Counted from the first letter of the stretch, positions 1 through 64,000 are shown. The stretch is 64,000 bases of DNA from Nitrospirota bacterium (GCA_016222905.1 JACRPZ010000017.1:4319-68318), one strand, 5' to 3'. Numbers and translations: made by a program. Notes: a model not told the origin generated them from the letters alone.

Positions 1-42
1 GGGAAAATAATCAACTCAAATGATAATAGGTAAGTTTGACTC

Positions 43-513
43 TTATCCTTTCTCCGACGATCTAATTGTCTTCAAGACATCTTTCAGCACAGGCAGCACC
101 AGTTTATCTTTTTTACGGCCAGCCGCCTGTTTGCTTTTAATGATCAACTCAAGCGGCAGCACCGGCACTTTAAAATCATCCAGAGATATTTTTATTGCCT
201 CTTTTTTGACCTCGGCATATTCGCCCAAACCATGTACATGAGTTACAATGTCAAAAAGCTGAACGTCGTCCCCGGCAAACATAGGAGGGTTGTTTCCCAT
301 AGGGGGAACATAAATTGATTTTACTTTTTTTAAGGCTTTGGTTAACTGAGTACTGGCCAAATCCGCAAACCAAAGATCAACATCTTGAGTAACAACAGGC
401 GCACCCTGTAAAGCGGCCGCTGACAGGCCGATGATCATGAAATCAACCTTATGGCGGACTAATTCGCGCAGAAAGCGAATCTCATTTTTGGTGAATATAA
501 GGTTTTTGACCAC
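43..513 (-). CDS. Pol-beta-fold nucleotidyltransferase domain protein (toxin-like partner of the upstream HTH gene)
   Basis: 156 aa. The N-terminal hG[LS]...DVDLW pattern (IIGLSAAALQG...TQDVDLWF) is typical of minimal nucleotidyltransferases. It overlaps the upstream HTH gene by 32 bp. Confidence 0.55.
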   Translation of the reverse strand: MVKNLIFTKNEIRFLRELVRHKVDFMIIGLSAAALQGAPVVTQDVDLWFADLASTQLTKALKKVKSIYVPPMGNNPPMFAGDDVQLFDIVTHVHGLGEYAEVKKEAIKISLDDFKVPVLPLELIIKSKQAAGRKKDKLVLPVLKDVLKTIRSSEKG

Positions 514-856
514 GGGTCAAGGCCCTCCGTAAACGTTCAATCGGCGGTTCGCGCAGTAATAATAACGTGTGCCTGATATTGTCCCGATCAATATTTTTGT
601 GTTTTCCGGCTATATCATCCACTTTATTTAGTAAAAGCTTCATCTTTTCCGTCTCTTTATTATCTTCGGTAAGAAATTCCGAAGGAGATATATTCAGGCC
701 CCTCGCAATAGCTTTGATAGATTTAGGCAAGACATAATCCTCACGCGCTAATGAATAAAACGCGTTGCGGCTTACCCCTGCTTGCTTAAGCAGTTCAGAG
801 AGCGTAATCTTCCGCTGACGGCATTTATCTTTAATTACTTCAAGTGATATTCTCAT
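482..856 (-). CDS. XRE-family helix-turn-helix transcriptional regulator (antitoxin-like)
   Basis: 124 aa. HTH signature ITLSELLKQAGVSRNAFYSLA. Co-oriented with and overlapping the nucleotidyltransferase gene. Confidence 0.65.
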   Translation of the reverse strand: MRISLEVIKDKCRQRKITLSELLKQAGVSRNAFYSLAREDYVLPKSIKAIARGLNISPSEFLTEDNKETEKMKLLLNKVDDIAGKHKNIDRDNIRHTLLLLREPPIERLRRALTRGQKPYIHQK

Positions 857-867
857 GATAAATATAA

Positions 868-890
868 TGTACCATAATATGGTACATAAA
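868..890. promoter_or_regulatory. Palindrome tgtaccat-aat-atggtaca immediately upstream of the HTH gene; putative autoregulatory operator
   Basis: Inverted repeat with 8-bp arms read directly from the sequence, about 10 bp upstream of the start codon at 856. Confidence 0.3.
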
Positions 891-1177
891 ACAATACCGA
901 ATGCAAATCCTTCCTGTTGTCTTGGGCGAGATGTTGAATGACCCTGATCTGATCAAAGTCGCAAAGAGTTATGCAGGCAATGCTTCAAATAAAAAAATTG
1001 ATATAGCAGGATTGAAGAAAGCATCTGACAAAAAATAAACAACTTAATTATAAAACGTGGAGACGTGGCTCTGAATGCCTTTCAAGTTAATGCGGAATAT
1101 AGACCCCATCTATTACACAAGAACGGAGCTATCAGACCGCTTACGCATGGACATGAAAAAGAGCTGATGATGGCAAA

Positions 1178-2932
1178 TTAGGCTATCGTCCAACACTTGT
1201 TTATTTCTGCAGCAAACTTCGGCCACTGACTCGAAACATAAGGAAACTTCTCTTTGTTTTTAAAATCAATCTTAAGGGCAGAAAGCTTTTTTTGGTAAAA
1301 CCCTATTTCCTTAACACCTTGGTAAACTTCCAATGACATACCAAAGCTTTTTATGAACGCAACAATAGAAGTAACTGTCAATAACTTGCTTGTACCATCT
1401 GTAACCCAATCATCTTTAAAATTACTCTGAACTGATATAAAAAACTTACAAATTGTATCAGCACAAAAAGATACATATTTATTCAGAAGTTCTTCAGCGA
1501 TATTATCTTTCCCTTCCTGTTTCTGTAGTAAATTTTTGTCTTGATTGTGCCAATACTTAAAAAGCGTTTCTTTTGATTCGTCAATTTCGACAAGCTGTTG
1601 CAGTCCATATTTTATAATTGTTGGCGTTTTAATGCCCTTATTGTCAAGCTCTGAAAGTAAAAATAGATTGAGAAATGGCGAACGAGTATTCATCTTTTGG
1701 ATTACACTTGTAGATATTCCTATTGGAGAAAAAGGGTCTTGCAGGGACTGAATGTGTTGTAGAATTTGCGTATTAACTTTTTTCTGTTTGCTGTTTATTT
1801 CCAGAAATAGCTGGCTCTCAAATTTCCTCTTCTCCGACTCGGTAAACATCCCTTTCTGATAGTATAATCCCGTAATAAATAGGTGTCTTTTATTCCGAAG
1901 GTCAGCGATTATTCTCTCTTCTTGATCATCAGGACCTTCGTAGTGACCAAACACTCTATGCTGTCCATCAATTATACCAATTGAGTTGCTTTTGTAAGGA
2001 ATTTTGATTTCTATATTAGATGTTACGTCGTCGATTGCTTTAGGATCGATAGGTTCACTTTCCAAATCCTTCTCGCCTTTTAAATAAAATTTAGCCTCTT
2101 TCGGCAAACTAACAATAATATTATCAATAAATGTCCTTTTCTCCCGTGATAGAAATTCACGTATGCTAACTATTTTACTTCTTTCAATCAGTCTTTGATA
2201 ATAGTATCCTGTATTCTGATCCCAATTCTCTTTTCGAAAAACGTACGCACAATCTAGCAACTCCTTTGCTGTCATGACAAAAGATACAAGAGACACACCT
2301 GAAGGCATCCCACTGACATCTTCAGGAAATATTACTGCACTATATATGTGTTCAGGGTAGCTTCCCTTTGTGTTTCCTATTTGTCTAAAATCGACCCCAA
2401 TAAATTTATAAAACTCATTTCTTGCTGAATATCTAATGCTATCTGCTACTTTTAGGAAATACTTCAGTATCCTATAATCTATATACTTGAATTCGCCATA
2501 AAGAATTCGCTTTTCTTCTTCTATAGGTTGTTCGGTGAAATAGATGTAGAATATTTTATAGCGTGCATTAGAATAATTATCGAAGCGAGCAAATTTGTCT
2601 TTCCCTATGTTTTTAATCCAGCTTAGGAAATTTTCTCTATCAGTCGAAAGCTTCTCGAAAAATTCATACTTATTTCGTAAATGATCTGTCGCATTAGTCT
2701 TCCCAATTGTTTCTTCACAAATCAGAATAATGTTTTTAAATAAAAAAACACTATCAATTTCACTTTCTCTGCCATCAAATCTTACTTTTTTCCCTTCCGT
2801 ACGAATGTATTCAAACCCCATACGTTTAAACATTTCAAGGATGGCTTTATGAAACTTAATTTGGTGTTTACGTTGTGGAGTTAAAGGAACTTTCTTTTTT
2901 CTCTTTCTTTTTTTCATTTTCCGAGTAGCCAT
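1178..2932 (-). CDS. DGQHR-domain protein (DndB/DpdB-like, ParB/Srx fold) with a long N-terminal extension and a polybasic N-terminus
   Basis: 584 aa. Exact motif IGIIDGQHRVFGH at about residue 323. N-terminus MATRKMKKRKRKKKVPL. AT-rich codon usage. Lies 9 bp downstream of the MTase gene on the same strand. Confidence 0.7.
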   Translation of the reverse strand: MATRKMKKRKRKKKVPLTPQRKHQIKFHKAILEMFKRMGFEYIRTEGKKVRFDGRESEIDSVFLFKNIILICEETIGKTNATDHLRNKYEFFEKLSTDRENFLSWIKNIGKDKFARFDNYSNARYKIFYIYFTEQPIEEEKRILYGEFKYIDYRILKYFLKVADSIRYSARNEFYKFIGVDFRQIGNTKGSYPEHIYSAVIFPEDVSGMPSGVSLVSFVMTAKELLDCAYVFRKENWDQNTGYYYQRLIERSKIVSIREFLSREKRTFIDNIIVSLPKEAKFYLKGEKDLESEPIDPKAIDDVTSNIEIKIPYKSNSIGIIDGQHRVFGHYEGPDDQEERIIADLRNKRHLFITGLYYQKGMFTESEKRKFESQLFLEINSKQKKVNTQILQHIQSLQDPFSPIGISTSVIQKMNTRSPFLNLFLLSELDNKGIKTPTIIKYGLQQLVEIDESKETLFKYWHNQDKNLLQKQEGKDNIAEELLNKYVSFCADTICKFFISVQSNFKDDWVTDGTSKLLTVTSIVAFIKSFGMSLEVYQGVKEIGFYQKKLSALKIDFKNKEKFPYVSSQWPKFAAEINKCWTIA

Positions 2933-2941
2933 AGTTCTGAT

Positions 2942-4195
2942 TTAATCTCCACCAACTTTTATTGGAATATCAGAATACATAAACTCAAACTTCGTCTCAT
3001 TTTTAAGAACATCTACCATTTTGCATGAAGAAGTATAAGAGAAAAATCTATCGAATTTATATTTGTAAGACTTGGCTTTATTTAATTTCTGAGCGATTTC
3101 GGAATCTTTCTTTATAGTTATAGTTGGATTAATTTTAGATTGCTTGATCAAATCACGCAATTCTTTATTGCCTAAATCTATCAATGGCATCTGCCCGTTT
3201 TGTAATATAATGACTTCAAGGTCGTTATTAGCTTTGTCCTTTACATAATATAAAAAAGAATGTTTGTTAACCTTATTCAAATGCTCACAAATATTACTTG
3301 CAACTTTTAATTTCCGCAGTTTTTTGTTGGTTTTTCTGAAATTGTCAAAGAGCAACTTAGCATCTTCTAATTCTTTAACACGCCTTTGCCAGTATCTTTC
3401 TGCACCTATCAAAACTTCAGTTTCAAATCGCTCTTTGTAAGACCTATTTACATCTAAGCCTACAGAATTTCGATGCATTTTGCTTGCAATTGCTAACACG
3501 GAACCTGATCCTGTAAAAGGATCAAGAATCCAATCATTTTCATCACTACAAAGAGAAATTATTTTTTCAACAAGTGAAAATGGGAAAGGACATAGATGAT
3601 TTTGTTTGCTATCTCCCCAACCTCTGATGGGTGTAGTGAAATTCCAAACATTTGATGGCGCTTTGCCATTTGGATTGTAACGTTCAGGATAAGTCTTCCA
3701 CCATTTTTTCAGATCAAGAATTTCACGAACTCTATCAACTTTAAACTTGAAGCTATCTCCTTTAGTGAAGAACAGAATATACTCATGCTGATTTTTAAAT
3801 TTACCTTTGTGATTCCAAGGTAAATTTTTGTCTTTGTCCCAAATAATTATATCTTGTAAAATCCAGGTTTTCTTTGAATTATCCTTGAGCCTATTTACTA
3901 TATCAAACGGGAAAAGTTTAACCTCTTTGTTTTTTTTAAAAGTATCTACTACCAACCAAAATGTTGCATCTGTTGTAGAAAGATCATGGCAATCCTGAAA
4001 TATTGAACATAGAACATCTAAGTAATCGTTATAGCTTTTCTGCCCATAACCAACTTGCTGTCTGTTATTGTCATAATTAAGTAAATCAAAGTATGGCGGG
4101 GATGAAATAATCAATTGAGGCGCAGGGATTTTCTTAATCTTAATGGTTTTTTTTACATCTTTTGCATTGGCAATAATATAACGTTGTTGAATCAT
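2942..4195 (-). CDS. Beta-class DNA methyltransferase (SPPY motif IV before FxGxG motif I; probably N4-cytosine or N6-adenine)
   Basis: 417 aa. IISSPPYFDL (motif IV) precedes DPFTGSGS (motif I), the beta-class order. A C-terminal extension of about 150 aa follows. AT-rich islet. Confidence 0.85.
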   Translation of the reverse strand: MIQQRYIIANAKDVKKTIKIKKIPAPQLIISSPPYFDLLNYDNNRQQVGYGQKSYNDYLDVLCSIFQDCHDLSTTDATFWLVVDTFKKNKEVKLFPFDIVNRLKDNSKKTWILQDIIIWDKDKNLPWNHKGKFKNQHEYILFFTKGDSFKFKVDRVREILDLKKWWKTYPERYNPNGKAPSNVWNFTTPIRGWGDSKQNHLCPFPFSLVEKIISLCSDENDWILDPFTGSGSVLAIASKMHRNSVGLDVNRSYKERFETEVLIGAERYWQRRVKELEDAKLLFDNFRKTNKKLRKLKVASNICEHLNKVNKHSFLYYVKDKANNDLEVIILQNGQMPLIDLGNKELRDLIKQSKINPTITIKKDSEIAQKLNKAKSYKYKFDRFFSYTSSCKMVDVLKNETKFEFMYSDIPIKVGGD

Positions 4196-4623
4196 ATTTT
4201 ATAGTTTAGAGAAGGCAAGTGAACTGCCAAATTATATATTCAGCAACAAAGATTTAGCAAGCAAAAATAAGGAAGTATGTCAGAGCAAAATAGTGGGTGC
4301 TCTCGGGAAGGTATAGCATTTTGCGATACCGCCCAGTCCCGAATAAAATTAATTAATGATAATACTTATACCTGTTAAAGACAAGGATTTTTTCTTCTGT
4401 CTCAAAGTGGATAATCAGTTTTACCGCCCCGGCTCATTCCCCACAAATTCAAAGAAAACGACTTGAGGCTTTGTCAGTGATATATAAATCTGTCCAATAC
4501 CCCCTAATGTGGGCATCCCTTTTGGGGTATTAACAATAAAAATAAAAGTTGATATCGTTAAATCGTCAAAAAGGAACTATTTCTTGTTCCCATATGCTGC
4601 AAAAGAAAGGGGGTGAATGTGTA

Positions 4624-5082
4624 ATGAAATCAAGGGTCCTTATAACCATTCTGTCGATACTTACTTTCCTGATGTCGTCAGCAGTTGTGCATGCGGGAGG
4701 CGCCACCCGGGTTGCGGAAGCCATCTGGGCAAACGGTAATATCTATGACACGATTCTGACTCCGGCCACTTTTGTGGCCCCTCCGTTGCAGTCAACCGAC
4801 ATCATCTATAGCTTTATGTTAAGCGGTCTCGAAGGGCAGAGGTCTGTTGCGGAAAGCGCTCCCGGTGACCAAGACTATAACGGTGGTCGATGGAATGTAC
4901 AGATGGTTGTCTTTACTCCACAGGGGATCGCGGTCCATGATCCCGATGGTGACGGTATCGTGAACTTCGAGCTGACAACAGCAGAAATGGTACTTGAGCA
5001 CGAAGCGTTGGGGCATCTGACCATCAGTGCCGCTAATTTCTACTTCGAGTGTCCGTTGCTCCCTCGTCGCGGTAACCGGTAG
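4624..5082 (+). CDS. Secreted hypothetical protein
   Basis: The internal start MKSRVLITILSILTFLMSSAVVHAGG has a signal peptide and is preceded by an AAGGGGG RBS. The longer ORF from 4549 lacks an RBS. Confidence 0.5.
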   Translation: MKSRVLITILSILTFLMSSAVVHAGGATRVAEAIWANGNIYDTILTPATFVAPPLQSTDIIYSFMLSGLEGQRSVAESAPGDQDYNGGRWNVQMVVFTPQGIAVHDPDGDGIVNFELTTAEMVLEHEALGHLTISAANFYFECPLLPRRGNR

Positions 5083-5103
5083 ATGAATTCATCATCTGCA
5101 TAA

Positions 5104-5137
5104 AGAGGGGCAGGCAGCCGCCTGCCCCTCTTTATGG
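5104..5137 (+). terminator. Rho-independent terminator hairpin (agaggggcaggc-agcc-gcctgcccctct followed by a T-run)
   Basis: GC-rich perfect stem followed by TTTAT, directly after the stop of the 4624..5082 gene. Confidence 0.5.
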
Positions 5138-5245
5138 TCCCATTATTCCCCTTTTATGAAAGCCCTTAATGAGGCATCCTGGACGCTATTTGCTTCTGTG
5201 CCAAGTGTCTCCGCCCCCTCATCCTGCATCCAGAGAATCTTAACT

Positions 5246-5290
5246 TTGACATCGAAACATTATGTGCTATTATTTTTCTTATAGTCCGAT
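5246..5290 (+). promoter_or_regulatory. Putative sigma70-type promoter (TTGACA-16 bp-TATTAT) with a conserved downstream box; the same cassette is repeated upstream of 18206
   Basis: About 46 bp are near-identical to 18125..18170. Sits upstream of the VOC gene, whose AGGAGG RBS is at 5294. Confidence 0.4.
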
Positions 5291-5305
5291 AGCAGGAGGT
5301 GATCT

Positions 5306-5728
5306 ATGAAACCGCGAATTACAGTAATTACATTGGGAGTGGACGATCTGGAAAGATCACTTAAATTCTATCGTGACGGACTCGGCCTGCCGACAGAGGG
5401 AATTATCGGCAAGGAATTTGAGTACGGCGCTGTCGCGTTCTTTAATCTGCAAAACGGCGTGATGCTTGCCCTCTGGCCGCGAAAGAGTATTGCTCTTGAC
5501 TCAACAATTCCTCTTCAGCCGCCGAGCAGCACTGAAGTTACCATCGGGCATAACGTAAACAGCAAAGAAGAAGTGGACGCGGTTATGAAGCAGGCAAAAG
5601 AAGCGGGCGCAAAGATAGTCAAATCTGCCCAAGATACCTTTTGGGGCGGTTATGCCGGTTATTTTCAAGACCCCGATGGCCATTTGTGGGAAGTGGTCTG
5701 GAATCCGCAGATGAAGATAGAAGATTAG
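5306..5728 (+). CDS. VOC/glyoxalase-bleomycin resistance family protein
   Basis: 140 aa of two beta-alpha-beta-beta-beta modules. Conserved FQDPDGHLWEV near the C-terminus. Strong RBS. Confidence 0.8.
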   Translation: MKPRITVITLGVDDLERSLKFYRDGLGLPTEGIIGKEFEYGAVAFFNLQNGVMLALWPRKSIALDSTIPLQPPSSTEVTIGHNVNSKEEVDAVMKQAKEAGAKIVKSAQDTFWGGYAGYFQDPDGHLWEVVWNPQMKIED

Positions 5729-5730
5729 TG

Positions 5731-5757
5731 TAACGTTAGGCGTAACATGTTATAATT
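5731..5757 (+). promoter_or_regulatory. Palindromes taacgtta and taacatgtta overlapping a TATAAT -10 box; putative HigA operator and promoter
   Basis: A perfect 10-bp palindrome at 5743..5752 overlaps tataat at 5751..5756, just upstream of higB. Confidence 0.35.
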
Positions 5758-5763
5758 TAAATA

Positions 5764-6042
5764 ATGATAAGGTCTTTCAGGCACAAAGGTCTTGAAAAAT
5801 ATTTCTATGATGGAGATAAAAAAGGAATTAACGTTCAGCATGCGAACAGGCTTGGACGAATTCTTGATCGTTTAGACGCTTCTATATCCCCTCAGGATAT
5901 GAATTTGCCCGGTTTTAAATTACATGAGCTTAAAGGGAAAGAAAAAAGCGTCTGGGCAGTCTGGGTGAGTGGTAATTGGCGAGTAACGTTTAAATTTCAT
6001 GGAAACGATGCAATACTCGTTGATTACCGTGATTACCACTAA
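5764..6042 (+). CDS. higB: HigB-type toxin (RelE/ParE superfamily, plasmid-maintenance killer protein)
   Basis: 92 aa. MIRSFRHKGLEKYFYDG...WRVTFKF is the characteristic HigB signature. Confidence 0.85.
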   Translation: MIRSFRHKGLEKYFYDGDKKGINVQHANRLGRILDRLDASISPQDMNLPGFKLHELKGKEKSVWAVWVSGNWRVTFKFHGNDAILVDYRDYH

Positions 6043-6061
6043 TTTGAGAGGAGGATTAAGT

Positions 6062-6352
6062 ATGACTGGAAAAAGAAAACCCGTTCATCCCGGAGAAGTT
6101 TTGAGTGAAGATGTTATTAAGCCTTTGGGACTTACGGTAACTGAAGCTGCAATGAAGCTGGGAGTTGCCAGAAAAACATTGTCTACCTTATTGAATGGCA
6201 AAGCATCATTAAGTCCTGACATGGCGGTAAGAATAGCAAAAGCAACTAATACATCTCCGGAGAGTTGGTTATATATGCAGGCAAAGTTGGACATCTGGAT
6301 TGTAGCCAGGAAATTACCAAAAGTTCAAGAGCTTAAAGCAATCGCTGTATAA
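6062..6352 (+). CDS. higA: HigA antitoxin (XRE-type HTH)
   Basis: HPGEVLSEDVIKPLGLTVTEAAMKLGVARKTLSTLLNGK is the HigA HTH. AGGAGG RBS sits 8 nt upstream. Immediately follows higB. Confidence 0.85.
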   Translation: MTGKRKPVHPGEVLSEDVIKPLGLTVTEAAMKLGVARKTLSTLLNGKASLSPDMAVRIAKATNTSPESWLYMQAKLDIWIVARKLPKVQELKAIAV

Positions 6353-6379
6353 GAAAAGAGTCTGTTTACTTCACTCACC

Positions 6380-6480
6380 CGGATTTTTCTGTTAAACTCT
6401 CCTCATGCCTATAATTAAGGTCGAAGGCTTTCAAAGAAGTTCGGGGACTTGACTGCCGTCAACAATGTCTCTTGACCCAT
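6380..6480 (+). repeat. Partial duplicate of the ABC ATPase 5' region (copy of about 9187..9290)
   Basis: ctcctcatgcctataattaaggtcgaagg...gttcggggacttgactgccgtcaacaatgtctct is about 90% identical to the real ABC gene start. The reading frame is disrupted, so this is a pseudo start. Confidence 0.8.
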
Positions 6481-6618
6481 CGTTCAGGTATGAAATAAAT
6501 GGATGCAGGCTTGTCTATTGCGTTCCATCTGATAGCGAAACGGACACGAACGTCTTTAACCCCGAAGAAGGACGATGGCGATGACATATGAAGAAGGTTT
6601 TCGGTATACTCATGGATT

Positions 6619-9006
6619 ATGGACGAACAGACCCTCCGCGTTCTTGAATTCGATAAGATACTCAGGATGGCTGCCGGCTTTGCGGTGACGGTCCCAGGCA
6701 GCGAGCTTGTCAGGAAAACAGCGCCGCTGAAGACCGCCGGCTATGCAAGGCAACGGATAAACCTCATTTCAGAGTGCAGGAGATTCGTCTCCGAAGGAAA
6801 GCATTTCGGGATTGAGCATTTTGACGATCTCTCATCATTTTTCCGAAGGGTAAGACCGGCTGATTCCGTGCTCATCCCCATGGATCTGAGATCATTCCTG
6901 CCGATCCTCTATTCCGCTTTAAACTTAAGAATGCTGGGCGAAGATTCGGAATATCAGGGCATAGGCGCTATCGCGTCTACACTCTCAACCCATCCGGAGA
7001 TAATGAAGGCGATTGAGCGCTCTATAGACTGGGACGGAGAGATCAGTGACAGCGCTAGCCCTGAGCTCTCTTCCATAAGACGGGCGATCCGGTCATGTGA
7101 AACCAAGATAAAAACTCTCCTTGAAGGGATTCTGAAACAGGAGGACCTCCAGCAGCACCTTCAGGACTTCTATCTTGCCGAACGTAACAACCGATGGGTC
7201 GTCCCCGTAAAGACAGACTCCAAAGGCAGCGTGCCCGGGATTGTCCATGACATCTCAAATACGGGAGAGACGGTCTATGTTGAGCCTTACGCGATCCAGC
7301 ACCTTGGAAATGAGCTCGAATCCCACAGGGCGGAAGAGAAGCTCGAGGAGTATAGGATACTGAGGAGTCTCTGCTCACTCATAAGAGAACACCTCAAAGC
7401 AATTGAAGATGATTATCGTATTGTCGCTGAGATCGACGCTCTTCAGGCGATTGCAGGATTTTCCGACCAGATGGGCATGTCCGCTCCTGAAATTAATGAA
7501 GAGGGATACGTGCGCATCATTCACGGACGGCACCCGCTTTTGTGGAAGACACTCAGGAGGGAGAAACGTGAAAACGACCTCGTCCCGCTCGACCTGGAAT
7601 TGGGGAGGGGACATTCCTGCATGGTCATTACCGGTTCGAATGCGGGCGGGAAGACAGTCGCTCTTAAGACGATCGGCGTGCTCTGTCTCATGGCCCTTTG
7701 CGGTATGCATACGCCCTCGGATTCCGGTACGACATTCCCGTTCCTTAAGCGCGTCTTTGCCGACATCGGGGACGACCAGTCCATAGAGCAAAACCTATCG
7801 ACCTTCTCTGCCCACATCAGGCGTATTTCGGATATCGTAAAGCGGAGCGGAAGCGGCACTATGATCATTATCGATGAGCTGGGAACAGGTACATCCCCTG
7901 AAGAGGGCGGCGCTCTCTCCTGCGCCATCCTGCGAAAGATCAGGGCACTCGGCGCCATATCGGCCGTATCCACCCATCTCGGCACCCTCAAGGTATTTGC
8001 CCATTCGGAACCCGGCATGATAAACAGCGCCATGGAGATGGCGGCGGTAGTTGTAAGCGGCAAACCGACACATAAACCTACATATAAACTGGTAGTCGGT
8101 GAACCGGGAACCTCTCATGCCTTTGAGATAGCCGGTTTGCTCGGACTGCCTGATGAGATTATTAAAGAGGCACGGGCCTTTATTACTGAAGAAGACGCGG
8201 CTGTCGAATCGCTCATTTCAGAGCTGAAGAAGAGGACGGTGGAATTAAACATGAGACTGAAAGAGGTGGAAACGATGAGGTCAGAGGCTGAACATCTACG
8301 GCTGTCCATGGCGCAAGAACTCTCACGGCTCAAGATCCTGGAGAAAGAGACTCACGCTGAAGCCTTGAAGGAGGCGGAGGAGTTTTTGCAGAAGACAAAG
8401 AGAGAGGCGAGGGATATCGTCGATGCGATGAAGCGGGCCAAACTTGAGGAGGCGCAAGAGATGGTTAAAGGGCTTGATAAGATAAGCGATGAAGTCGCGA
8501 CCGCCAGCAGGCAATATCTCCCTGATAAGAAGAGACTCACATATGTGCGCACAGGACAGCATGTCTTCGTTCATATTCTCGGCAAAACAGGCGTGGTCCG
8601 GACTGTCAACGAGAAGTCCAAAAGATGCCAGGTGCTCGTTGAAGGCAGAGAGATCGCGGTTCCATTTAAAGAGCTTTCTGAAGTTGAACCTGACATCACT
8701 GCCAGCGAGAAGTCTGATGACACAGGCAAAGAAAGGCTGTCTCTTTCCAAGCCCGAGCTCTTGCATCTTCCGACCGAACTGAACCTTATCGGCCAGCGTG
8801 TAGACCCCTCTCTCTCAAAAATAGAACGCTTCCTTAATGACGCCTCAATGGCAGGGGCGGCGCAGGTAAAGATAATTCACGGATACGGGACCGGCATCCT
8901 TTCCAGAGCTGTAAGGGATTACCTGAAAGACCACCCGCTGGTTGAAAGTTTCAGAAAAGGCAATGAAGAAGAAGGCGGAAATGCGGTCACAATAGTCTTG
9001 CTGTAG
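6619..9006 (+). CDS. mutS2: Endonuclease MutS2 (MutS family with a C-terminal Smr domain)
   Basis: 795 aa. Walker A ITGSNAGGKTVALKT and DELGTGT. C-terminal Smr domain (LIGQRVDPSL...IIHGYGTGILSRAV). Confidence 0.9.
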   Translation: MDEQTLRVLEFDKILRMAAGFAVTVPGSELVRKTAPLKTAGYARQRINLISECRRFVSEGKHFGIEHFDDLSSFFRRVRPADSVLIPMDLRSFLPILYSALNLRMLGEDSEYQGIGAIASTLSTHPEIMKAIERSIDWDGEISDSASPELSSIRRAIRSCETKIKTLLEGILKQEDLQQHLQDFYLAERNNRWVVPVKTDSKGSVPGIVHDISNTGETVYVEPYAIQHLGNELESHRAEEKLEEYRILRSLCSLIREHLKAIEDDYRIVAEIDALQAIAGFSDQMGMSAPEINEEGYVRIIHGRHPLLWKTLRREKRENDLVPLDLELGRGHSCMVITGSNAGGKTVALKTIGVLCLMALCGMHTPSDSGTTFPFLKRVFADIGDDQSIEQNLSTFSAHIRRISDIVKRSGSGTMIIIDELGTGTSPEEGGALSCAILRKIRALGAISAVSTHLGTLKVFAHSEPGMINSAMEMAAVVVSGKPTHKPTYKLVVGEPGTSHAFEIAGLLGLPDEIIKEARAFITEEDAAVESLISELKKRTVELNMRLKEVETMRSEAEHLRLSMAQELSRLKILEKETHAEALKEAEEFLQKTKREARDIVDAMKRAKLEEAQEMVKGLDKISDEVATASRQYLPDKKRLTYVRTGQHVFVHILGKTGVVRTVNEKSKRCQVLVEGREIAVPFKELSEVEPDITASEKSDDTGKERLSLSKPELLHLPTELNLIGQRVDPSLSKIERFLNDASMAGAAQVKIIHGYGTGILSRAVRDYLKDHPLVESFRKGNEEEGGNAVTIVLL

Positions 9007-9159
9007 GGCAAGGGCCAATTAGGTTGTTAACTGATACATCAAGCGGCCAATGCCCGCAAGTAAGTCAATAAGGTACATATCAGCAGCAGGAACTGAGCTT
9101 TGCGAGGAAGATAACGGTTCAGGCGGAGCTATAACCCGAGTGACACAAGGGACGGGGGA

Positions 9160-9209
9160 GGCATCAGATGAAGATAGAAGATTAGGGATATTTCTGCTAA
9201 AATCTCCTC
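9160..9209 (+). repeat. Second copy of the VOC 3' end (cagatgaagatagaagattag) fused to the native ABC 5' UTR
   Basis: 9164..9184 is identical to 5708..5728, the last codons and stop of the VOC gene. Confidence 0.75.
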
Positions 9210-10190
9210 ATGCCTATAATTAAGGTCGAAGGCCTTTCAAAGAAGTTCGGGGAGTTGACTGCTGTCAACAACGTCTCTTTTGAAGTAGAAGAAGGGGCCA
9301 TCTTCGGTTTTTTGGGGCCCAACGGGGCAGGCAAGACAACCACCATCAGTATACTCTGTACGCTGCTTTCGCCGACGTCCGGCCGGGCGTCCATCGCCGG
9401 GCATGACTGCGCAAAAGAACCCTCGGAAGTTAGAAAAGCCATAGGGATCGTCTTTCAGGACACAACACTCGACAAGGATCTAACGGCATATGAGAACCTT
9501 ATGTTCCATGCTTACCTCTATGACGTAAAGAAGGGCGAGATGAGAAAGCGCATCGATGACGCGCTGCACTTCGTCGGACTGTTCGAAAGAAGGGACGACC
9601 TCGTGAAAAAATTTTCCGGGGGGATGAAGAGGAGGCTCGAAGTGGCGCGGGGAATTATCCACAGGCCCAGGGTACTGTTCCTCGATGAGCCTACGCTCGG
9701 GCTGGACCCTCAGTCGCGCGCAAACCTGTGGGAGTTCATTATCGGGCTTCAGAGGGAATACAATACGACTATCTTTATGACGACACATTATATGGAAGAG
9801 GCCGAGGTCTGCAATAAGATAGCGATCATCGACAACGGGGATATCATAGCGTCCGGAACACCGGATGAACTTAAAAAGACGGTTGGCGGAGATGTAATTT
9901 ATATCAACACCCCGGACAATCAGAAGGCAAAACTTGAAATAGAGAGGTTGTTCAATGTTGCGGTCACCGAGAAAGACAATGAACTGTTTCTGCCGGCCCT
10001 GAACGGCGACGCCTCCATTCCTGAAATTATAAACGCTGTAGGAGGAAAAGTCCTTTCCGTAAGGCTTCAGAGACCCACGCTGAATGACGTCTTTCTGAGA
10101 ATGACAGGCAGGCAGATCAGGGAGCAGAACGGGTCTGCCGAAGATACGGTCAGAGAATCGGTCCGGGCTTACAGGAGGCGGCATGGTTGA
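9210..10190 (+). CDS. ABC transporter ATP-binding protein
   Basis: Walker A GPNGAGKTTT, signature FSGGMKRRLEVARG, Walker B VLFLDEPTLGLD. Confidence 0.9.
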   Translation: MPIIKVEGLSKKFGELTAVNNVSFEVEEGAIFGFLGPNGAGKTTTISILCTLLSPTSGRASIAGHDCAKEPSEVRKAIGIVFQDTTLDKDLTAYENLMFHAYLYDVKKGEMRKRIDDALHFVGLFERRDDLVKKFSGGMKRRLEVARGIIHRPRVLFLDEPTLGLDPQSRANLWEFIIGLQREYNTTIFMTTHYMEEAEVCNKIAIIDNGDIIASGTPDELKKTVGGDVIYINTPDNQKAKLEIERLFNVAVTEKDNELFLPALNGDASIPEIINAVGGKVLSVRLQRPTLNDVFLRMTGRQIREQNGSAEDTVRESVRAYRRRHG

Positions 10191-10941
10191 GGCAAACGCC
10201 GTTTATGTGCTTATCGCGAGGGACTTCAAAAAGTTTGTGAGGGAAAAAAGCAGGCTCGTTTCCACGCTCGCCCGCCCGCTCATCTGGCTCTTTCTTGTCG
10301 GAGGCGGCATGTCGAGGTTCGTGTCGCCGGGCGATGGCGTCACGTATATGCAGTTCATATTTCCCGGGATACTCGGCATGACGATCCTCTTCAGTTCGAT
10401 ATTCTCTTCCATATCCATTATCTGGGACAAAGAGTTCGGCCTGATGAAAGAGATACTGGTCGCGCCGGTTTCGAGGCTTTCCATCGTTATCGGAAAGGCG
10501 CTCAGCGGCACCATCATCTCCACTATACAGTGCGCCATTATCCTTTTCCTCTTTCCTTTTATCGGCATCAAACTGGGCCTGACGGCTATACCTTACACCA
10601 TAGCGATTGCCTTCCTCCTTGCGTTCTGCATATCCGCGCTGGGCATCGTCATCGCTACCTTCATCGAGAACATGGAGAGTTTCAGCGCCATCATGAACTT
10701 CATAGTGATGCCAATGTTCTTCCTGTCCGGGGCCATGTATCCTGTGCAAAAACTTCCCGATATTTTAAAACTGGTCGCGAAGCTGAACCCGCTGACGTAT
10801 GGGATAGACGCGCTGAAGCATTCCATATTCCGGGGCTCCGTGGTGCCCGATTTCCCGCTCCTTGCGGACCTGGGCGTCCTGGCAGTCTCGTCAATCGTAT
10901 TTGTGATCGCTGCCGGATATTTTTTCGAGAGAAAGAAGTAA
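10183..10941 (+). CDS. ABC-2 family transporter permease
   Basis: 252 aa with six predicted TM segments. Overlaps the ATPase gene by 8 bp (translational coupling). Confidence 0.85.
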   Translation: MVEANAVYVLIARDFKKFVREKSRLVSTLARPLIWLFLVGGGMSRFVSPGDGVTYMQFIFPGILGMTILFSSIFSSISIIWDKEFGLMKEILVAPVSRLSIVIGKALSGTIISTIQCAIILFLFPFIGIKLGLTAIPYTIAIAFLLAFCISALGIVIATFIENMESFSAIMNFIVMPMFFLSGAMYPVQKLPDILKLVAKLNPLTYGIDALKHSIFRGSVVPDFPLLADLGVLAVSSIVFVIAAGYFFERKK

Positions 10942-11035
10942 AAGGTCGGTGGCGTCGTCCCTCTTGTATTCCGGCATCATTCCTGTAAACCACAGTGCTT
11001 CTGTGCCACGGCGAAAGCGTTTCCGGCTCCCTCAT

Positions 11036-11100
11036 TACAATAATTACGTTGGGCGTGGACGATCTGGAAAGGTCACTCAAATTTTCGTGACGGACTCGGC
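11036..11100 (+). pseudogene. Orphan fragment of the VOC gene N-terminal region (GVDDLERSLKF...DGLG)
   Basis: ttgggcgtggacgatctggaaaggtcactcaaattttcgtgacggactcggcc matches 5333..5390 of the intact VOC gene, with a frameshift. Confidence 0.6.
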
Positions 11101-11232
11101 CTTCTTCGCTTTATGCTTAAAAAACTCAATTTGTTGCAACCGTTTTTTTGCTTCCTCCAAAGTCTTATACGTACCCATGTTCCTTCCACTTTCAGCAACC
11201 ACCCGATAGCCGTCTTTAATTTTGCGAATCAT
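11074..11232 (-). CDS. Small hypothetical protein (52 aa, MIRKIKDGYRVVAESGRNMGTYKTLEEAKKRLQQIEFF...)
   Basis: GGAGG RBS 6 nt upstream. Not in the ORF track because it is under 60 aa. Its 3' end runs into the VOC fragment. Confidence 0.35.
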
Positions 11233-11301
11233 AAAAGCGCCTCCTTCATCCACGTATCTGGAAGACTATTTCCAAATAGACAATCTTTGATTCAATGTTC
11301 C

Positions 11302-11442
11302 TTAACGGACCAGCCCAAGAATACCGATCAGGATGAGATAAATCGCAATGACATAATTCAAGAGTTTCGGCATAATGAGGATCAGGACCCCTGCAATTAG
11401 GGCTGCTATGGGTTGAAGAGGATATACACTAATGGACATCAT
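11302..11442 (-). CDS. DUF3096-like small membrane protein (46 aa)
   Basis: MMSISVYPLQPIAALIAGVLILIMPKLLNYVIAIYLILIGILGLVR has two TM helices, closely resembles DUF3096 family members, and has an AAAGGAGG RBS. Confidence 0.55.
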   Translation of the reverse strand: MMSISVYPLQPIAALIAGVLILIMPKLLNYVIAIYLILIGILGLVR

Positions 11443-11668
11443 ATATGTGCCTCCTTTCCGGTTTTATTTCATATCATCCGGACTCCCTGAATAATCATCT
11501 CGTTGGTCCCGGTAATTTCAATTATCCCAGAAAATCTTCAATTGTCAAGACATCATTTATTTCATTCTCCGGGGCCTGAAGCTTCTAAACTATCAACCCG
11601 GTAATTATCGTTACCCCGGTTTTTATGGTAAAATTAAACTAATTTTTAAAAGCACTTTTGATCAATCG

Positions 11669-12793
11669 ATGAAAAAGAAAATCTTTCTGACCCTGATTGG
11701 CCTGGTACTTTTGGTCGCCATACTCGGCGGGCTTAAGGCGCTGCAGATCCGTAAGATGATCGCAGCCGGCAGCAAGTTCGTCCAGCCTGCCGAACCTGTC
11801 ACGACCGCCAAGGTCACGTCCGGCACGTGGGAAACTCTGCTTCCCGCGGTAGGAAGCCTTACGGCGGTCCAGGGAGTCACGGTTGCCGCCGAACTGCCGG
11901 GAAAAGTGGCGGATATCGCCTTCACCCCCGGCGCAAGCGTCAAGAAAGGGGAACTGCTTCTGCGTCAGGACACTTCCTCGGAGCAGGCACAGCTTCCCGG
12001 CGCTGAGGCGTCATTGACTCTTTCAGAGCGTAATCTGTCCCGCGCCAAAACTCTTGTCGCGAAGGGGATAATTTCCCAGTCCGAGGTCGACACTGCTGAG
12101 GCCAACTTTCAACAGGCCCAGGCGGCAGTGGAGAACCTGCGCAGCCAGATCGCAAAGAAAACTGTCCGCGCCCCTTTCAGCGGCCGGATGGGGACCCGGC
12201 TGGTCAATCTGGGGCAGGTCCTTCGCGAAGGAGACGCGATAGTTTCTCTGCAGACACTCTCACCGATCTTTGTTGATTTCCAACTGCCGCAGCAACATTT
12301 GAGTCAGCTGCATCGCGGGCTGCAGATCAGGGTAACTGCCGATGGCCTGCGCGGCCGGCAGTTGACCGGTGAGATCACCGCCGTCAATCCGCAGGTGAAT
12401 GCGGCTACCCGGTCGATCGGCATTCAGGCCACGCTGCCAAATACGGATGAAGTGCTTCTTCCGGGGATGTTCGTTAATATTGAATTAGTGCTGCCTGACC
12501 GGCGGCCTGTCCTCTTGATACCGGCTACCGCTGTCCTCGACGCACCTTTCGGCGATTCGGTCTTCATAGTAGAGGAGAAACAGGCTGAAGGTAAAAAGCA
12601 TCTTGAATTGCGCCAGCAGTTTATACGTATCGGCGAGAAACGCGGCGATTTCGTAAGCGTCCTCTCCGGGCTGAACGCTGGTGAAAGTGTGGTCAGCACC
12701 GGCGTCTTCAAACTGCGCAAGGGGCAGACGGTGGTAGTTGACAACAGCCTGGCCCCGGAGTTCAAGCTGGACCCGAGGCCGGAGAACAACTGA
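11669..12793 (+). CDS. RND efflux periplasmic adaptor (membrane fusion protein, HlyD family)
   Basis: 374 aa. N-terminal TM, coiled-coil region, beta-barrel C-terminus. Directly upstream of the RND pump gene. Confidence 0.9.
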   Translation: MKKKIFLTLIGLVLLVAILGGLKALQIRKMIAAGSKFVQPAEPVTTAKVTSGTWETLLPAVGSLTAVQGVTVAAELPGKVADIAFTPGASVKKGELLLRQDTSSEQAQLPGAEASLTLSERNLSRAKTLVAKGIISQSEVDTAEANFQQAQAAVENLRSQIAKKTVRAPFSGRMGTRLVNLGQVLREGDAIVSLQTLSPIFVDFQLPQQHLSQLHRGLQIRVTADGLRGRQLTGEITAVNPQVNAATRSIGIQATLPNTDEVLLPGMFVNIELVLPDRRPVLLIPATAVLDAPFGDSVFIVEEKQAEGKKHLELRQQFIRIGEKRGDFVSVLSGLNAGESVVSTGVFKLRKGQTVVVDNSLAPEFKLDPRPENN

Positions 12794-12797
12794 CAAG

Positions 12798-15700
12798 ATG
12801 AAATTCACCGACCTCTTTATCCGCCGTCCGGTGCTGGCGCTGGTCATCAACCTGCTGATCATCATTGCCGGGCTGCAGGCGATTCGCACTCTCAATGTAC
12901 GGCAGTACCCTCGCAGCGAAAATGCCGCAGTCACCATCACCACCGTCTATGTAGGCGCCAATTCCAATCTGGTTAGGGGCTTCGTCACTACTCCGCTGGA
13001 ACGGGCTGTTGCCGCTGCTGACGGCATCGATTATATAGAGTCACAAAGCAGTCAGGGCCTTTCGATAATCAATGTCAGGCTTAAACTTAACTACGACGCC
13101 ATCAAGGCCCTGTCAGAGATCAGCTCCAAGGTTGACCAGGTACGCCGAGACCTGCCGCCCGAGGCCGAGGTGCCGACCATTAACGTGGAATCGGCGGACA
13201 GCCGTTTCGCCTCGGCGTATCTAAGTTTCACCTCCGATATCCTCGCCCAGAACGAAATTACCGATTACCTTGTCAGGATCGTTCAGCCGCGTCTCTCGGC
13301 GCTTGAAGGAGTGCAGAGAGCAGATATTCTCGGGGCCCGTACCTTTGCAATGCGCATATGGCTTAAACCGGAACGGATGGCAGCCCTTAATATCAGCCCG
13401 TCCCAGGTGAGGCAGGCGCTCTCTGCCAATAACGTGCTTTCGGCGATCGGCCAAACCAAGGGCTCGTTGATCCAGGTCAACCTGACTGCCGATACCAATC
13501 TCAGCAGTATCGGGGAATTCAAACGCCTGGTGGTCCGCGAACAGGAAGGCGCCATCGTTAGGATCGAGGACATTGCAGATGTTGTACTCGGGGCAGAAGA
13601 TTACGACGCCGAGGTGCGTTTTACCGGCCAGGCCGCTGTATTCATGGGGATCTGGCCGCTCCCGAATGCCAACTCGCTTGACGTCATAAAACGTGTACGC
13701 GCAGAGATGGATGCGATCCAGAAAGACTTGCCGGGAGGGATGCAGGCACGGATCGCCTATGACGCCACTGCCTATATCGACAATGCTATTAAGGAGGTCA
13801 TTACAACTCTGAGTGAAACCCTGCTGATCGTCGTTATAGTTATCTTCCTTTTCCTCGGTTCACTGCGTTCTGCCGTTATACCTGTCATCGCTATTCCGCT
13901 GTCGCTGATCGGAGCGGTCTTTCTGATGCAGGCCTTTGGCTTTACCGTCAACCTGCTGACGCTGCTCGCTATAGTCCTTTCAGTCGGGCTGGTTGTTGAC
14001 GATGCTATTGTTGTAGTTGAAAATGTTGAACGGCATCTCCGCATGGGCGGATCATCTTTTGACGCGGCGATACTCGGCGCGCGGGAGCTGATCGGGCCGC
14101 TGATAGCCATGACCATCACCCTGGCAGCGGTTTATGCCCCGATCGGCCTGCAGGGCGGGCTGACCGGCGCGCTCTTCCGTGAATTCGCTTTTACCCTTGC
14201 CGGAGCCGTTACCATTTCCGGCATTGTCGCCCTGACTCTGTCGCCTATGATGTGTTCGCGGCTTATGAAGCCGGGGTCCGGCGAACATGGACTGGCAGGA
14301 CGCATAACCCGCGACTTCGGGCGGCTTCGTAATTTTTACGGCCGGATTCTCGATGCCAGCCTTCGCAACCGGCCGGCGGTCTTTATGGTCTGGCTGATAA
14401 TCGGATTGCTGACGATCCCCATGTTTATAATGTCCCCGAAGGAGCTTGCGCCGACTGAAGACCAGGGGGTTATTTTCGGCATCATCGAAGCCTCTGCCAA
14501 CGCCACCCTGGACCAGACCAGCCAATACGCGGCAGCTGCCAACCGTGCCTATATGAGCGTGCCGGAGACCGATTTCACCTTTCAAGTCACATTTCCCAGC
14601 TCCGGTTTCGCGGGAATGGTGATCAAGCCCTGGGATGAGCGGGATCGGACCGTGTTCGAGATCCTCCCGGAGGTGCAGCAGAAACTGTTTGCGATACCCG
14701 GCATCCGCATGTTCCCTGTTACTCCTCCGGCGCTTCCGGGCGGCGGTGATTTTCCGGTCGAGTTCATTATCGCTTCGACTGCGGAACCGGAGCAGATCCT
14801 TCAGTTCGCTCAGCAGATCCAGATGAAAGCGATGCAGAGCGGCATGTTTGCATTTCCTCCTATTATTGATCTTAAGATCGACCAACCGCAGGCGGAATTC
14901 AACATAGACCGCGACCGGGTCGCCTCTTTGGGATTGAACCTGCAGCAGGTGTCAAACGATCTGGGTGCAATGGTCGGCGGCAACTTCGTAAACCGTTTCG
15001 ACATAGCAGGACGCAGCTACAAGGTGATCCCGCAGATCCAGCGGATAGGACGCCTCAACCCGGACCAGCTTCAGCAGATACATATAAGCGGCCCGAATGG
15101 CGAGCTGGTGCCGCTGTCCACTATCGCCACAATCCGCAATTCAACCGTGCCGCGTTCGCTTAACCGTTTTCAGCAGCTCAATGCGGTGAAGATCAGCGGC
15201 GTTTCAGTCCGGCCGCTCGAAGAGGCGCTTAGCTACCTTGAGGACGAGGCAGCGAAGGTCCTGCCCAAAGGCTACAAGCTCGACTACACAGGCGAATCGC
15301 GTCAGCTCCGCACCGAAGGGAACCGCTTTTTACCTGCATTTGGGATGGCAGTGGTCCTGATCTTCCTGGTGCTGGCAGCACAGTTCAACAGCTTCCGCGA
15401 TCCATTCGTCATCCTCGCCGGTTCAGTGCCGTTGGCGATGTTTGGCGCGCTGACCTTCACCTTTTTGAAGATGCCTGATCCGAACACCCCTTTCCTGACC
15501 CACGGCTGGACCACCACACTCAACATCTATTCGCAGGTCGGGCTGGTGACACTGGTTGGACTGGTATCGAAAAACGGTATCCTGATAGTGGAATTCGCCA
15601 ATAAGGCCCAGGAGCGCGGCCTTGACAAACTTGCCGCGGTCCGCGAGGCAGCCGTTACACGTCTCCGGCCGATCCTGATGACAACTGCCGCCACCATCGC

Positions 15701-15887
15701 CGGTCATTTTCCCCTTACCCTGGTAAGCGGCGCAGGGGCCGCGGCGCGAAATTCCATTGGCCTCGTGCTTGTCGGCGGTATGGCAATAGGCACCCTCTTC
15801 ACACTTTTCGTTGTACCGTCGATCTATATGCTGGTGGCGAAGGACCATTCAAGAGACCGCAAAGCTGAGGCAGATGTTCATAGATGA
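12798..15887 (+). CDS. RND multidrug efflux permease (AcrB/HAE1 family)
   Basis: About 1030 aa from the ATG at 12798 (MKFTDLFIRRPVLALVINLLIIIAGL). 12 TM segments and two large periplasmic loops. The ORF-track start at 12738 overlaps the adaptor gene and is less likely. Confidence 0.9.
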   Translation: MKFTDLFIRRPVLALVINLLIIIAGLQAIRTLNVRQYPRSENAAVTITTVYVGANSNLVRGFVTTPLERAVAAADGIDYIESQSSQGLSIINVRLKLNYDAIKALSEISSKVDQVRRDLPPEAEVPTINVESADSRFASAYLSFTSDILAQNEITDYLVRIVQPRLSALEGVQRADILGARTFAMRIWLKPERMAALNISPSQVRQALSANNVLSAIGQTKGSLIQVNLTADTNLSSIGEFKRLVVREQEGAIVRIEDIADVVLGAEDYDAEVRFTGQAAVFMGIWPLPNANSLDVIKRVRAEMDAIQKDLPGGMQARIAYDATAYIDNAIKEVITTLSETLLIVVIVIFLFLGSLRSAVIPVIAIPLSLIGAVFLMQAFGFTVNLLTLLAIVLSVGLVVDDAIVVVENVERHLRMGGSSFDAAILGARELIGPLIAMTITLAAVYAPIGLQGGLTGALFREFAFTLAGAVTISGIVALTLSPMMCSRLMKPGSGEHGLAGRITRDFGRLRNFYGRILDASLRNRPAVFMVWLIIGLLTIPMFIMSPKELAPTEDQGVIFGIIEASANATLDQTSQYAAAANRAYMSVPETDFTFQVTFPSSGFAGMVIKPWDERDRTVFEILPEVQQKLFAIPGIRMFPVTPPALPGGGDFPVEFIIASTAEPEQILQFAQQIQMKAMQSGMFAFPPIIDLKIDQPQAEFNIDRDRVASLGLNLQQVSNDLGAMVGGNFVNRFDIAGRSYKVIPQIQRIGRLNPDQLQQIHISGPNGELVPLSTIATIRNSTVPRSLNRFQQLNAVKISGVSVRPLEEALSYLEDEAAKVLPKGYKLDYTGESRQLRTEGNRFLPAFGMAVVLIFLVLAAQFNSFRDPFVILAGSVPLAMFGALTFTFLKMPDPNTPFLTHGWTTTLNIYSQVGLVTLVGLVSKNGILIVEFANKAQERGLDKLAAVREAAVTRLRPILMTTAATIAGHFPLTLVSGAGAAARNSIGLVLVGGMAIGTLFTLFVVPSIYMLVAKDHSRDRKAEADVHR

Positions 15888-16005
15888 AATGTGGTGGCGT
15901 GGCGATGATCACCATTTATGCTAATGCACTGAACAAGACCAATTTCTTGATTGGATCAACCAGAGATATTTTTGGGGCAGTCTGTGTCGATGAAGGGAGA
16001 GAATA

Positions 16006-17136
16006 TTACCTCAAAACTCCAGTGGCGTATTTCCTTTTCGACAAAGAAGGTCTGGAAGGAATTTTATAAAAAGCTTTTTTATGTTTTTTTGTCTTGCCAG
16101 CATTATACATTTCTCTCTCTTCCTTAACGCTTTGAATATATTCAGGAGTCGCCATTGCAAGCAAATCCTCAACAAAGCCGTCTCCGTTACGCTTGCCTTT
16201 TTGATTTGTCTTTCTTCTTTCTTTCTTCTGAATGACAGATTCAATACTTGAGATATTGCTATATGTTATATCTGAATATCTTGGCGCTTCAAAAAAAAGC
16301 CTTGTGTAGGCAAGGTCACAATATTCTTTATGAGTATCTATCAACAGACAGTCTCTATTTAACGACAGGGCTGCGATACCCGTTGATCCGCTCCCCGCAA
16401 AAGGATCAACCACAAGCCCGCCTTCAGGGGAAAGCAGCTTAATAAAAAAAGATGGCAGTTCCATAGGGAATACCGCTGGATGACCTTTATTCTTTCCAAC
16501 AAGGGCAATGCTGAGAACATTGGACGGGAGAACGGTATTTTTCCCAACCCATCGAGAAAGGTCCCTGCCAAATCCGCTTTGATTAGCTGAATTGTTGCGG
16601 CTCTTATCTCCTTCGCCGAGCTTCTTAAGTCTTGATTCCGCCCAGCCACCCATTGGCATTTTTACAGCTTCCTGATTCATAAAAGGACGTTTGCTTTTTG
16701 CAAGGTGAAAGCAGTACTCCCATCCATCGCGAAGTCTTGTAGGCCAGTAACCGGGCATTGGATTTGTTTTATGCCAGATATAATCATCAATCGCCTGCCA
16801 TCCAGCATCTATAAGTTTTTCAATGGTACGCCAGACAAACCGGTGTCTCACGCCTTCAACCACTTTATCCTTTATATTGATTACAAGACTTCCTTCCGGC
16901 TTTAAGGCGTTCCAGTAAGATTCATGAAAAGTTAGAAACCAATCAGGAAATTTATTGGGATGAATGCTGTCATAATGTTTTTTTCGAGCGTCTGCATACG
17001 GCGGAGATGTGACGATAAGATCAACAGAGCCTTTATAATCGACGAGATTCTCACGACTATCACCATTAATAATCGTGCATTTAGGTCTATAGTCAAAGAG
17101 AACTTCTTTATTTTGATTCTTGTGACTTCTTATCAA
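16006..17136 (-). CDS. Beta-class DNA methyltransferase (SPPY ... DPFAGSGST)
   Basis: 376 aa. LIVTSPPYADA (motif IV) precedes VVDPFAGSGSTG (motif I). AT-rich. Confidence 0.85.
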   Translation of the reverse strand: MIRSHKNQNKEVLFDYRPKCTIINGDSRENLVDYKGSVDLIVTSPPYADARKKHYDSIHPNKFPDWFLTFHESYWNALKPEGSLVINIKDKVVEGVRHRFVWRTIEKLIDAGWQAIDDYIWHKTNPMPGYWPTRLRDGWEYCFHLAKSKRPFMNQEAVKMPMGGWAESRLKKLGEGDKSRNNSANQSGFGRDLSRWVGKNTVLPSNVLSIALVGKNKGHPAVFPMELPSFFIKLLSPEGGLVVDPFAGSGSTGIAALSLNRDCLLIDTHKEYCDLAYTRLFFEAPRYSDITYSNISSIESVIQKKERRKTNQKGKRNGDGFVEDLLAMATPEYIQSVKEEREMYNAGKTKKHKKAFYKIPSRPSLSKRKYATGVLR

Positions 17137-18052
17137 CCTTACTCTCCACTATAAATATTAAAAACTTGTTTCGGTCAATTTTGTCTTCTTTATCAAGAAG
17201 ACCTAAATGTTTTAATTTTTCCTTAAGAAGTTTGGAGCATTCTTCTCTAAATTCAAGTGTCTTGAACGGCAAATAGGCAGCAACCCTTTTAATTGCTTTC
17301 ATATATATTTCAATTGGCCCTCTGCCCGTAACATAAGGGAAAATGAAACCAGGACCCCAATATTCACAGTTTTGAGAATATGGCTGTCCTTCTTTGTTGC
17401 ACTTGATAGCTCTATCTTCATTGAAGCCAGCGATTCTACCTTTTGCTGGAGTCGCAACCCCAACAATACACAAGTATGGACTAGTAAGATTTTTTTCGTC
17501 TTTGGCGATATTTTCAAGACGCCTGATTACTCCGCCAATGTCCTGTCCTCCAACCGTGTCTTTCGATTTTTTCACCGACATATAAAGTCTCAGACCTCTT
17601 TCAAAACTAGGTGTATCTATATCTGCCACAATGTCGCCTTCTCTAGTGCCGTCGAATACTGGCCATCTTTTTCTCATCAATTCAAGAATTAGATATTGAT
17701 AAAACACTCCGATAGTCATTCTGTGTCTTTGCATTTCATGACTTACGGCGTCTAATTCAAAAACATCTTCAGCTTTCAATTGACTGATAAAATACGAGCC
17801 TAAGATTGGGTCACTGCGTTCCCTCAGATGCTTTATACAAGCGCTTACAAGTTTTTCAGGTGTATCTTGTGTCCGTTTAATTTTCCCCTTCTTATCCCTG
17901 ATACATCTGTTAAACGCTGCATCAATAGCCTCTTCAATAATCTTTTCTTTCATTGGAGGAGCTAAAGGCGGGAACAACTTTATATCGGATAAAAGGAAAC
18001 CTTTTTCACGAGGGTAATCTTGCAGTGATGGACCTATTCTCTTTTTTGCCAT
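17108..18052 (-). CDS. Hypothetical protein, candidate cognate restriction endonuclease of the adjacent MTase
   Basis: 314 aa. No recognisable family by eye. Overlaps the MTase start by 29 bp and is co-oriented. Has a possible PD-(D/E)xK-like core (GDIVADID...YMSVKKSK). AT-rich. Confidence 0.4.
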   Translation of the reverse strand: MAKKRIGPSLQDYPREKGFLLSDIKLFPPLAPPMKEKIIEEAIDAAFNRCIRDKKGKIKRTQDTPEKLVSACIKHLRERSDPILGSYFISQLKAEDVFELDAVSHEMQRHRMTIGVFYQYLILELMRKRWPVFDGTREGDIVADIDTPSFERGLRLYMSVKKSKDTVGGQDIGGVIRRLENIAKDEKNLTSPYLCIVGVATPAKGRIAGFNEDRAIKCNKEGQPYSQNCEYWGPGFIFPYVTGRGPIEIYMKAIKRVAAYLPFKTLEFREECSKLLKEKLKHLGLLDKEDKIDRNKFLIFIVESKVDKKSQESK

Positions 18053-18125
18053 AAAATAACTGGAAACTCTTCTTAATTTTACTTGTCTATGACAATTTGT
18101 TCAAGACAAAACATTACATAAAACC

Positions 18126-18170
18126 TTGACATCGTGACATTATGTGCTATATTTCTCTTATAGGCCGATA
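18126..18170 (+). promoter_or_regulatory. Putative promoter (TTGACA-16 bp-TATATT) with a conserved downstream box, paralogous to 5246..5290
   Basis: cttgacatcgtgacattatgtgctatatttctcttataggccgata against ctttgacatcgaaacattatgtgctattatttttcttatagtccgata. Confidence 0.4.
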
Positions 18171-18205
18171 AAAGAACGAATAGTCTATTTATAAGGAGGT
18201 GTGAA

Positions 18206-18550
18206 ATGCCGGTAATTGAATACTCAGGGGTAAAGATCAATGTGGATGATTATGGATATCTTGTAAACTTTGAAGACTGGAATGATAAAGTTGCCTGTGC
18301 GCTGGCTGAGCAGGAGGGCATAGAGGAGCTGACCAAAGACAGGATAGACATCCTGAAATTCATGCGAGAATACTACAAGACATACAAGTTCTTTCCCATC
18401 CTGCGCTATGTCTGCAAAAGCGTCGACCAGCCGAAGACATGTGTAACCGACAAGTTTATAGAGCCTATTATTGCGTGGAAGGTCGCGGGACTTCCATACC
18501 CGGGGGATGAGGTGCAGCTGATGAAAAAATGGGAACCTCTCGGTTTCTGA
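18206..18550 (+). CDS. TusE/DsrC/DsvC-family protein (lacks the C-terminal conserved Cys)
   Basis: 114 aa. The pattern YL..F..W....A..LA..EGI.L...HW.V..F.R.YY and AGLPYP resembles TusE (KIAGLPKP), but no Cys at the C-terminus. Confidence 0.6.
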   Translation: MPVIEYSGVKINVDDYGYLVNFEDWNDKVACALAEQEGIEELTKDRIDILKFMREYYKTYKFFPILRYVCKSVDQPKTCVTDKFIEPIIAWKVAGLPYPGDEVQLMKKWEPLGF

Positions 18551-18625
18551 ACTTACACTTCACTAAAAAATCTTGACCTTGACATCGGGAGATTATATAA
18601 GACAAAGTAAGTTAAGGAGGCGATA

Positions 18626-20284
18626 ATGAAACGATTGAAAATAACAAAAGTGCGTTTAAAATTCCTGTTATTGGGAGGCAATGCAATGAGAAAAGTGATC
18701 ATTTTCCTGGCAGTTCCGCTTCTTGCCCTGGCGGGTATTGCTCAGGCAAGCGTATGCCCAACATCAAACGTCATTCAGGACCCGGCTGAGTTCCTGTGGA
18801 CTCAGCAAAATGGTTATTTGAGCGGGACCCTGGAAATCGGCAAGGCAACCCTTGACATCGGCGCCGACACCCTGACAACCAGGGCCTACCGTCAGGCGGG
18901 CGGAAGCTACGGTGTCCCCGGCCCGACGATCAGGATGACGCCGGGAAATACCTATGTCCTGACCCTCAAGAATTTGCTACCCTATGCGGCGCCGAGTACC
19001 ACTGAAAACAATTACAAGGACCCCGACATCACCAACCTTCACACCCACGGCCTGCACGTCTCACCCATGTCGCCCTCCGATGACGTAATGCGCGTCATCA
19101 ATGGCGGCTACTGCGGGGACTATGTGTATCAGGTGCCGGACGACCATATGGGGGGCACGTTATGGTATCACCCGCATCATCACGGCTCGACCTTTCTGCA
19201 GGTGTCAGGCGGTGCCTTCGGTCTTCTGCTAGTGGACGATTCTTACGACGGCATCCCGCCGGGCGTGGCTGACATGACTGAACGGCAGCTCGTCGTAGGG
19301 TATCTGGACCCCAGTGTTGCCGGTACCGGTGGCGACACTCTGATATCCGGCACACTTTCGTCCACCTGGACGGTGAATGGGAAAGTACGGGGGAATCTGT
19401 GCACCCCTGTGAATGAATGGCAGCACTGGCGCGTACTTCTTGCCGACAGCGACGCCATGCCGAGGACATTATCGGTCGGGGCGGGGTGCGAGGTAGCCCT
19501 CCTGGCCCGTGACGGCGTCTGGAGGACTCTTGCCCCCAAGCTGCTCCCGACCAACTCCCTTGAGCTGACCGGCGCCTCCAGGGCTGACCTGGCCATAAGG
19601 TGCAACACGGACTCTAACATCTCGGTCAATGGGACCATAGTCGCAAATGTGTTCGCGGATGCGACACTGCCTTACAATACGGCGGTGGGGCCCTATTCCA
19701 ATGGCTCTACCGGCGCCGCCTGGTCTGCTCAGCGGCCGGACTACCTGCGGGACCTTCGGAGCGTGACTTCGTACGAGCAACGTACCGTGAGCATGGGTGC
19801 GCGCACCATCAATGGCAGCAAGTTTAATATGGATGTGCCCACTTTCACCATACCGACAGGCCACGTGCAGCAGTGGAATATCAAGGCCGGCGCCCACCCC
19901 TTTCACCTCCACGTCTATCACTTTCAGATGAACGGCGCCTGCGGCGCGTTCGAGGACGGTGAATATTATGACACACTGGGCGGCGGTCCCTGCAACGCGC
20001 GCTTTGACCTGGACCCGGCAACCTCGAACGTCTATGACGGCACAACCGTCATGCACTGCCATATACTGGACCACGAGGACCAGGGGGCGATGGGCTGGTC
20101 TGACATCATCGGTGGTTTCGGTCCTCCCTCGTTCCCGGACCCTGCATTCCAGGAACTCTACCAGTGTGCCGGAACACCCCCTCCTCCGCCCACAGACTGC
20201 TCGATTTACATAGATCGAAAATCATGCAACAGCAACGCAACTTGCACATGGAAAGGCAAAACCGGTACATGTGTTAACCGCTAA
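18626..20284 (+). CDS. Multicopper oxidase (laccase/CueO-like) with a signal peptide and a Pro/Cys-rich C-terminal tail
   Basis: Copper-binding motifs HTHGLHV, WYHPHHHG and HCHILDHEDQGAMG. AGGAGG RBS 7 nt before the ATG at 18626. Tail PPPPPTDCSIYIDRKSCNSNATCTWKGKTGTCVNR. Confidence 0.85.
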   Translation: MKRLKITKVRLKFLLLGGNAMRKVIIFLAVPLLALAGIAQASVCPTSNVIQDPAEFLWTQQNGYLSGTLEIGKATLDIGADTLTTRAYRQAGGSYGVPGPTIRMTPGNTYVLTLKNLLPYAAPSTTENNYKDPDITNLHTHGLHVSPMSPSDDVMRVINGGYCGDYVYQVPDDHMGGTLWYHPHHHGSTFLQVSGGAFGLLLVDDSYDGIPPGVADMTERQLVVGYLDPSVAGTGGDTLISGTLSSTWTVNGKVRGNLCTPVNEWQHWRVLLADSDAMPRTLSVGAGCEVALLARDGVWRTLAPKLLPTNSLELTGASRADLAIRCNTDSNISVNGTIVANVFADATLPYNTAVGPYSNGSTGAAWSAQRPDYLRDLRSVTSYEQRTVSMGARTINGSKFNMDVPTFTIPTGHVQQWNIKAGAHPFHLHVYHFQMNGACGAFEDGEYYDTLGGGPCNARFDLDPATSNVYDGTTVMHCHILDHEDQGAMGWSDIIGGFGPPSFPDPAFQELYQCAGTPPPPPTDCSIYIDRKSCNSNATCTWKGKTGTCVNR

Positions 20285-20361
20285 AAATAGCTTGTTGTGA
20301 CGCGCGCAAGGGGGAGCATTAGCCGCTCCCCCTGAATTCCTTGGTCACCGGAGGATTTTCA

Positions 20362-21132
20362 ATGTTGGGAAGGACGCTCTGGAAAGGGTATATCCAATTC
20401 AGCGATATCAATGTGCCCGTGAAGCTGCATACCGCGGTGCAGCAGGATCGTATACAGTTTCATCTTCTGCACAAGCGTGATCATGTAAAATTGCACCAGC
20501 AAATGATCTGTGCGTATGAAAAAGTGCCCGTACCGCCGGAAGAACAGGCAAAAGGTTTTGAGCTGGAAGACAGAAAATATATCCTTGTCGATCCGGCAGA
20601 GCTCGAACAGGCCGATCCAAAAGACGGCCGGATGATCGAAGTCCACGAATTCGTCAAAGCCGGAGAGATCGCCCCTGTCTTCTTTGAACGCATGTACTAT
20701 CTGGAGCCCGATACCACCGTAAAAGAATACAGCGCGCTTGCCGGTGCATTGAAGGAAACGGGTGCGGCGGGCATCTGCACCTGGACCATGAGAAGGCGGT
20801 CCTATCTCGGGGCCTTGCAGATAAACGGGAAGGTCCTCTGCCTGAGCACCCTGAGATATGCCGATGAGGTTGTTCAGGCAAAAGCTCTCGAACTGCAGAA
20901 AGCCCCGCTGTCTGAAAAAGAACTGAAGATCGCAAGGGACCTGATCGATCAGTTGTCAGCCCCTTTTCAGCCGGAGAAATTCAAAAACGAACATCACAAA
21001 AAGCTTCAGGACTTGATAGATAAAAAAGCACGCGGAGAAAAAATCGTGCTCCTGCGTCCAAGACATTTAAAACCCACAGCGCCGGACAAACTTCTTGAGG
21101 CGCTTAAGGCGAGCATGAAGAAGGTCGCGTGA
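20362..21132 (+). CDS. ku: Ku protein (NHEJ)
   Basis: MLGRTLWKGYIQFSDINVPVKLHTA matches the Ku N-terminus. An alternative upstream start at 20341 adds 7 aa. Confidence 0.85.
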   Translation: MLGRTLWKGYIQFSDINVPVKLHTAVQQDRIQFHLLHKRDHVKLHQQMICAYEKVPVPPEEQAKGFELEDRKYILVDPAELEQADPKDGRMIEVHEFVKAGEIAPVFFERMYYLEPDTTVKEYSALAGALKETGAAGICTWTMRRRSYLGALQINGKVLCLSTLRYADEVVQAKALELQKAPLSEKELKIARDLIDQLSAPFQPEKFKNEHHKKLQDLIDKKARGEKIVLLRPRHLKPTAPDKLLEALKASMKKVA

Positions 21133-21149
21133 AGTATAAAAAGAAAAAA

Positions 21150-21250
21150 ATTAACCACAGAGAACACTGAGGTTACAGAGAGAGACTTAAAAATCTTTAA
21201 AAAATATTTTATTTTTTTCTCTGTGTACTCTGTGACCTCTGTGGTGAGAA
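21150..21250. promoter_or_regulatory. Imperfect inverted repeat (ccacagagaacactgaggttacagagag / ctctgtgtactctgtgacctctgtgg) around an AT-rich spacer, between the two ku genes
   Basis: Read directly from the sequence. Could be an attenuator, terminator or operator. Confidence 0.3.
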
Positions 21251-21253
21251 TTT

Positions 21254-22051
21254 TTGAGGAATGAAATGGCCTTACAGGAAATATGGAACGGTACAATAAG
21301 TTTCAGCCTGGTTGCGATCCCGGTAAAACTGGTCAGGGCTGTCGAGGCCGGGCGTGTCTCTTTTCGCAAGCTCCACAGCAAAGATTATTCGCCCCTCGCA
21401 AGAAAAATGTATTGTCCGAAAGAAGAAACAATAGTCCCGGCGGATGAGATAGTCAGGGGCTATGAGATCGCTCCCGATAAATACATAGTGATAACGGACA
21501 AAGAGCTGGAATCCGTATCTCCCGAACGAAGCCGCACGATCGAGATCATCGAGTTCATAGACATCAAGGATGTGGACCCGGTCTATTATGATCACCCGTA
21601 TTATCTTGTTCCTTCAAAGGGGGGAGAAAAGGCTTACCGGCTGCTGGTCGAGGTGCTGGACCGGACGCACAAGGCCGGGCTTGCAAAATTCGTTCTGCGG
21701 GAGCGTGAATATCTCGTTGCGGTCAAGAGCACGGACGGGGCACTGGCACTGATCACACTTCACTACAGCGGAGAAATACTTCCTGATGAGGACCTCGTGC
21801 CGAAAGAAGAAAAAGCTGAATCTGAAGAGAAGAGCCGCATGAAAAAGATCATTAAAAAAATGACCGCTGACTTCCATCCGGACAAATATGCTGACGAACG
21901 CCGGAAAAAGATCACAAAACTCCTGGAGAAGAAAGCGAAAAAACAAGGTACGGTCGAGGCGCCTGAGATCGAGGAGGAAGTAGAAGAAGGTGTGGTCGAT
22001 CTGGTCGCTGTTCTGGAGGAGAGCATGCGTAAAGTGAAAGAGCACAAGTGA
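21254..22051 (+). CDS. ku: Ku protein, second paralog
   Basis: LQEIWNGTISFSLVAIPVKLVRAVE is a Ku N-terminus. Lys-rich C-terminal tail. Possible alternative start at 21266. Confidence 0.85.
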   Translation: MRNEMALQEIWNGTISFSLVAIPVKLVRAVEAGRVSFRKLHSKDYSPLARKMYCPKEETIVPADEIVRGYEIAPDKYIVITDKELESVSPERSRTIEIIEFIDIKDVDPVYYDHPYYLVPSKGGEKAYRLLVEVLDRTHKAGLAKFVLREREYLVAVKSTDGALALITLHYSGEILPDEDLVPKEEKAESEEKSRMKKIIKKMTADFHPDKYADERRKKITKLLEKKAKKQGTVEAPEIEEEVEEGVVDLVAVLEESMRKVKEHK

Positions 22052-22968
22052 ACAGAAAAGTTGTTGAAGCTGCCGGGAAAAGACTTTCCTTGTCGAACCT
22101 GAAAAAGGACCTCTATCCCTCCTATGGTTTCACGAAGGCCCAAGTCCTTGATTACTACCGCAAGATAGCGGACTTCATCCTGCCGCATTTGAAAGACCGG
22201 GCGCTGACCTTAAAGCGCTACCCGGACGGAACGGAAAAGGATTACTTTTTCGAGAAGCGCTGTCCTGTGCATCGTCCAGCCTGGGTGAAAACAGCAGAGG
22301 TGCATCATAAAGAAGTGCGCTTGACAGCCTGCCTTGTCAACGATCTCGAAACGCTCATATGGGTAGAGAATCTTGCGTCACTTGAGCTGCATGTGCCTCT
22401 GGCAAGGGCCGGCTCCCCTAAGACGCCCGATTCCATAGTTTTTGATCTTGATCCAGGCGATAAGGCAGACATTCTGGATTGCTCGAAGGTAGCCATGATA
22501 CTTAGAGACCTGCTCTCCCAAATGAAGCTTGCAAGCTATCTAAAGACCTCAGGCAAAAAAGGACTCCACGTATATGTCCCATTGAACCGCAAAGAGGCGA
22601 CCTTTGAGGAGACCAAGAAATTTTCTAAAGCCGTGGCAGAAGTCCTGCAGCGCAACTATCCTGAACTGGTCACCGCAAAAATGACGAAGGAAGAGCGGAC
22701 AAAGAGGGTCTTCATCAACTGGTCTCAGAACGACCCCTCAAAGACAATGATCTGCGTATACTCACTTCGCGCAGGTGAAAAACCGGTCGTCTCGTTCCCT
22801 CTTGAATGGGAGGAACTGGAAATGCTGGCTAAAAAGGGTGATCCTAAAAAGTTCAGGATCCTGCATTCGGAGGCTGTGAGCAGGTTAGAGAAAAAAGGCG
22901 ACCTTTTCCGGGAACTTCTCACTAAAAAACAGAAGCTGCCGTTAGGCAGCTCTGATACATTGAGGTAA
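22048..22968 (+). CDS. ligD: LigD polymerase/primase domain protein (stand-alone NHEJ polymerase)
   Basis: KRLSLSNLKKDLYPSYGFTKAQVLDYYRKIADFILPHLKDRALTLKRYPDG is the classic LigD Pol-domain N-terminus. 4-bp ATGA overlap with ku. Confidence 0.85.
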   Translation: MNRKVVEAAGKRLSLSNLKKDLYPSYGFTKAQVLDYYRKIADFILPHLKDRALTLKRYPDGTEKDYFFEKRCPVHRPAWVKTAEVHHKEVRLTACLVNDLETLIWVENLASLELHVPLARAGSPKTPDSIVFDLDPGDKADILDCSKVAMILRDLLSQMKLASYLKTSGKKGLHVYVPLNRKEATFEETKKFSKAVAEVLQRNYPELVTAKMTKEERTKRVFINWSQNDPSKTMICVYSLRAGEKPVVSFPLEWEELEMLAKKGDPKKFRILHSEAVSRLEKKGDLFRELLTKKQKLPLGSSDTLR

Positions 22969-22974
22969 ACGCAT

Positions 22975-23244
22975 ATGTGCAGAAACATCAAGACCCTCTT
23001 CAACTTCGAACCGCCCGTGACCGACGACGAGATACGCGAGGCCGCGCTACAATTTGTGAGAAAAGTAAGCGGATTTCACAAGCCGTCGAAGGCCAACGAA
23101 GTTACATTCCTTGAGACTGTTGAAGAGATAGCTGCAGCTTCCAAAAAACTTCTTAGCTCGCTTGAGACGAACGCGCCGCCAAAGGACCGCGCGGAAGAGG
23201 CTGCCAAGGCGCGGGCACGCGCTGCAAAGAAGTTTTCAAGGTAA
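22975..23244 (+). CDS. Small conserved protein, probably DUF2277 family
   Basis: 89 aa. MCRNIKTLFNFEPPVTDDEIREAALQFVRKVSGF resembles the DUF2277 N-terminus. Confidence 0.5.
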   Translation: MCRNIKTLFNFEPPVTDDEIREAALQFVRKVSGFHKPSKANEVTFLETVEEIAAASKKLLSSLETNAPPKDRAEEAAKARARAAKKFSR

Positions 23245-23245
23245 C

Positions 23246-24829
23246 ATGGGATTAAGAGAATACAAAACCAAACGGAAATTCGGGAAAACGCCGGAGCCTG
23301 AGCCGAAGGAACGCACTGAAGGAGACCAACTCATTTTTGTCGTGCATAAGCACGCGGCGCGAAACCTCCATTATGACCTTAGGCTTAAGATGGATGGTGT
23401 TCTCAAGAGCTGGGCTGTGCCGAAGGGGCCTTCGCTGGATCCTTCTATAAAAAGGCTCGCCATGATGGTTGAAGACCACCCGTTTGATTACAAAGATTTT
23501 GAAGGCGTCATACCTGAGGGTAATTACGGAGCCGGGAGCGTGATCATCTGGGACAGGGGATTTTATCGTCATCCTTCAGTAAAAGACAAAAAGGAAAGTG
23601 AAAAGCTTCTCAGGGACGGATTAAAAAAGGGCGACCTGAAGTTTGTGCTCAATGGAAAAAAGCTTCAGGGAGAATTCGCCCTTGTGAGGATGCGGAAAGA
23701 TGAGAAGTCATGGCTGCTTATTAAGAAAAAAGACCGGCATGCAAGTGAAGTATCCATTTTGAAAGAGAACCGTTCCGCAGTATCGGGTAAGACCCTGGAG
23801 GATGTTGCCGAAGCCGGGCCGAGGGAATCTTTCAAACAAAAGAAAGTGAAACAGATACGCCTGCGTGAAGCTCTGGAGGATGAAGACTTGAAGGATGCAC
23901 CGGTTGGCCCGATGCCGCACAATATAAAACCTATGCTTGCGACCCTGGTCAAAAAACCGTTCGATCATCCGGACTGGATCTTTGAGATGAAATGGGACGG
24001 ATACCGGGCCATTGCCGAGATCCGGGATGGTGATGTTTCGATTTATTCCCGCAACCGGATATCATTCACGCAAAAGTTTCTTCCCATTACCGATGCACTG
24101 CGGAAACTCGGATTTGATGCTCTTCTGGACGGAGAGATCGTTGTTGTTAATGATCAGGGACATCCTGATTTCGAGATGCTGCAGAATTATCAAAAATCAG
24201 GAAGCGGTCATCTGCTCTATTACGTCTTTGATCTCCTTCACTTCCGGGAACATGATCTGACGGGCTTGCCACTGCTCAGGAGAAAAGAACTCCTGAAAAA
24301 AATCCTCCCGTCATCCCCAAAAATAAAATTCAGCGATCACGTATTGAAAGAGGGCATTCTATTTTTCAATGTCGTCAGGGAAAAAGGACTTGAGGGGATG
24401 ATCGCCAAGCATTCTCAAAGCGCGTACCAAGCGGGTAAAAGAAGCAGGCAGTGGCTGAAGGTGAAGGCGCGGCTCACGCAGGAGTGCGTGATCGCGGGGT
24501 TCACGGAACCTGGAGGCGGCAGAAAATATTTCGGTTCTCTTGTCCTAAGCATGTATGATGAGGACGAGTTGAAATACATCGGTCATTCAGGAGGCGGGTT
24601 CGAGGAAAAAGATCTAAAGGTAATATTCAATAAATTGAAGCCGCTGATCCAAAAAAAATGCCCCTTTAAGATTGAGCCTGAGACCAATACCCCTGTCACA
24701 TGGGTAAAGCCGGAACTCGTCTGCGAGGTCACTTTCACAGGCTGGACTGAAGACGGCATCATGAGGCAGCCCGTTTTTCTGCGGCTGCGCGAGGATAAAC
24801 CCGCTCGCGAAGTTGTGAAGGAGAATTGA
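23246..24829 (+). CDS. ligD: LigD 3'-phosphoesterase domain fused to an ATP-dependent DNA ligase domain
   Basis: HYDLRLKMDGVLKSWAVPKGPSLDP is the phosphoesterase domain. KxDG motif EMKWDGYRAI in the ligase domain. Starts 2 bp after the previous gene. Confidence 0.85.
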   Translation: MGLREYKTKRKFGKTPEPEPKERTEGDQLIFVVHKHAARNLHYDLRLKMDGVLKSWAVPKGPSLDPSIKRLAMMVEDHPFDYKDFEGVIPEGNYGAGSVIIWDRGFYRHPSVKDKKESEKLLRDGLKKGDLKFVLNGKKLQGEFALVRMRKDEKSWLLIKKKDRHASEVSILKENRSAVSGKTLEDVAEAGPRESFKQKKVKQIRLREALEDEDLKDAPVGPMPHNIKPMLATLVKKPFDHPDWIFEMKWDGYRAIAEIRDGDVSIYSRNRISFTQKFLPITDALRKLGFDALLDGEIVVVNDQGHPDFEMLQNYQKSGSGHLLYYVFDLLHFREHDLTGLPLLRRKELLKKILPSSPKIKFSDHVLKEGILFFNVVREKGLEGMIAKHSQSAYQAGKRSRQWLKVKARLTQECVIAGFTEPGGGRKYFGSLVLSMYDEDELKYIGHSGGGFEEKDLKVIFNKLKPLIQKKCPFKIEPETNTPVTWVKPELVCEVTFTGWTEDGIMRQPVFLRLREDKPAREVVKEN

Positions 24830-24960
24830 AAATAGGGACAAAGGCACAAAGCTTAAAAACATTAAATACACTTTTTCTTTGTGCCTTGTCTATCATAGTC
24901 TGTGTAAGTCAGCGGCTAAATGCCGTTTTTAAGATTATATAAAAAGAAAAGGAGGGCGCT

Positions 24961-25923
24961 ATGAAAGCGATACGTATCCACGAATTCGGAAATCCTGAAG
25001 TAATGAAGATAGAGGAAATACCCGATCCAAAACCGGGGGCAGGGCAGGTTGCGGTTCGAATTTATGCAGTTGGTGTAAATCCTGTTGACACATATATCAG
25101 GTCAGGACTCTATCCCTTAAAACCTGAATTGCCTTTTACTCCGGGCATGGACGCTGCCGGTGTTGTTGAAGCCGTAGGTGACGGTGTTAAGAAATTCAAT
25201 CCGGGAGACAGGGTTTACATTGCAGGGACAATAAGCGGCTCGTATGCTGAAAAGGCGGTCTGCAAGGAATCACAGGTACATCAGCTTCCGCAGAAACTCT
25301 CTTTTGAGCAGGGCGCTGCTATTGGCGTGCCTTACGGCGCCGCGTATCGCGCCCTTTTTCAGAGGGCCAAGGCAATCCCCGGTGAGGTGGTGCTTATTCA
25401 TGGCGCAAGCGGCGGGGTAGGAATTGCAGCAGTGCAGCTGGCACGCGCGGCAGGTATGCATGTTATCGGCACGGCAGGGACTGAGAAAGGCCGTCTTCTC
25501 GTGAGAGAGCAGGGCGCGCATCATGTGTTTGATCATCACGCATCCGACCATATGGAAGAGATCCTTAAATTGACGGACGGCAGAGGTGTTGATGTGGTAC
25601 TCGAAATACTCGCCAATGTCAATCTGGGCAAGGACCTCGGCATCCTGGCGCAGGACGGCCGCGTTGTAATAATCGGAAGCCGGGGTACTGTTGAAATAGA
25701 CCCGCGTGAGGCTATGAGACGCGATGCCGTTATACTTGGGATGGTCTTGATGAACGCCACCGAGTCCGAGATCTTCAGCATCTATTCCGCGCTTGCTGCT
25801 GGCCTTGAAAACGGCACGTTATCTCCGGTTATCGCCAAGGAATTGCCTTTGCAGGAAGCAGCCCGCGCCCATCACGAAATAATGGAATCGAACTCTTTCG
25901 GGAAAATAGTTTTACAACCCTGA
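24961..25923 (+). CDS. NADPH:quinone oxidoreductase / zinc-type alcohol dehydrogenase superfamily (Qor-like)
   Basis: 320 aa. GAGQVAVRIYAVGVNPVDT and a GASGGVGIAAVQLA Rossmann motif. Confidence 0.85.
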   Translation: MKAIRIHEFGNPEVMKIEEIPDPKPGAGQVAVRIYAVGVNPVDTYIRSGLYPLKPELPFTPGMDAAGVVEAVGDGVKKFNPGDRVYIAGTISGSYAEKAVCKESQVHQLPQKLSFEQGAAIGVPYGAAYRALFQRAKAIPGEVVLIHGASGGVGIAAVQLARAAGMHVIGTAGTEKGRLLVREQGAHHVFDHHASDHMEEILKLTDGRGVDVVLEILANVNLGKDLGILAQDGRVVIIGSRGTVEIDPREAMRRDAVILGMVLMNATESEIFSIYSALAAGLENGTLSPVIAKELPLQEAARAHHEIMESNSFGKIVLQP

Positions 25924-25977
25924 AAGTCCTGATATGGATACAAGCGCAAAGATAAGATGATTGGCGAGAGAGGCGCT

Positions 25978-27159
25978 TTATCTCGGCAGGATGCGGTAGA
26001 TATGGTCATCACCTTCTCTCACGCTCCCTCTGCTGTCCCTGTTGCTCGTGAGAAAGTACAAAAAACCATCCGGGCCCTCAACAACATCCCTTATCCTTCC
26101 ATACCTGCTTTTTTTATCTGCGTCTGAAAACCATCTCTCTATCTTGAGGACTTTATGTTTCTTCCCTTCACGTGAAAGCCTTATTCTGATGAGCGCCTCG
26201 CTTCCCAGCGTGGCAGCAAAGAGGTCTCCCTTTAAGTGAGCAAGTTTTGTACCTTTATAAAAAGTGATCCCTGAGGGCGGGGTTGTTTTTTTCCAGACTA
26301 TGAGAGGGTCGACATACGGCTTCTTTCCCGACGCTCCGACTGTTTCGGGCCAACCGTAGTTGCCGCCTTTCTGTATGATATTTATTTCATCATTTGCCCT
26401 GAGCAGGTATTCGCCTGAGGGACCGTGTTCGGATTCAAAAAGCTCCGCTGTGTCTGGGTTCCACGCAAGCCCCTGTGGATTACGATGGCCATATGAATAT
26501 ATTGGAGAGTTTCTGAAAGGATTATCCCTCGGGATATCCCCTTCAGATGTGACTCTTAATATCTTTCCGCCGAGTGAATTGAAATCCTGCGCAAGGTCCG
26601 ATTTAAATGTTTCGCCCGCGGTTATGTACAGCATCCCGTCAGGGCCGAACGCGATCCTGCCGCCGTTGTGAACTCTTGCTCCGGGAATCCTGTCTATTAT
26701 CACCTTATCGAAGGTCCCTTTGTCACCATTGTCCTTAAGCCTTATTACCTTGTTATAAATGTCACCCTCTTTTTTATATGTGTGCATGGCGTATATGAAG
26801 GGTTTCTTCGGAAATTCAGGATGGAGCGCCAGCCCCATCAGGCCGCCTTCTCCTGAAGGATGGACATCAAGCTTTACGTAAGGAGCTTCCTGAGGTTTGC
26901 CGTCTTTTATAAGCCTGATGCTTCCGGGCCTCTCACTGACGAGCGCCCTTCCATCAGGAAGAAAGATCAGAGACCACGGGATATCCAGATTGTCTATCCA
27001 CGATTCTACCTTTACTCCGTCACCGTCCGGCAGAAAGATGTCCTTCAGATCCTGCGGCTCACCTCCGACTGTGGGAAAGCAATATCCTGTTTGTGAAGAT
27101 AGAAGAATTAAAATGGAGATAAATATTGTCTGGATCATTATTTTGTTGCTGTCCTTCAT
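25978..27159 (-). CDS. PQQ-dependent sugar dehydrogenase-like beta-propeller (soluble glucose/sorbosone dehydrogenase family)
   Basis: 393 aa with a signal peptide. PWSLIFLPDGRALVSERPGSIRLI and HNGGRIAFGPDGMLYIT are typical. Confidence 0.75.
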   Translation of the reverse strand: MKDSNKIMIQTIFISILILLSSQTGYCFPTVGGEPQDLKDIFLPDGDGVKVESWIDNLDIPWSLIFLPDGRALVSERPGSIRLIKDGKPQEAPYVKLDVHPSGEGGLMGLALHPEFPKKPFIYAMHTYKKEGDIYNKVIRLKDNGDKGTFDKVIIDRIPGARVHNGGRIAFGPDGMLYITAGETFKSDLAQDFNSLGGKILRVTSEGDIPRDNPFRNSPIYSYGHRNPQGLAWNPDTAELFESEHGPSGEYLLRANDEINIIQKGGNYGWPETVGASGKKPYVDPLIVWKKTTPPSGITFYKGTKLAHLKGDLFAATLGSEALIRIRLSREGKKHKVLKIERWFSDADKKSRYGRIRDVVEGPDGFLYFLTSNRDSRGSVREGDDHIYRILPR

Positions 27160-27174
27160 ACTGCAATTTTATCA

Positions 27175-27412
27175 CATGGTTTTAAAAAACATTCCCCTGC
27201 AGCCGCCGAGCAACACGGAAGTTACTATCGGTCATAACGTAAACAGCAAAAAAGAAGTTGATGCAGTTATTAAGCAGGCAAAAGAAGCTGGGGTAAAGAT
27301 AGTCAAATCAGCCGAAGATACCTTTTGGGACGGCTATGGCGGTTATTTTCAGGATCCCGACGGTCATCTGTGGGAAGTAGCCTGGAATCCACAAATGATC
27401 ATAGAGGATTAA
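27175..27412 (+). pseudogene. Truncated VOC paralog (C-terminal module only, about 79 aa from a possible ATG at 27175)
   Basis: About 85% nucleotide identity to 5510..5728 of the intact VOC gene. No N-terminal module. The long track ORF 26897..27412 is antisense read-through of the dehydrogenase gene. Confidence 0.5.
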
Positions 27413-27449
27413 TGCGCTTAACGGAAAAGCCATATGTTAAAATATTAGG

Positions 27450-28115
27450 GTGGATACAATTGTATTCCGGCCACACGCGCATAAAGAAGCTTTTTACAGA
27501 TGGGCAAGCGCCCTCGCTCTCACTACTATTCTCTACAACCTCATCGAAGGCATTGTCTCTGTGTTCTTTGGGTACGAAGACGGCACGGTCGCGCTTTTCG
27601 GCTTCGGGGTTGATTCTTTCGTTGAGGTGATCTCAGGGCTCGGCATTTGGCACATGATCCGGCGAATGAAGCAGAACAGCAGCGAAAATCATGATTACTT
27701 TGAAAAAACTGCTCTGAAGGTCACAGGAACTGCCTTTTATATCCTGACTGCAGGACTGTTTGGCACGGCCTTAGTCAATCTCTACCAGGGTCATAAGCCT
27801 GAGACCACATTTTGGGGCATTGTTGTGGCAGGCATCTCAATCCTTGCCATGTGGCTGCTCATTCATTACAAACTGAAGATCGGCAGGCAGTTCAATTCCC
27901 GGGCACTTATCGCCGATGCCAACTGCACGCGAGTATGTATATATCTTTCAGTGATTCTCCTTATTTCAAGCATGGCCTATGAACTCACCGGTATAGGCGT
28001 GCTTGACTCTCTAGGAGCTATCGGAATTGCTGTGCTTTCGTTTAAAGAAGGTCGAGAGGCATTTGAAAAGGCAAAGGGCGATTTGATATGCTCTTGCCAA
28101 GGTAGCTGTAAGTAA
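27450..28115 (+). CDS. Cation-efflux-family-like membrane protein (TM domain only, C-terminal CxCxGxC)
   Basis: 221 aa and about 6 TM. Paralog of 52891..53556 (LEGIVSV.FG.EDGT.ALFGFGVDSFVEVISG). C-terminal CSCQGSCK. Confidence 0.55.
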   Translation: MDTIVFRPHAHKEAFYRWASALALTTILYNLIEGIVSVFFGYEDGTVALFGFGVDSFVEVISGLGIWHMIRRMKQNSSENHDYFEKTALKVTGTAFYILTAGLFGTALVNLYQGHKPETTFWGIVVAGISILAMWLLIHYKLKIGRQFNSRALIADANCTRVCIYLSVILLISSMAYELTGIGVLDSLGAIGIAVLSFKEGREAFEKAKGDLICSCQGSCK

Positions 28116-28164
28116 TCGCAGAAATAATCGCTATTTTCTCCTCATATCAGTTGAATCCTGCTCC

Positions 28165-28281
28165 CTATTTCGCTGCGCTTTTGGGTTGTTTGTCCTTTTT
28201 ATCTTTTAGATCATGTGCCTGTTTGATATCCTTCTGTCTCCGCTCCTTGTCTTTGTCCTTTTTGCCGCCTTTGTCTCCCAT
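28165..28281 (-). CDS. Possible 38-aa Lys/Asp-rich small protein (MGDKGGKKDKDKERRQKDIKQAHDLKDKKDKQPKSAAK)
   Basis: GGAGGAACACA RBS. Low complexity. Not in the ORF track. Confidence 0.2.
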   Translation of the reverse strand: MGDKGGKKDKDKERRQKDIKQAHDLKDKKDKQPKSAAK

Positions 28282-28398
28282 TGTGTTCCTCCTTTGATGC
28301 TGCCGTTAATATTCTTGCCTTACAAGAACTTGAGTTCCTAACATGAATGCTATCAGAAGTATGAGCCGAAGGCAAGGGCGAAAGCAACGACCGGCCGA

Positions 28399-29394
28399 TT
28401 AGGTATCAGAAGGTACACATTCTATGTTTGCAGCTTCTGAGTTATCGACTTCTCCAATCAAATTCAGCATTTCCTCTTCTGTCTCAGCAAGGAAGGCCCT
28501 GCTCCTCAGATCTTTTACATGCATGCCCCTCGTATACCAGGCGAAGAATTTCCGGAAATTAACGATGCCGATCTCTTCTCCTTTAAATGCGATACTCCCG
28601 GCAAGATGCTCTCTCATTGTTTGCGCTATCTCATGAACATCCGGCCTGCCCGGCACATCTCCTGTTCTTAAAAACTCCGCTGTCTCACGGAACAACCATG
28701 GATTGCCGAGCGCGCCGCGCGCTAATGCCACGCAGTCGCAGCCCGTCTCCTCAAAGAGCTTCCCGATGAGCTGCGGCGACAGTGCGTCTCCGCTTGCTAT
28801 CAGCGGAATTTTCAGGGTCTCTTTTACTTTTCGTATTATGTTGTAGTCGACCGTACCGCTGTATCCCTGAATCTTTGTTCTGCCATGAATAAATAGCGCC
28901 TTCACGCCCGCATCCTGCGCGCAAAGCGCCACCTCGACTGCATTGATAGAGGTTTCACCCCAGCCTGTGCGTATCTTGACTGTAACAGGCACGGTGGAAT
29001 ATTCGACGATGACCTTCAGGAGCTTTTGCAGCTTCTCCGGTTCCCTGAGCAGGCCTGCCCCTTTCCCGCCTGATACGACCTTGCTGACAGGGCATGCGGC
29101 GTTGAAATCTACGATATCGAAGTTATATGCCGATACAATATCCAGCGCCCTTTTGAGGAGTTCGGCATCATTTCCTAAAAGCTGCACACCAAGGGGTTTG
29201 TCCTTCGGATTTGTGGAGAGCATTTTTAAGGTACTTTTGCTTTTATAGACCACAGAGGCCGCACTTATCATCTCGGTGAAAGCGAGTTCGCATCCTAACG
29301 ACCTGTTGATCAGGCGGTAAGGAAGGTCGCTTATCCCTGCCATGGGCGCAAGAATAAGAGGATTGGCAAGCGTTATTTTTCCGATTGAAAACAC
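28399..29394 (-). CDS. dus: tRNA-dihydrouridine synthase
   Basis: LILAPMAGISDLPYRLINRSLGCELAFTEM. TIM-barrel FMN family. Confidence 0.9.
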   Translation of the reverse strand: MFSIGKITLANPLILAPMAGISDLPYRLINRSLGCELAFTEMISAASVVYKSKSTLKMLSTNPKDKPLGVQLLGNDAELLKRALDIVSAYNFDIVDFNAACPVSKVVSGGKGAGLLREPEKLQKLLKVIVEYSTVPVTVKIRTGWGETSINAVEVALCAQDAGVKALFIHGRTKIQGYSGTVDYNIIRKVKETLKIPLIASGDALSPQLIGKLFEETGCDCVALARGALGNPWLFRETAEFLRTGDVPGRPDVHEIAQTMREHLAGSIAFKGEEIGIVNFRKFFAWYTRGMHVKDLRSRAFLAETEEEMLNLIGEVDNSEAANIECVPSDT

Positions 29395-29431
29395 GATGGG
29401 TTATTATACCTGAGCGGAAGGCCGGAGAACG

Positions 29432-30169
29432 CTAAGGCGAGATTTCATTTACAGCATCGCTTAGATGATTCAGAAGAATTTCTTTGCCTGACCTGAAAAT
29501 ATCAGTATGCCCGCCGTCAAAGGTGACCATCTCCGCGTCCAAGCCTATTTGTTTCAGAGATTCCACTGCGGCTGCACCGGAACTAAACGCTATGATCCCA
29601 TCCCCCTTGCTATGGAAGGCTATTACTTTTGCATCATCGTCATGCGATACCTTTTTGGCTGTTAATAAATTTCCGGACAATCTGCCTGATATGGGGAAAA
29701 TGTACGAAAACCGGTCTGCATGAAAGGCGGCAAGATAATAGGCAACAAAGGCGCCGCTTGAGAAACCAAGAACGACAGGCCGTCCTTTTGTAGGGTATCT
29801 CTCAAGTAAGACTGATATTGCATCAGCCATCTCTTCACCGCATTTAGATAGCTCCTTGTCATCCATAGGCCATCCGCGGCCGCTTAAAAAACTGCTGGGA
29901 ACATCAATCAGCCCTTTCATCACAATAAAACGGGCTGGATAGTTGAAATCTTTCAGCAATGTATCATAAAAATTTCCCGGTATATCTCCATTGCCATGAA
30001 GCGCTATGATCATAGGCAGTGCATCAGAAGAATCGCCATTACCGCTGATCCTGACAATATACTCAAACTTTTGCTCAGACGAAGGCCCCTTAACAGTGGA
30101 GGGCAGCCGCCACCAATATATAATTCCAATGAACAGAATAAATAGTAAGAGTGCTACCAGTTTTTTCAT
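29432..30169 (-). CDS. Alpha/beta hydrolase (phospholipase/carboxylesterase family) with an N-terminal membrane anchor
   Basis: 245 aa. GFSSGA nucleophile elbow. N-terminal TM. Confidence 0.7.
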   Translation of the reverse strand: MKKLVALLLFILFIGIIYWWRLPSTVKGPSSEQKFEYIVRISGNGDSSDALPMIIALHGNGDIPGNFYDTLLKDFNYPARFIVMKGLIDVPSSFLSGRGWPMDDKELSKCGEEMADAISVLLERYPTKGRPVVLGFSSGAFVAYYLAAFHADRFSYIFPISGRLSGNLLTAKKVSHDDDAKVIAFHSKGDGIIAFSSGAAAVESLKQIGLDAEMVTFDGGHTDIFRSGKEILLNHLSDAVNEISP

Positions 30170-30208
30170 ATTCTAAGATCAAAGACCTTCCCCTGCAATG
30201 TCATATCC

Positions 30209-30517
30209 TCAATTACCGCGCGCTCTGATCACAACCGAACTGATCCTGTCTATCTTTATAACAGCATCATAGAAGTCCTTTCCGGCAAGCTTCTCAATAT
30301 GGACGAGTTGGAGTCCGACTGAGGCAACATTCCCTTCGAGTCCTTCCCCTGCATCGGTCCTGACCGAAACACGCTTTCCAATGTTGGCAGTCAGCACCTC
30401 CTTGAAACCATCTGATGCATTAACAACCACCTTCGTCTCTTCGGCATAAAGCTGACCTGCCGCAGCCATACCCAAAAGCGAAATCACCAATGCCAAAATC
30501 AACATTCTTGCTCTCAT
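30209..30517 (-). CDS. Small secreted hypothetical protein
   Basis: The internal start MRARMLILALVISLLGMAAAG (signal peptide) has a GGAGG RBS. The track ORF start at 30616 overlaps the SIMPL gene. Confidence 0.45.
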   Translation of the reverse strand: MRARMLILALVISLLGMAAAGQLYAEETKVVVNASDGFKEVLTANIGKRVSVRTDAGEGLEGNVASVGLQLVHIEKLAGKDFYDAVIKIDRISSVVIRARGN

Positions 30518-30563
30518 ATCCCTCCTTCTGAAACAGTTATTTGGATTACAGTAAATACCGGGG

Positions 30564-31325
30564 TTAACCTTCTCGCAAAAAAGAACGGCTATTGCCGTCG
30601 ATGTAGAACACGGCATTGACCGTGCCCTGAAGCATAAGTGTGCCGGCCTCCACAGGTGTTACGCTTTTAGCTGCCATAGACTCTGCTGCTGCCATCCCCA
30701 TTTGGTAGAGAGGTCTCGGCATCTCACCTCCGCATGAAGCAGAAATATCTTTTATGCCGGCGATCCTTGTGCCAAGTGATTGCGCAACCACTTCCGCGTC
30801 TGACCTGGCCTGTTCCGTTGCCTGCTGCAGGAGACTTTTGCAGAACCCCTTCGTGTCTGACAGACTGAAACTGATATTGTCGACCCTGTTTGCACCCTGC
30901 TCTACAGCGCTGTCAATGAATCTGCCCAGATTTGATATCTGTTTTGTTTTAACTGTTATATGATTTACGGCCTTGTACCAGATAAATTTATTTCTTCTCG
31001 TCACCTGATCATACTCATATACTGGTTCAAGATAATATGAAGAAGTTTTGACTTCATCGCCCGCATCTGACTTTAAGAGCTTCTTTAGCCCGCTGATCAC
31101 TTTTTCAGATATGGCATTATTCTTCTGGGTCACATGAGATACAGTGCTTGAGGTGTTTTCAATTGCGAGAAGAAGTGTAGCGGTATCAGGAGGATAATTT
31201 TCAGTTGCCGTGCCGGTCACTGAAACAGTGCCTCTCTTGTCTTCTCCCTGCGATTCTGCCGCAGCGGCAGTAGAAGCCAGCATTATTACGATACAGAATA
31301 AACAGATGCATTCTTTGATCTTCAT
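30564..31325 (-). CDS. SIMPL-domain (DUF541) periplasmic protein
   Basis: 253 aa with a signal peptide. VSVTGTATENYPPDTATLLLAIE...GTLMLQGTVNAVFYI is typical of SIMPL. Confidence 0.75.
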   Translation of the reverse strand: MKIKECICLFCIVIMLASTAAAAESQGEDKRGTVSVTGTATENYPPDTATLLLAIENTSSTVSHVTQKNNAISEKVISGLKKLLKSDAGDEVKTSSYYLEPVYEYDQVTRRNKFIWYKAVNHITVKTKQISNLGRFIDSAVEQGANRVDNISFSLSDTKGFCKSLLQQATEQARSDAEVVAQSLGTRIAGIKDISASCGGEMPRPLYQMGMAAAESMAAKSVTPVEAGTLMLQGTVNAVFYIDGNSRSFLREG

Positions 31326-31643
31326 ATTTCCCCGGAAAACTTGTTAATGATAATACGTAATGCCTCTTAAAAACAAGAAGTATAAGTTCATGCTTCAGAT
31401 TATAACTGAATCAAGTGATGTGGAAAAGGAGACTTCTTTCCTATCCAGTCATAGGTGAAATGTCAAAAATTAAGCATAGTCCTATCTGATTCTTCGACAA
31501 ACTGCCTGATTATGTGTTATACTTAACTAAGAGTTTTGGAAGTTTTTGTAGTTTATGAGGCCACGAAGATTTTTAACTTTGTGGCCTTTTTTAATTGTTG
31601 AGACTTTTGGAATTTTAATTCGTAGACAAGGAGGTAAAGGAAA

Positions 31644-31844
31644 ATGGCAGAAGGAACAGTAAAATGGTTCAACGACAGCAAAGGTTTCGGCTTTATTTCA
31701 TGTGAAGACGGAATCGACGCTTTTGTGCATCATACGTCCATCCAGGGTAACGGCTTTAAAAGTCTTGCCGAAGGTGACAGCGTAAGTTTTGATACCGAAA
31801 AAGGCGAGAAAGGCCCGAAGGCTATCAATGTTGTAAAACTGTAA
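31644..31844 (+). CDS. cspA: Cold-shock protein (CspA family)
   Basis: [18 protein letters not shown] with RNP1 and RNP2 motifs. 66 aa. Confidence 0.95.
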
Positions 31845-31852
31845 ATAATGAG

Positions 31853-31888
31853 GGGAGGCCCCTTCCCTATAGAGGGGGCCTTTTCATT
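31853..31888 (+). terminator. Rho-independent terminator after cspA (ggcccct...aggggcc plus TTTTC)
   Basis: GC hairpin followed by a T-run 9 bp after the stop. Confidence 0.5.
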
Positions 31889-31899
31889 CAGGAGGAAAC

Positions 31900-32259
31900 A
31901 TGGTCAGCAGAAATAATAAGGCAAGGGTAGAAAGAAATCAGAATATGCTTGACGCTGGATTTGTGTCCGCTCATTTTCCGGGAGTTGCAAGCATTGTCAT
32001 AAGCATGATGTACAAGCAGACGGGGTTAGCTAAACCGATACATAGGATCATGAATTTTGTTCCCGGCAGTCATGCTTTTTTTAAGGTGGACTGTTTGAGC
32101 AGCGACTGTGTTGGCGGAGGGTTTGATATGGATCAGATTATAAATACCATGATCAGAAACCACCGCGAGACGTCAAAAGGAGACCTCGGTTGTGTTGACA
32201 GTGGGCCTCGTCCCGATCACTCGAATATTGCTTATGAAGTTGCCATACAGTACGCATAA
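31900..32259 (+). CDS. Hypothetical protein
   Basis: 119 aa with host-like GC. No recognisable motif. Confidence 0.4.
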   Translation: MVSRNNKARVERNQNMLDAGFVSAHFPGVASIVISMMYKQTGLAKPIHRIMNFVPGSHAFFKVDCLSSDCVGGGFDMDQIINTMIRNHRETSKGDLGCVDSGPRPDHSNIAYEVAIQYA

Positions 32260-32495
32260 GTGCGCAGTAAGCTTCAGAAGTCTGATCATGAATCGCATAT
32301 TAAATGGGATATAAACCCGGGATAAGCAGCATCTGCCCTTGGCTTGTCTGTCCCGGCTTGACCTCTTTAAGCCAGCCTGACCCCAATTACTTCAGGGCAT
32401 TTTTGATATTGTATAATATCCGTGAAAGGGATGGTTAAGGGGGGCTGCCATGGCAAAAGTTGTAATTATGTTGGTGTCCCGGGAAGTATTTAAAC

Positions 32496-32918
32496 ATGGA
32501 ATGGACTGAAGACCTGTCAACCGGCGTCAAAATAATAGACGATCAGCACAAGGAACTCTTCAGCAGGATAAATGATCTTGTTGCCGCAATAAAACGGCAT
32601 ACATGCAAATACAAGATCGGCGATGTTGTAACGTTCCTTGATGAATATATAATATTCCATTTCGGGGAAGAAGAAAAATTTATGCAGAAGCATAAATACC
32701 CCCATTACCCCCATCATAAGGCTCAGCACACCAAATTCATTGAGAGTTTCAATGAACTAAAAAAAGAGCTTCATAAACTCGAAGGCGGGAGAAAGCCCGG
32801 TTCCTACGACCTTTCTGTTGAGACAAACCAGGTGGTTGTGGACTGGATACTTGATCATATCGTCAAGGTCGACAAGGAATTTGGGGCATTCCTGAAAACA
32901 CTCAGAGCAATAAATTAA
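32496..32918 (+). CDS. Bacteriohemerythrin (hemerythrin-like metal-binding protein)
   Basis: IIDDQHKELF..., HFGEEEKFMQKHKYPHYPHHKAQH, VVDWILDHIVKVD are the His/Asp iron ligands. Confidence 0.8.
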   Translation: MEWTEDLSTGVKIIDDQHKELFSRINDLVAAIKRHTCKYKIGDVVTFLDEYIIFHFGEEEKFMQKHKYPHYPHHKAQHTKFIESFNELKKELHKLEGGRKPGSYDLSVETNQVVVDWILDHIVKVDKEFGAFLKTLRAIN

Positions 32919-33001
32919 GATTAGCTCAGGGCACGGACCAATTTTAAGAGCAAAATGAAAGACTTGGCCATCTCTATTTTCTTATAGATAAGGGAAGATT
33001 G

Positions 33002-34969
33002 TCACTTTAGCCGGATCGTGTATATCATCCCAAGATAATTTCTCCCTTCAAATACCGGGACCATAAAGAACATACCTGTCTTCCCCTCCACCAGAGGGCT
33101 GTCAAAGGAACTCTCTTTTTTATTCGCAAGCGCACGGAGCATAGGCTTTGACGAAGCCGTCTTTAAGCTTTTCATGTCAAGATTGATCAGGCTGTTTTCT
33201 TCGGGATATCCCAAACGGTTAATGCCCCTGCTGTCGAGCCACTGGATGGAATAAAGCCCCTCATGTTCCGAATAAAAGTCCTTGAATATGTCCAGGATCA
33301 TTGAGCCGTCCTTTTCAGACAGGGCCTTCTTCATTTCTGTATTTTCCGCCAGGGTCCTGAGCGAATCATCATGCGAGACCGTTACTGGCTTCTCAAGCTC
33401 TTTTCCAGAGGAAAGGGCATGCCCTGCCCTGACGTGGATCGCCACAAGGCGCCATTCAGTGCCGTGTAGACCGACAGTTGTCCAGTAAGCATCCTTCATG
33501 ACCGGCTTCTCCAGCCCCTTTCCTAAAAACTCGTAGCTGCCTGTGCCGCTTCTTTCCCTTGCGATCAATGTCCCGAGAGCAAGAAGCTGGGGATATGGTT
33601 TATACAGCGGATCGTCAAAAAGCATCAGGCCTACCTCCTCCTCATCCGGGTCATAGAGGATCCTTCCGTCTTTCTGCATCAGCCAGACATCGACAGGCGT
33701 TCCCTGAACAACAGGAGATATGATGGACGCAAGCATGGTTTCGGGCTTGATAAGCACGCTTACCGAGCCTGCAAGTTCTCCATTGGAAGAAAATAAGGGA
33801 TGTTCCAGATCAACCGCGACAATGCCTTCAACTGTCCTGATAACATTGCTCATGACCGGCTTCTTCGACTCACGTAGCCGGACTATCTGTTCCTGCGAGC
33901 TTATATCACTGCCCTCAAATTTCGCATACTCTTCAGGCTCAACCAGCATCATCATCCCGTTACGGTCCACAACCGCGCAGTCCACCGCATAGGCGTAAGA
34001 CCGGCAGAGGTCGCCGAGCATTTTTCTCGTTCCGGCTGTCTTGAAATCTTTTTCTGAAAGCCTCCCCGCGAGTCGTGCAAGGTCCTGGTCCATTTTATTG
34101 AGCTCTGACGTGATCTCCTTTTCGAGTTCGGACAAGATCGGAGGAAGTTCCGCCACAGGTTCGCCCGGCTTTCCGGTAACAATACCGATGGCAAAGACCC
34201 AGCCAGTCAGGGGGAATTTTTTGTATACAACCGTCCTAGCACCATAGAAATCGTATGTCACCACGCCCTCAGGCATGGAGAGCATCTCTCCGACTGACTT
34301 TGCCAGGCTTTTGCTGCCCATGTCAGAAGGATAGGCGAAGAGCAGCGCCGATTTCCTGTGAAGGGAAGACTGGCCCTTTTGATCGAGGGCATAAAAGAAG
34401 ATATTATCCGGCAGCCCCATTTTTTCATCGAGCATTCTGCTGATCTCCTCTACCTCAAGAGATGTCCCGAGGGCCCCGATTATTTTTCCATCCTTCTTTA
34501 TCGGGACAGCGACGATAGCTGTGCGCTTTCCCGTGGAAGTGCTCAGGACGAGATCGCCGATTATCTCCTCGCCCGCCATAAGTCGAGGGAAATATTCACG
34601 GTACCGGAGGTTTAGGCCGGTCAGTCCCTTCTCCAGCGAATAATACGAGCCGTCCGGCAGCGCAAACCATACAACGGCCGCTTTTATGCCGCTCCTGTCG
34701 AATTCGGCCAGCACGCCTTTCATCTTTTCCCATTCCCCGCTCCGCGCCTCTTCCGTGACCGATATGATTCTAAGGCCGCGCAGAACGCTTTCGATATGCC
34801 CCTCTCCGAGCGCTCCAAAGGAATTGAGGAGAAGGCGCAATTCAGCCGTATTTATCCCGCCCTGGTCTTGAACAGGGGCCGTCTCTATTGCTTCGGCAGG
34901 CAGCGAAAACACTAATAAGCATAAAATAATCCCTGCTGTTTTCATGGCAAAATTCTTAAATGAACTCAT
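33002..34969 (-). CDS. Large periplasmic protein with repeated Cache-like sensor domains and no recognisable output domain
   Basis: 655 aa with a signal peptide (MKTAGIILCLLVFSLPAEA). No TM, kinase or GGDEF motifs seen. Confidence 0.5.
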   Translation of the reverse strand: MSSFKNFAMKTAGIILCLLVFSLPAEAIETAPVQDQGGINTAELRLLLNSFGALGEGHIESVLRGLRIISVTEEARSGEWEKMKGVLAEFDRSGIKAAVVWFALPDGSYYSLEKGLTGLNLRYREYFPRLMAGEEIIGDLVLSTSTGKRTAIVAVPIKKDGKIIGALGTSLEVEEISRMLDEKMGLPDNIFFYALDQKGQSSLHRKSALLFAYPSDMGSKSLAKSVGEMLSMPEGVVTYDFYGARTVVYKKFPLTGWVFAIGIVTGKPGEPVAELPPILSELEKEITSELNKMDQDLARLAGRLSEKDFKTAGTRKMLGDLCRSYAYAVDCAVVDRNGMMMLVEPEEYAKFEGSDISSQEQIVRLRESKKPVMSNVIRTVEGIVAVDLEHPLFSSNGELAGSVSVLIKPETMLASIISPVVQGTPVDVWLMQKDGRILYDPDEEEVGLMLFDDPLYKPYPQLLALGTLIARERSGTGSYEFLGKGLEKPVMKDAYWTTVGLHGTEWRLVAIHVRAGHALSSGKELEKPVTVSHDDSLRTLAENTEMKKALSEKDGSMILDIFKDFYSEHEGLYSIQWLDSRGINRLGYPEENSLINLDMKSLKTASSKPMLRALANKKESSFDSPLVEGKTGMFFMVPVFEGRNYLGMIYTIRLK

Positions 34970-35152
34970 TATATTGTTCTCCTTTCCTATACTTCAAAGC
35001 ATATCATACTGATTCATTATGTCAAGAGAAACTAAGGTCAGAGCCTCTCTTTGACAGATTCCAATTTCGTGATATACTGGGTCATATAAACAAGTTGCGC
35101 CGTGAAACTTATGTCCGGGCGTCAACAAAAACAATGAAAGGGGGAAAGTGCA

Positions 35153-35437
35153 ATGGAGACATTCATCATGAAAGGGAAGTACTCGTCTGAGGCGATAAAG
35201 CAGATAAGCGGTAAGCGCACCACAAAAGCGACCGACATAGTAAAGAAGTGCGGGGGAAAGATCGTGGCTGTCTATGCCACTATGGGGGACACCGACTTGT
35301 TGGCAATTACTGAGTTTCCCAGCCTGAACGAAGCGATAAAAGCTTCTATCGCCTTGAATAAGGCGCTTGGGATCTCCTTCTCCACTGTGCCTGCTATTAC
35401 GGTTGAGGACTTTGACAAGCTGGCGAGTGGAAAATAG
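35153..35437 (+). CDS. GYD-domain protein
   Basis: 94 aa. IVAVYATMGDTDLLAITEFPSLNEAIKASIAL is typical of the GYD family. Confidence 0.65.
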   Translation: METFIMKGKYSSEAIKQISGKRTTKATDIVKKCGGKIVAVYATMGDTDLLAITEFPSLNEAIKASIALNKALGISFSTVPAITVEDFDKLASGK

Positions 35438-35542
35438 TAGTTTGGCAGGTTGGATTGAACGGAGAGAAACCCAACAAGGCCGTTGGGCTACGCAGCGGCG
35501 ACTGTTACGCGGATCGTTGTGTATAAAAGAGAGGAATATAGA

Positions 35543-35968
35543 ATGAAAAAGCTGATCTACGGAATATGTCTTGCTTTATTGCTGTCAAGCAATGTCTTGG
35601 CCGAAAATGTTCTGGTCGAAGATGTTGTCCAGACTGATGTGTTGGCAAAATCAACTTTAAGCTGGGATGGGAGCCATATGCCCGACTACCCAAAAGGTCC
35701 TCCAGAGGTGACAATTCTTAGAATTAAAATTCCGCCCAGGGTACAATTACCCCTGCATACGCATCCGGTAATAAATGCAGGCGTATTATTGAGTGGAGAA
35801 CTGACTGTGGCCACTGAAGAGAAGAAGATCTTACATTTAAAAGCCGGAGAATCAATTGTAGAGGTTGTGGATAAATGGCATTATGGAAAGAATGAAGGCG
35901 ATAAGACGGCAGAACTTATAATATTCTATGCCGGGGTATCTGATGCGCCGATAACCGTTAAGAAATAG
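35543..35968 (+). CDS. Secreted cupin-domain protein
   Basis: MKKLIYGICLALLLSSNVLA signal peptide with a GAGAGGAA RBS. Cupin motifs LPLHTHPVINAGVLLSGEL and HYGKNEG. Confidence 0.6.
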   Translation: MKKLIYGICLALLLSSNVLAENVLVEDVVQTDVLAKSTLSWDGSHMPDYPKGPPEVTILRIKIPPRVQLPLHTHPVINAGVLLSGELTVATEEKKILHLKAGESIVEVVDKWHYGKNEGDKTAELIIFYAGVSDAPITVKK

Positions 35969-36004
35969 GGGAGCAAATAAGCAATTTCTTATCATTTATT
36001 CAAT

Positions 36005-36562
36005 ATGAAAAACGAAAAACAAACCTGTTCATGGCTGACCGGAGACCCGCTTCTCATGAAATATCATGACAATGAATGGGGAGTTCCTCTGCACAATGAC
36101 AGGAAGCTGTTTGAGTTTCTCGTCCTTGAAGGTTTTCAGGCAGGACTGAGTTGGCTCAGTGTCCTGAGAAAAAGGGTAAATTTCCGGAAGGCGTTTGATG
36201 GTTTTGATTTCAATAAAGTCGCACGATATGATAAGCGAAAAACAAATTCCCTCCTGAAAGACAGCGGGATCATCCGCAACAGGTTAAAGATCGAAGGCGC
36301 TGTTGCAAATGCAAAGGCATTTATAGAAGTAAGAAAAGAGTTCGGGACATTCGATAAATACATCTGGGGCTTTACCGAAGGCAAGCCGCTCAACAACGGG
36401 TTTCGGTCTCTCAAAGAGCTTCCCGCAAGGACAGAACTATCAGACCTCATCAGTAAAGATTTAAAGAAAAGGGGGTTCAAATTTGTGGGATCAACCATTG
36501 TGTATGCCCATATGCAGGCAACCGGTATGGTTGTAATTGAAAAGTTTGGAAATATTCATTAA
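36005..36562 (+). CDS. tag: DNA-3-methyladenine glycosylase I
   Basis: CSWLTGDPLLMKYHDNEWGVPLHNDRKLFEFLVLEGFQAGLSW is a Tag signature. Confidence 0.9.
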   Translation: MKNEKQTCSWLTGDPLLMKYHDNEWGVPLHNDRKLFEFLVLEGFQAGLSWLSVLRKRVNFRKAFDGFDFNKVARYDKRKTNSLLKDSGIIRNRLKIEGAVANAKAFIEVRKEFGTFDKYIWGFTEGKPLNNGFRSLKELPARTELSDLISKDLKKRGFKFVGSTIVYAHMQATGMVVIEKFGNIH

Positions 36563-36656
36563 CTAATTTAGAAAGCAGATAACAAATAAAGCCAGCTGAT
36601 ACTTCGACAAGCACAACAACGCTGATTTCAGGCGTTATACTGAATATCTCGCGTCT

Positions 36657-38294
36657 TTAGATCTCGCAAACCATGCTGCCTAACTCAGTTGAAAAGACAT
36701 CATAGTTAACCGAATAATCAATAGGGCACTCTATAACAACCACCTTCTTCAATGCAAAAGCTTTTTTTAGTATGCCGCCTAAATCATCTCCTCTGTTCAC
36801 TTTGATGCCTTCTGCTCCGTAGCTCTTCGCATATGCTGCAAAGTCAGGGTTTCCATAATCAAGACCAAAATCAGGAAATCCCATAGCCTTCTGTTTCCAC
36901 TTTATGAAACCGAATGCGTTGTCATTTAATAACAGTACGACTATCGGTATTTTATACCTTATCGCCGTCTCCAATTCCTGCGAGTTCATCATGAAACCGC
37001 CGTCGCCGCATACAGCTAAAACCTTCTTTTCCGGGTTCAGCATCTTTGCAGCTATCCCGGCAGGAAGACCGGCGCCCATAGTTGCCAGGGCATTATCAAG
37101 CAGAAGGGTATTCGGCATGTAAGTCTTGTACAGCCTTGCGAACCATAGCTTATAAATTCCGTTGTCCAGAGTTAGGATGTCATCTCTTGAGAGCGTATCT
37201 CTGACTATGTGGACCACCTCCTGCGGCAAAAGCGGATATCGTTTCTCGTAACCTTCATTGATCTTCTTATCTATCAGCTCCCGCGTCTTTTTAAAAGCAG
37301 GGTATTCGGATTTAGCGTCAATCTTCTCAGTCATTATTTTCAGGGAGTGAGATATGTCCCCGATCAACTCTATATCAGGATCAAAGTATCTGTCTGTTTC
37401 AGCCGGTATAAAATCAATATTCAGGATCTTATTATCGAGATGCTCGTTCCATATAAAAGGAGGATATTCCACAATGCTGTAGCCTATGGTGATTATCAGG
37501 TCTGCCCTGTCCATTCCGCAATTCACATAATCGTGTTTGTGGATGCCGGTCGCAAAGAGGCTCTGCTCCGAATCATCAGGAAGAGCGCCCTTGCCCATCT
37601 GTGTATGAACAACATATATGCCGGACTTATTAACAAAGTCAGAGAGAGCCTTTGTCGCAGACCCTCTGCAAGCCCCTGCAGAGACAATGATCAAAGGATA
37701 TTCAGCCTCCTTTATCAGCTTCATAGCCGCATCAATTGTTTCAGGGTCTGGAAATGACTTACCCATCTCCCCTTTTCTCTGGATCTCAGCATCTGTTTGT
37801 GAGCCTGCAATATCTTCAGGAAGCTCAATATGCACTGCCCCGGGACGCTCGCTCTCGGCAATCTTGAACGCCTCCCTGACAATAGTAGGAACAGAATTCG
37901 GGTCGGCTATAGAGACCGCCCGTTTGGTTATCGGTTTCATCAGGCTTATCACATCTATAAGTTGAAAAAGCGCCTGCCAGTTGTCCCTGACAGCCTTCTG
38001 TCCGGAGATAGAGACCACAGGCGCGCCGATAAGCTGGGCATGGGCTATGCCGGTCACAAGATTGGTTGCGCCAGGGCCGAGGGTTGAGAAGCATACACCG
38101 GCCTTTCCTGTCAGCCTTCCGTATGTCGCGGCCATAAACGCGGCAGCCTGCTCGTGCCTTGTGATAATCAGCTTTATACTCTTTGAAGTTCTTAGAGATT
38201 CAAGGAGATCGAGGTTCTCTTCCCCGGGCAGCCCGAAGATATATTCCACCCCTTCCTCTTCCAATTGCTTCACTAAGATGTCAGAAGCCTTCAT
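36657..38294 (-). CDS. Thiamine-pyrophosphate enzyme, acetolactate synthase large-subunit-like
   Basis: 545 aa. N-terminal TPP-pyrimidine domain, central domain, C-terminal GDG...N TPP-binding motif (VCGDGGFMMNSQELET). Confidence 0.85.
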   Translation of the reverse strand: MKASDILVKQLEEEGVEYIFGLPGEENLDLLESLRTSKSIKLIITRHEQAAAFMAATYGRLTGKAGVCFSTLGPGATNLVTGIAHAQLIGAPVVSISGQKAVRDNWQALFQLIDVISLMKPITKRAVSIADPNSVPTIVREAFKIAESERPGAVHIELPEDIAGSQTDAEIQRKGEMGKSFPDPETIDAAMKLIKEAEYPLIIVSAGACRGSATKALSDFVNKSGIYVVHTQMGKGALPDDSEQSLFATGIHKHDYVNCGMDRADLIITIGYSIVEYPPFIWNEHLDNKILNIDFIPAETDRYFDPDIELIGDISHSLKIMTEKIDAKSEYPAFKKTRELIDKKINEGYEKRYPLLPQEVVHIVRDTLSRDDILTLDNGIYKLWFARLYKTYMPNTLLLDNALATMGAGLPAGIAAKMLNPEKKVLAVCGDGGFMMNSQELETAIRYKIPIVVLLLNDNAFGFIKWKQKAMGFPDFGLDYGNPDFAAYAKSYGAEGIKVNRGDDLGGILKKAFALKKVVVIECPIDYSVNYDVFSTELGSMVCEI

Positions 38295-38554
38295 GCTGAT
38301 CTCTCCTTGAGGTTATGTCGCTGCTTTTTAATTATTATACTTAACAAACCCTTTCTCCTCATATCTTTAATTGTATCAATATTAGAAAGTCTTTTTTATT
38401 CCCCTGCTTAGAAGTGCCTACTTCTGACTTTGCAAAGGGGGGTACATGGGGTTATTTGGAATATCATAATTTTACTGAAATAAGCAATAAAATGTGTTAA
38501 TGTTTTTGAAGAGATAAAGGAAAGTTGATAGTTACTACGTTAGGCATTTAAACT

Positions 38555-39157
38555 ATGGATGCTCATAAAGAAGTTCAAGAAGCCATAATTAATTTAGAAG
38601 CAAAATTAAATATTCGAAAAGGATTTTTTGACACTCTCTTAAAAGAAGATGACTGGTCTTTTGTTATTAAATCTCATGCGTTGTTAGAGTCAGTAATTTC
38701 AAGTTTGCTTACAAACCATTTTGATCATGAATGCCTTATTGATATATTCTCGAGATTAGAACTGGGAAACAAAAAGTATGGTAAAATTGCATTCATTAAA
38801 GCACTTGATATGCTTAATAGTGATGAACGACGATTTATTTCTGCTTTTTCTGAGTTGCGCAATTTCTTAATACACAATGTATCTAATGTTGATTTTAATT
38901 TTACTAACTATATAACTACGCTTGATTCAAACCAAAAGAAAGAATTTATCAATTCATATGGTTATTGTTACTTAACAGAAGATGATAAGGGAAAACCAAA
39001 AGTAGATCATCGTGAGAAGATTTTATCCGACCCCAAAAAAACTATTTGGTTAAGTCTTAAATATATACTTGCCATTATTAGTCTTACTATAGATACAATA
39101 AGATTGAGAATACAAACTGAAATGTTTAAGAAAAAAACTGCTGAACTACTAAAATAA
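38555..39157 (+). CDS. Hypothetical alpha-helical protein with an Rx4H (ELRNFLIHN) motif; candidate HEPN-like domain
   Basis: 200 aa. AT-rich islet. RNFLIH fits the HEPN Rx4-6H consensus. Possible C-terminal TM (IWLSLKYILAIISLTI). Confidence 0.45.
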   Translation: MDAHKEVQEAIINLEAKLNIRKGFFDTLLKEDDWSFVIKSHALLESVISSLLTNHFDHECLIDIFSRLELGNKKYGKIAFIKALDMLNSDERRFISAFSELRNFLIHNVSNVDFNFTNYITTLDSNQKKEFINSYGYCYLTEDDKGKPKVDHREKILSDPKKTIWLSLKYILAIISLTIDTIRLRIQTEMFKKKTAELLK

Positions 39158-39272
39158 CTGCATCAGATTTTATGAACTGTTGCCCAAATGATAAACACCT
39201 TTCGACAAGCCACACAGTTTACTTACATACAAAAGCCGATTTTCAGTATTAAATCTTTTAGGTTGATTTTAC

Positions 39273-40367
39273 TTGAACTTTCCTTTAACGGGTGTTATTT
39301 TTATTGCAGGAGCGGATAGCGTGAGCGAACAAAAAAATACAACTCAAAAATGCTATAAGGTTGTTTGTTTTCTTTTATGCCTCTTTGCTTTTTCTTGTGA
39401 GGAAAGCCCTCAGAAGATAATAGAAAAGGCGAAAAAATCAGTTGTTACTATAAAAACGCCAACTGGTTCAGGGTCTGGGTTTGTTGCCTCTGCTGACGGC
39501 TTGATTATCACAAATAATCACGTAGTCGAAAACTATGAAACAGTAGAAATTCATTTTCCGGATGGTAGAACTACTGTGGCATCTCCAATAAAAAAAGGAC
39601 TGTCTGTTCTTGATGTTGCATATCTTAAAGTTGACGGTTCAAAGTTCGATTACTTTCCCGTAAATTTTAACTGCAATACAGGGGATGAGGTATATGCTAT
39701 AGGCGCGCCGTTAGGTTTACCAGAGTCTGTCAGCAAGGGGATAATAAGCAATTGTGACCGCACGCTCAAGGGAGTCAAATTTATCCAGACAGATGCGGCT
39801 GTAAATGCAGGAAACAGTGGTGGTCCTTTAATAAACAAGAAGGGCGAGGTAGTTGGCCTTCTTACTTTTAAGATATCTGCCGAGGGAGTTGAGGGCCTTA
39901 ACTTTGCATTATCCCCCGCAGTAGTGTGGGACTTTTATGAAAACAAATTGACCAATCTTGAGGAGGCATTAAAAAAGGAAGTCATTGCGCAAAATAAGGA
40001 AGTTACAGCGCAAAACCCTGCTAATAGAAGCACTTCGGGCGAGCCTTATTGGGTTGTAGTTTATGAAAATGATGATGCTACACATTTATATGATGTTAAT
40101 AATATGAATTTTCTAAACGAGAATATTTTTTACGCTTGGTTTAAGAGTAAATATAAGACACCACAACTAACAACAACAGCCAATAAATTGCAAACGGAAA
40201 GTATGTCCCTATTTAGATATGATTGCACAGAGAGAAGCTTTTTGTGGTTGGAATATGAAGAGGTTTATACTGATGGTAGTACGGGCAAAATGAAGTCGCA
40301 TCTTGATAAAATATATGCTGAACCTGGCTCGGTGCAAATGCTGCTCATGAATCAGGTTTGTAAGTGA
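39273..40367 (+). CDS. Lipoprotein with an N-terminal trypsin-like serine protease (S1) domain and a C-terminal domain of unknown function
   Basis: Catalytic triad context: ITNNHVV (His), TDAAVNAGNSGGPLINKKGEVVGL (Ser). Lipobox LFAFSC. AT-rich. The true start may be the GTG at about 39321. Confidence 0.65.
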   Translation: MNFPLTGVIFIAGADSVSEQKNTTQKCYKVVCFLLCLFAFSCEESPQKIIEKAKKSVVTIKTPTGSGSGFVASADGLIITNNHVVENYETVEIHFPDGRTTVASPIKKGLSVLDVAYLKVDGSKFDYFPVNFNCNTGDEVYAIGAPLGLPESVSKGIISNCDRTLKGVKFIQTDAAVNAGNSGGPLINKKGEVVGLLTFKISAEGVEGLNFALSPAVVWDFYENKLTNLEEALKKEVIAQNKEVTAQNPANRSTSGEPYWVVVYENDDATHLYDVNNMNFLNENIFYAWFKSKYKTPQLTTTANKLQTESMSLFRYDCTERSFLWLEYEEVYTDGSTGKMKSHLDKIYAEPGSVQMLLMNQVCK

Positions 40368-40424
40368 TGAAACCAAAAGTTACTATTGCCTGCATCATAA
40401 TAAAATAGAAAAGTTTTTCTAATC

Positions 40425-40446
40425 TGCGGATTATCTCTTCTTTTCT
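40425..40446 (+). repeat. Direct repeat of the tkt 3' end (gcggattatctcttcttttcta); second copy at 41513..41534
   Basis: 22/22 identical. Flanks a 1.07 kb segment carrying the killer/antidote pair. Confidence 0.8.
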
Positions 40447-40554
40447 ATATCTGCCCTTGCGGCATCTACCCCTTGCAAGAATTTACACAAGAGTCTTGAC
40501 ACTACCAATGCCTGATAGCTGGTTTAATTTTATTAATAGTAAAATAAAAACAGA

Positions 40555-40704
40555 ATGGGTTATGAGGCAAAGAAGACGGAACATTCAGGGGCAAAGAAGG
40601 GTTGCGGCGCTTACTGGGGACGGAAGGCAGACGCTAAAAAGCAGAGCAATCGTAAGCGTCGTGAAATAAATAAAACACTTACTAAGGCAGCAAGAGGAGC
40701 TTAA
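40555..40704 (+). CDS. Possible small basic protein (49 aa, MGYEAKKTEHSGAKKGCGAYWGRKADAKKQSNRKRREINKTLTKAARGA)
   Basis: ATG ORF inside the inserted segment. Weak RBS. Not in the ORF track. Confidence 0.2.
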   Translation: MGYEAKKTEHSGAKKGCGAYWGRKADAKKQSNRKRREINKTLTKAARGA

Positions 40705-40726
40705 CAATGGAGACCACCGTAGGAAT

Positions 40727-41038
40727 TTATGCATAAGCCTGTTTCTGTGCCTTTACAGTAAGCGCCAGACCCATGGCGCTAAGCAGCGTCATCAGGCTTT
40801 TTATTTCAGGGTTGCCGCGCTTTGAAAGCATGCGATAAAGATTCTCCCTGTTTAGATGCGCCTTTTCCGCTATTGCCGATATTCCGCCTTGAGCTTTAGC
40901 AATGTTTCTGAGAGCGAGCAGGAACAATTCACGGTCTCCTTCTTCAATTGCAGCATTTAGATATGCAGCAGCCTCTTTAGGTTTTTTCAGACTTTCAATA
41001 AGGTCTTCCTGATAACTTTTTTTTGGTTTTGCGGCCAT
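40727..41038 (-). CDS. Addiction-module antidote protein (HigA-like HTH antitoxin)
   Basis: 103 aa. LNAAIEEGDRELFLLALRNIAKAQGGISAIAEKAHLNRENLYRMLS is typical of this family. Confidence 0.75.
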   Translation of the reverse strand: MAAKPKKSYQEDLIESLKKPKEAAAYLNAAIEEGDRELFLLALRNIAKAQGGISAIAEKAHLNRENLYRMLSKRGNPEIKSLMTLLSAMGLALTVKAQKQAYA

Positions 41039-41043
41039 TTATA

Positions 41044-41379
41044 TCACCTCCGTTTACGTTTAAATGTTTTCCAGTATTCCTTTGCATGAGCAATATCTTT
41101 ACTTTGTGACGCCTTATCTCCTCCAAGCAGGAGCAAAACAATTGCGTCACCGGCAAATGCATAATACACGCGGTATCCGGGACCAAAATCTATTTTCAAT
41201 TCGTGCATGCCTTCACCAACAGACCTGGCATGCCCAAAGTTTCCGAGACTTATTCGGTCAAGAGCAATGCGAATCTTTGCGCGGGTATGAATATCTTTAA
41301 GTCTCTCAAGCCAGTCCTTAAACGGAATCTTGCCGGTTTCAGTAATGAAATATTCAAGCGTGAAATGGCATGGTTTCAT
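41044..41379 (-). CDS. Addiction-module killer protein (RelE/HigB-like toxin)
   Basis: 111 aa. FKDWLERLKD...RIALDRISLGNFGHARSVGEGMHELKIDFGPGYRVYYAFAGDAIVLLLLGGDK is the family signature. 5 bp upstream of the antidote gene. Confidence 0.8.
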   Translation of the reverse strand: MKPCHFTLEYFITETGKIPFKDWLERLKDIHTRAKIRIALDRISLGNFGHARSVGEGMHELKIDFGPGYRVYYAFAGDAIVLLLLGGDKASQSKDIAHAKEYWKTFKRKRR

Positions 41380-41518
41380 CGAGCTTATAATAGCTTATAA
41401 GCTACATATTGTCAAGAGAACGAGAATGGTAAATAAATCTATTTTGTAAAATCAGCAAGAAAAAAAGATGACAAGGGTAATGCCTTAAAAGTTCATTTAA
41501 CATTAAGAATTAAGCGGA

Positions 41519-43579
41519 TTATCTCTTCTTTTCTAACTCTTCCTTGGCAGCAGCGACTATCCTCTCAACAGTAAAGCCGAAATTCTTTTGAAGATCTTTA
41601 AAGGGCGCTGAGGCTCCGAACCTGTGCATGCCGATGATCTGCCTGTTGCCGACATACCGTTCCCATCCAAATGTTGATGCCTCTTCAACCGCAACACGGG
41701 CAATGACAGAAGGTGGAAGGACGCTGTCGCGGTAGACCTGATCTTGCTCTTCAAATAGCTCCCATGAAGGCATGCTTACAATACGAGCATTTATTCCTTC
41801 TCTCTTGAGCTCTTCAAAGGCCTCGATACATAGCGAGACTTCGCTTCCTGTTGCGATAAGTATAATATCTGGCTTATTATTCTCTGCGTCAGCCAGCACA
41901 TACGCCCCCTTAGCGAGCCCCGAAGCAGGCGCATATTTTGCGCGGTCGAGCGTGGGTATGGATTGTCTTGACAGCATAAGGGCTGCGGGCCTGTCACGGA
42001 ACTGCATGATCACTCTCCACGCTTCAACAACTTCATTGGCATCTGCAGGTCGCAATGTAATGAGGCCGGGCATTGCCCGTAATGAGGCAAGATGTTCTAT
42101 CGGCTGATGTGTGGGGCCGTCTTCGCCGAGGCTGATTGAGTCATGAGTAAAGATATAGATAACCGGAAGCTCCATCAGCGCGCCCAGCCGTATCGCAGGC
42201 CGCGCGTAATCGCTGAAGATGAGGAATGTCGCACCATAAGGGCGGATATTGGATAAAGCCATGCCGTTAAGTATGCCTGCCATAGAATGCTCACGAACTC
42301 CGAAGTGCATATTACGTCCTCCCGGATTTTCCGCATTGAGATCCCCGGTGCCTTCAAAAGTAAGCAGGGTTTTTGTTGAGGGGGCAAGGTCAGCCGAACC
42401 GCCTATAAGCCATGGGACATTTTTGGCTATAGCGTTAAGCACCTTACCTGAAGATACGCGGGTGGCTGTGCCTTTTGCGTCAGCCGGAAAGACCGGCAGG
42501 TCTTTATCCCACCCTTCGGGTAACTGCCTGCGCTGCATCATATATAATTGATCGGTGAGATCAGGATATTTTCTGCTGTACTCATCAAACTTTTCCGACC
42601 ATGCTTTGTAAAGCTCTGCGCCTCGTTTGCCCAAGCCTGAACGAAGATGCTCTCGCACTTCATCGGGAACGAGAAACTTTGCGTCCTCAGGCCAGCCGAA
42701 ATTCCGCTTGGCCGATCTTACCTCATCTTCTCCAAGCGGCTCGCCGTGCGCTGACGCGGTGTCCTGTTTATTCGGCGCGCCGAATGCGATATGACTTTTG
42801 ACAATTATTATTGTAGGCCTGTCGTTAGTTTTTTTAAATAATGTTAATGCATCCGCAATGCCTGTCAGATCATTGGCATCATTAACATCTATCACGTTCC
42901 AATGGTAGCCTTTAAAGCGTGTTGCAACATCTTCGCTGAATGCCAGAGCAGTGCCGCCTTCTATCGTGATCTTATTATCATCATATATCCAGCAGAGATT
43001 TGAGAGTTTAAGATGTCCGGCGATGGATGCGGCCTCTCCTGAAACCCCTTCCATCATATCACCGTCGCTGCAAAGCGCATAAACATCATGATCAAAGAGC
43101 TCAAAGCCGGGGCGGTTGAAGCGCGCTGCCATCCATCTTCCGGCAATCGCCATACCCACGCTGTTTGCCGCGCCTTGTCCTAATGGGCCTGTGGTTGTCT
43201 CAACCCCTGTTGCCAATCCATGTTCAGGATGTCCGGGGGTTTTGCTGTGAAGCTGGCGGAAGTTTTTAATATCATCAAGCTCGACCGAGAGCTTATCAAG
43301 TATCTTGCCGTCATCATCCGCTCTCTTCACATTGTAGAGATGGAGTATGGAATAAAGAAGCATTGAGGCGTGCCCCATGGAGAGTACAAAACGGTCGCGG
43401 TTTAGCCATAGCGGATTTTCAGGGTCAAAGCGGAGAAAATGCTGCCATAGAGTATATGCCACAGGAGCCATCGCCATTGGCGTGCCCGGATGGCCTGAGT
43501 TCGCCTGCTGAACAGCATCCATAGAGAGGGTGCGGATGGTGTTGATGCAGAGAATGTCAAGCCGGTTCTTGTCTGTCAT
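41519..43579 (-). CDS. tkt: Transketolase
   Basis: 686 aa. ANSGHPGTPMAMAP, the GDG TPP motif CSDGDMMEGVS, HDSISLGEDGPTHQPIE. Confidence 0.95.
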   Translation of the reverse strand: MTDKNRLDILCINTIRTLSMDAVQQANSGHPGTPMAMAPVAYTLWQHFLRFDPENPLWLNRDRFVLSMGHASMLLYSILHLYNVKRADDDGKILDKLSVELDDIKNFRQLHSKTPGHPEHGLATGVETTTGPLGQGAANSVGMAIAGRWMAARFNRPGFELFDHDVYALCSDGDMMEGVSGEAASIAGHLKLSNLCWIYDDNKITIEGGTALAFSEDVATRFKGYHWNVIDVNDANDLTGIADALTLFKKTNDRPTIIIVKSHIAFGAPNKQDTASAHGEPLGEDEVRSAKRNFGWPEDAKFLVPDEVREHLRSGLGKRGAELYKAWSEKFDEYSRKYPDLTDQLYMMQRRQLPEGWDKDLPVFPADAKGTATRVSSGKVLNAIAKNVPWLIGGSADLAPSTKTLLTFEGTGDLNAENPGGRNMHFGVREHSMAGILNGMALSNIRPYGATFLIFSDYARPAIRLGALMELPVIYIFTHDSISLGEDGPTHQPIEHLASLRAMPGLITLRPADANEVVEAWRVIMQFRDRPAALMLSRQSIPTLDRAKYAPASGLAKGAYVLADAENNKPDIILIATGSEVSLCIEAFEELKREGINARIVSMPSWELFEEQDQVYRDSVLPPSVIARVAVEEASTFGWERYVGNRQIIGMHRFGASAPFKDLQKNFGFTVERIVAAAKEELEKKR

Positions 43580-43643
43580 AATGAACCATTAATAGAAATT
43601 TATTGACTCCTGCAAATTAAGTATCTCATTTCAAGTGGAGTAA

Positions 43644-44027
43644 TTACTTCCCCTCCCTTGAGGGGAGGGATTGAGGGGCGGGTGTCCTATAAAGCCTCTC
43701 CCTTATTGCTTCAAGAACTCCGCTTGTATTAGTCAAAACCTCAGTATCCCAAAAACGCACAACAGTGTAGCCCTCTTTTTCAAGCCAGGCATCTCTTTGC
43801 CTGTCTTTCAGAATTTCGTCCGGCAAAGCATGCTGACCGCCATCCAATTCAATAATTAGCTTTCTTTCAAGGCAAACAAAATCGGCGATATATTGTCCAA
43901 TAGGGTGCTGACGTCTAAACTTCATACCTTCAAAGCGGCCCGCCCGTAAACGGCTCCATAATAGCTGCTCCACATCCGTTGATCTTTTTCTGAGTCCTTT
44001 TGCAAGATACGTTAACCCTTTTGCCAT
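43644..44027 (-). CDS. DUF559 endonuclease-domain protein (Vsr-like fold)
   Basis: LLWSRLRAGRFEGMKFRRQHPIGQYIADFVC...IIELDGGQH...DRQRDAWLEKEGYTVVRFWDTEV. Probable start MAKGL at 44027. Sits between tkt and tal. Confidence 0.75.
   Translation of the reverse strand: MAKGLTYLAKGLRKRSTDVEQLLWSRLRAGRFEGMKFRRQHPIGQYIADFVCLERKLIIELDGGQHALPDEILKDRQRDAWLEKEGYTVVRFWDTEVLTNTSGVLEAIRERLYRTPAPQSLPSREGK
43648..43684. repeat. GC-rich hairpin element (cccctccc-ttga-ggggaggg plus attgaggggcggg)
   Basis: Member of a dispersed family, in opposite orientation to the copy at 44037..44073. Confidence 0.6.
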
Positions 44028-44036
44028 TGGTTTAAT

Positions 44037-44073
44037 CACCCTCTCCCTACCCTCTCCCCTCAAGGGAGAGGGA
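44037..44073. repeat. GC-rich hairpin element (ctctccc-ctcaa-gggagag)
   Basis: Same family. Flanks the other side of the DUF559 gene. Confidence 0.6.
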
Positions 44074-44099
44074 CTTTACTGGAGAAAGAACCATTAAAT

Positions 44100-45197
44100 T
44101 TATTTCTTCTTTGTCTCTATGGCATTCAGTAATGATTCAAACGACTTCTGAAACGCGGCAACACCGTCATCAAGAAGCTTCAGGCAAATCTCGTTAACAT
44201 CTATTCCGAACCCTTTAAGATTCTCAATTATATTCCCCGCATCGCCCGCATCCTTTGTAATCGTCTCTTTAATAACCCCGTGGTCCATAAAAGCAGCGAG
44301 TGTTTTATCAGGCAAAGTGTTTACAGTCGGGTTGCCTATCAATTCGGTCACGTATTTGATGTCGCTATATGACGGGTCTTTTGTGCCGGTTGAACCCCAG
44401 AGCACTCTCTGCAGATTAGCGCCTTTATCCTTTAATGCGAGGAACTCATTACCTGAGAATATCTCATGATATTTGCTGAAAATCAATTTTGAATTTGCAA
44501 CCGCAGCCTTTCCCCTGAATGATTTAAGTTTCTCTTCTCCCGATCTCGCATCTATCATCTTATCAATTGCAGTATCTATGCGGCTTACAAAGACGCTTGC
44601 AACAGAATGCACTTTGCTCATATCGCCGCCTCTTGCCAGAAGCCTCTTCATACCTTCTATATAAGCGTGTGCCGTCCTGACATACTGCTCCAGAGAAAAG
44701 ATCAAGGTGACGTTAATATTGATGCCGCCTCCCAAAAGCTCGGATATAGCCTCAAAGCCCGCGTCTGTTGACGGCACTTTAAACATTACATTCGGCCTGT
44801 TTACCTTCTTATAGAGCCTTTGGCCCTCTTCAATTGTCTCCTGTGTCTTCATCGCCAGTTCAGGGTTTATCTCCAGACTCACATAACCGTCCAGTCCGCC
44901 CGTCTTGTCATATACAGGCCTGAACATATCTGCGGCATCCTGCACATCCCTTATAGTCAGATCATCATATATCTCAAATGTGGACTTTCCCTGTCCGGCT
45001 AATTTTTTTATTGCCTCGTCATAATCAGCGCTTGAGCTTATCGAGTTGTCGAATATTGATGGATTTGAGGTCATCCCTCTGAGGCCGAGGTTGATCTCTT
45101 CTTTGAGTTTTCCGCTCTCGATCATTGACCTGCTGATATTGTCCAGCCATATACTCTGTCCTATCTTAGCCAGTTCATCAAGTTTGCTTAAAGCCAT
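44100..45197 (-). CDS. tal: Transaldolase
   Basis: SIWLDNISR...GMTSNPSIF, KVPSTDAGFEAI. 365 aa. Confidence 0.9.
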   Translation of the reverse strand: MALSKLDELAKIGQSIWLDNISRSMIESGKLKEEINLGLRGMTSNPSIFDNSISSSADYDEAIKKLAGQGKSTFEIYDDLTIRDVQDAADMFRPVYDKTGGLDGYVSLEINPELAMKTQETIEEGQRLYKKVNRPNVMFKVPSTDAGFEAISELLGGGININVTLIFSLEQYVRTAHAYIEGMKRLLARGGDMSKVHSVASVFVSRIDTAIDKMIDARSGEEKLKSFRGKAAVANSKLIFSKYHEIFSGNEFLALKDKGANLQRVLWGSTGTKDPSYSDIKYVTELIGNPTVNTLPDKTLAAFMDHGVIKETITKDAGDAGNIIENLKGFGIDVNEICLKLLDDGVAAFQKSFESLLNAIETKKK

Positions 45198-45275
45198 TAT
45201 TTCCCCCTGTTTAATTAAGTATTTTTCCGCAGATTTCGCAGATTGCTCAGATTTATTAAAAAATTATGATTCACC

Positions 45276-45452
45276 CTAACATTTTTCAGTAAGAAAACGC
45301 ATTAGAGTCTCCGCGTCTTTCGGGGGCAGATCAAATTTCAGGCAGGCATCCCCAATTAACTTTGACAGACTGGCTCCGGGATTTTCTGTACGCTCATCCG
45401 ATATCCATTTAATGGCCCTTCTCAGTTGTTCACCCTCAGGAAGAATACTCAT
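45276..45452 (-). CDS. Possible small protein (58 aa, MSILPEGEQLRRAIKWISDERTENPGASLSKL...)
   Basis: GGAGAG RBS 5 nt upstream. Not in the ORF track. Confidence 0.3.
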   Translation of the reverse strand: MSILPEGEQLRRAIKWISDERTENPGASLSKLIGDACLKFDLPPKDAETLMRFLTEKC

Positions 45453-45665
45453 TATCTCTCCTTAATTCTTTATCATGGTTTATTGTTTAAACTCTCTGAC
45501 ACCGTCCATAAATTATACCAGCAACTGCATGATGTTGCCAGAATCAGGTGGACAAGCAAGGGTTATGTATCAAAAATTGTTTGACACGCCATGCGGCATA
45601 AGATAAAATCCTCTTAATTGGGAAAAAAGCGAAAAATAACTGCTAGGAGGTAATAAGAAAATAAA

Positions 45666-46133
45666 ATGAAATTCATTATCCAACTGCTGAAAATAGGCGC
45701 TTTTTTTTCATTGCTCTTTTTTTGTCTCATAGGTTTTATTACAATTTCACCTCTTTTGCTCACTAATGAAGTTCTGAAGGTTCAAAATAAACACATTTCG
45801 GAAAACTCATACGTTATTGAGGGGGTAGATGATAATGGTGGCAAAACAATATCGCACTATTCAGAAAGTTTTTTCAACAAAGCACAAATTGGCGATACGA
45901 TCAGATATAATGCTACTTATCAACTGCTAGTTAAAGATGGACATATAGAAAGCATTTATGTACATAAGGACATTTGGCTTATGTTAGCCTTTATGGCGTT
46001 CTCGCTATTTCCAGTTCTCATTTTCTTCCCGAATAGCAGAATATTAAGGCATCGATTTTCTTATTGGCTCATCGGAGCAAGTGAATTAACGAATATCTTT
46101 TTCTTGGCCTCATCCCTCTTTCCCTCTTGTTGA
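45666..46133 (+). CDS. Hypothetical membrane protein (AT-rich)
   Basis: 155 aa. N-terminal and C-terminal TM helices. GGAGG RBS. AT-rich composition. Confidence 0.45.
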   Translation: MKFIIQLLKIGAFFSLLFFCLIGFITISPLLLTNEVLKVQNKHISENSYVIEGVDDNGGKTISHYSESFFNKAQIGDTIRYNATYQLLVKDGHIESIYVHKDIWLMLAFMAFSLFPVLIFFPNSRILRHRFSYWLIGASELTNIFFLASSLFPSC

Positions 46134-46242
46134 ATTAAAACATAGACCGGTTAATGATGAAATGACAAATGATAATCAAATGGGCATTAAGCAGTATAAC
46201 TAAATTGGTAGGTCAGGTTTTGTCATGAATATCATGAAGAAA

Positions 46243-46330
46243 CAATGAAACTTTTCATCCCGCAGAAGATCGAACAATACGCTGCTGAATACACCAGCCC
46301 GCGTTCCCCGCTCTTCATAAACCTTGTTTT
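46243..46330 (+). repeat. Duplicated 5' fragment of the O-methyltransferase gene (MKLFIPQKIEQYAAEYTSPRSPLF)
   Basis: atgaaacttttcatcccgcagaagatcgaacaatacgctgctgaatacaccagccc is similar to 47014..47070. Confidence 0.75.
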
Positions 46331-46400
46331 TGTATTCAAATTTGAATACAATTGTATTCACTGGGATTAATTCAAATATTAAGCGTATGGAGGTGATTTA

Positions 46401-46607
46401 ATGGGTAGTAGGACATTAACCATGCCTGAAGATGCTCTCGTCAACATGCTGAAGACCCTGCCTGAAGATATGTTGATAGATGTCTTCTGGAGAACTGTTG
46501 TGGAAAGCGATATTTCCTCTCTTACTAAAGAAGAAAGAGAACTTATCAGCAAAGGCAAAGCCGAGCATAAAAAAGGCGAAACCATTAAATGGCAAAATTT
46601 GAGATAG
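46401..46607 (+). CDS. Putative antitoxin of the RelE/ParE-type toxin that follows
   Basis: 68 aa, small and acidic. GGAGG RBS. 19-bp overlap with the toxin gene. Confidence 0.5.
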   Translation: MGSRTLTMPEDALVNMLKTLPEDMLIDVFWRTVVESDISSLTKEERELISKGKAEHKKGETIKWQNLR

Positions 46608-46840
46608 AGTTTTCGAGGAGCGCCGCAAAAGATTACAAAAAGCTGCCGAAAGATTATAAAACCTTAATTGATTTAGTCCTCTCAAAACTCATTCAAGGAG
46701 TGCCAGTAGACATAAAACCCATCGCCGGAGAAGAAAATATTTACAGAATCAGAGTCGGGAAATACAGAATACTTGCCGCAGTTATTGAAAATACCATCTT
46801 GATTACAAAAATCGGACCGCGAGGAGATGTTTACAAGTAA
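46589..46840 (+). CDS. RelE/ParE-family toxin
   Basis: 83 aa. KDYKKLPKDYKTLIDLVLSKL...YRIRVGKYRILAAVIENTILITKIGPRGDVY is typical of RelE/ParE. Confidence 0.75.
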   Translation: MAKFEIEFSRSAAKDYKKLPKDYKTLIDLVLSKLIQGVPVDIKPIAGEENIYRIRVGKYRILAAVIENTILITKIGPRGDVYK

Positions 46841-47013
46841 AAGAAAGCCCCGCGTTGCTTCAAAATCCGTCAGAAGTTATAGATCCTCCGCGATAAAGAC
46901 ACTTTACATTTGTAATTGTCCATAAGAAGACTGTTTAAAAGAACATTAATATTAGTTGTGATAAAATTTGGACATGACTTATCTTGATAGTTCACTGCTG
47001 TTTTGAGGAAAAG

Positions 47014-47652
47014 ATGAACCTTTTTGTCCCGCAGAAGATAGAACGATACGCTGCCGATTACACCAGCCCACTTTCCCCGCTCCTTGAGGAGCTGCAACGC
47101 GAGACCATAAGCACAATGGATAACGCGCAGATGCTTACAGGCGTGGTCGAAGGGCGGCTGCTCCAGATGCTGGTAAAAATATCAGGGGCAAAAAGGGTTT
47201 TTGAGATTGGCACATTTACGGGCTTTTCGGCGCTTATGATGGCTGAGGGACTGCCTGAAGATGGCGAACTCATCACCTGCGAGATAGATAAAGAGCGCGC
47301 CGCGTTCGCCCGCAGGTATTTCAAAAGAAGCCCGCACGGAAAGAAGATACAGCTCAAGGCAGGGCCTGCGCTCAAGACATTGAAAAGCATCCCTGACAGG
47401 AGCATTGACTTCATCTTCATAGATGCAGACAAAACCTTATACCCTCTTTATTATTCTGAGGGGATGAGGGTCCTCAGAAAAGGCGGGCTCATTGCGGCAG
47501 ATAATGTCCTATGGAGCGGCAAGGTCCTCCGACCAGACGACGATGAGAGCCGCGCGATAGCTTTATTTAATGATATAGTGAAAAATGACAGCAGGGCCGA
47601 GAAAGTCTTCCTCCCTGTGCGCGACGGCGTTTACCTGATACGGAAGAGGTGA
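47014..47652 (+). CDS. Class I SAM-dependent O-methyltransferase (caffeoyl-CoA OMT-like)
   Basis: VFEIGTFTGFSALMMA (motif I), DFIFIDADK, LRKGGLIAADNVLWSGKV. Confidence 0.85.
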   Translation: MNLFVPQKIERYAADYTSPLSPLLEELQRETISTMDNAQMLTGVVEGRLLQMLVKISGAKRVFEIGTFTGFSALMMAEGLPEDGELITCEIDKERAAFARRYFKRSPHGKKIQLKAGPALKTLKSIPDRSIDFIFIDADKTLYPLYYSEGMRVLRKGGLIAADNVLWSGKVLRPDDDESRAIALFNDIVKNDSRAEKVFLPVRDGVYLIRKR

Positions 47653-47742
47653 GAGAGTGAATAATATAAGGTTTATGTCCATGAATCGAAAAAAAGACCG
47701 GAGCAAAGTCAGAAGAGGCGGCGGTAAAACAGATCCCGGAAT

Positions 47743-50667
47743 TTATTCATCCAAAACCTCACGCACTTTACTTAGGAGCACTTCGGGTTTGGCCGGTTTT
47801 AATATTAAGTTAACCTCGCTATCTATAATTCCCTTTTTGGCAAGTATGTATGCTGGATAACCGCTTATGAAAATAACTTTTACGCCGGCTGTTATCTTCA
47901 TCAATTCGTTGTGCAAGTCTTTTCCGCTCTGACCCGGCATAATTATGTCAGTAATAACAAGCCGTATGATATCCTTGTTTTCCATGAAAAGCTTTAAAGC
48001 CTGTTGCACATCAACAGCTTCTATCACAGAATACCCAAACTCCTGTAGTAAGGTCTTTGTTGAGTTTCTGACAGCTTCATCATCCTCTACCAAAAGGACT
48101 GTTTCTGTGCCTGAAGAGATGGCTGCTGCTTCCTTCTTTTTCGTTACTTTCTTGCCTGATTTTGCTAAAGGCAGATATATTTTAAAAGCAGAGCCTTCTC
48201 CCGGCTTGCTGTAAACATTGATGAAGCCGTTATGCTGTTTGATAGTCCCGTAGATCATTGACAGGCCAAGGCCGGTCCCCTTTCCGACTTCTTTTGTCGA
48301 GAAGAATGGATCAAAGATATTCTTCTTTGTATTGTCATCCATTCCCATTCCGGTATCCGCGACCGAAAGGAATGCATATTTACCGACCTCTCCCACCTGA
48401 TGCATCTTTATATACTGTTCATCAATTTCGAATTCTCCGGTGGTTACGGTTAACGTCCCTCCGTCCGGCATTGCATCCCGTGCGTTTGATGCAAGGTTCA
48501 TAAGCACCTGCTCGATCTGGTTTACATCTGCATTTATCATCAAATCATGACCAGCCGTATTAACCCGCAAATGAATATCTTCTCCAATAATCCTGTCTAA
48601 TATCTTTGTCATGCCCAATACAATCTCGTTGATGTTTACGTACTGCATTTGTACTGCCTGTTTCCTGCTGAAGGCGAGCAGGCTTTTTGTCAGATTTGCA
48701 GCTTTTTCGGAAGAAATAAGTATCTGTTGAAGATTCCTTCGCAGTGGATCGTCATCTTTCATATTCATCAGCATTAGATGAGCATATCCCATTATTGCAG
48801 AGAGTATATTGTTGAAATCATGCGCTACGCCTCCGGCAAGGTGTCCGATGGCTTCCATCTTCTGCGCCTGCAGCAACTGCGCCTGCAGTTTCTCCTTCTC
48901 CTTCTCGGCCAGCTTGCGCTCGGTGATGTCGTGCATGAATACAAAAAATTTATTAGCTTCCCGCATGTAATTAACACTGGTTTCAAGGTCAAGGATTCTT
49001 CCATCCTTGGATCTGTGACGGGTTTCAAAACGGTCTGAGCCGTTCTTTATTATGAACTGCATATGTTCAGCTATTTTTGCGGGGTTTTCCGACGCTTCAA
49101 TATCTCTCAAGCTCATCTTAAGCAGCTCGGTACGGCTATATCCTATCAGAGAGCAATAGGCATCATTAACCTCCAGGATGTTGCCTTGCTGCGCATCAAT
49201 AATGTAAAAAGAATCCATTGCGGTATCCAGGATGGTTTTGTATTTTACTTCCGCCTGCTTGCGCTCGGTGATGTCCTGAACAATCCCCCTGCGGCGGACA
49301 GGCATTCCCTGATCATTCTTTTCCACGAGGGCATTTACAAATATATGTTTCTCCTCACCGCTGTCCAGAATGATTCTGTACTCTATGTTCCAGGAATCAA
49401 GGGCGTTGTCTACAGATTCTTTAATGAAATCCTTCACGCGCTGCCTGTCGTCGGGATGAATCCTCTTGATAAAATCATCTACCCTGATAGTTATGCTGCG
49501 ATCAGGATTCATACCAAAGATAGCGTATACCTCATCTGACCATGACAGTATATTTGTTGCGAGATCCGTCTCCCAATCCCCCATCTTCCCCTGACGCTGG
49601 GCATCTTTGAGCCGTGCCTCGCTTCTTGTAATAGCTTCCTCTGCCCGCTTACGCGCGGTGATATCCATGATGGATCCCTCCAGGATCCCCTGCGCGCGGT
49701 AGAGCCTTAAAGACGTGAGACATCTTCGCACCTCCCCCTGCTTGGTCAGCATTCCACACTCGAATTCCGTTAAGTAATCTTCGGCTTCGAGCCGGCGTAA
49801 CATTTCTTCTCGCTCACGCGGATCTGCCCAATGGATCACCGAAGCCGAACCATGCATCTCCTCACGCGTGCGACCGAAAATCGTGAGGAACCTTTCGTTC
49901 ATGTTCAAGATCTCTGAACCATCGAGCCGCGTTCTGAACATTCCTACTTCAGCATTGTTGAAGAGGTTGCGGAATTTTTCTTCGCTCTCCCGCAGATCCT
50001 CTTCCACCCGCGTGCGCTCGGAGATCTCCAGAAGCAGGTTTTCGTTAATGTCTCTCAATTCACTTGTGCGTTCCCGTACTTTTATCTCCAGATCATTTTT
50101 AGCTCTCTGAAGCAGTTCTTCGGCGTGCCTGCGCTCGGTGATTTCCCTTTCAAGCGGCCGTAAGGCCATTCTCCGAATTGAAATCCATAAAACAAATCCC
50201 ATAATTATTGTGACAAGAAGCGACCCAGCGATCAGTTGCAACAGCAGATTACGGAGATTTTTTTCTTCCGGCTCAAAATCTCTTACCACTTTCAAGTCAA
50301 GCAGATCTCTGTCTCCATATCGGATCTGCTTTTCCTGAGGAAAGGTATGCGCTGACGGCTTTGCACGCTTGTACTGAACAAGTACAAAATTGTTGGGAGT
50401 TACGGCATTAATTTCTATAATGTTATCATTTTCTTTAGCTGACATAACAAGAAAATTCTCAACGTTTGCATATTCATGCTTAAGAAGAGATTCCGTGATG
50501 AATATCCCTGTCATATCCAATTCCGACTGCCAATGTTTTTTCAATCCGCTTAACATCTGTCTGCGGTAAGTGGAGACAATTGACACGTCAGCAACTATCA
50601 GGAAAAACAGCAATATTGCCATGAAGGCGACAAGAGATCGTTTACGTTTCAAAAGGGTTGGACTCAT
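47743..50667 (-). CDS. Hybrid sensor histidine kinase with multiple PAS domains and a C-terminal receiver domain
   Basis: 974 aa. Two N-terminal TM helices flank a periplasmic region. HAMP-like linker and coiled coils. At least three PAS domains. H-box [10 protein letters not shown]. HATPase DTGMGMD...GTGLGL. Receiver [10 protein letters not shown]...ITDIIMPG. Confidence 0.9.
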
Positions 50668-50669
50668 CG

Positions 50670-51557
50670 TTATTTAACACCCTCTTTTTCAAGCCCCTGA
50701 AGGATAATGCGGAGGCTGTCGTAATCCTTATCAACTGCGGGAACCATTCCGGTCAGATTGTCTCTGAGAGCAGATAAAATTTTTCTGCCTTTTTTATCGT
50801 CCTTCAGATGATACAAGGCTTCTTGTAATGTCCGCACCTTTTCAGTCGGGAGCGAATTGCATGTAACAAACACATGCTCGGATATCTCAGGGGTACTCGC
50901 AAGTTCTTTGAGCCCGCGTTTCTTGTATTCATAGAAGACATCTTCTTTAACAGCCCCTGCGTCATAATTCCCCATAAGCACTCCAAGTGCAATACTGTTG
51001 TGATTTGTGAGAAATGCATGGCTCGCAAGATCTTCAACCCTTACCCCTGCTTCTAACAGTACAAACCTTGGAATCAGATGACCCATTGTTGATTCAGAGT
51101 CTGCAAACGCAAAACTCTTTCCCTTCAAGTCTTCCAGAGAATGCAGCGGGCTTTCTTTCTTAACAATGATAATTCCCCTGAAAGTGGGTTTACAGCTGAT
51201 CTCAAGACGTGCCAGAATAGGCTTCTTGCCGTATAGTGAGACCATCTTTACATAGCTTGCCGGCCCCATAAAAGCGATATCTAATTTGTCTTTTCCGATT
51301 TTGTCTATATGGTCCTTATAATCTTTTGCGATCTCGAGTTTAACGGGCTGTCCTGTTTTCTCGCTCAGATACCTGGCGAGAAGAGTAAAACGATCAATAA
51401 GTTCGGTAGCAGGCAGGTAGGGATGAATGCCGAGAATTAAAGACTCCTGTGCATTAGAAATCCCGGGCCGGCAAAGTAATGAAGTGAGTAACGAGAAGAT
51501 GAATACAAAAAACTTGAATTTGCTGAAAGATAAACTTGTATTTGCTTTAAGCCGCAT
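50670..51557 (-). CDS. PhnD/SsuA-like periplasmic substrate-binding protein (phosphonate ABC-type fold)
   Basis: 295 aa with a signal peptide. LGIHPYLPATEL and KLDIAFMGPASYV are typical. 2 bp downstream of the kinase gene, so probably a co-sensing partner. Confidence 0.7.
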   Translation of the reverse strand: MRLKANTSLSFSKFKFFVFIFSLLTSLLCRPGISNAQESLILGIHPYLPATELIDRFTLLARYLSEKTGQPVKLEIAKDYKDHIDKIGKDKLDIAFMGPASYVKMVSLYGKKPILARLEISCKPTFRGIIIVKKESPLHSLEDLKGKSFAFADSESTMGHLIPRFVLLEAGVRVEDLASHAFLTNHNSIALGVLMGNYDAGAVKEDVFYEYKKRGLKELASTPEISEHVFVTCNSLPTEKVRTLQEALYHLKDDKKGRKILSALRDNLTGMVPAVDKDYDSLRIILQGLEKEGVK

Positions 51558-51731
51558 AAAAAACCTTAACTTTCCGTTGCAGCTAATAAAACATTGAGAA
51601 GCATAGTATGCTGATACATATTATACAATTTAATATTCCAAATAAATCATATTCGTTATCCCTTTGTCTGTTGCTGTAAACTCACAATTCTTTAACTTGT
51701 CGTGATACCGGTAGAGTATCATGAATTAACT

Positions 51732-52376
51732 TTATTTCATTCTCCCAACAGGCATTATATAAAGCGGCTGTTTCCTGTCAGACATCTTTAATGTTTTTTT
51801 AACCTCGTCATCATTAAAAGCTCCGATAACGACTGTTCCGAGATTCATTTGAACAGCTTGCAGAAAAACATTCTGGGCTGCGTGACCGATCTCCATATGC
51901 ACATATCGTATGCCTCTATCACCATACTTTATGGTTGTTCGTTCATAAACAGCGGATAATACTATAACTGCCCCGGCATTCCTGACAGAGGGCTGGCCGA
52001 GTGCAGCAGCGCTCAATTCGATTCTTTTGTCGCCCTTAATGACGCTAACTAATTCATGGTTGGCAGGCCTGTAATGATAAACTCCATCAGGAAGGGCATC
52101 TACATTTCCTGCAACAATGTAAATTTCAAGAGGATAGAGAGCGCCTGCAGAAGGCGCTGTCCTATGCCCATTTGAACTTGTAATACCCTGTGCAGCCCAG
52201 AGAAGCTGTGAAACTTCTGAAAGTGTCAGAGGGCTGTCTTTAAAACTCCTGACAGCCCTTCTTTTAAGTAATGCTTCTTCAATCGATATATCACTATCGT
52301 ATTTAGGTTCAGGAAGTTTGATCGTTTCAGACTTATTTTCCGGCATAATATCAGTCATTTCCCCCGCCTGCTCCAC
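51732..52376 (-). CDS. Nitroreductase-family protein (SagB/ThcOx-like)
   Basis: IEEALLKRRAVRSF and HMEIGHAAQNVFLQA. Confidence 0.7.
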   Translation of the reverse strand: MEQAGEMTDIMPENKSETIKLPEPKYDSDISIEEALLKRRAVRSFKDSPLTLSEVSQLLWAAQGITSSNGHRTAPSAGALYPLEIYIVAGNVDALPDGVYHYRPANHELVSVIKGDKRIELSAAALGQPSVRNAGAVIVLSAVYERTTIKYGDRGIRYVHMEIGHAAQNVFLQAVQMNLGTVVIGAFNDDEVKKTLKMSDRKQPLYIMPVGRMK

Positions 52377-52498
52377 CTCTGGTTCAGAGCAATCAACACG
52401 TAGTAATATCCCGATATTTAAAATCTACACCCTTTGAAAGGGCTTGTCAATCATCTGTTTATTGCATCAACATGCCGTTCATCTTATAATTTTAGTAT

Positions 52499-52852
52499 AT
52501 GGCTATCCGGTGTTCATATTGCGGCAGGGAGTACGATGTCACCCTATTTGAATTTGACATGTCTATTACGTGTGTCTGCGGAAAGACAGTTAAGTTTAAA
52601 CATGAGCAAATGACAGACGAGGCGCTTCTTGCGCTGAGCTTGGAAGATATGAAAGTCAGAGAGATAACTATCATGGCCTACCGGATCGCTTCTCTGATCG
52701 TAGGAAGTGACTATCCGTTGATAGATATCGAGATAGAAAAAGAGAAACTCAGAGAGAGGATATTGGAACTCTTCCCGGATAAGATCGATCTGTTTGATCT
52801 GATCTACGAACCGAGATTCAGGAGGCTGACAGAGCAGTTCAGAGAGTGGTAA
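52499..52852 (+). CDS. Hypothetical zinc-ribbon protein
   Basis: N-terminal CSYCG...CVCG pairs. 117 aa. Confidence 0.35.
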   Translation: MAIRCSYCGREYDVTLFEFDMSITCVCGKTVKFKHEQMTDEALLALSLEDMKVREITIMAYRIASLIVGSDYPLIDIEIEKEKLRERILELFPDKIDLFDLIYEPRFRRLTEQFREW

Positions 52853-52890
52853 TGAACTTTTAGAATCATCACGCTACGGTAAAGATTGAA

Positions 52891-53556
52891 TTAATTGCAA
52901 TTGTCTTTGCAACCGCACTTAAAATTATTTCGGGCTTTTTGAAATGATTCACGACCCTCTTTAAATGAAAACCATGCAATCAGAATCGCCCCTGCTGAAT
53001 CAAGCCAGCCTATTCCTGTAAGTTCATAACCCGCGCTCGCCAAAAGCAGAACCAGAGAAAGCTGGATGCAGACCTTTGTGCAGGCGGCATCAGCCAGTAT
53101 CGCCTGCGAGTTAAGCTGTTTTCCAACTTTAGTCTTGTAATGGATCAAAACCCACATGGTGAGAATTGAGATAACTGATATTATGATGCCCCACAAGGCA
53201 GTTTCAGGCTTATGCCCCTGATAGAAATTTACTATGGCTGTAATCACCAATCCAGTGGTAAGAATATAGAATGCAGTCCCTGTGATCCTGAGCGCGTCTT
53301 TCTCAAATCTGTCTAATTTTTCATCTCCGCTTTGTCTTAATCTCCTTACCATATGCCATATGCCGACGCCGGAGATCACTTCCACAAAGGAATCAACCCC
53401 AAAACCAAAAAGGGCTATCGTTCCATCCTCCAGGCCAAAGAGAACAGATACAATGCCTTCGAGCAGGTTGTAAAAGATCGTGATAAGGGCAAGGATATTG
53501 GCCCATTTGTAAAGATCAGCCTTCTTCTGATTCAGTTCAATAGATAGAGGTATCAT
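52891..53556 (-). CDS. Cation-efflux-family-like membrane protein, paralog of 27450..28115
   Basis: Aligns along its full length with 27450..28115. C-terminal CGCKDNC. Confidence 0.55.
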   Translation of the reverse strand: MIPLSIELNQKKADLYKWANILALITIFYNLLEGIVSVLFGLEDGTIALFGFGVDSFVEVISGVGIWHMVRRLRQSGDEKLDRFEKDALRITGTAFYILTTGLVITAIVNFYQGHKPETALWGIIISVISILTMWVLIHYKTKVGKQLNSQAILADAACTKVCIQLSLVLLLASAGYELTGIGWLDSAGAILIAWFSFKEGRESFQKARNNFKCGCKDNCN

Positions 53557-53564
53557 TTTTTATT

Positions 53565-53717
53565 CTAACAATCTTTCTTGTTTGATTTCTTCGTCATATC
53601 GCATGTCTCTGAATCGCATCCCTGACAATGCCCCTTCTTCTTCCAGAGAGAGCGGTATAAAAGATATACGGCTCCCCCGATAATTACAGTCATTAACGTT
53701 ATATCTACAAAGCTCAT
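53565..53717 (-). CDS. FeoB-associated Cys-rich small membrane protein (50 aa)
   Basis: MSFVDITLMTVIIGGAVYLLYRSLWKKKGHCQGCDSETCDMTKKSNKKDC. AAAGGAGG RBS. Downstream of feoB. Not in the ORF track. Confidence 0.55.
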   Translation of the reverse strand: MSFVDITLMTVIIGGAVYLLYRSLWKKKGHCQGCDSETCDMTKKSNKKDC

Positions 53718-53740
53718 ATTAACCTCCTTTATATTTACCC

Positions 53741-53822
53741 CTCACCCTGGCCCTCTTCCGCAAGGGGCGAGGGAACTTTTTATCTCCCCTCCCTTGATGG
53801 GAGGGGATGAAGGGGAGGGTGA
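53741..53822. repeat. GC-rich hairpin repeat element (cccctccc-ttgat-gggagggg plus flanking Gs)
   Basis: Same family as 43648 and 59415. In the feoB 3' intergenic region. Confidence 0.55.
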
Positions 53823-53831
53823 AAAATTTTT

Positions 53832-56075
53832 CTATCCTAATCCTAACAACTTCCCTCCCTGATAAATCACAAATGCCACAACCCATGCCAGAACCATCTG
53901 ATACGCAAAGGCTATACCGAACCACTTCCATGTGCCGAACTCCTGCTTCATTGCTATGGCAACGACAACGCACGGCATATAGAGAAGGACAAAGACAATG
54001 AAGGCATAGGCGCTCAAGGGTGTGAACTGGCCTTTAAGGATACCGCGCAAAGGCGTTCTTTCCTCGGTTTCTTCAGTAGATTCCTCACTGCTCATACTCG
54101 CTACCCCGAAAGTGGAAATTACATTTTCAGCAGCATCTTTGGCAGCGGTTGCAAAGGAAGTTCCCATCTCCTTCAGGTCATCCGTCAAAGTCGGAACTTC
54201 TGTCTGGTCCGTATCATCTGTACTCTGAACATATATCTCGCCCATTGTCCCGACAACTATTTCTTTTGCGATCAAGCCCGAGACAAGCGACGAGGCCGCC
54301 TCCCAATTTCCGAATCCGAGGGGTTCGAGCGCCGGAGCGAACACCTGTCCCACTTGCCCGAGATATGAATCTTTTTTATGCTCAACGCCCCACGGAAGAT
54401 TTAAAAGAAACCACACGAGTATTGAGACCGCAAAAATATAGGTACCTGCCTTGATAAGGAAATGTTTTCCTTTTTCCCATGTATGTATCATGAGGCTCTT
54501 GAAGGAAGGCATCCTGTAAGGCGGGAGCTCCATGATGAACATCGGCGATTCGCCTTTAAATAGCGTCTTTTTGAATATAATCCCCATAAGCACTGCAAGT
54601 GCAATTCCCATCACATACAATGACCAGAGCACAGTCCCGGCATTTGCGGCAAAAAATGCGCCTATGAAGACCACATATACTGGAAGCCGTGCCCCGCATG
54701 ACATAAGAGGGATAAGAAGAGCGGTGAGCGCTTTATCCCTCGGATTCTCCAGCGTCCTTGTCGCATAGACCGCAGGCACATTGCAACCAAATCCAAGCAG
54801 CATCGGTATGAAAGATTTACCATGTAACCCCATGCTGTGCATTGCCCTGTCCATAACAAAGGCGGCACGAGCCATATATCCGCTGCCTTCAAGGAATGTG
54901 ATGAAAAACATCATGGCGAAGATGACAGGTACAAAGACCAGCACAAAACCAACGCCGGCAATAACGCCGTCCGTTGCCAGTGATGTCGTCCATTCAGGGG
55001 CTTGAATAAGTCCGAGTATCGCCTCTGCCCATCTCTTGAATGGCCCTGTTATCATGGCATCCATCCAATCGGCAAAGGGCGTAGATACATCAAAGGTAAG
55101 CTTGAACATAATCCACATGGCAGCAAGAAATATGGGAATGCCGAGGAATCTGTTCAGGACGAACTTATCTATCTTTTCGGTCATCTCCATTTTTTTGAAT
55201 TCAGGCTTTTTCAAGACCTCATGTGTAAGTCCTGATGCCAATGCATATCTTTCGTCAGCCATGATGGATTCAACGTCATCGCCGTGAGCCTTTATGAGAT
55301 GTTTTGTCGCTTCCTCTATAAAAGATATATTGTCTCCAATTTTAATCTCATCCATCACATAGCTGTCTCTTTCCATAAGTTTGAAGACAAGCCATCTCAA
55401 TGGATTCTTTTCCAAAAGCTGCGGGTAGCTGTTTTTTATCTGCCTCTCCACTGCTGAGGCGGCAGATTCAATATCGCTGCCGTAATTGAGTTTCTTCGGA
55501 TGATGTACGGATGTATTACTTGTGACCGCTTTCAGGAGATCGTTTAACCCTGTCTTTTTAGTGGCCACTGTGGGAATGACCTCTATCCCGAGTATATCTT
55601 CCATAGTCTTTATGTCAATTTTATAACCCTTGCTTACAGCCTCGTCATGGATATTTAAAGCCATTACAACAGGGATGCCGAGTTCCAATAACTGCACTGT
55701 CAGATACAGATTCCTCTCAAGGTTTGTTGCATCAACTACATTAATAATCGCATCAGGCTTTTCGTGAACAAGATAATCCCTCGCAATTATTTCCTCCTGA
55801 GTGTAAGGGCTGAGACTGTAGGTGCCGGGCAGGTCCACGATCCTGATCTGCCTGCCTTCATGTTCAAACATTGCAGATTTTTTCTCAACCGTCACACCCG
55901 GCCAATTGCCTACGTGAAGCCTCGTGCCTGCAATGGCATTGATGAGAGTTGATTTGCCGGAATTAGGATTACCGGCAACCGCAATGGTGACCCCCCTTTT
56001 ATCCCCCCTTAAATTAAGGGGGGACTGAGGGGGGTTATTCAACTCTGAACTCTGAACTCCTGATTCTGAACTCAT
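53832..56075 (-). CDS. feoB: Ferrous iron transporter FeoB
   Basis: G-protein motifs VAGNPNSGKSTL and DLPGTYSL. C-terminal gate and membrane domain. The first 28 aa of the track ORF are encoded by a hairpin repeat, so the true start is probably the GTG at about 55989 (RBS AAAGGGGGG). Confidence 0.9.
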   Translation of the reverse strand: MSSESGVQSSELNNPPQSPLNLRGDKRGVTIAVAGNPNSGKSTLINAIAGTRLHVGNWPGVTVEKKSAMFEHEGRQIRIVDLPGTYSLSPYTQEEIIARDYLVHEKPDAIINVVDATNLERNLYLTVQLLELGIPVVMALNIHDEAVSKGYKIDIKTMEDILGIEVIPTVATKKTGLNDLLKAVTSNTSVHHPKKLNYGSDIESAASAVERQIKNSYPQLLEKNPLRWLVFKLMERDSYVMDEIKIGDNISFIEEATKHLIKAHGDDVESIMADERYALASGLTHEVLKKPEFKKMEMTEKIDKFVLNRFLGIPIFLAAMWIMFKLTFDVSTPFADWMDAMITGPFKRWAEAILGLIQAPEWTTSLATDGVIAGVGFVLVFVPVIFAMMFFITFLEGSGYMARAAFVMDRAMHSMGLHGKSFIPMLLGFGCNVPAVYATRTLENPRDKALTALLIPLMSCGARLPVYVVFIGAFFAANAGTVLWSLYVMGIALAVLMGIIFKKTLFKGESPMFIMELPPYRMPSFKSLMIHTWEKGKHFLIKAGTYIFAVSILVWFLLNLPWGVEHKKDSYLGQVGQVFAPALEPLGFGNWEAASSLVSGLIAKEIVVGTMGEIYVQSTDDTDQTEVPTLTDDLKEMGTSFATAAKDAAENVISTFGVASMSSEESTEETEERTPLRGILKGQFTPLSAYAFIVFVLLYMPCVVVAIAMKQEFGTWKWFGIAFAYQMVLAWVVAFVIYQGGKLLGLG
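55991..56036. repeat. GC-rich palindromic element cccccctt-aaatt-aagggggg
   Basis: Perfect palindrome read directly from the sequence, at the feoA/feoB junction. Confidence 0.5.
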
Positions 56076-56299
56076 TTTATTACCTCCACCAATATCCCCT
56101 CCGCCTCTTTTTTCCTGAGCGAAAGGCTATAGCTTTTAATCGTGACCTCCATCGGATCTCCGAGTGGCGCGATCTTTTCCACCTTTACCTTCTCACCCAC
56201 AAGCACCCCCATATCCATAAGCCTTCTTTTAATAGGGCCAATTGCGCCCATCTTTGTAATTCTTCCGTATTCACCGGGTTTCAGCATAGCCAAATTCAT
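56072..56299 (-). CDS. feoA: FeoA
   Basis: 75 aa. LKPGEYGRITKM...RRLMDMGVLVGEKVKV is an SH3-like FeoA. Confidence 0.8.
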   Translation of the reverse strand: MNLAMLKPGEYGRITKMGAIGPIKRRLMDMGVLVGEKVKVEKIAPLGDPMEVTIKSYSLSLRKKEAEGILVEVIK

Positions 56300-56333
56300 T
56301 GTATTTCTCCTTTCAACTCTTAACTCTAAACTC

Positions 56334-56612
56334 TTAACTTTTTTTCACCATTATCTTCATCGCCATGCCCCTTGCCATGGCGATCCGCGATTCGTCAATC
56401 TTTAAAAGAATGGGCCCCCCGCCTTTATTGTTGAGCATCTCCACAGTTTTTCCGATACGAAGCCCCATGTCCTCAACATGGCAGTCATGACTCTTCCCGG
56501 TCCCGTGACAACTTCCTTTTTGTGCCATTATCTCCACGATCTCTGCTTTTTCGCCTGTTGATAAAAGTCCAAGTGGTGACATGTTTTTAGTCCCTCCTTT
56601 TAGCGCTTTCAT
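56334..56612 (-). CDS. FeoA-like protein with a Cys/His-containing insertion
   Basis: LSTGEKAEIVEI...GLRIGKTVEML...GPILLKIDESRIAMARGMA is the FeoA fold. Insert HGTGKSHDCHVED. Probable start MSPLG. Confidence 0.55.
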   Translation of the reverse strand: MKALKGGTKNMSPLGLLSTGEKAEIVEIMAQKGSCHGTGKSHDCHVEDMGLRIGKTVEMLNNKGGGPILLKIDESRIAMARGMAMKIMVKKS

Positions 56613-57394
56613 TAAAATCTCAATGCCATCCCCGCAAGGAAAGTCAAATCCGTTTCCGGTTTATTGAGTCCGGCTTTGATCCCCGCGTCGATATCAAAGT
56701 TTTCTGTGATCGAATAAATCAACCCTCCCAGTACGAATGCAGGGTGCGTGTTTGATTCCTTGTCGGGATTTCTCTCAATACCGATATTCGCAACGGCGGT
56801 TAAGTCTTTAATAACTTCTACCTGCGTTGCAAGGGAGGCATGCCAAATGTTCATTCTGTTTGCTTCCTTATCTTCCTCAAGCTTGTATTCATTGTGCATA
56901 TAACCTAAATTCAGATGGAAGGCCCATGCTGCGATTTCTTCCGTTGTTATGAACGTGAGTCCATAAGACGTCTTGCCGTTTCCAAGACCCTTTCCTTCAT
57001 CACCTGTGGGGAGGGTTATTCCCGGTTTCAGCGCAAAGCCTAAACCGCCTTTCTCGAAAAATCTCCATTTAATCTCAACTGACATATCACCGATTCCGTC
57101 TTCATCAGAAATAACTACTCCCTCTTCCTTTGTCTTTGTCCATTGATATGGGACGCCCAGCACAATGTCTGCATTATCAATGAATCCGTAAGAGAGTATT
57201 GCGGCTATTTCGCCTCCTGTCTCCTTGACAGTTATTCCATTCACAGCTTCTTTTTCACGGCTGAATTCGCTGTTGACCTCGAGCGCGAATTTCCCTTTAC
57301 CCTGAGTCCCGCTATCATCCGTAATAAGCGGGTGGGCGGCAAAAGCGGTTGATGAAGCAAACAGAATAAAAATCACAGTTAAAATCTTAAGCAT
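56612..57394 (-). CDS. Outer-membrane beta-barrel channel (MetA-pathway/phenol-degradation-like transporter family)
   Basis: Signal peptide. Alternating amphipathic strands. C-terminal MALRF. 260 aa. Confidence 0.6.
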   Translation of the reverse strand: MLKILTVIFILFASSTAFAAHPLITDDSGTQGKGKFALEVNSEFSREKEAVNGITVKETGGEIAAILSYGFIDNADIVLGVPYQWTKTKEEGVVISDEDGIGDMSVEIKWRFFEKGGLGFALKPGITLPTGDEGKGLGNGKTSYGLTFITTEEIAAWAFHLNLGYMHNEYKLEEDKEANRMNIWHASLATQVEVIKDLTAVANIGIERNPDKESNTHPAFVLGGLIYSITENFDIDAGIKAGLNKPETDLTFLAGMALRF

Positions 57395-57423
57395 TTTTTC
57401 TCCTCCTTATGGTTCTATATTTT

Positions 57424-57442
57424 GATTATGATAATCATTATC
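57424..57442. promoter_or_regulatory. Fur box (gattatgataatcattatc, 18/19 to consensus) upstream of the outer-membrane channel/feoAAB operon
   Basis: Direct match to GATAATGATAATCATTATC. Confidence 0.75.
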
Positions 57443-57461
57443 ATTAATGTGTTAAAAAAAT

Positions 57462-57896
57462 TTACTTCTTACATTTACTGCATACGCCGTACATCAGCAA
57501 CTTATGCCCCTGAAGCGAGAAATTCACCTTTTTGGCAAGCCGTTCCTGCAACTTCTCTATCTCGGGATCCACCGCCTCGATAAAATTCCCGCACTTTACG
57601 CATACCAGATGGTCATGGTGTTCATGCCCGTAAAAATGTTCATACCTCACGGCGCGGTCCCCGAATCTGAGCTCGCTGCTGAGCCCGCATTCGCAGAGCA
57701 GTTTCAAAGTTCTGTATACCGTTGCAATGCCTGTTGAAGAGTTCTTTTTTTTCACCAATGAATGCAGCTCATCGGCAGTGAGATGCTTTTCGGTTTTCAG
57801 AAAGGTGAGAAGTATATCATCCCTCTGCTTGCTCTGTTTCAGCCCCTTTTCTTTTACAAAGCTGTTAAATATTTTCTGTTCTTCTTCGAATGCCAT
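57462..57896 (-). CDS. fur: Ferric uptake regulator
   Basis: 144 aa. HHDHLVCVKCGNFIE and CSKCK. Confidence 0.9.
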   Translation of the reverse strand: MAFEEEQKIFNSFVKEKGLKQSKQRDDILLTFLKTEKHLTADELHSLVKKKNSSTGIATVYRTLKLLCECGLSSELRFGDRAVRYEHFYGHEHHDHLVCVKCGNFIEAVDPEIEKLQERLAKKVNFSLQGHKLLMYGVCSKCKK

Positions 57897-57912
57897 CGTC
57901 CAGACCTTTGTT

Positions 57913-57931
57913 GAATTTGATAATCATTATC
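57913..57931. promoter_or_regulatory. Fur box (gaatttgataatcattatc, 16/19) upstream of fur (autoregulation)
   Basis: The core tgataatcattatcat is identical to the box at 57424. Confidence 0.7.
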
Positions 57932-58128
57932 ATAATTAAATCGTCACAACAATGTCAAGTGGCTATTTGATGATTACAGTTTCGGATGGATAGTGTCAGG
58001 AAGACCGGCGAGGCGGTAGAACTCTTCAATAACCAGCCGAAGGACAAGATCGTTATCGGTGCTTTTCATCTTACGTGTTAAGGATTCTGCAAGAAACAAG
58101 ACCCCGCTTACCATTTCTTCCATATAGA

Positions 58129-58695
58129 TCAGATTGGTATATCGTAAGTGACAGTGATACCTCCGCCCGTGAATGACCCTGATTCTATTATGTCAAATAA
58201 TGAAGGCTCCCTCTTATGATCAATTTCAATTCCACCAGTCTCTTTATGATGATAGTAAAGAATGCATGTAAACAATCCTGCCATAGAAAGTAGCGCGTAA
58301 TGGAGATTGGCATTTTTGAAAAATAAAGTTCTGGCATGCTTTATCTTATTGTATCCTTTTGACCACCAATGCGGTCTATTTGAAGATGTCCAATCTTCCC
58401 ATGGTTTAAAAAGGAGTTTGTATCTAGGTATGCCAACTTCAACGGTTCCGAATTTTGGATACGCACCATAAAGGATTGGATGAATTTCTTTAATACTTCG
58501 TGGATTACTTCCTGGAGTTATCAGTTGGCACAAGTCTTTTGCCACATTCTCAAACTCTGCTGATGCTGACATGATTATTTTGGCGAACTCATTTAAGTAA
58601 GTGGAATAATTGTCTGGACAAAATTCAACATACTTTGTGCAGCGTTCTAGATCGTCCTCTAAGCTTAGGAAAAATTCCCAATATTTGACGCTCAT
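58129..58695 (-). CDS. Hypothetical protein (AT-rich orphan)
   Basis: 188 aa. No recognisable motif. AT-rich relative to its neighbours. Confidence 0.45.
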   Translation of the reverse strand: MSVKYWEFFLSLEDDLERCTKYVEFCPDNYSTYLNEFAKIIMSASAEFENVAKDLCQLITPGSNPRSIKEIHPILYGAYPKFGTVEVGIPRYKLLFKPWEDWTSSNRPHWWSKGYNKIKHARTLFFKNANLHYALLSMAGLFTCILYYHHKETGGIEIDHKREPSLFDIIESGSFTGGGITVTYDIPI

Positions 58696-58794
58696 TATTG
58701 TATATCCATAGCTAAAATATAATATGTCCGACGGACATTTTCATCTATGATATGAATATTGTCATATTAATGCAAAAAACAAGGGTGCGGCTCA

Positions 58795-59256
58795 TCATCC
58801 AATCCTTGGGAATAAAGTCCACCTGATAGTCCAGTGACCAGAGTTCTCATCTCTCTCGAGACAAACTATCCCGCTGTTCTGAAAACGGATGACCGGTTTG
58901 TCTTCAGCGCCCGTTATCAGGAATGAAGCCATTCTCTCCATAAAGGGGAGATGGCCTACCAGCATGAGGTTCTCTGATGCGTTGATCTTTTCGGCAAAGG
59001 AGGCAACGTTATCGAGCGGGTTCAAACCGTCCATCATCTGCACGCCGCCAGTGGGATGTAACCTGAAGGCGAAGATCTCTGCTGTCTGTGCAGCCCTTTT
59101 CTTTCCGCTCTGGATAATACGATCTATCCAGAGGCCGCGAGCTTCGGCTGCGGAAGCGATCTCTTCTGTCTCGCTTCTGCCTTCATCGGAGAGTCCCTGC
59201 TCAGGATCAACTTCTTTTGAAAGGCTTTTACCGTGCTGTACTAAAAATAGAGACAT
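58795..59256 (-). CDS. Histidine-phosphatase-superfamily protein (SixA-like phosphohistidine phosphatase)
   Basis: MSLFLVQHGKS carries the RHG-type catalytic His context. 153 aa. Confidence 0.65.
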   Translation of the reverse strand: MSLFLVQHGKSLSKEVDPEQGLSDEGRSETEEIASAAEARGLWIDRIIQSGKKRAAQTAEIFAFRLHPTGGVQMMDGLNPLDNVASFAEKINASENLMLVGHLPFMERMASFLITGAEDKPVIRFQNSGIVCLERDENSGHWTIRWTLFPRIG

Positions 59257-59414
59257 GTCTACTCCTTCGGGGTAGTGAACCCTGTTATATGTAATATAAG
59301 TAAGGAAAAAGTATTGTAATTAAAACAGGAGTTCTCCCAATTTTATCCGTCATTCCCGAGGTAGTAGTCGGGAATCGACATGAGCCATTGGTTCACAAAA
59401 AAGCATGAAAATAT

Positions 59415-59495
59415 CACCCTCCCTTTAATCCCTCCCCTCAAGGGAGGGAAATTTTATGACCATCGCCCCTTGGGGGAGAGGGTTGGGAGAGGGGT
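59415..59495. repeat. GC-rich hairpin repeat element (ccctccc-ctcaa-gggaggg followed by cgcccctt-ggg-ggagaggg)
   Basis: Same family as 43648/44037/53741. Confidence 0.55.
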
Positions 59496-59565
59496 ATTTT
59501 CGGGTCAATGACGCTTCTTATTTTATTGCTTGCCTGCAAAAAGTTCATTAAGAATGCATCCATTC

Positions 59566-60852
59566 TCAACGATTCAAACCGCTGAAACGCCTCTCAATCA
59601 GCTCCACGGCCTTTCCAACCCCGTCCTCATTTCTCATTGCCCTGCTGATCTCCTGAGCCCTTTCTTTCATCGTGGGCGAAAAAAGGACCCGGCGTATTGC
59701 ATCAGCGAGTTTCTTGGCCGTTAATGACCTGCGGTTGATGAGTTTAGGCGCGATACCCAGACGCTCCAATTCGCATCCCCAAATTTTCTGCTCAACTATA
59801 TGGGCAACGACAACTGATGGACAGCCTGCTAATGTGGCGGACTGTGAAGTTCCCGCTCCGCCGTGATGTACCACGGCCGCACAATAAGGAAATATGCGGT
59901 TGTGCGGTGTCACTTTAATATAATAGACATCCGGCCGTGTAGGGAGGCGTGACAGATCATCCAGAGATGTCTGTATTATAGCCCTGCATCCGGCAAGCGC
60001 TGCCGCATCATACATTAAACTGATGATCTCCTCCTGCCCCTCAGGGACCGGAGGCATCAAACTGCCGAAGGTCATGTATACAGGCAATTCGCCGGTTTCG
60101 ATAAACCTTTTAAGATCATCGGGCATATGCCAATCCTCTGCTGATTCGGGGACATTACAAAAGCCGCATACCTGATTATGCGCTTTCCAGTCTTTTTGTG
60201 TCCGGCAGAAATGCTGGCTCACGGCGATAAGGTTAAGCAATTTCGACTCCCAAAAATCGCACCCTATCTTTTCAACAGGCGGTAATCCTTTGCTCATCAG
60301 GAATCCGTTCACATTGGGTTTGATCCCCCGGTTTATCATCGCATCAACGACCCTCCACCAGAAGGGGTTAATCCATGACCCAAGATCCGGAAGTCCCACA
60401 GGAGGCGCGTAACGTGAAGACAAGAAGCCGTGATTCAAAGCGACCGTAATATATGGCCTGCCGGTCTTCTCAGCGGCAGCGCGAAGAGGATAAACGATAA
60501 AGTGCCCTATGACTATCTCATTCTCTTGGCATAACCTTAAGGATGCTTCATACATGTCACTGACAGCCGGTTCAAAAAAATCGTCCAGAATGATAGAGAG
60601 CTGCTTTACAGGGTTTCTCTCCTTCAGAATGCAGTATATCAGTCTATCTATTATTTCAGGAGTAACTTCAAATTTATCAAATGCCCGGAATATCCTGAAA
60701 TTCAGCCTGTCGGCCAATGAAGAATAATCGTTGTTGTCCACGCCGGTAAAGGCAAGCGTTACGTCATGTCCTGCCGCAGTTAAGCCTCCTGCCAATGCAA
60801 TAAATGGGCGAACATCGCCGCTACTTCCCCATGTCTGTATGCCGATCTTCAT
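59566..60852 (-). CDS. Family-1 glycosyltransferase (UDP-glycosyltransferase / MGT-like)
   Basis: N-terminal MKIGIQTWGSSGDVRPFIALAGGL. C-terminal donor-binding HHGGAGT. Confidence 0.8.
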   Translation of the reverse strand: MKIGIQTWGSSGDVRPFIALAGGLTAAGHDVTLAFTGVDNNDYSSLADRLNFRIFRAFDKFEVTPEIIDRLIYCILKERNPVKQLSIILDDFFEPAVSDMYEASLRLCQENEIVIGHFIVYPLRAAAEKTGRPYITVALNHGFLSSRYAPPVGLPDLGSWINPFWWRVVDAMINRGIKPNVNGFLMSKGLPPVEKIGCDFWESKLLNLIAVSQHFCRTQKDWKAHNQVCGFCNVPESAEDWHMPDDLKRFIETGELPVYMTFGSLMPPVPEGQEEIISLMYDAAALAGCRAIIQTSLDDLSRLPTRPDVYYIKVTPHNRIFPYCAAVVHHGGAGTSQSATLAGCPSVVVAHIVEQKIWGCELERLGIAPKLINRRSLTAKKLADAIRRVLFSPTMKERAQEISRAMRNEDGVGKAVELIERRFSGLNR

Positions 60853-60997
60853 TTTCTTTTATTTAGTAATACGTTAACGCCTTTTCAGAGATTATATCAA
60901 AAAAATAAAAGGCCAAGGCAAAAGTTGCAAAATATAAAAAAATAGATGCAAACGGTTTAAAAAAGTGGTATGCTGAGTAATTATAAGCAGGTAGATA

Positions 60998-61981
60998 ATG
61001 AACCGCCGGGAATTTATATTAGCATTGACAGGGGTTGCCCTGTCAGGCAGCGCATTTGCCAAGATGAACCCATTGCAGCAATCTACTGAAGGCCTAAGAT
61101 CAAAGGTATCTCTTGTAAAGACCTCTGACAGGGCATCTGGTATTCGAAAGGCTATAAACATCCTTGGGATAAACCCTATGAAGGGAAAGGATGTTCTGCT
61201 TAAGCCGAATTTTAACACTGCTGACCCTTTCCCCGGCTCCACCCATAACGATACACTTACCAATTTAATATTGCATCTGAAGGAGATGGGCGCAAAAAGT
61301 ATTACTATCGGGGAGAGGAGCGGCCCGCCTGATACATCCGATGTCTTTAAGGAAAAGGGCATCTACGGCCTCTGTAAAAAACTTGACGTAAAACTTATAA
61401 ACTTCGAAGACCTTACGCCGAATGAATGGGTAAAGATAAAACCAGCACAGAGCCACTGGAAGGACGGGTTTGATGTCGCCAGGCCGGTCATTGATTCAGA
61501 ATGTATTGTTACAACCTGCTGCCTTAAGACCCACGGTTATGGAGGTGTCTTCACCATATCTCTTAAACTCTCTGTCGGTATCACCAGCAAGCAGAACATG
61601 TCAGAGCTCCACTCGTCACCCAAAAACATGAGAAAGATGATAGCAGAGATAAATCAGGCATATAAACCGTCTCTCATTTTATTGGATGCAACAGAGGCTT
61701 TTGTTGATGGTGGCCCTATGACAGGAACCAAGAAAAAGGCTGATGTCATACTGGCCGGGACCGACAGGATCGCAATAGACGCGGTCGGGCTTTCTATCCT
61801 GAAAGAACTCGACAGTAATAAGTCTATTATGGAAAAGAAGATATTTGAGCAGGAACAGATTGCAAGGGCAGTTGAACTCGGCCTCGGGGTAACACGTCCC
61901 GAGGATATTGAGATATTAACGGATGATGAAGCGGGCAGACAGTATGCAGATAGGTTGAAGGAGATATTAGCGGAGGCCTGA
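60998..61981 (+). CDS. Tat-signal DUF362-domain protein
   Basis: Twin-arginine motif NRREFILALTGVALSGSAFA. Central region resembles DUF362. Confidence 0.55.
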   Translation: MNRREFILALTGVALSGSAFAKMNPLQQSTEGLRSKVSLVKTSDRASGIRKAINILGINPMKGKDVLLKPNFNTADPFPGSTHNDTLTNLILHLKEMGAKSITIGERSGPPDTSDVFKEKGIYGLCKKLDVKLINFEDLTPNEWVKIKPAQSHWKDGFDVARPVIDSECIVTTCCLKTHGYGGVFTISLKLSVGITSKQNMSELHSSPKNMRKMIAEINQAYKPSLILLDATEAFVDGGPMTGTKKKADVILAGTDRIAIDAVGLSILKELDSNKSIMEKKIFEQEQIARAVELGLGVTRPEDIEILTDDEAGRQYADRLKEILAEA

Positions 61982-62050
61982 CATAATTTTTACGTTTTCG
62001 ATGTTGTGCGGGAAAAGATCGAGGAAAGCAATAGATGGACAGGAAGCAGG

Positions 62051-62075
62051 GGCATGGCTAAGCCATGCCCCTTAA
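62051..62075. terminator. Perfect palindrome ggggcatggc-taa-gccatgcccc between convergent genes (bidirectional terminator candidate)
   Basis: 10-bp GC stem. Downstream of both the DUF362 gene (+) and the cytochrome gene (-). Confidence 0.45.
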
Positions 62076-62121
62076 AGGTTAAACAAATTAGCTTCCGTGC
62101 TTTGTTGACATTATGTAACTC

Positions 62122-64000
62122 TCATTGGTCCCCATGACACAGCGTGTTGTTAAAGCACCCGGTCGTTCCGGGATTTGAAGTGTGACACTGGGCGCAGACA
62201 GCCGCATTCCCCTGATTAGTTGTTGTATGTTCGTATGTTCCTCCCGGCAGCCATGAAGAGGGATGCGGTGCGGGTATACCGTGACATGATTCACATGCAA
62301 TCCCCGAAGAACCGCCGCCAAAATTCTCCCCGTGGCAGCTTTCGCAGTAGAAGAATCCTGAGGTTGCTCCGGGAGCGGCCTTGGCCGTCGAGCCGTGGAC
62401 TGTTGGAGTGGGCCAGCCGTCCGGATGCACATTCACCGCACCATGACACAGCGTGCTGTTAAAGCACCCGGGTGTTCCGGGATTTGAAGTGTGGCACTGG
62501 GCGCAGACAGCCGCATTCCCCTGATTAGTTGTTGTATGTACGTATTTTCCTCCCGGCAGCCACGATGAGGGATGCGGCGCGAATATGCCATGACATGATT
62601 TACACGCAATCCCCGAAGAACCGCCGCCAAAATTCTCCCCGTGGCAGCTCTCGCAGTAGAAGAATCCTGAGGTTGCTCCGGGAGCGGCCTTGGCCGTCGA
62701 GCCGTGGACTGTTGGAGTGGGCCAGTTGTCGAGGTGCACACCCACCGCACTGTGACAGAGCGTGTTGTTAAAGCACCCGGGTGTTCCAGGATTGGTGTTT
62801 CTGTGGCACTGGGCACATACAGATGCATTTCCAATATCTGTTGTTGTGTGGACAAAGGCATCGCCGGGCAGCCAGGCTGAAGGATGGGGCGCGGCTATGC
62901 CATGACATGATTCACATGCAATCTCTGCAGATCCGCCTCCAAAGCTTGTCCCGTGACAGTTCTCGCAGTAGAAAAATCCCGATGATGATCCTGGAGCAGC
63001 TTTAGCCACTGGGCCGTGGACTGTTGGAACGGGCCAGTTGTCGGGATGCACACCCACCGCACTGTGACAGAGCGTGCTGTTAAAGCAGCCCGGAGGAGTT
63101 CCGTCCGGAGCAGGCACAAAAGGAGGTAGAAGCGCCTTTGCATCCGCAGGCAGATTGTTTTGGTGAAAATGGCATTGATTGCATACAGGCGCATTGCCGG
63201 TATCAGCCGTAGTATGCGTGTACGTATCATCTGGCAGCCAGGCTGAAGGATGGGGTGCGGCTATGCCATGGCACGATTGACATGCAACCCCTGAACCGTC
63301 ACCCGAGAAATCAACTGCATGGCATACCTGACAATAAGTGAAACCGCTGGTACCTCCCGGCGCATTCTTCGCCACCGGTCCGTGTATTGTCGGGGCACTC
63401 CAGCCCGGAGGATGCTGGCCCAGCACTCCATGACAAAGGGTGCTGTTAAAGCAGCCCGGAGGAGTTCCATCAGGCGCCGGCGTAAACGGTGGAAGTTTAG
63501 CAGCAGCGTCTTCAGGCAACTTGTTCCTGTGTAAGTGGCAATTCGCACAGACAGGCGCATTGCCGGGATCGGTCGTAGTATGCATATTCGTATCATCTGG
63601 CAGCCAGGCATTAGGATGTGGAGACGGCTCTGGTCCATGGCAGCCTATGAAGCAGGTTGGACCAAATACCCCTCCTCCCAAAAATGGTACATTCGGGGTG
63701 CCATGGCAAACCTGGCAGAATGAGAAGCCGCTATCATCTCCCGGAGTCATCTTTGCGCGTGCTCCGTGAGATGCCGGACTATTCCATGCATCTGTATCGC
63801 AATGACCGATTGGTGCCCCGCTGGATGAATTATGGCAACTGGCGTTAAAGCAGCTTACCTTGGAAATGCCTCCCCTTAAGACAGGGGCACTACCGTGACA
63901 TTCTTCACACTTACCAGGATTTGAGAGGAAGGTATCGATGAATTCTCCTCCATGTACCGCAATCCAGTTGTCAGAATGCTTGCCTGTATCCGGGTCTGTA
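62122..64000 (-). CDS. Multiheme c-type cytochrome built from tandem repeated modules (5' end lies beyond the window)
   Basis: At least 14 CxxCH motifs (CQVCHG, CANCHLH, CESCHGI, CAQCHTS, and others) plus recurring CFN[NS]TLCH. The frame stays open to position 64000 with further CxxCH motifs. The C-terminal modules are near-identical. Confidence 0.8.
   Translation of the reverse strand, partial: TDPDTGKHSDNWIAVHGGEFIDTFLSNPGKCEECHGSAPVLRGGISKVSCFNASCHNSSSGAPIGHCDTDAWNSPASHGARAKMTPGDDSGFSFCQVCHGTPNVPFLGGGVFGPTCFIGCHGPEPSPHPNAWLPDDTNMHTTTDPGNAPVCANCHLHRNKLPEDAAAKLPPFTPAPDGTPPGCFNSTLCHGVLGQHPPGWSAPTIHGPVAKNAPGGTSGFTYCQVCHAVDFSGDGSGVACQSCHGIAAPHPSAWLPDDTYTHTTADTGNAPVCNQCHFHQNNLPADAKALLPPFVPAPDGTPPGCFNSTLCHSAVGVHPDNWPVPTVHGPVAKAAPGSSSGFFYCENCHGTSFGGGSAEIACESCHGIAAPHPSAWLPGDAFVHTTTDIGNASVCAQCHRNTNPGTPGCFNNTLCHSAVGVHLDNWPTPTVHGSTAKAAPGATSGFFYCESCHGENFGGGSSGIACKSCHGIFAPHPSSWLPGGKYVHTTTNQGNAAVCAQCHTSNPGTPGCFNSTLCHGAVNVHPDGWPTPTVHGSTAKAAPGATSGFFYCESCHGENFGGGSSGIACESCHGIPAPHPSSWLPGGTYEHTTTNQGNAAVCAQCHTSNPGTTGCFNNTLCHGDQ
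62135..63480. repeat. Tandem intragenic repeats of about 306-366 bp (five units, the two 3'-most almost identical)
   Basis: atgacacagcgtg(t/c)tgttaaagcacccgg recurs at 62135, 62441 and about 62748, with more diverged copies at about 63060 and about 63428. Confidence 0.8.

Follow-up and report, generated by a model that had tools for sequence, protein, structure and literature searches.

What placed a toxin-antitoxin (TA) module directly behind the transketolase gene, tkt, of this Nitrospirota bacterium, and why does the same short sequence stand on both sides of it? In the window, by which we mean the whole 64-kb stretch of DNA analysed, GCGGATTATCTCTTCTTTTCTA has exactly two exact matches, at 40426-40447 and 41514-41535 on the + strand, 1088 nt apart. 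A sequence-only reading of the locus had reported this perfect 22-bp direct repeat and had likened it to a target-site duplication around a segment carrying a killer, its antidote and a possible 49-aa ORF. The repeat is real, with its true coordinates one base to the right of those first given (40425..40446 and 41513..41534).

The repeat and its surroundings

The features of the locus, from the TPP-dependent enzyme gene to tkt, are as follows.

36657..38294, - strand: TPP-dependent enzyme gene, 545 aa; a conserved gene that borders the hotspot on its right
38555..40425, + strand: remainder of the islet that separates tkt from the TPP-enzyme gene; low G+C, 28-38%
38555..39157, within the islet: 200-aa protein with no Pfam or NCBIfam match
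39273..40367, within the islet: trypsin-like peptidase
40368-40425, within the islet: conserved flank
40405..40448: hairpin made of the relic 22-mer and ancestral flank; outer stem 9 bp (40405-40413 / 40440-40448)
40426..40469, - strand: repeat copy 1, a probable decayed relic of the tkt 3' end; exact 22-mer at 40426-40447
40470..40554, + strand: sequence preceding the 49-aa gene, orthologous to the corresponding part of locus L023
40555..40704, + strand: 49-aa basic protein gene, an orphan in the window
40707..40717, + strand: ATGGAGACCAC, a putative remnant (11 nt) of the 5' end of a hicB-like gene, from alignment with L007, L023 and L024
40727..41418, - strand: HigB/HigA-type TA module, from promoter to higA stop codon
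40727..41038, - strand: antidote; TIGR02684, 70.2 bits against a cut-off of 53.7, E 1.2e-19
41044..41379, - strand: toxin; NCBIfam TIGR02683, 117.7 bits against a cut-off of 62.85, E 2.3e-34
41419..41513, - strand: leader of 95 nt between tkt and the higBA promoter
41514..41557, - strand: repeat copy 2, the functional tkt 3' end; exact 22-mer at 41514-41535
41519..43579, - strand: tkt, transketolase, 686 aa; Pfam Transketolase_N, Transket_pyr and Transketolase_C_1

Tolerating up to 3 mismatches reveals no further copies of the 22-mer in the 64-kb window, and none of 100 dinucleotide-preserving shuffles gave any 22-mer match, so the pair is not a chance match. In copy 2 the 22-mer comprises the last five tkt codons, the stop codon and 5 nt (TCCGC); the tkt protein ends in ...EELEKKR*, and copy 1 reads VDAARADIEKKR* in the tkt frame. 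Beyond the 22-mer, 14 of 22 positions match on the tkt-coding side only (40448-40469 against 41536-41557), for 82% identity across 44 nt, and past 44 nt the similarity falls to background (11/60). Because the similarity extends on the coding side alone, copy 1 appears to be a decayed duplicate of the tkt 3' end, and the 22-mer appears to be the best-preserved portion of a duplicate of the tkt tail of at least 44 nt.

Both copies, whose presence in other assemblies had been named as a check, are found in assemblies from two other sequencing runs, SRR12113397 and SRR12113394. These represent the same population as the window and match it at 100.000% identity over 7587 and 4280 nt, respectively, which rules out an assembly artefact. 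The 22-mer was also considered as a general terminator motif and rejected as such: the window holds no third copy, and when metagenomes and species-representative genomes were scanned for exact matches to GARAAGAAGAGATAATCCGC, 20 bases spanning the tkt-proximal part of the repeat, only three unrelated chance matches appeared.

Two modules and a probable former terminator

The killer, antidote and 49-aa ORF that had been placed between the copies are all there, the first two with the family matches listed above. The toxin also matches Pfam Gp49/PF05973 (28.4 against a cut-off of 23.9) and the antidote PF21716 (1.1e-17). The toxin gene precedes the antidote gene on the same strand with a 5-nt gap, and the higBA promoter (TTGACA at 41415-41410, a 17-nt spacer, TATTAT at 41392-41387; scan score 11/12) is overlapped by the perfect palindrome TAGCTTATAAGCTA (41391-41404). 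Toxin first, 5-nt gap and promoter-overlapping palindrome are all features that the pair has in common with the HI1419/HI1420 family (TIGR02683/TIGR02684), and it is predicted to be a type II TA system of that HigB/HigA-like family, the module itself being unremarkable. From its -35 box through the higA stop codon, it has 84-86% nucleotide identity to HigBA in the unrelated loci L027-L035; the same module thus does recur with different flanks, as the sequence-only reading had proposed to check. The 95-nt leader lies outside the block common to other contexts and, even at a word size of 9 nt, resembles neither any compared locus nor any other part of the window.

The 49-aa gene keeps other company. 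Elsewhere it is the first gene of a 49aa-63aa (HicB-like)-HicA operon (L007, L012-L021, L023-L026), and its product, found in 83 protein clusters at 57-100% identity, has no Pfam or NCBIfam match. In an AlphaFold2 model of the protein (mean pLDDT 71), residues 19-47 form one long helix and the N-terminus is disordered. A -35-like TTGACA lies upstream of the gene at 40496-40501. Across 40515-40717 the window matches 49aa-hicB-hicA operons from other loci at 78-94% identity, and blastn against L023 aligns 319 nt at 87% identity, taking in the 49-aa gene, its upstream region, the relic and the flank. In L007, L023 and L024 the homology spans the 49-aa gene plus 11 nt, after which those cassettes still continue into the 63-aa hicB-like gene and hicA; in the window the 11-nt remnant is followed by the 3' end of higA instead. 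The segment 40707..40717 thus appears to be the breakpoint at which HigBA displaced hicB-hicA, and the bracketed interval appears to be a mosaic of two modules with separate histories. Since the 49-aa gene and the hicB remnant are still in place, HigBA probably replaced hicBA inside an older, relic-bearing cassette. The relic itself probably predates HigBA, because an orthologous relic flanks the 49aa-hicB-hicA cassette of the related L023 array.

Copy 1 is also part of a hairpin. The inner stem is TAATC/GATTA with a loop of 4 nt, and the fold has a dG of -12.3 kcal/mol (z -5.25 on the + strand, -3.47 on the - strand), with 0 of 200 shuffles folding as well. TTTTATTAT follows it in the tkt sense; because a stem is followed by a U-tract, the hairpin is likely to be the former intrinsic terminator of tkt, of which the 22-mer forms the 5' arm and loop in the tkt sense. 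The cassette junction lies right after ...TAATCCGC in the tkt sense, 5 nt beyond the stop codon, and so falls within the apical loop, between the inverted TAATC/GATTA arms. At copy 2, the functional tkt end, the fold is gone (z +1.3), and in the orthologous relic of L023, which has 3 substitutions within the 22-mer, it is lost as well (z +1.97).

These folds bear on why the repeat is so perfect. Mismatches between the copies number 0/22 within the 22-mer and 8/22 in the adjacent stretch (Fisher p = 0.0036). Selection alone could have kept the 22-mers identical, one as coding sequence and the other as an arm of a terminator hairpin still in use, in which case the perfect match would be silent on the recency or mode of insertion. 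The uneven mismatches, the strength of the fold at copy 1 and the mutated core of the L023 relic, where the hairpin is lost, all speak for this, and we put it at even chances, with only three orthologous relic copies to hand for seeking compensatory changes. It would complement rather than replace an account of the insertion, as a duplication event is still required for copy 1.

A hotspot behind tkt and similar scars elsewhere

The search for an empty site that the sequence-only reading had suggested yields three loci without an insert (L003, L005 and L006). There the flank and peptidase are absent and tkt overlaps the TPP-enzyme gene directly. Neither a true pre-insertion allele (tkt, intact hairpin, peptidase) nor a circular intermediate is among the sampled relatives. 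In L004, flank and peptidase are also present after the last relic, and in both L004 and the window homology resumes 14 nt upstream of the TPP-enzyme ATG. The tkt proteins of the relatives are 85-90% identical. In a sliding window, tkt nt 600-900 are 87-90% identical to L003 as against 74-79% to L004, L007 and L008, a ranking that is reversed over nt 900-1200. By these alignments, tkt is a recombinational mosaic relative to its relatives.

Cassette content behind tkt differs among the window, L004, L007, L008 and L023/L024, with no mobility genes in any of them; the relatives hold ParE-like/HTH_17, HicA/HicB-MerR, HicA/63aa/49aa and DUF4258/MqsA-like cassettes. The cassettes are small (0.8-1.1 kb), mostly TA and separated by repeats, and their termini are not conserved between contexts. 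An FtsX permease gene has contributed its 3' end to the start of the L008 cassette, which suggests that cassettes carry relics of former targets. Erosion is also visible: the 49-aa gene is frameshifted in L007, and vapBC is truncated in L029.

Relics of the tkt tail follow the cassettes of the relatives, with lengths of 28, 84, 84, 60 and ~200 nt, a constant 3' end and variable 5' ends. One and the same nucleotide of the tkt end, 5 nt past the stop codon, is the joining point of three different cassettes, namely HigBA in the window, a HicA-type cassette (L007/L023) and an FtsX-relic/DUF4258-type cassette (L008/L023), with boundaries CCGC|TTAATTC, CCGC|CAAGAAG and CCGC|AAGTCG; a fourth joins 11 nt further on. 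GAT[AT][AG][TG] plus 4 nt precedes the junction at four sites, a motif recognised post hoc on three to four chosen sites and absent from the junctions downstream of the TPP-enzyme gene. Relics B and C of L004 and relic 1 of L023 begin at a common 5' position, next to which lies an A/T-rich palindrome of ~25 nt. Relic cores in L023 carry two to three substitutions (AAGATATAATCTGC, AAAAAAAGAGATAAACCGC).

Similar scars occur at other targets. In L028, L029 and L031 the HigBA module is flanked by a 111-nt repeat of the vapC 3' end; in L012, 49aa-hicB is flanked by a ~110-nt repeat of the tail of a pentapeptide-repeat gene; and in this window a 2.7-kb mutS2 segment is flanked by a ~136-nt duplication of a glyoxalase-3'/ABC-5' junction. 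A tail duplication beside a cassette therefore appears to be a general type of scar rather than one specific to tkt. A second HigB-type TA system in the window is a clean insertion without a repeat.

The proposal of a site-specific or replicative insertion is thus upheld in one part and not in another: an insertion scar does lie at the tkt 3' end, but it is not the 22-bp target-site duplication of one 1.07-kb insertion. If it were, a single unit of killer, antidote and 49-aa ORF would have entered by a transposition-like route, with staggered cleavage and fill-in producing the repeat; the exact 22-mer on both sides with no other copy, and an intact tkt that lost nothing at insertion, would agree with this. 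We consider it highly improbable for several reasons: (i) The interval is composite, with a hicB remnant lying between two modules that are each distributed separately. (ii) An array with hicBA and not higBA contains orthologues of the relic, the 49-aa gene and the flank. (iii) The duplicate extends over at least 44 nt, and duplication length has no fixed short value, being 22/44, 28, 60, 84 and ~200 nt at tkt and ~110, 111 and ~136 nt at other targets. (iv) The interval has no transposase, and no terminal inverted repeats are found at its ends.

Proposed routes of capture and exchange

The sequence-only reading had seen no transposase or integrase between the copies, and the wider search agrees: no recombinase gene was found among ~58 ORFs tested in the 64-kb window, transposase and IntI integrase included, or in any array, and the complete tkt-to-TPP interval of L004 has no integrase or transposase domain. 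The window does encode two Ku proteins and LigD polymerase, phosphoesterase and ligase (20341-24829).

Our best explanation, which we hold to be somewhat probable, is that host recombination duplicated target sequence, that exchange through flanking homology followed, and that HigBA replaced hicBA. A TA cassette of the 49aa-hicB-hicA type would have recombined in directly behind tkt, in the terminator loop, its entry duplicating a stretch of the target rather than deleting it and so giving rise to the relic. Later, a promoter-to-stop HigB/HigA module would have replaced hicB-hicA within that cassette, leaving behind the old relic, 11 nt of hicB and a 49-aa gene without its partners. The maker of the duplication, we infer, was the cell's own recombination and not a transposase or a cassette-borne integrase. 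It may have acted through a single (Campbell-type) crossover of a circularised fragment carrying a piece of the tkt tail, or through end joining or template switching at staggered positions; the two routes yield an identical product and are indistinguishable by sequence. Thereafter tkt, the relics and the conserved flank would serve as portable homology through which related genomes swap, stack and lose cassettes, and addictive TA modules would be the likeliest cargo to be kept after chance captures. The order of these events is reconstructed; the anatomy alone is directly shown.

Some of the evidence pulls against host recombination as the source of the duplication. Random end joining does not predict a common junction nucleotide, and the use of one nucleotide by three cassettes calls for either a fragile site, such as the hairpin loop, or a specific enzyme, so that a site-specific component is possible. 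The GAT[AT][AG][TG]-N4 motif at four junctions hints at sequence specificity. The common 5' start and palindrome of three relics are unexpected from independent random events, and 22 nt of identity, as in the window, is marginal for a RecA-dependent homologous crossover.

The same observations could instead point to integrase-less satellites, of the CIME or decayed tycheposon-like kind, for which a tyrosine or other site-specific recombinase, encoded elsewhere in the genome, uses the tkt terminator region as attB. Circular cassettes would insert at ...TAATCCGC|, each leaving an att repeat, and arrays would accrete beside tkt. Three unrelated cassettes at one junction nucleotide, in an apical loop between TAATC/GATTA arms, fit such a system well, as do the GATWRK-N4 motif before four junctions, the polar arrays with relics between cassettes, and the 5' boundary and palindrome common to three relics. 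There are also precedents: decayed elements are well known to accumulate at a housekeeping gene's 3' end, as in the tandem stacking of CIMEs and integrative elements (ICESt1/ICESt3 at fda in Streptococcus thermophilus; PMC5704250), and in tycheposon-shaped Prochlorococcus islands, which contain scattered partial copies of the att target, successive integrations at the same site push older cargo inward (bioRxiv 10.1101/2020.12.28.424599). The locus resembles the former in its tandem stacking next to a housekeeping-gene 3' end and the latter in its scattered partial target copies, tkt tails here and partial tRNAs there. However, the attL/attR cores of CIMEs are constant in length, and the integrase of a related element mobilises these elements, whereas here the repeats run from 22/44 to ~200 nt, the cores mutate freely and similarity continues upstream of the junction, which a site-specific system does not need. 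Tycheposons insert at tRNA genes and encode tyrosine recombinases as well as replication modules, none of which applies here, and the cargo units here are only ~1 kb. Nor do the window and arrays supply a recombinase; cassette termini are not conserved, like scars lie at unrelated sequences (vapC, the pentapeptide-repeat gene, the glyoxalase/ABC junction), and the motif, absent at the TPP-downstream junctions, rests on three to four post hoc sites. On balance we regard such satellites as unlikely.

Integron arrays bear a further likeness to the locus, in that promoter-bearing TA cassettes of ~1 kb, separated by repeats, accumulate beside a fixed site. Chromosomal integrons typically contain TA cassettes, and small, mostly TA cassettes of 0.8-1.1 kb with repeats between them might be read as an integron-like array (CALIN) whose repeats are attC sites. 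The resemblance of the 22-mer to attC, raised by the sequence-only reading, does not bear scrutiny: there are no R''/R' cores or other attC structure or consensus, cassettes do not start with TTRRRY at a G|TTRRRY boundary, and the tkt terminator is the sole hairpin. Each locus has its own repeat, copied from the coding 3' end of the neighbouring gene. The L027 repeat is purine-rich on one strand, which on its sequence makes an attC-type hairpin unlikely; the window ORFs tested and the arrays yielded no IntI-like gene, and a comparison with Rfam was negative. We therefore give an integron-like array almost no credence.

Returning to host recombination and exchange through flanking homology, the closest counterparts are TA-only islets without mobile-element genes, whose spread the current model attributes to homologous recombination in the core genes on either side (Belot et al. 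2026, PMC13617665), and the minimal mobile elements (MMEs) of Neisseria, exchanged by homologous recombination in flanking core genes (e.g., PMC3082526). The locus behaves as these do, with different cassettes between the same conserved genes and apparent homologous recombination in the flanking tkt. The likeness includes a fixed interval from tkt to the peptidase or TPP-enzyme gene, TA cassettes that vary by lineage, the lack of mobility genes, a recombinationally mosaic flanking gene and visible toxin or cassette erosion. The locus is unlike them in that its cassettes are punctuated by tkt-tail relics of 22 to ~200 nt and that several cassettes use one junction nucleotide. The available text of PMC13617665 describes no direct-repeat scar, and "duplication" there refers to a duplicated TA system.

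Another reading is an undescribed, trans-acting process of cassette capture that would cut just past the stop codon of a gene, at tkt in the terminator loop, with GAT[AT][AG][TG]-N4 present at four junctions, and would insert promoter-bearing TA cassettes at the cut, with the second strand resolved at variable positions upstream. We think this rather improbable. If it were true, each capture would duplicate 20-200 nt of the gene tail and so build polar arrays, and the process would be an analogue of integrons or of CRISPR adaptation that operates without attC/IntI or Cas1.

The repeated tail of tkt

A 22-mer, GCGGATTATCTCTTCTTTTCTA, occurs in exactly two copies in the 64-kb window, one at the 3' end of the transketolase gene tkt and one about 1.07 kb away. 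No third copy is present when up to three mismatches are allowed, and dinucleotide-preserving shuffles gave no match (0/100). The perfect pair described in the sequence-only reading is confirmed, with its true coordinates one base further right.

Features of the tkt locus
40426-40447: copy 1 of the 22-mer
40555-40704: gene for a 49-aa basic protein of a conserved family
40727..41038: HigA-type antidote (TIGR02684 match above cut-off)
41044..41379: HigB-type toxin (TIGR02683 match above cut-off)
41514-41535: copy 2 of the 22-mer
41519..43579, minus strand: tkt, protein ending ...EELEKKR*

Given the position, strand and C-terminus of tkt, copy 2 consists of its final five codons, the stop codon and five further bases. 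Both copies recur in the same arrangement in two contigs from other sequencing runs that are 100% identical to the window; these represent the same population, but exclude a misassembly. It had also been considered that the 22-mer might be a general terminator sequence. An exact scan of the metagenome and species-genome collections with its tkt-proximal 20 bases, GARAAGAAGAGATAATCCGC, returned only three unrelated chance hits, and the 22-mer is therefore not a common terminator motif. Judged from the junction sequences, the repeat does not resemble an integron attC site either, and that identity was rejected.

In a repeat search the pair extends to 44 nt at 82% identity. The core has 0/22 mismatches and the adjoining 22 nt on the tkt-coding side have 8/22 (Fisher p = 0.0036); past those 44 nt this side falls to background similarity (11/60), and on the side away from tkt coding the two copies diverge at once. 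Read in the tkt frame, copy 1 gives VDAARADIEKKR* versus VAAAKEELEKKR*. Copy 1 is a decayed duplicate, or relic, of the tkt tail.

Together with its conserved flank, copy 1 folds into a hairpin (40405-40448) with 9-bp and 5-bp stems and a dG of -12.3 kcal/mol (z = -5.25 on the plus strand, -3.47 on the minus strand), which in the tkt sense is followed by TTTTATTAT. We infer that this hairpin is the former intrinsic terminator of tkt. The 22-mer supplies its 5' arm and loop, and the cassette junction, after ...TAATCCGC, falls in the apical loop. Copy 2, attached to tkt, is now without a fold (z = +1.3). The identity of these 22 nt can be explained by a coding constraint on copy 2 and a stem constraint on copy 1. 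Rfam was scanned over 40200-41700 with no finding, the sole match being rox2 at E 0.94.

Two modules between the repeats

By their profile matches, toxin and antidote are assigned to an ordinary HI1419/HI1420-type HigB/HigA pair. The palindrome TAGCTTATAAGCTA overlaps the predicted higBA promoter, which scores 11/12. Nitrospirota/Thermodesulfovibrionales metagenome bins commonly encode close homologues (77-92% aa identity), and the block 40727-41418, bounded by the -35 box and the stop codon of higA, has 84-86% DNA identity to modules in unrelated neighbourhoods; no match was found for the 95 nt between tkt and this block. The same module with other flanks, a search suggested by the sequence-only reading, thus exists for HigBA: between znuABC and nadC in one fetched locus (L027) and beside a gene for a CbiA-family (ParA-like) ATPase in others (L028-L035).

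What had been a possible 49-aa ORF is a real gene, belonging to a family of 83 clusters (57-100% identity, core nearly invariant). Searches of Pfam and NCBIfam with the protein gave no match. In L007, L012-L021 and L023-L026 the gene stands first in an operon, followed by genes for a 63-aa HicB-like protein and HicA; the 63-aa protein also has no Pfam or NCBIfam match, and its length would not accommodate a typical DNA-binding domain. Between cas6e and cas1 of Geobacter sp. OR-1 (L022) the 49-aa gene adjoins an RHH/PemK pair. In the AlphaFold2 model of the 49-aa protein (mean pLDDT 71) the N-terminus is disordered and there is a single long helix. The protein may act in these HicAB systems as a third component with a regulatory role.

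Homology between the window and the 49aa-hicB-hicA operons begins 40 nt before the 49-aa gene, ends 13 nt beyond its stop codon and takes in ATGGAGACCAC, the start of the hicB-like gene. There the sequence changes at once to higA, entered at its 3' end and lying on the opposite strand. In the window cassette HigBA has thus displaced hicB-hicA. A stretch of 319 nt (49-aa gene, its upstream region, relic and flank) is 87% identical to L023, a tkt locus of a relative in which the cassette retains hicB-hicA, as it does in L007 and in the independently assembled L024. Since relic, 49-aa gene and flank are shared with a locus that still bears hicB-hicA, the repeat does not bracket one inserted unit. 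The single ~1.07-kb insertion of the sequence-only reading gives way to two modules and, on this comparison, a relic older than HigBA. In L023 the relic has three substitutions within the 22-mer and has lost the hairpin. No repeats of at least 16 nt surround the 49-aa cassette in L025 or in Geobacter sp. OR-1.

Cassettes and relics at tkt and other targets

To compare the site among relatives, the contigs that encode tkt proteins of 85-90% identity were retrieved; all related loci were obtained by exact-protein look-ups, because exact DNA-pattern scans of the tkt-tail core gave only chance hits. An empty site would have tkt joined straight to AGATTAGAAAAAC. In the relatives free of any insert, L003 and L005/L006, tkt overlaps the next gene, encoding a TPP-dependent enzyme, and the tkt proteins have a different, longer C-terminus. 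In the window and L004 an islet separates tkt from the TPP-enzyme gene, with homology restarting 14 nt before the ATG of the latter. The cassette directly behind tkt differs in every islet-bearing lineage.

Cassettes behind tkt in relatives
L004: ParE-like/HTH_17; HicA/HicB-MerR
L007: HicA/63aa/49aa
L008: FtsX-gene relic + DUF4258/MqsA-like

The tkt tail occurs three times in L004, as the real end, as a 28-nt stump behind the first cassette, and as an 84-nt copy (95% identity) behind the second; the flank that comes after this last copy is also that of the window. L023/L024 hold at least three relics between cassettes, of 75-84, about 200 and 60 nt. The arrangement of L023 was used only where L024 agrees; L023 contains a run of N and, ~200 nt apart, four pairs of perfect 99-nt self-repeats (e.g., 2230-2328 / 2432-2530 and 2794-2892 / 3003-3101, reverse strand), which are probably an assembly or scaffolding artefact. 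Relic starts vary within tkt, and every relic reaches ...TAATCCGC. The HigBA, HicA-type and FtsX-relic cassettes are all joined to tkt after this one nucleotide; the junction of the ParE-like cassette of L004 lies 11 nt further on. In L008 (4476-4742) and L023 (reverse strand, from about 383) the first part of the tkt-side cassette is the 3' end of a gene for an FtsX-family permease (Pfam FtsX 3.4e-11, over positions 38-116 of the 120 in the profile), and the DUF4258/MqsA-like pair comes after it. Relics of former target genes are therefore carried along within cassettes. When tkt of the window (41519-43579) is aligned with those of L003, L004, L005, L007 and L008, it is a mosaic, nearest to L003 at nt 600-900 and to L004 and L007 at nt 900-1200, a switch that indicates homologous recombination among these lineages.

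On the other side of tkt, the tal-tkt spacer of the window holds a DUF559 (Vsr-like endonuclease fold) gene (43644-44063) bracketed by 35-nt imperfect inverted repeats (arms 43650-43684 and 44037-44071). The gene is absent from this spacer in L004, L005 and L007, so gene and repeats look like a separate small selfish insertion.

The same type of scar is found at other targets. In L028, L029 and L031 a HigBA module with 83% aa identity to that of the window lies between two copies of the 3' end of the upstream vapC (111 nt at 95%; direct, 1667-1777 / 2541-2651 in L031), and both repeat boundaries are sharp. In L029 vapB and the 5' part of vapC are gone, both repeat copies are kept, and the second gives way to a ParE/Phd cassette after 82 nt. 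A 49aa-hicB cassette in L012, whose orientation relative to its target gene is opposite to that of the window cassette, is flanked by direct repeats of ~110 nt (863-971 / 1622-1728, 82-88% identity) made up of the final 42 nt of a pentapeptide-repeat gene and 67 nt downstream. In L027 four copies of a ~55-70 nt purine-rich repeat (at 3499, 3997, 4878 and 5715) lie between three cassettes, i.e., HTH_3, a nucleotidyltransferase with a disrupted partner, and HigBA; despite this array-like layout the repeat looks unable to form an attC-type hairpin.

Within the window, a glyoxalase gene has its final 21 nt (5708-5728) duplicated at 9165-9185, and ~115 nt from the start of an ABC-ATPase gene region (RBS and first ~80 nt of the gene) are present at 6385-6500 and 9186-9300, one copy being frameshifted. 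Between these ~136-nt duplications lies a 2.7-kb segment with mutS2 (6619..9006), a cargo that is not a TA module. One copy of the duplication holds the second TA of the window.

Second TA cassette of the window
5729-6384: cassette
5764..6042: HigB-like toxin (PF05015)
5999..6352: HTH_3 antitoxin

The intact downstream glyoxalase/ABC copy (9165-9200) is an internal empty site, and from this uninterrupted copy it is clear that the cassette was inserted exactly after the glyoxalase stop codon, between GATTAG and GGAT, with no duplication and no loss; no repeats flank the TA itself (5764-6352). In these organisms a long target duplication appears to be a general scar of insertion, and TA cassettes can also insert without one.

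The multihaem cytochrome gene (62122..63750) has near-perfect internal repeats at 62141-63243 with offsets of ~309 and ~366 nt. The window also holds two loci (1178-4195 and 16006-18052) in which an N6/N4 DNA methylase gene stands beside a large uncharacterised gene, one of these with a weak DndB match; the loci may serve restriction-modification or related defence.

Routes of insertion and meaning

The sequence-only reading had seen no transposase or integrase with the TA cassette, and no domain of either kind occurs in ~58 ORFs of the window or in the full tkt-to-TPP interval of L004. Its interpretation is thus partly supported: an insertion scar without a mobility gene stands, the single bracketed unit does not. 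Cassette termini differ by context, repeat lengths vary and relic cores decay. A complete non-homologous end-joining set is encoded at 20341-24829 (two Ku genes and genes for LigD primase-polymerase and LigD phosphoesterase + ligase). We infer that the duplicates were created by host recombination, for which two routes are proposed: (i) a single crossover with a circularised fragment that includes part of the target's tail, a route which would also account for cassettes travelling with foreign relics, or (ii) end joining or template switching between sister chromosomes at staggered positions, where only duplication-type outcomes would leave an essential gene intact. Later, tkt, relics and flank would provide homology for swapping and stacking cassettes, and addiction would favour keeping TA cargo.

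An unlikely alternative, that a trans-acting site-specific enzyme made the insertions, is kept because one nucleotide of the hairpin loop serves several cassettes as junction, three relics have their 5' start and an adjoining A/T palindrome in common, and the motif GAT[AT][AG][TG] precedes four junctions by 4 nt (window 41513/41514, L004 8076, L031 1777 and L012 about 975). The motif, recognised post hoc, includes the stop codon in tkt and vapC. It is absent, as GATWRK-N4, from junctions downstream of the TPP-enzyme gene (window, L005), and at the glyoxalase site the junction follows directly after GATTAG, not 4 nt later. With 3-4 sites chosen post hoc and a roughly estimated p of about 0.01-0.04, it is a lead only. 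None of the hairpins at the vapC, pentapeptide-gene and glyoxalase junctions reaches significance (z from -0.6 to +0.5), and insertion into terminator loops is therefore supported for tkt only. By eye, ATAAT-CCGCAG-ATTAG has only a loose likeness to the inner arms of dif. The A/T-rich element 'X' that adjoins three relics may be a site of recombination; its position is also where a promoter UP element would sit.

The tkt locus behaves like TA islets or minimal mobile elements, like the arrays that decayed integrative elements form by accretion at a housekeeping gene's 3' end (PMC5704250) and like tycheposon islands (bioRxiv 10.1101/2020.12.28.424599). It differs in defining features from CIMEs, which have a fixed att core and a cognate integrase, from integron cassettes, with attC and IntI, and from transposons, with a transposase or inverted repeats and a fixed duplication length. 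In the current model, from a recent dedicated study of TA acquisition (PMC13617665), TA modules are delivered by mobile elements, streamlined and then spread by recombination at flanking core genes. Cassette swapping via flanking homology, as suggested by the tkt loci, fits this TA-only islet model, and term searches of the study turned up neither direct repeats nor target-tail relics between cassettes.

How chromosomal TA modules move without mobility genes is a long-standing loose end. What the tkt locus adds is a physical trace of the insertion step, consisting of target-tail relics between cassettes, a reused junction nucleotide in a terminator loop and relics of earlier hosts within cassettes. 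If the pattern is general, relics would be a searchable signature of captured genes, could order successive acquisitions in an islet and could test Ku/LigD end joining against homologous Campbell-type insertion and an unknown enzyme. If it is not, the locus still shows how an old scar can take the form of a striking perfect repeat, with coding sequence as one copy and the other maybe preserved as a hairpin arm.
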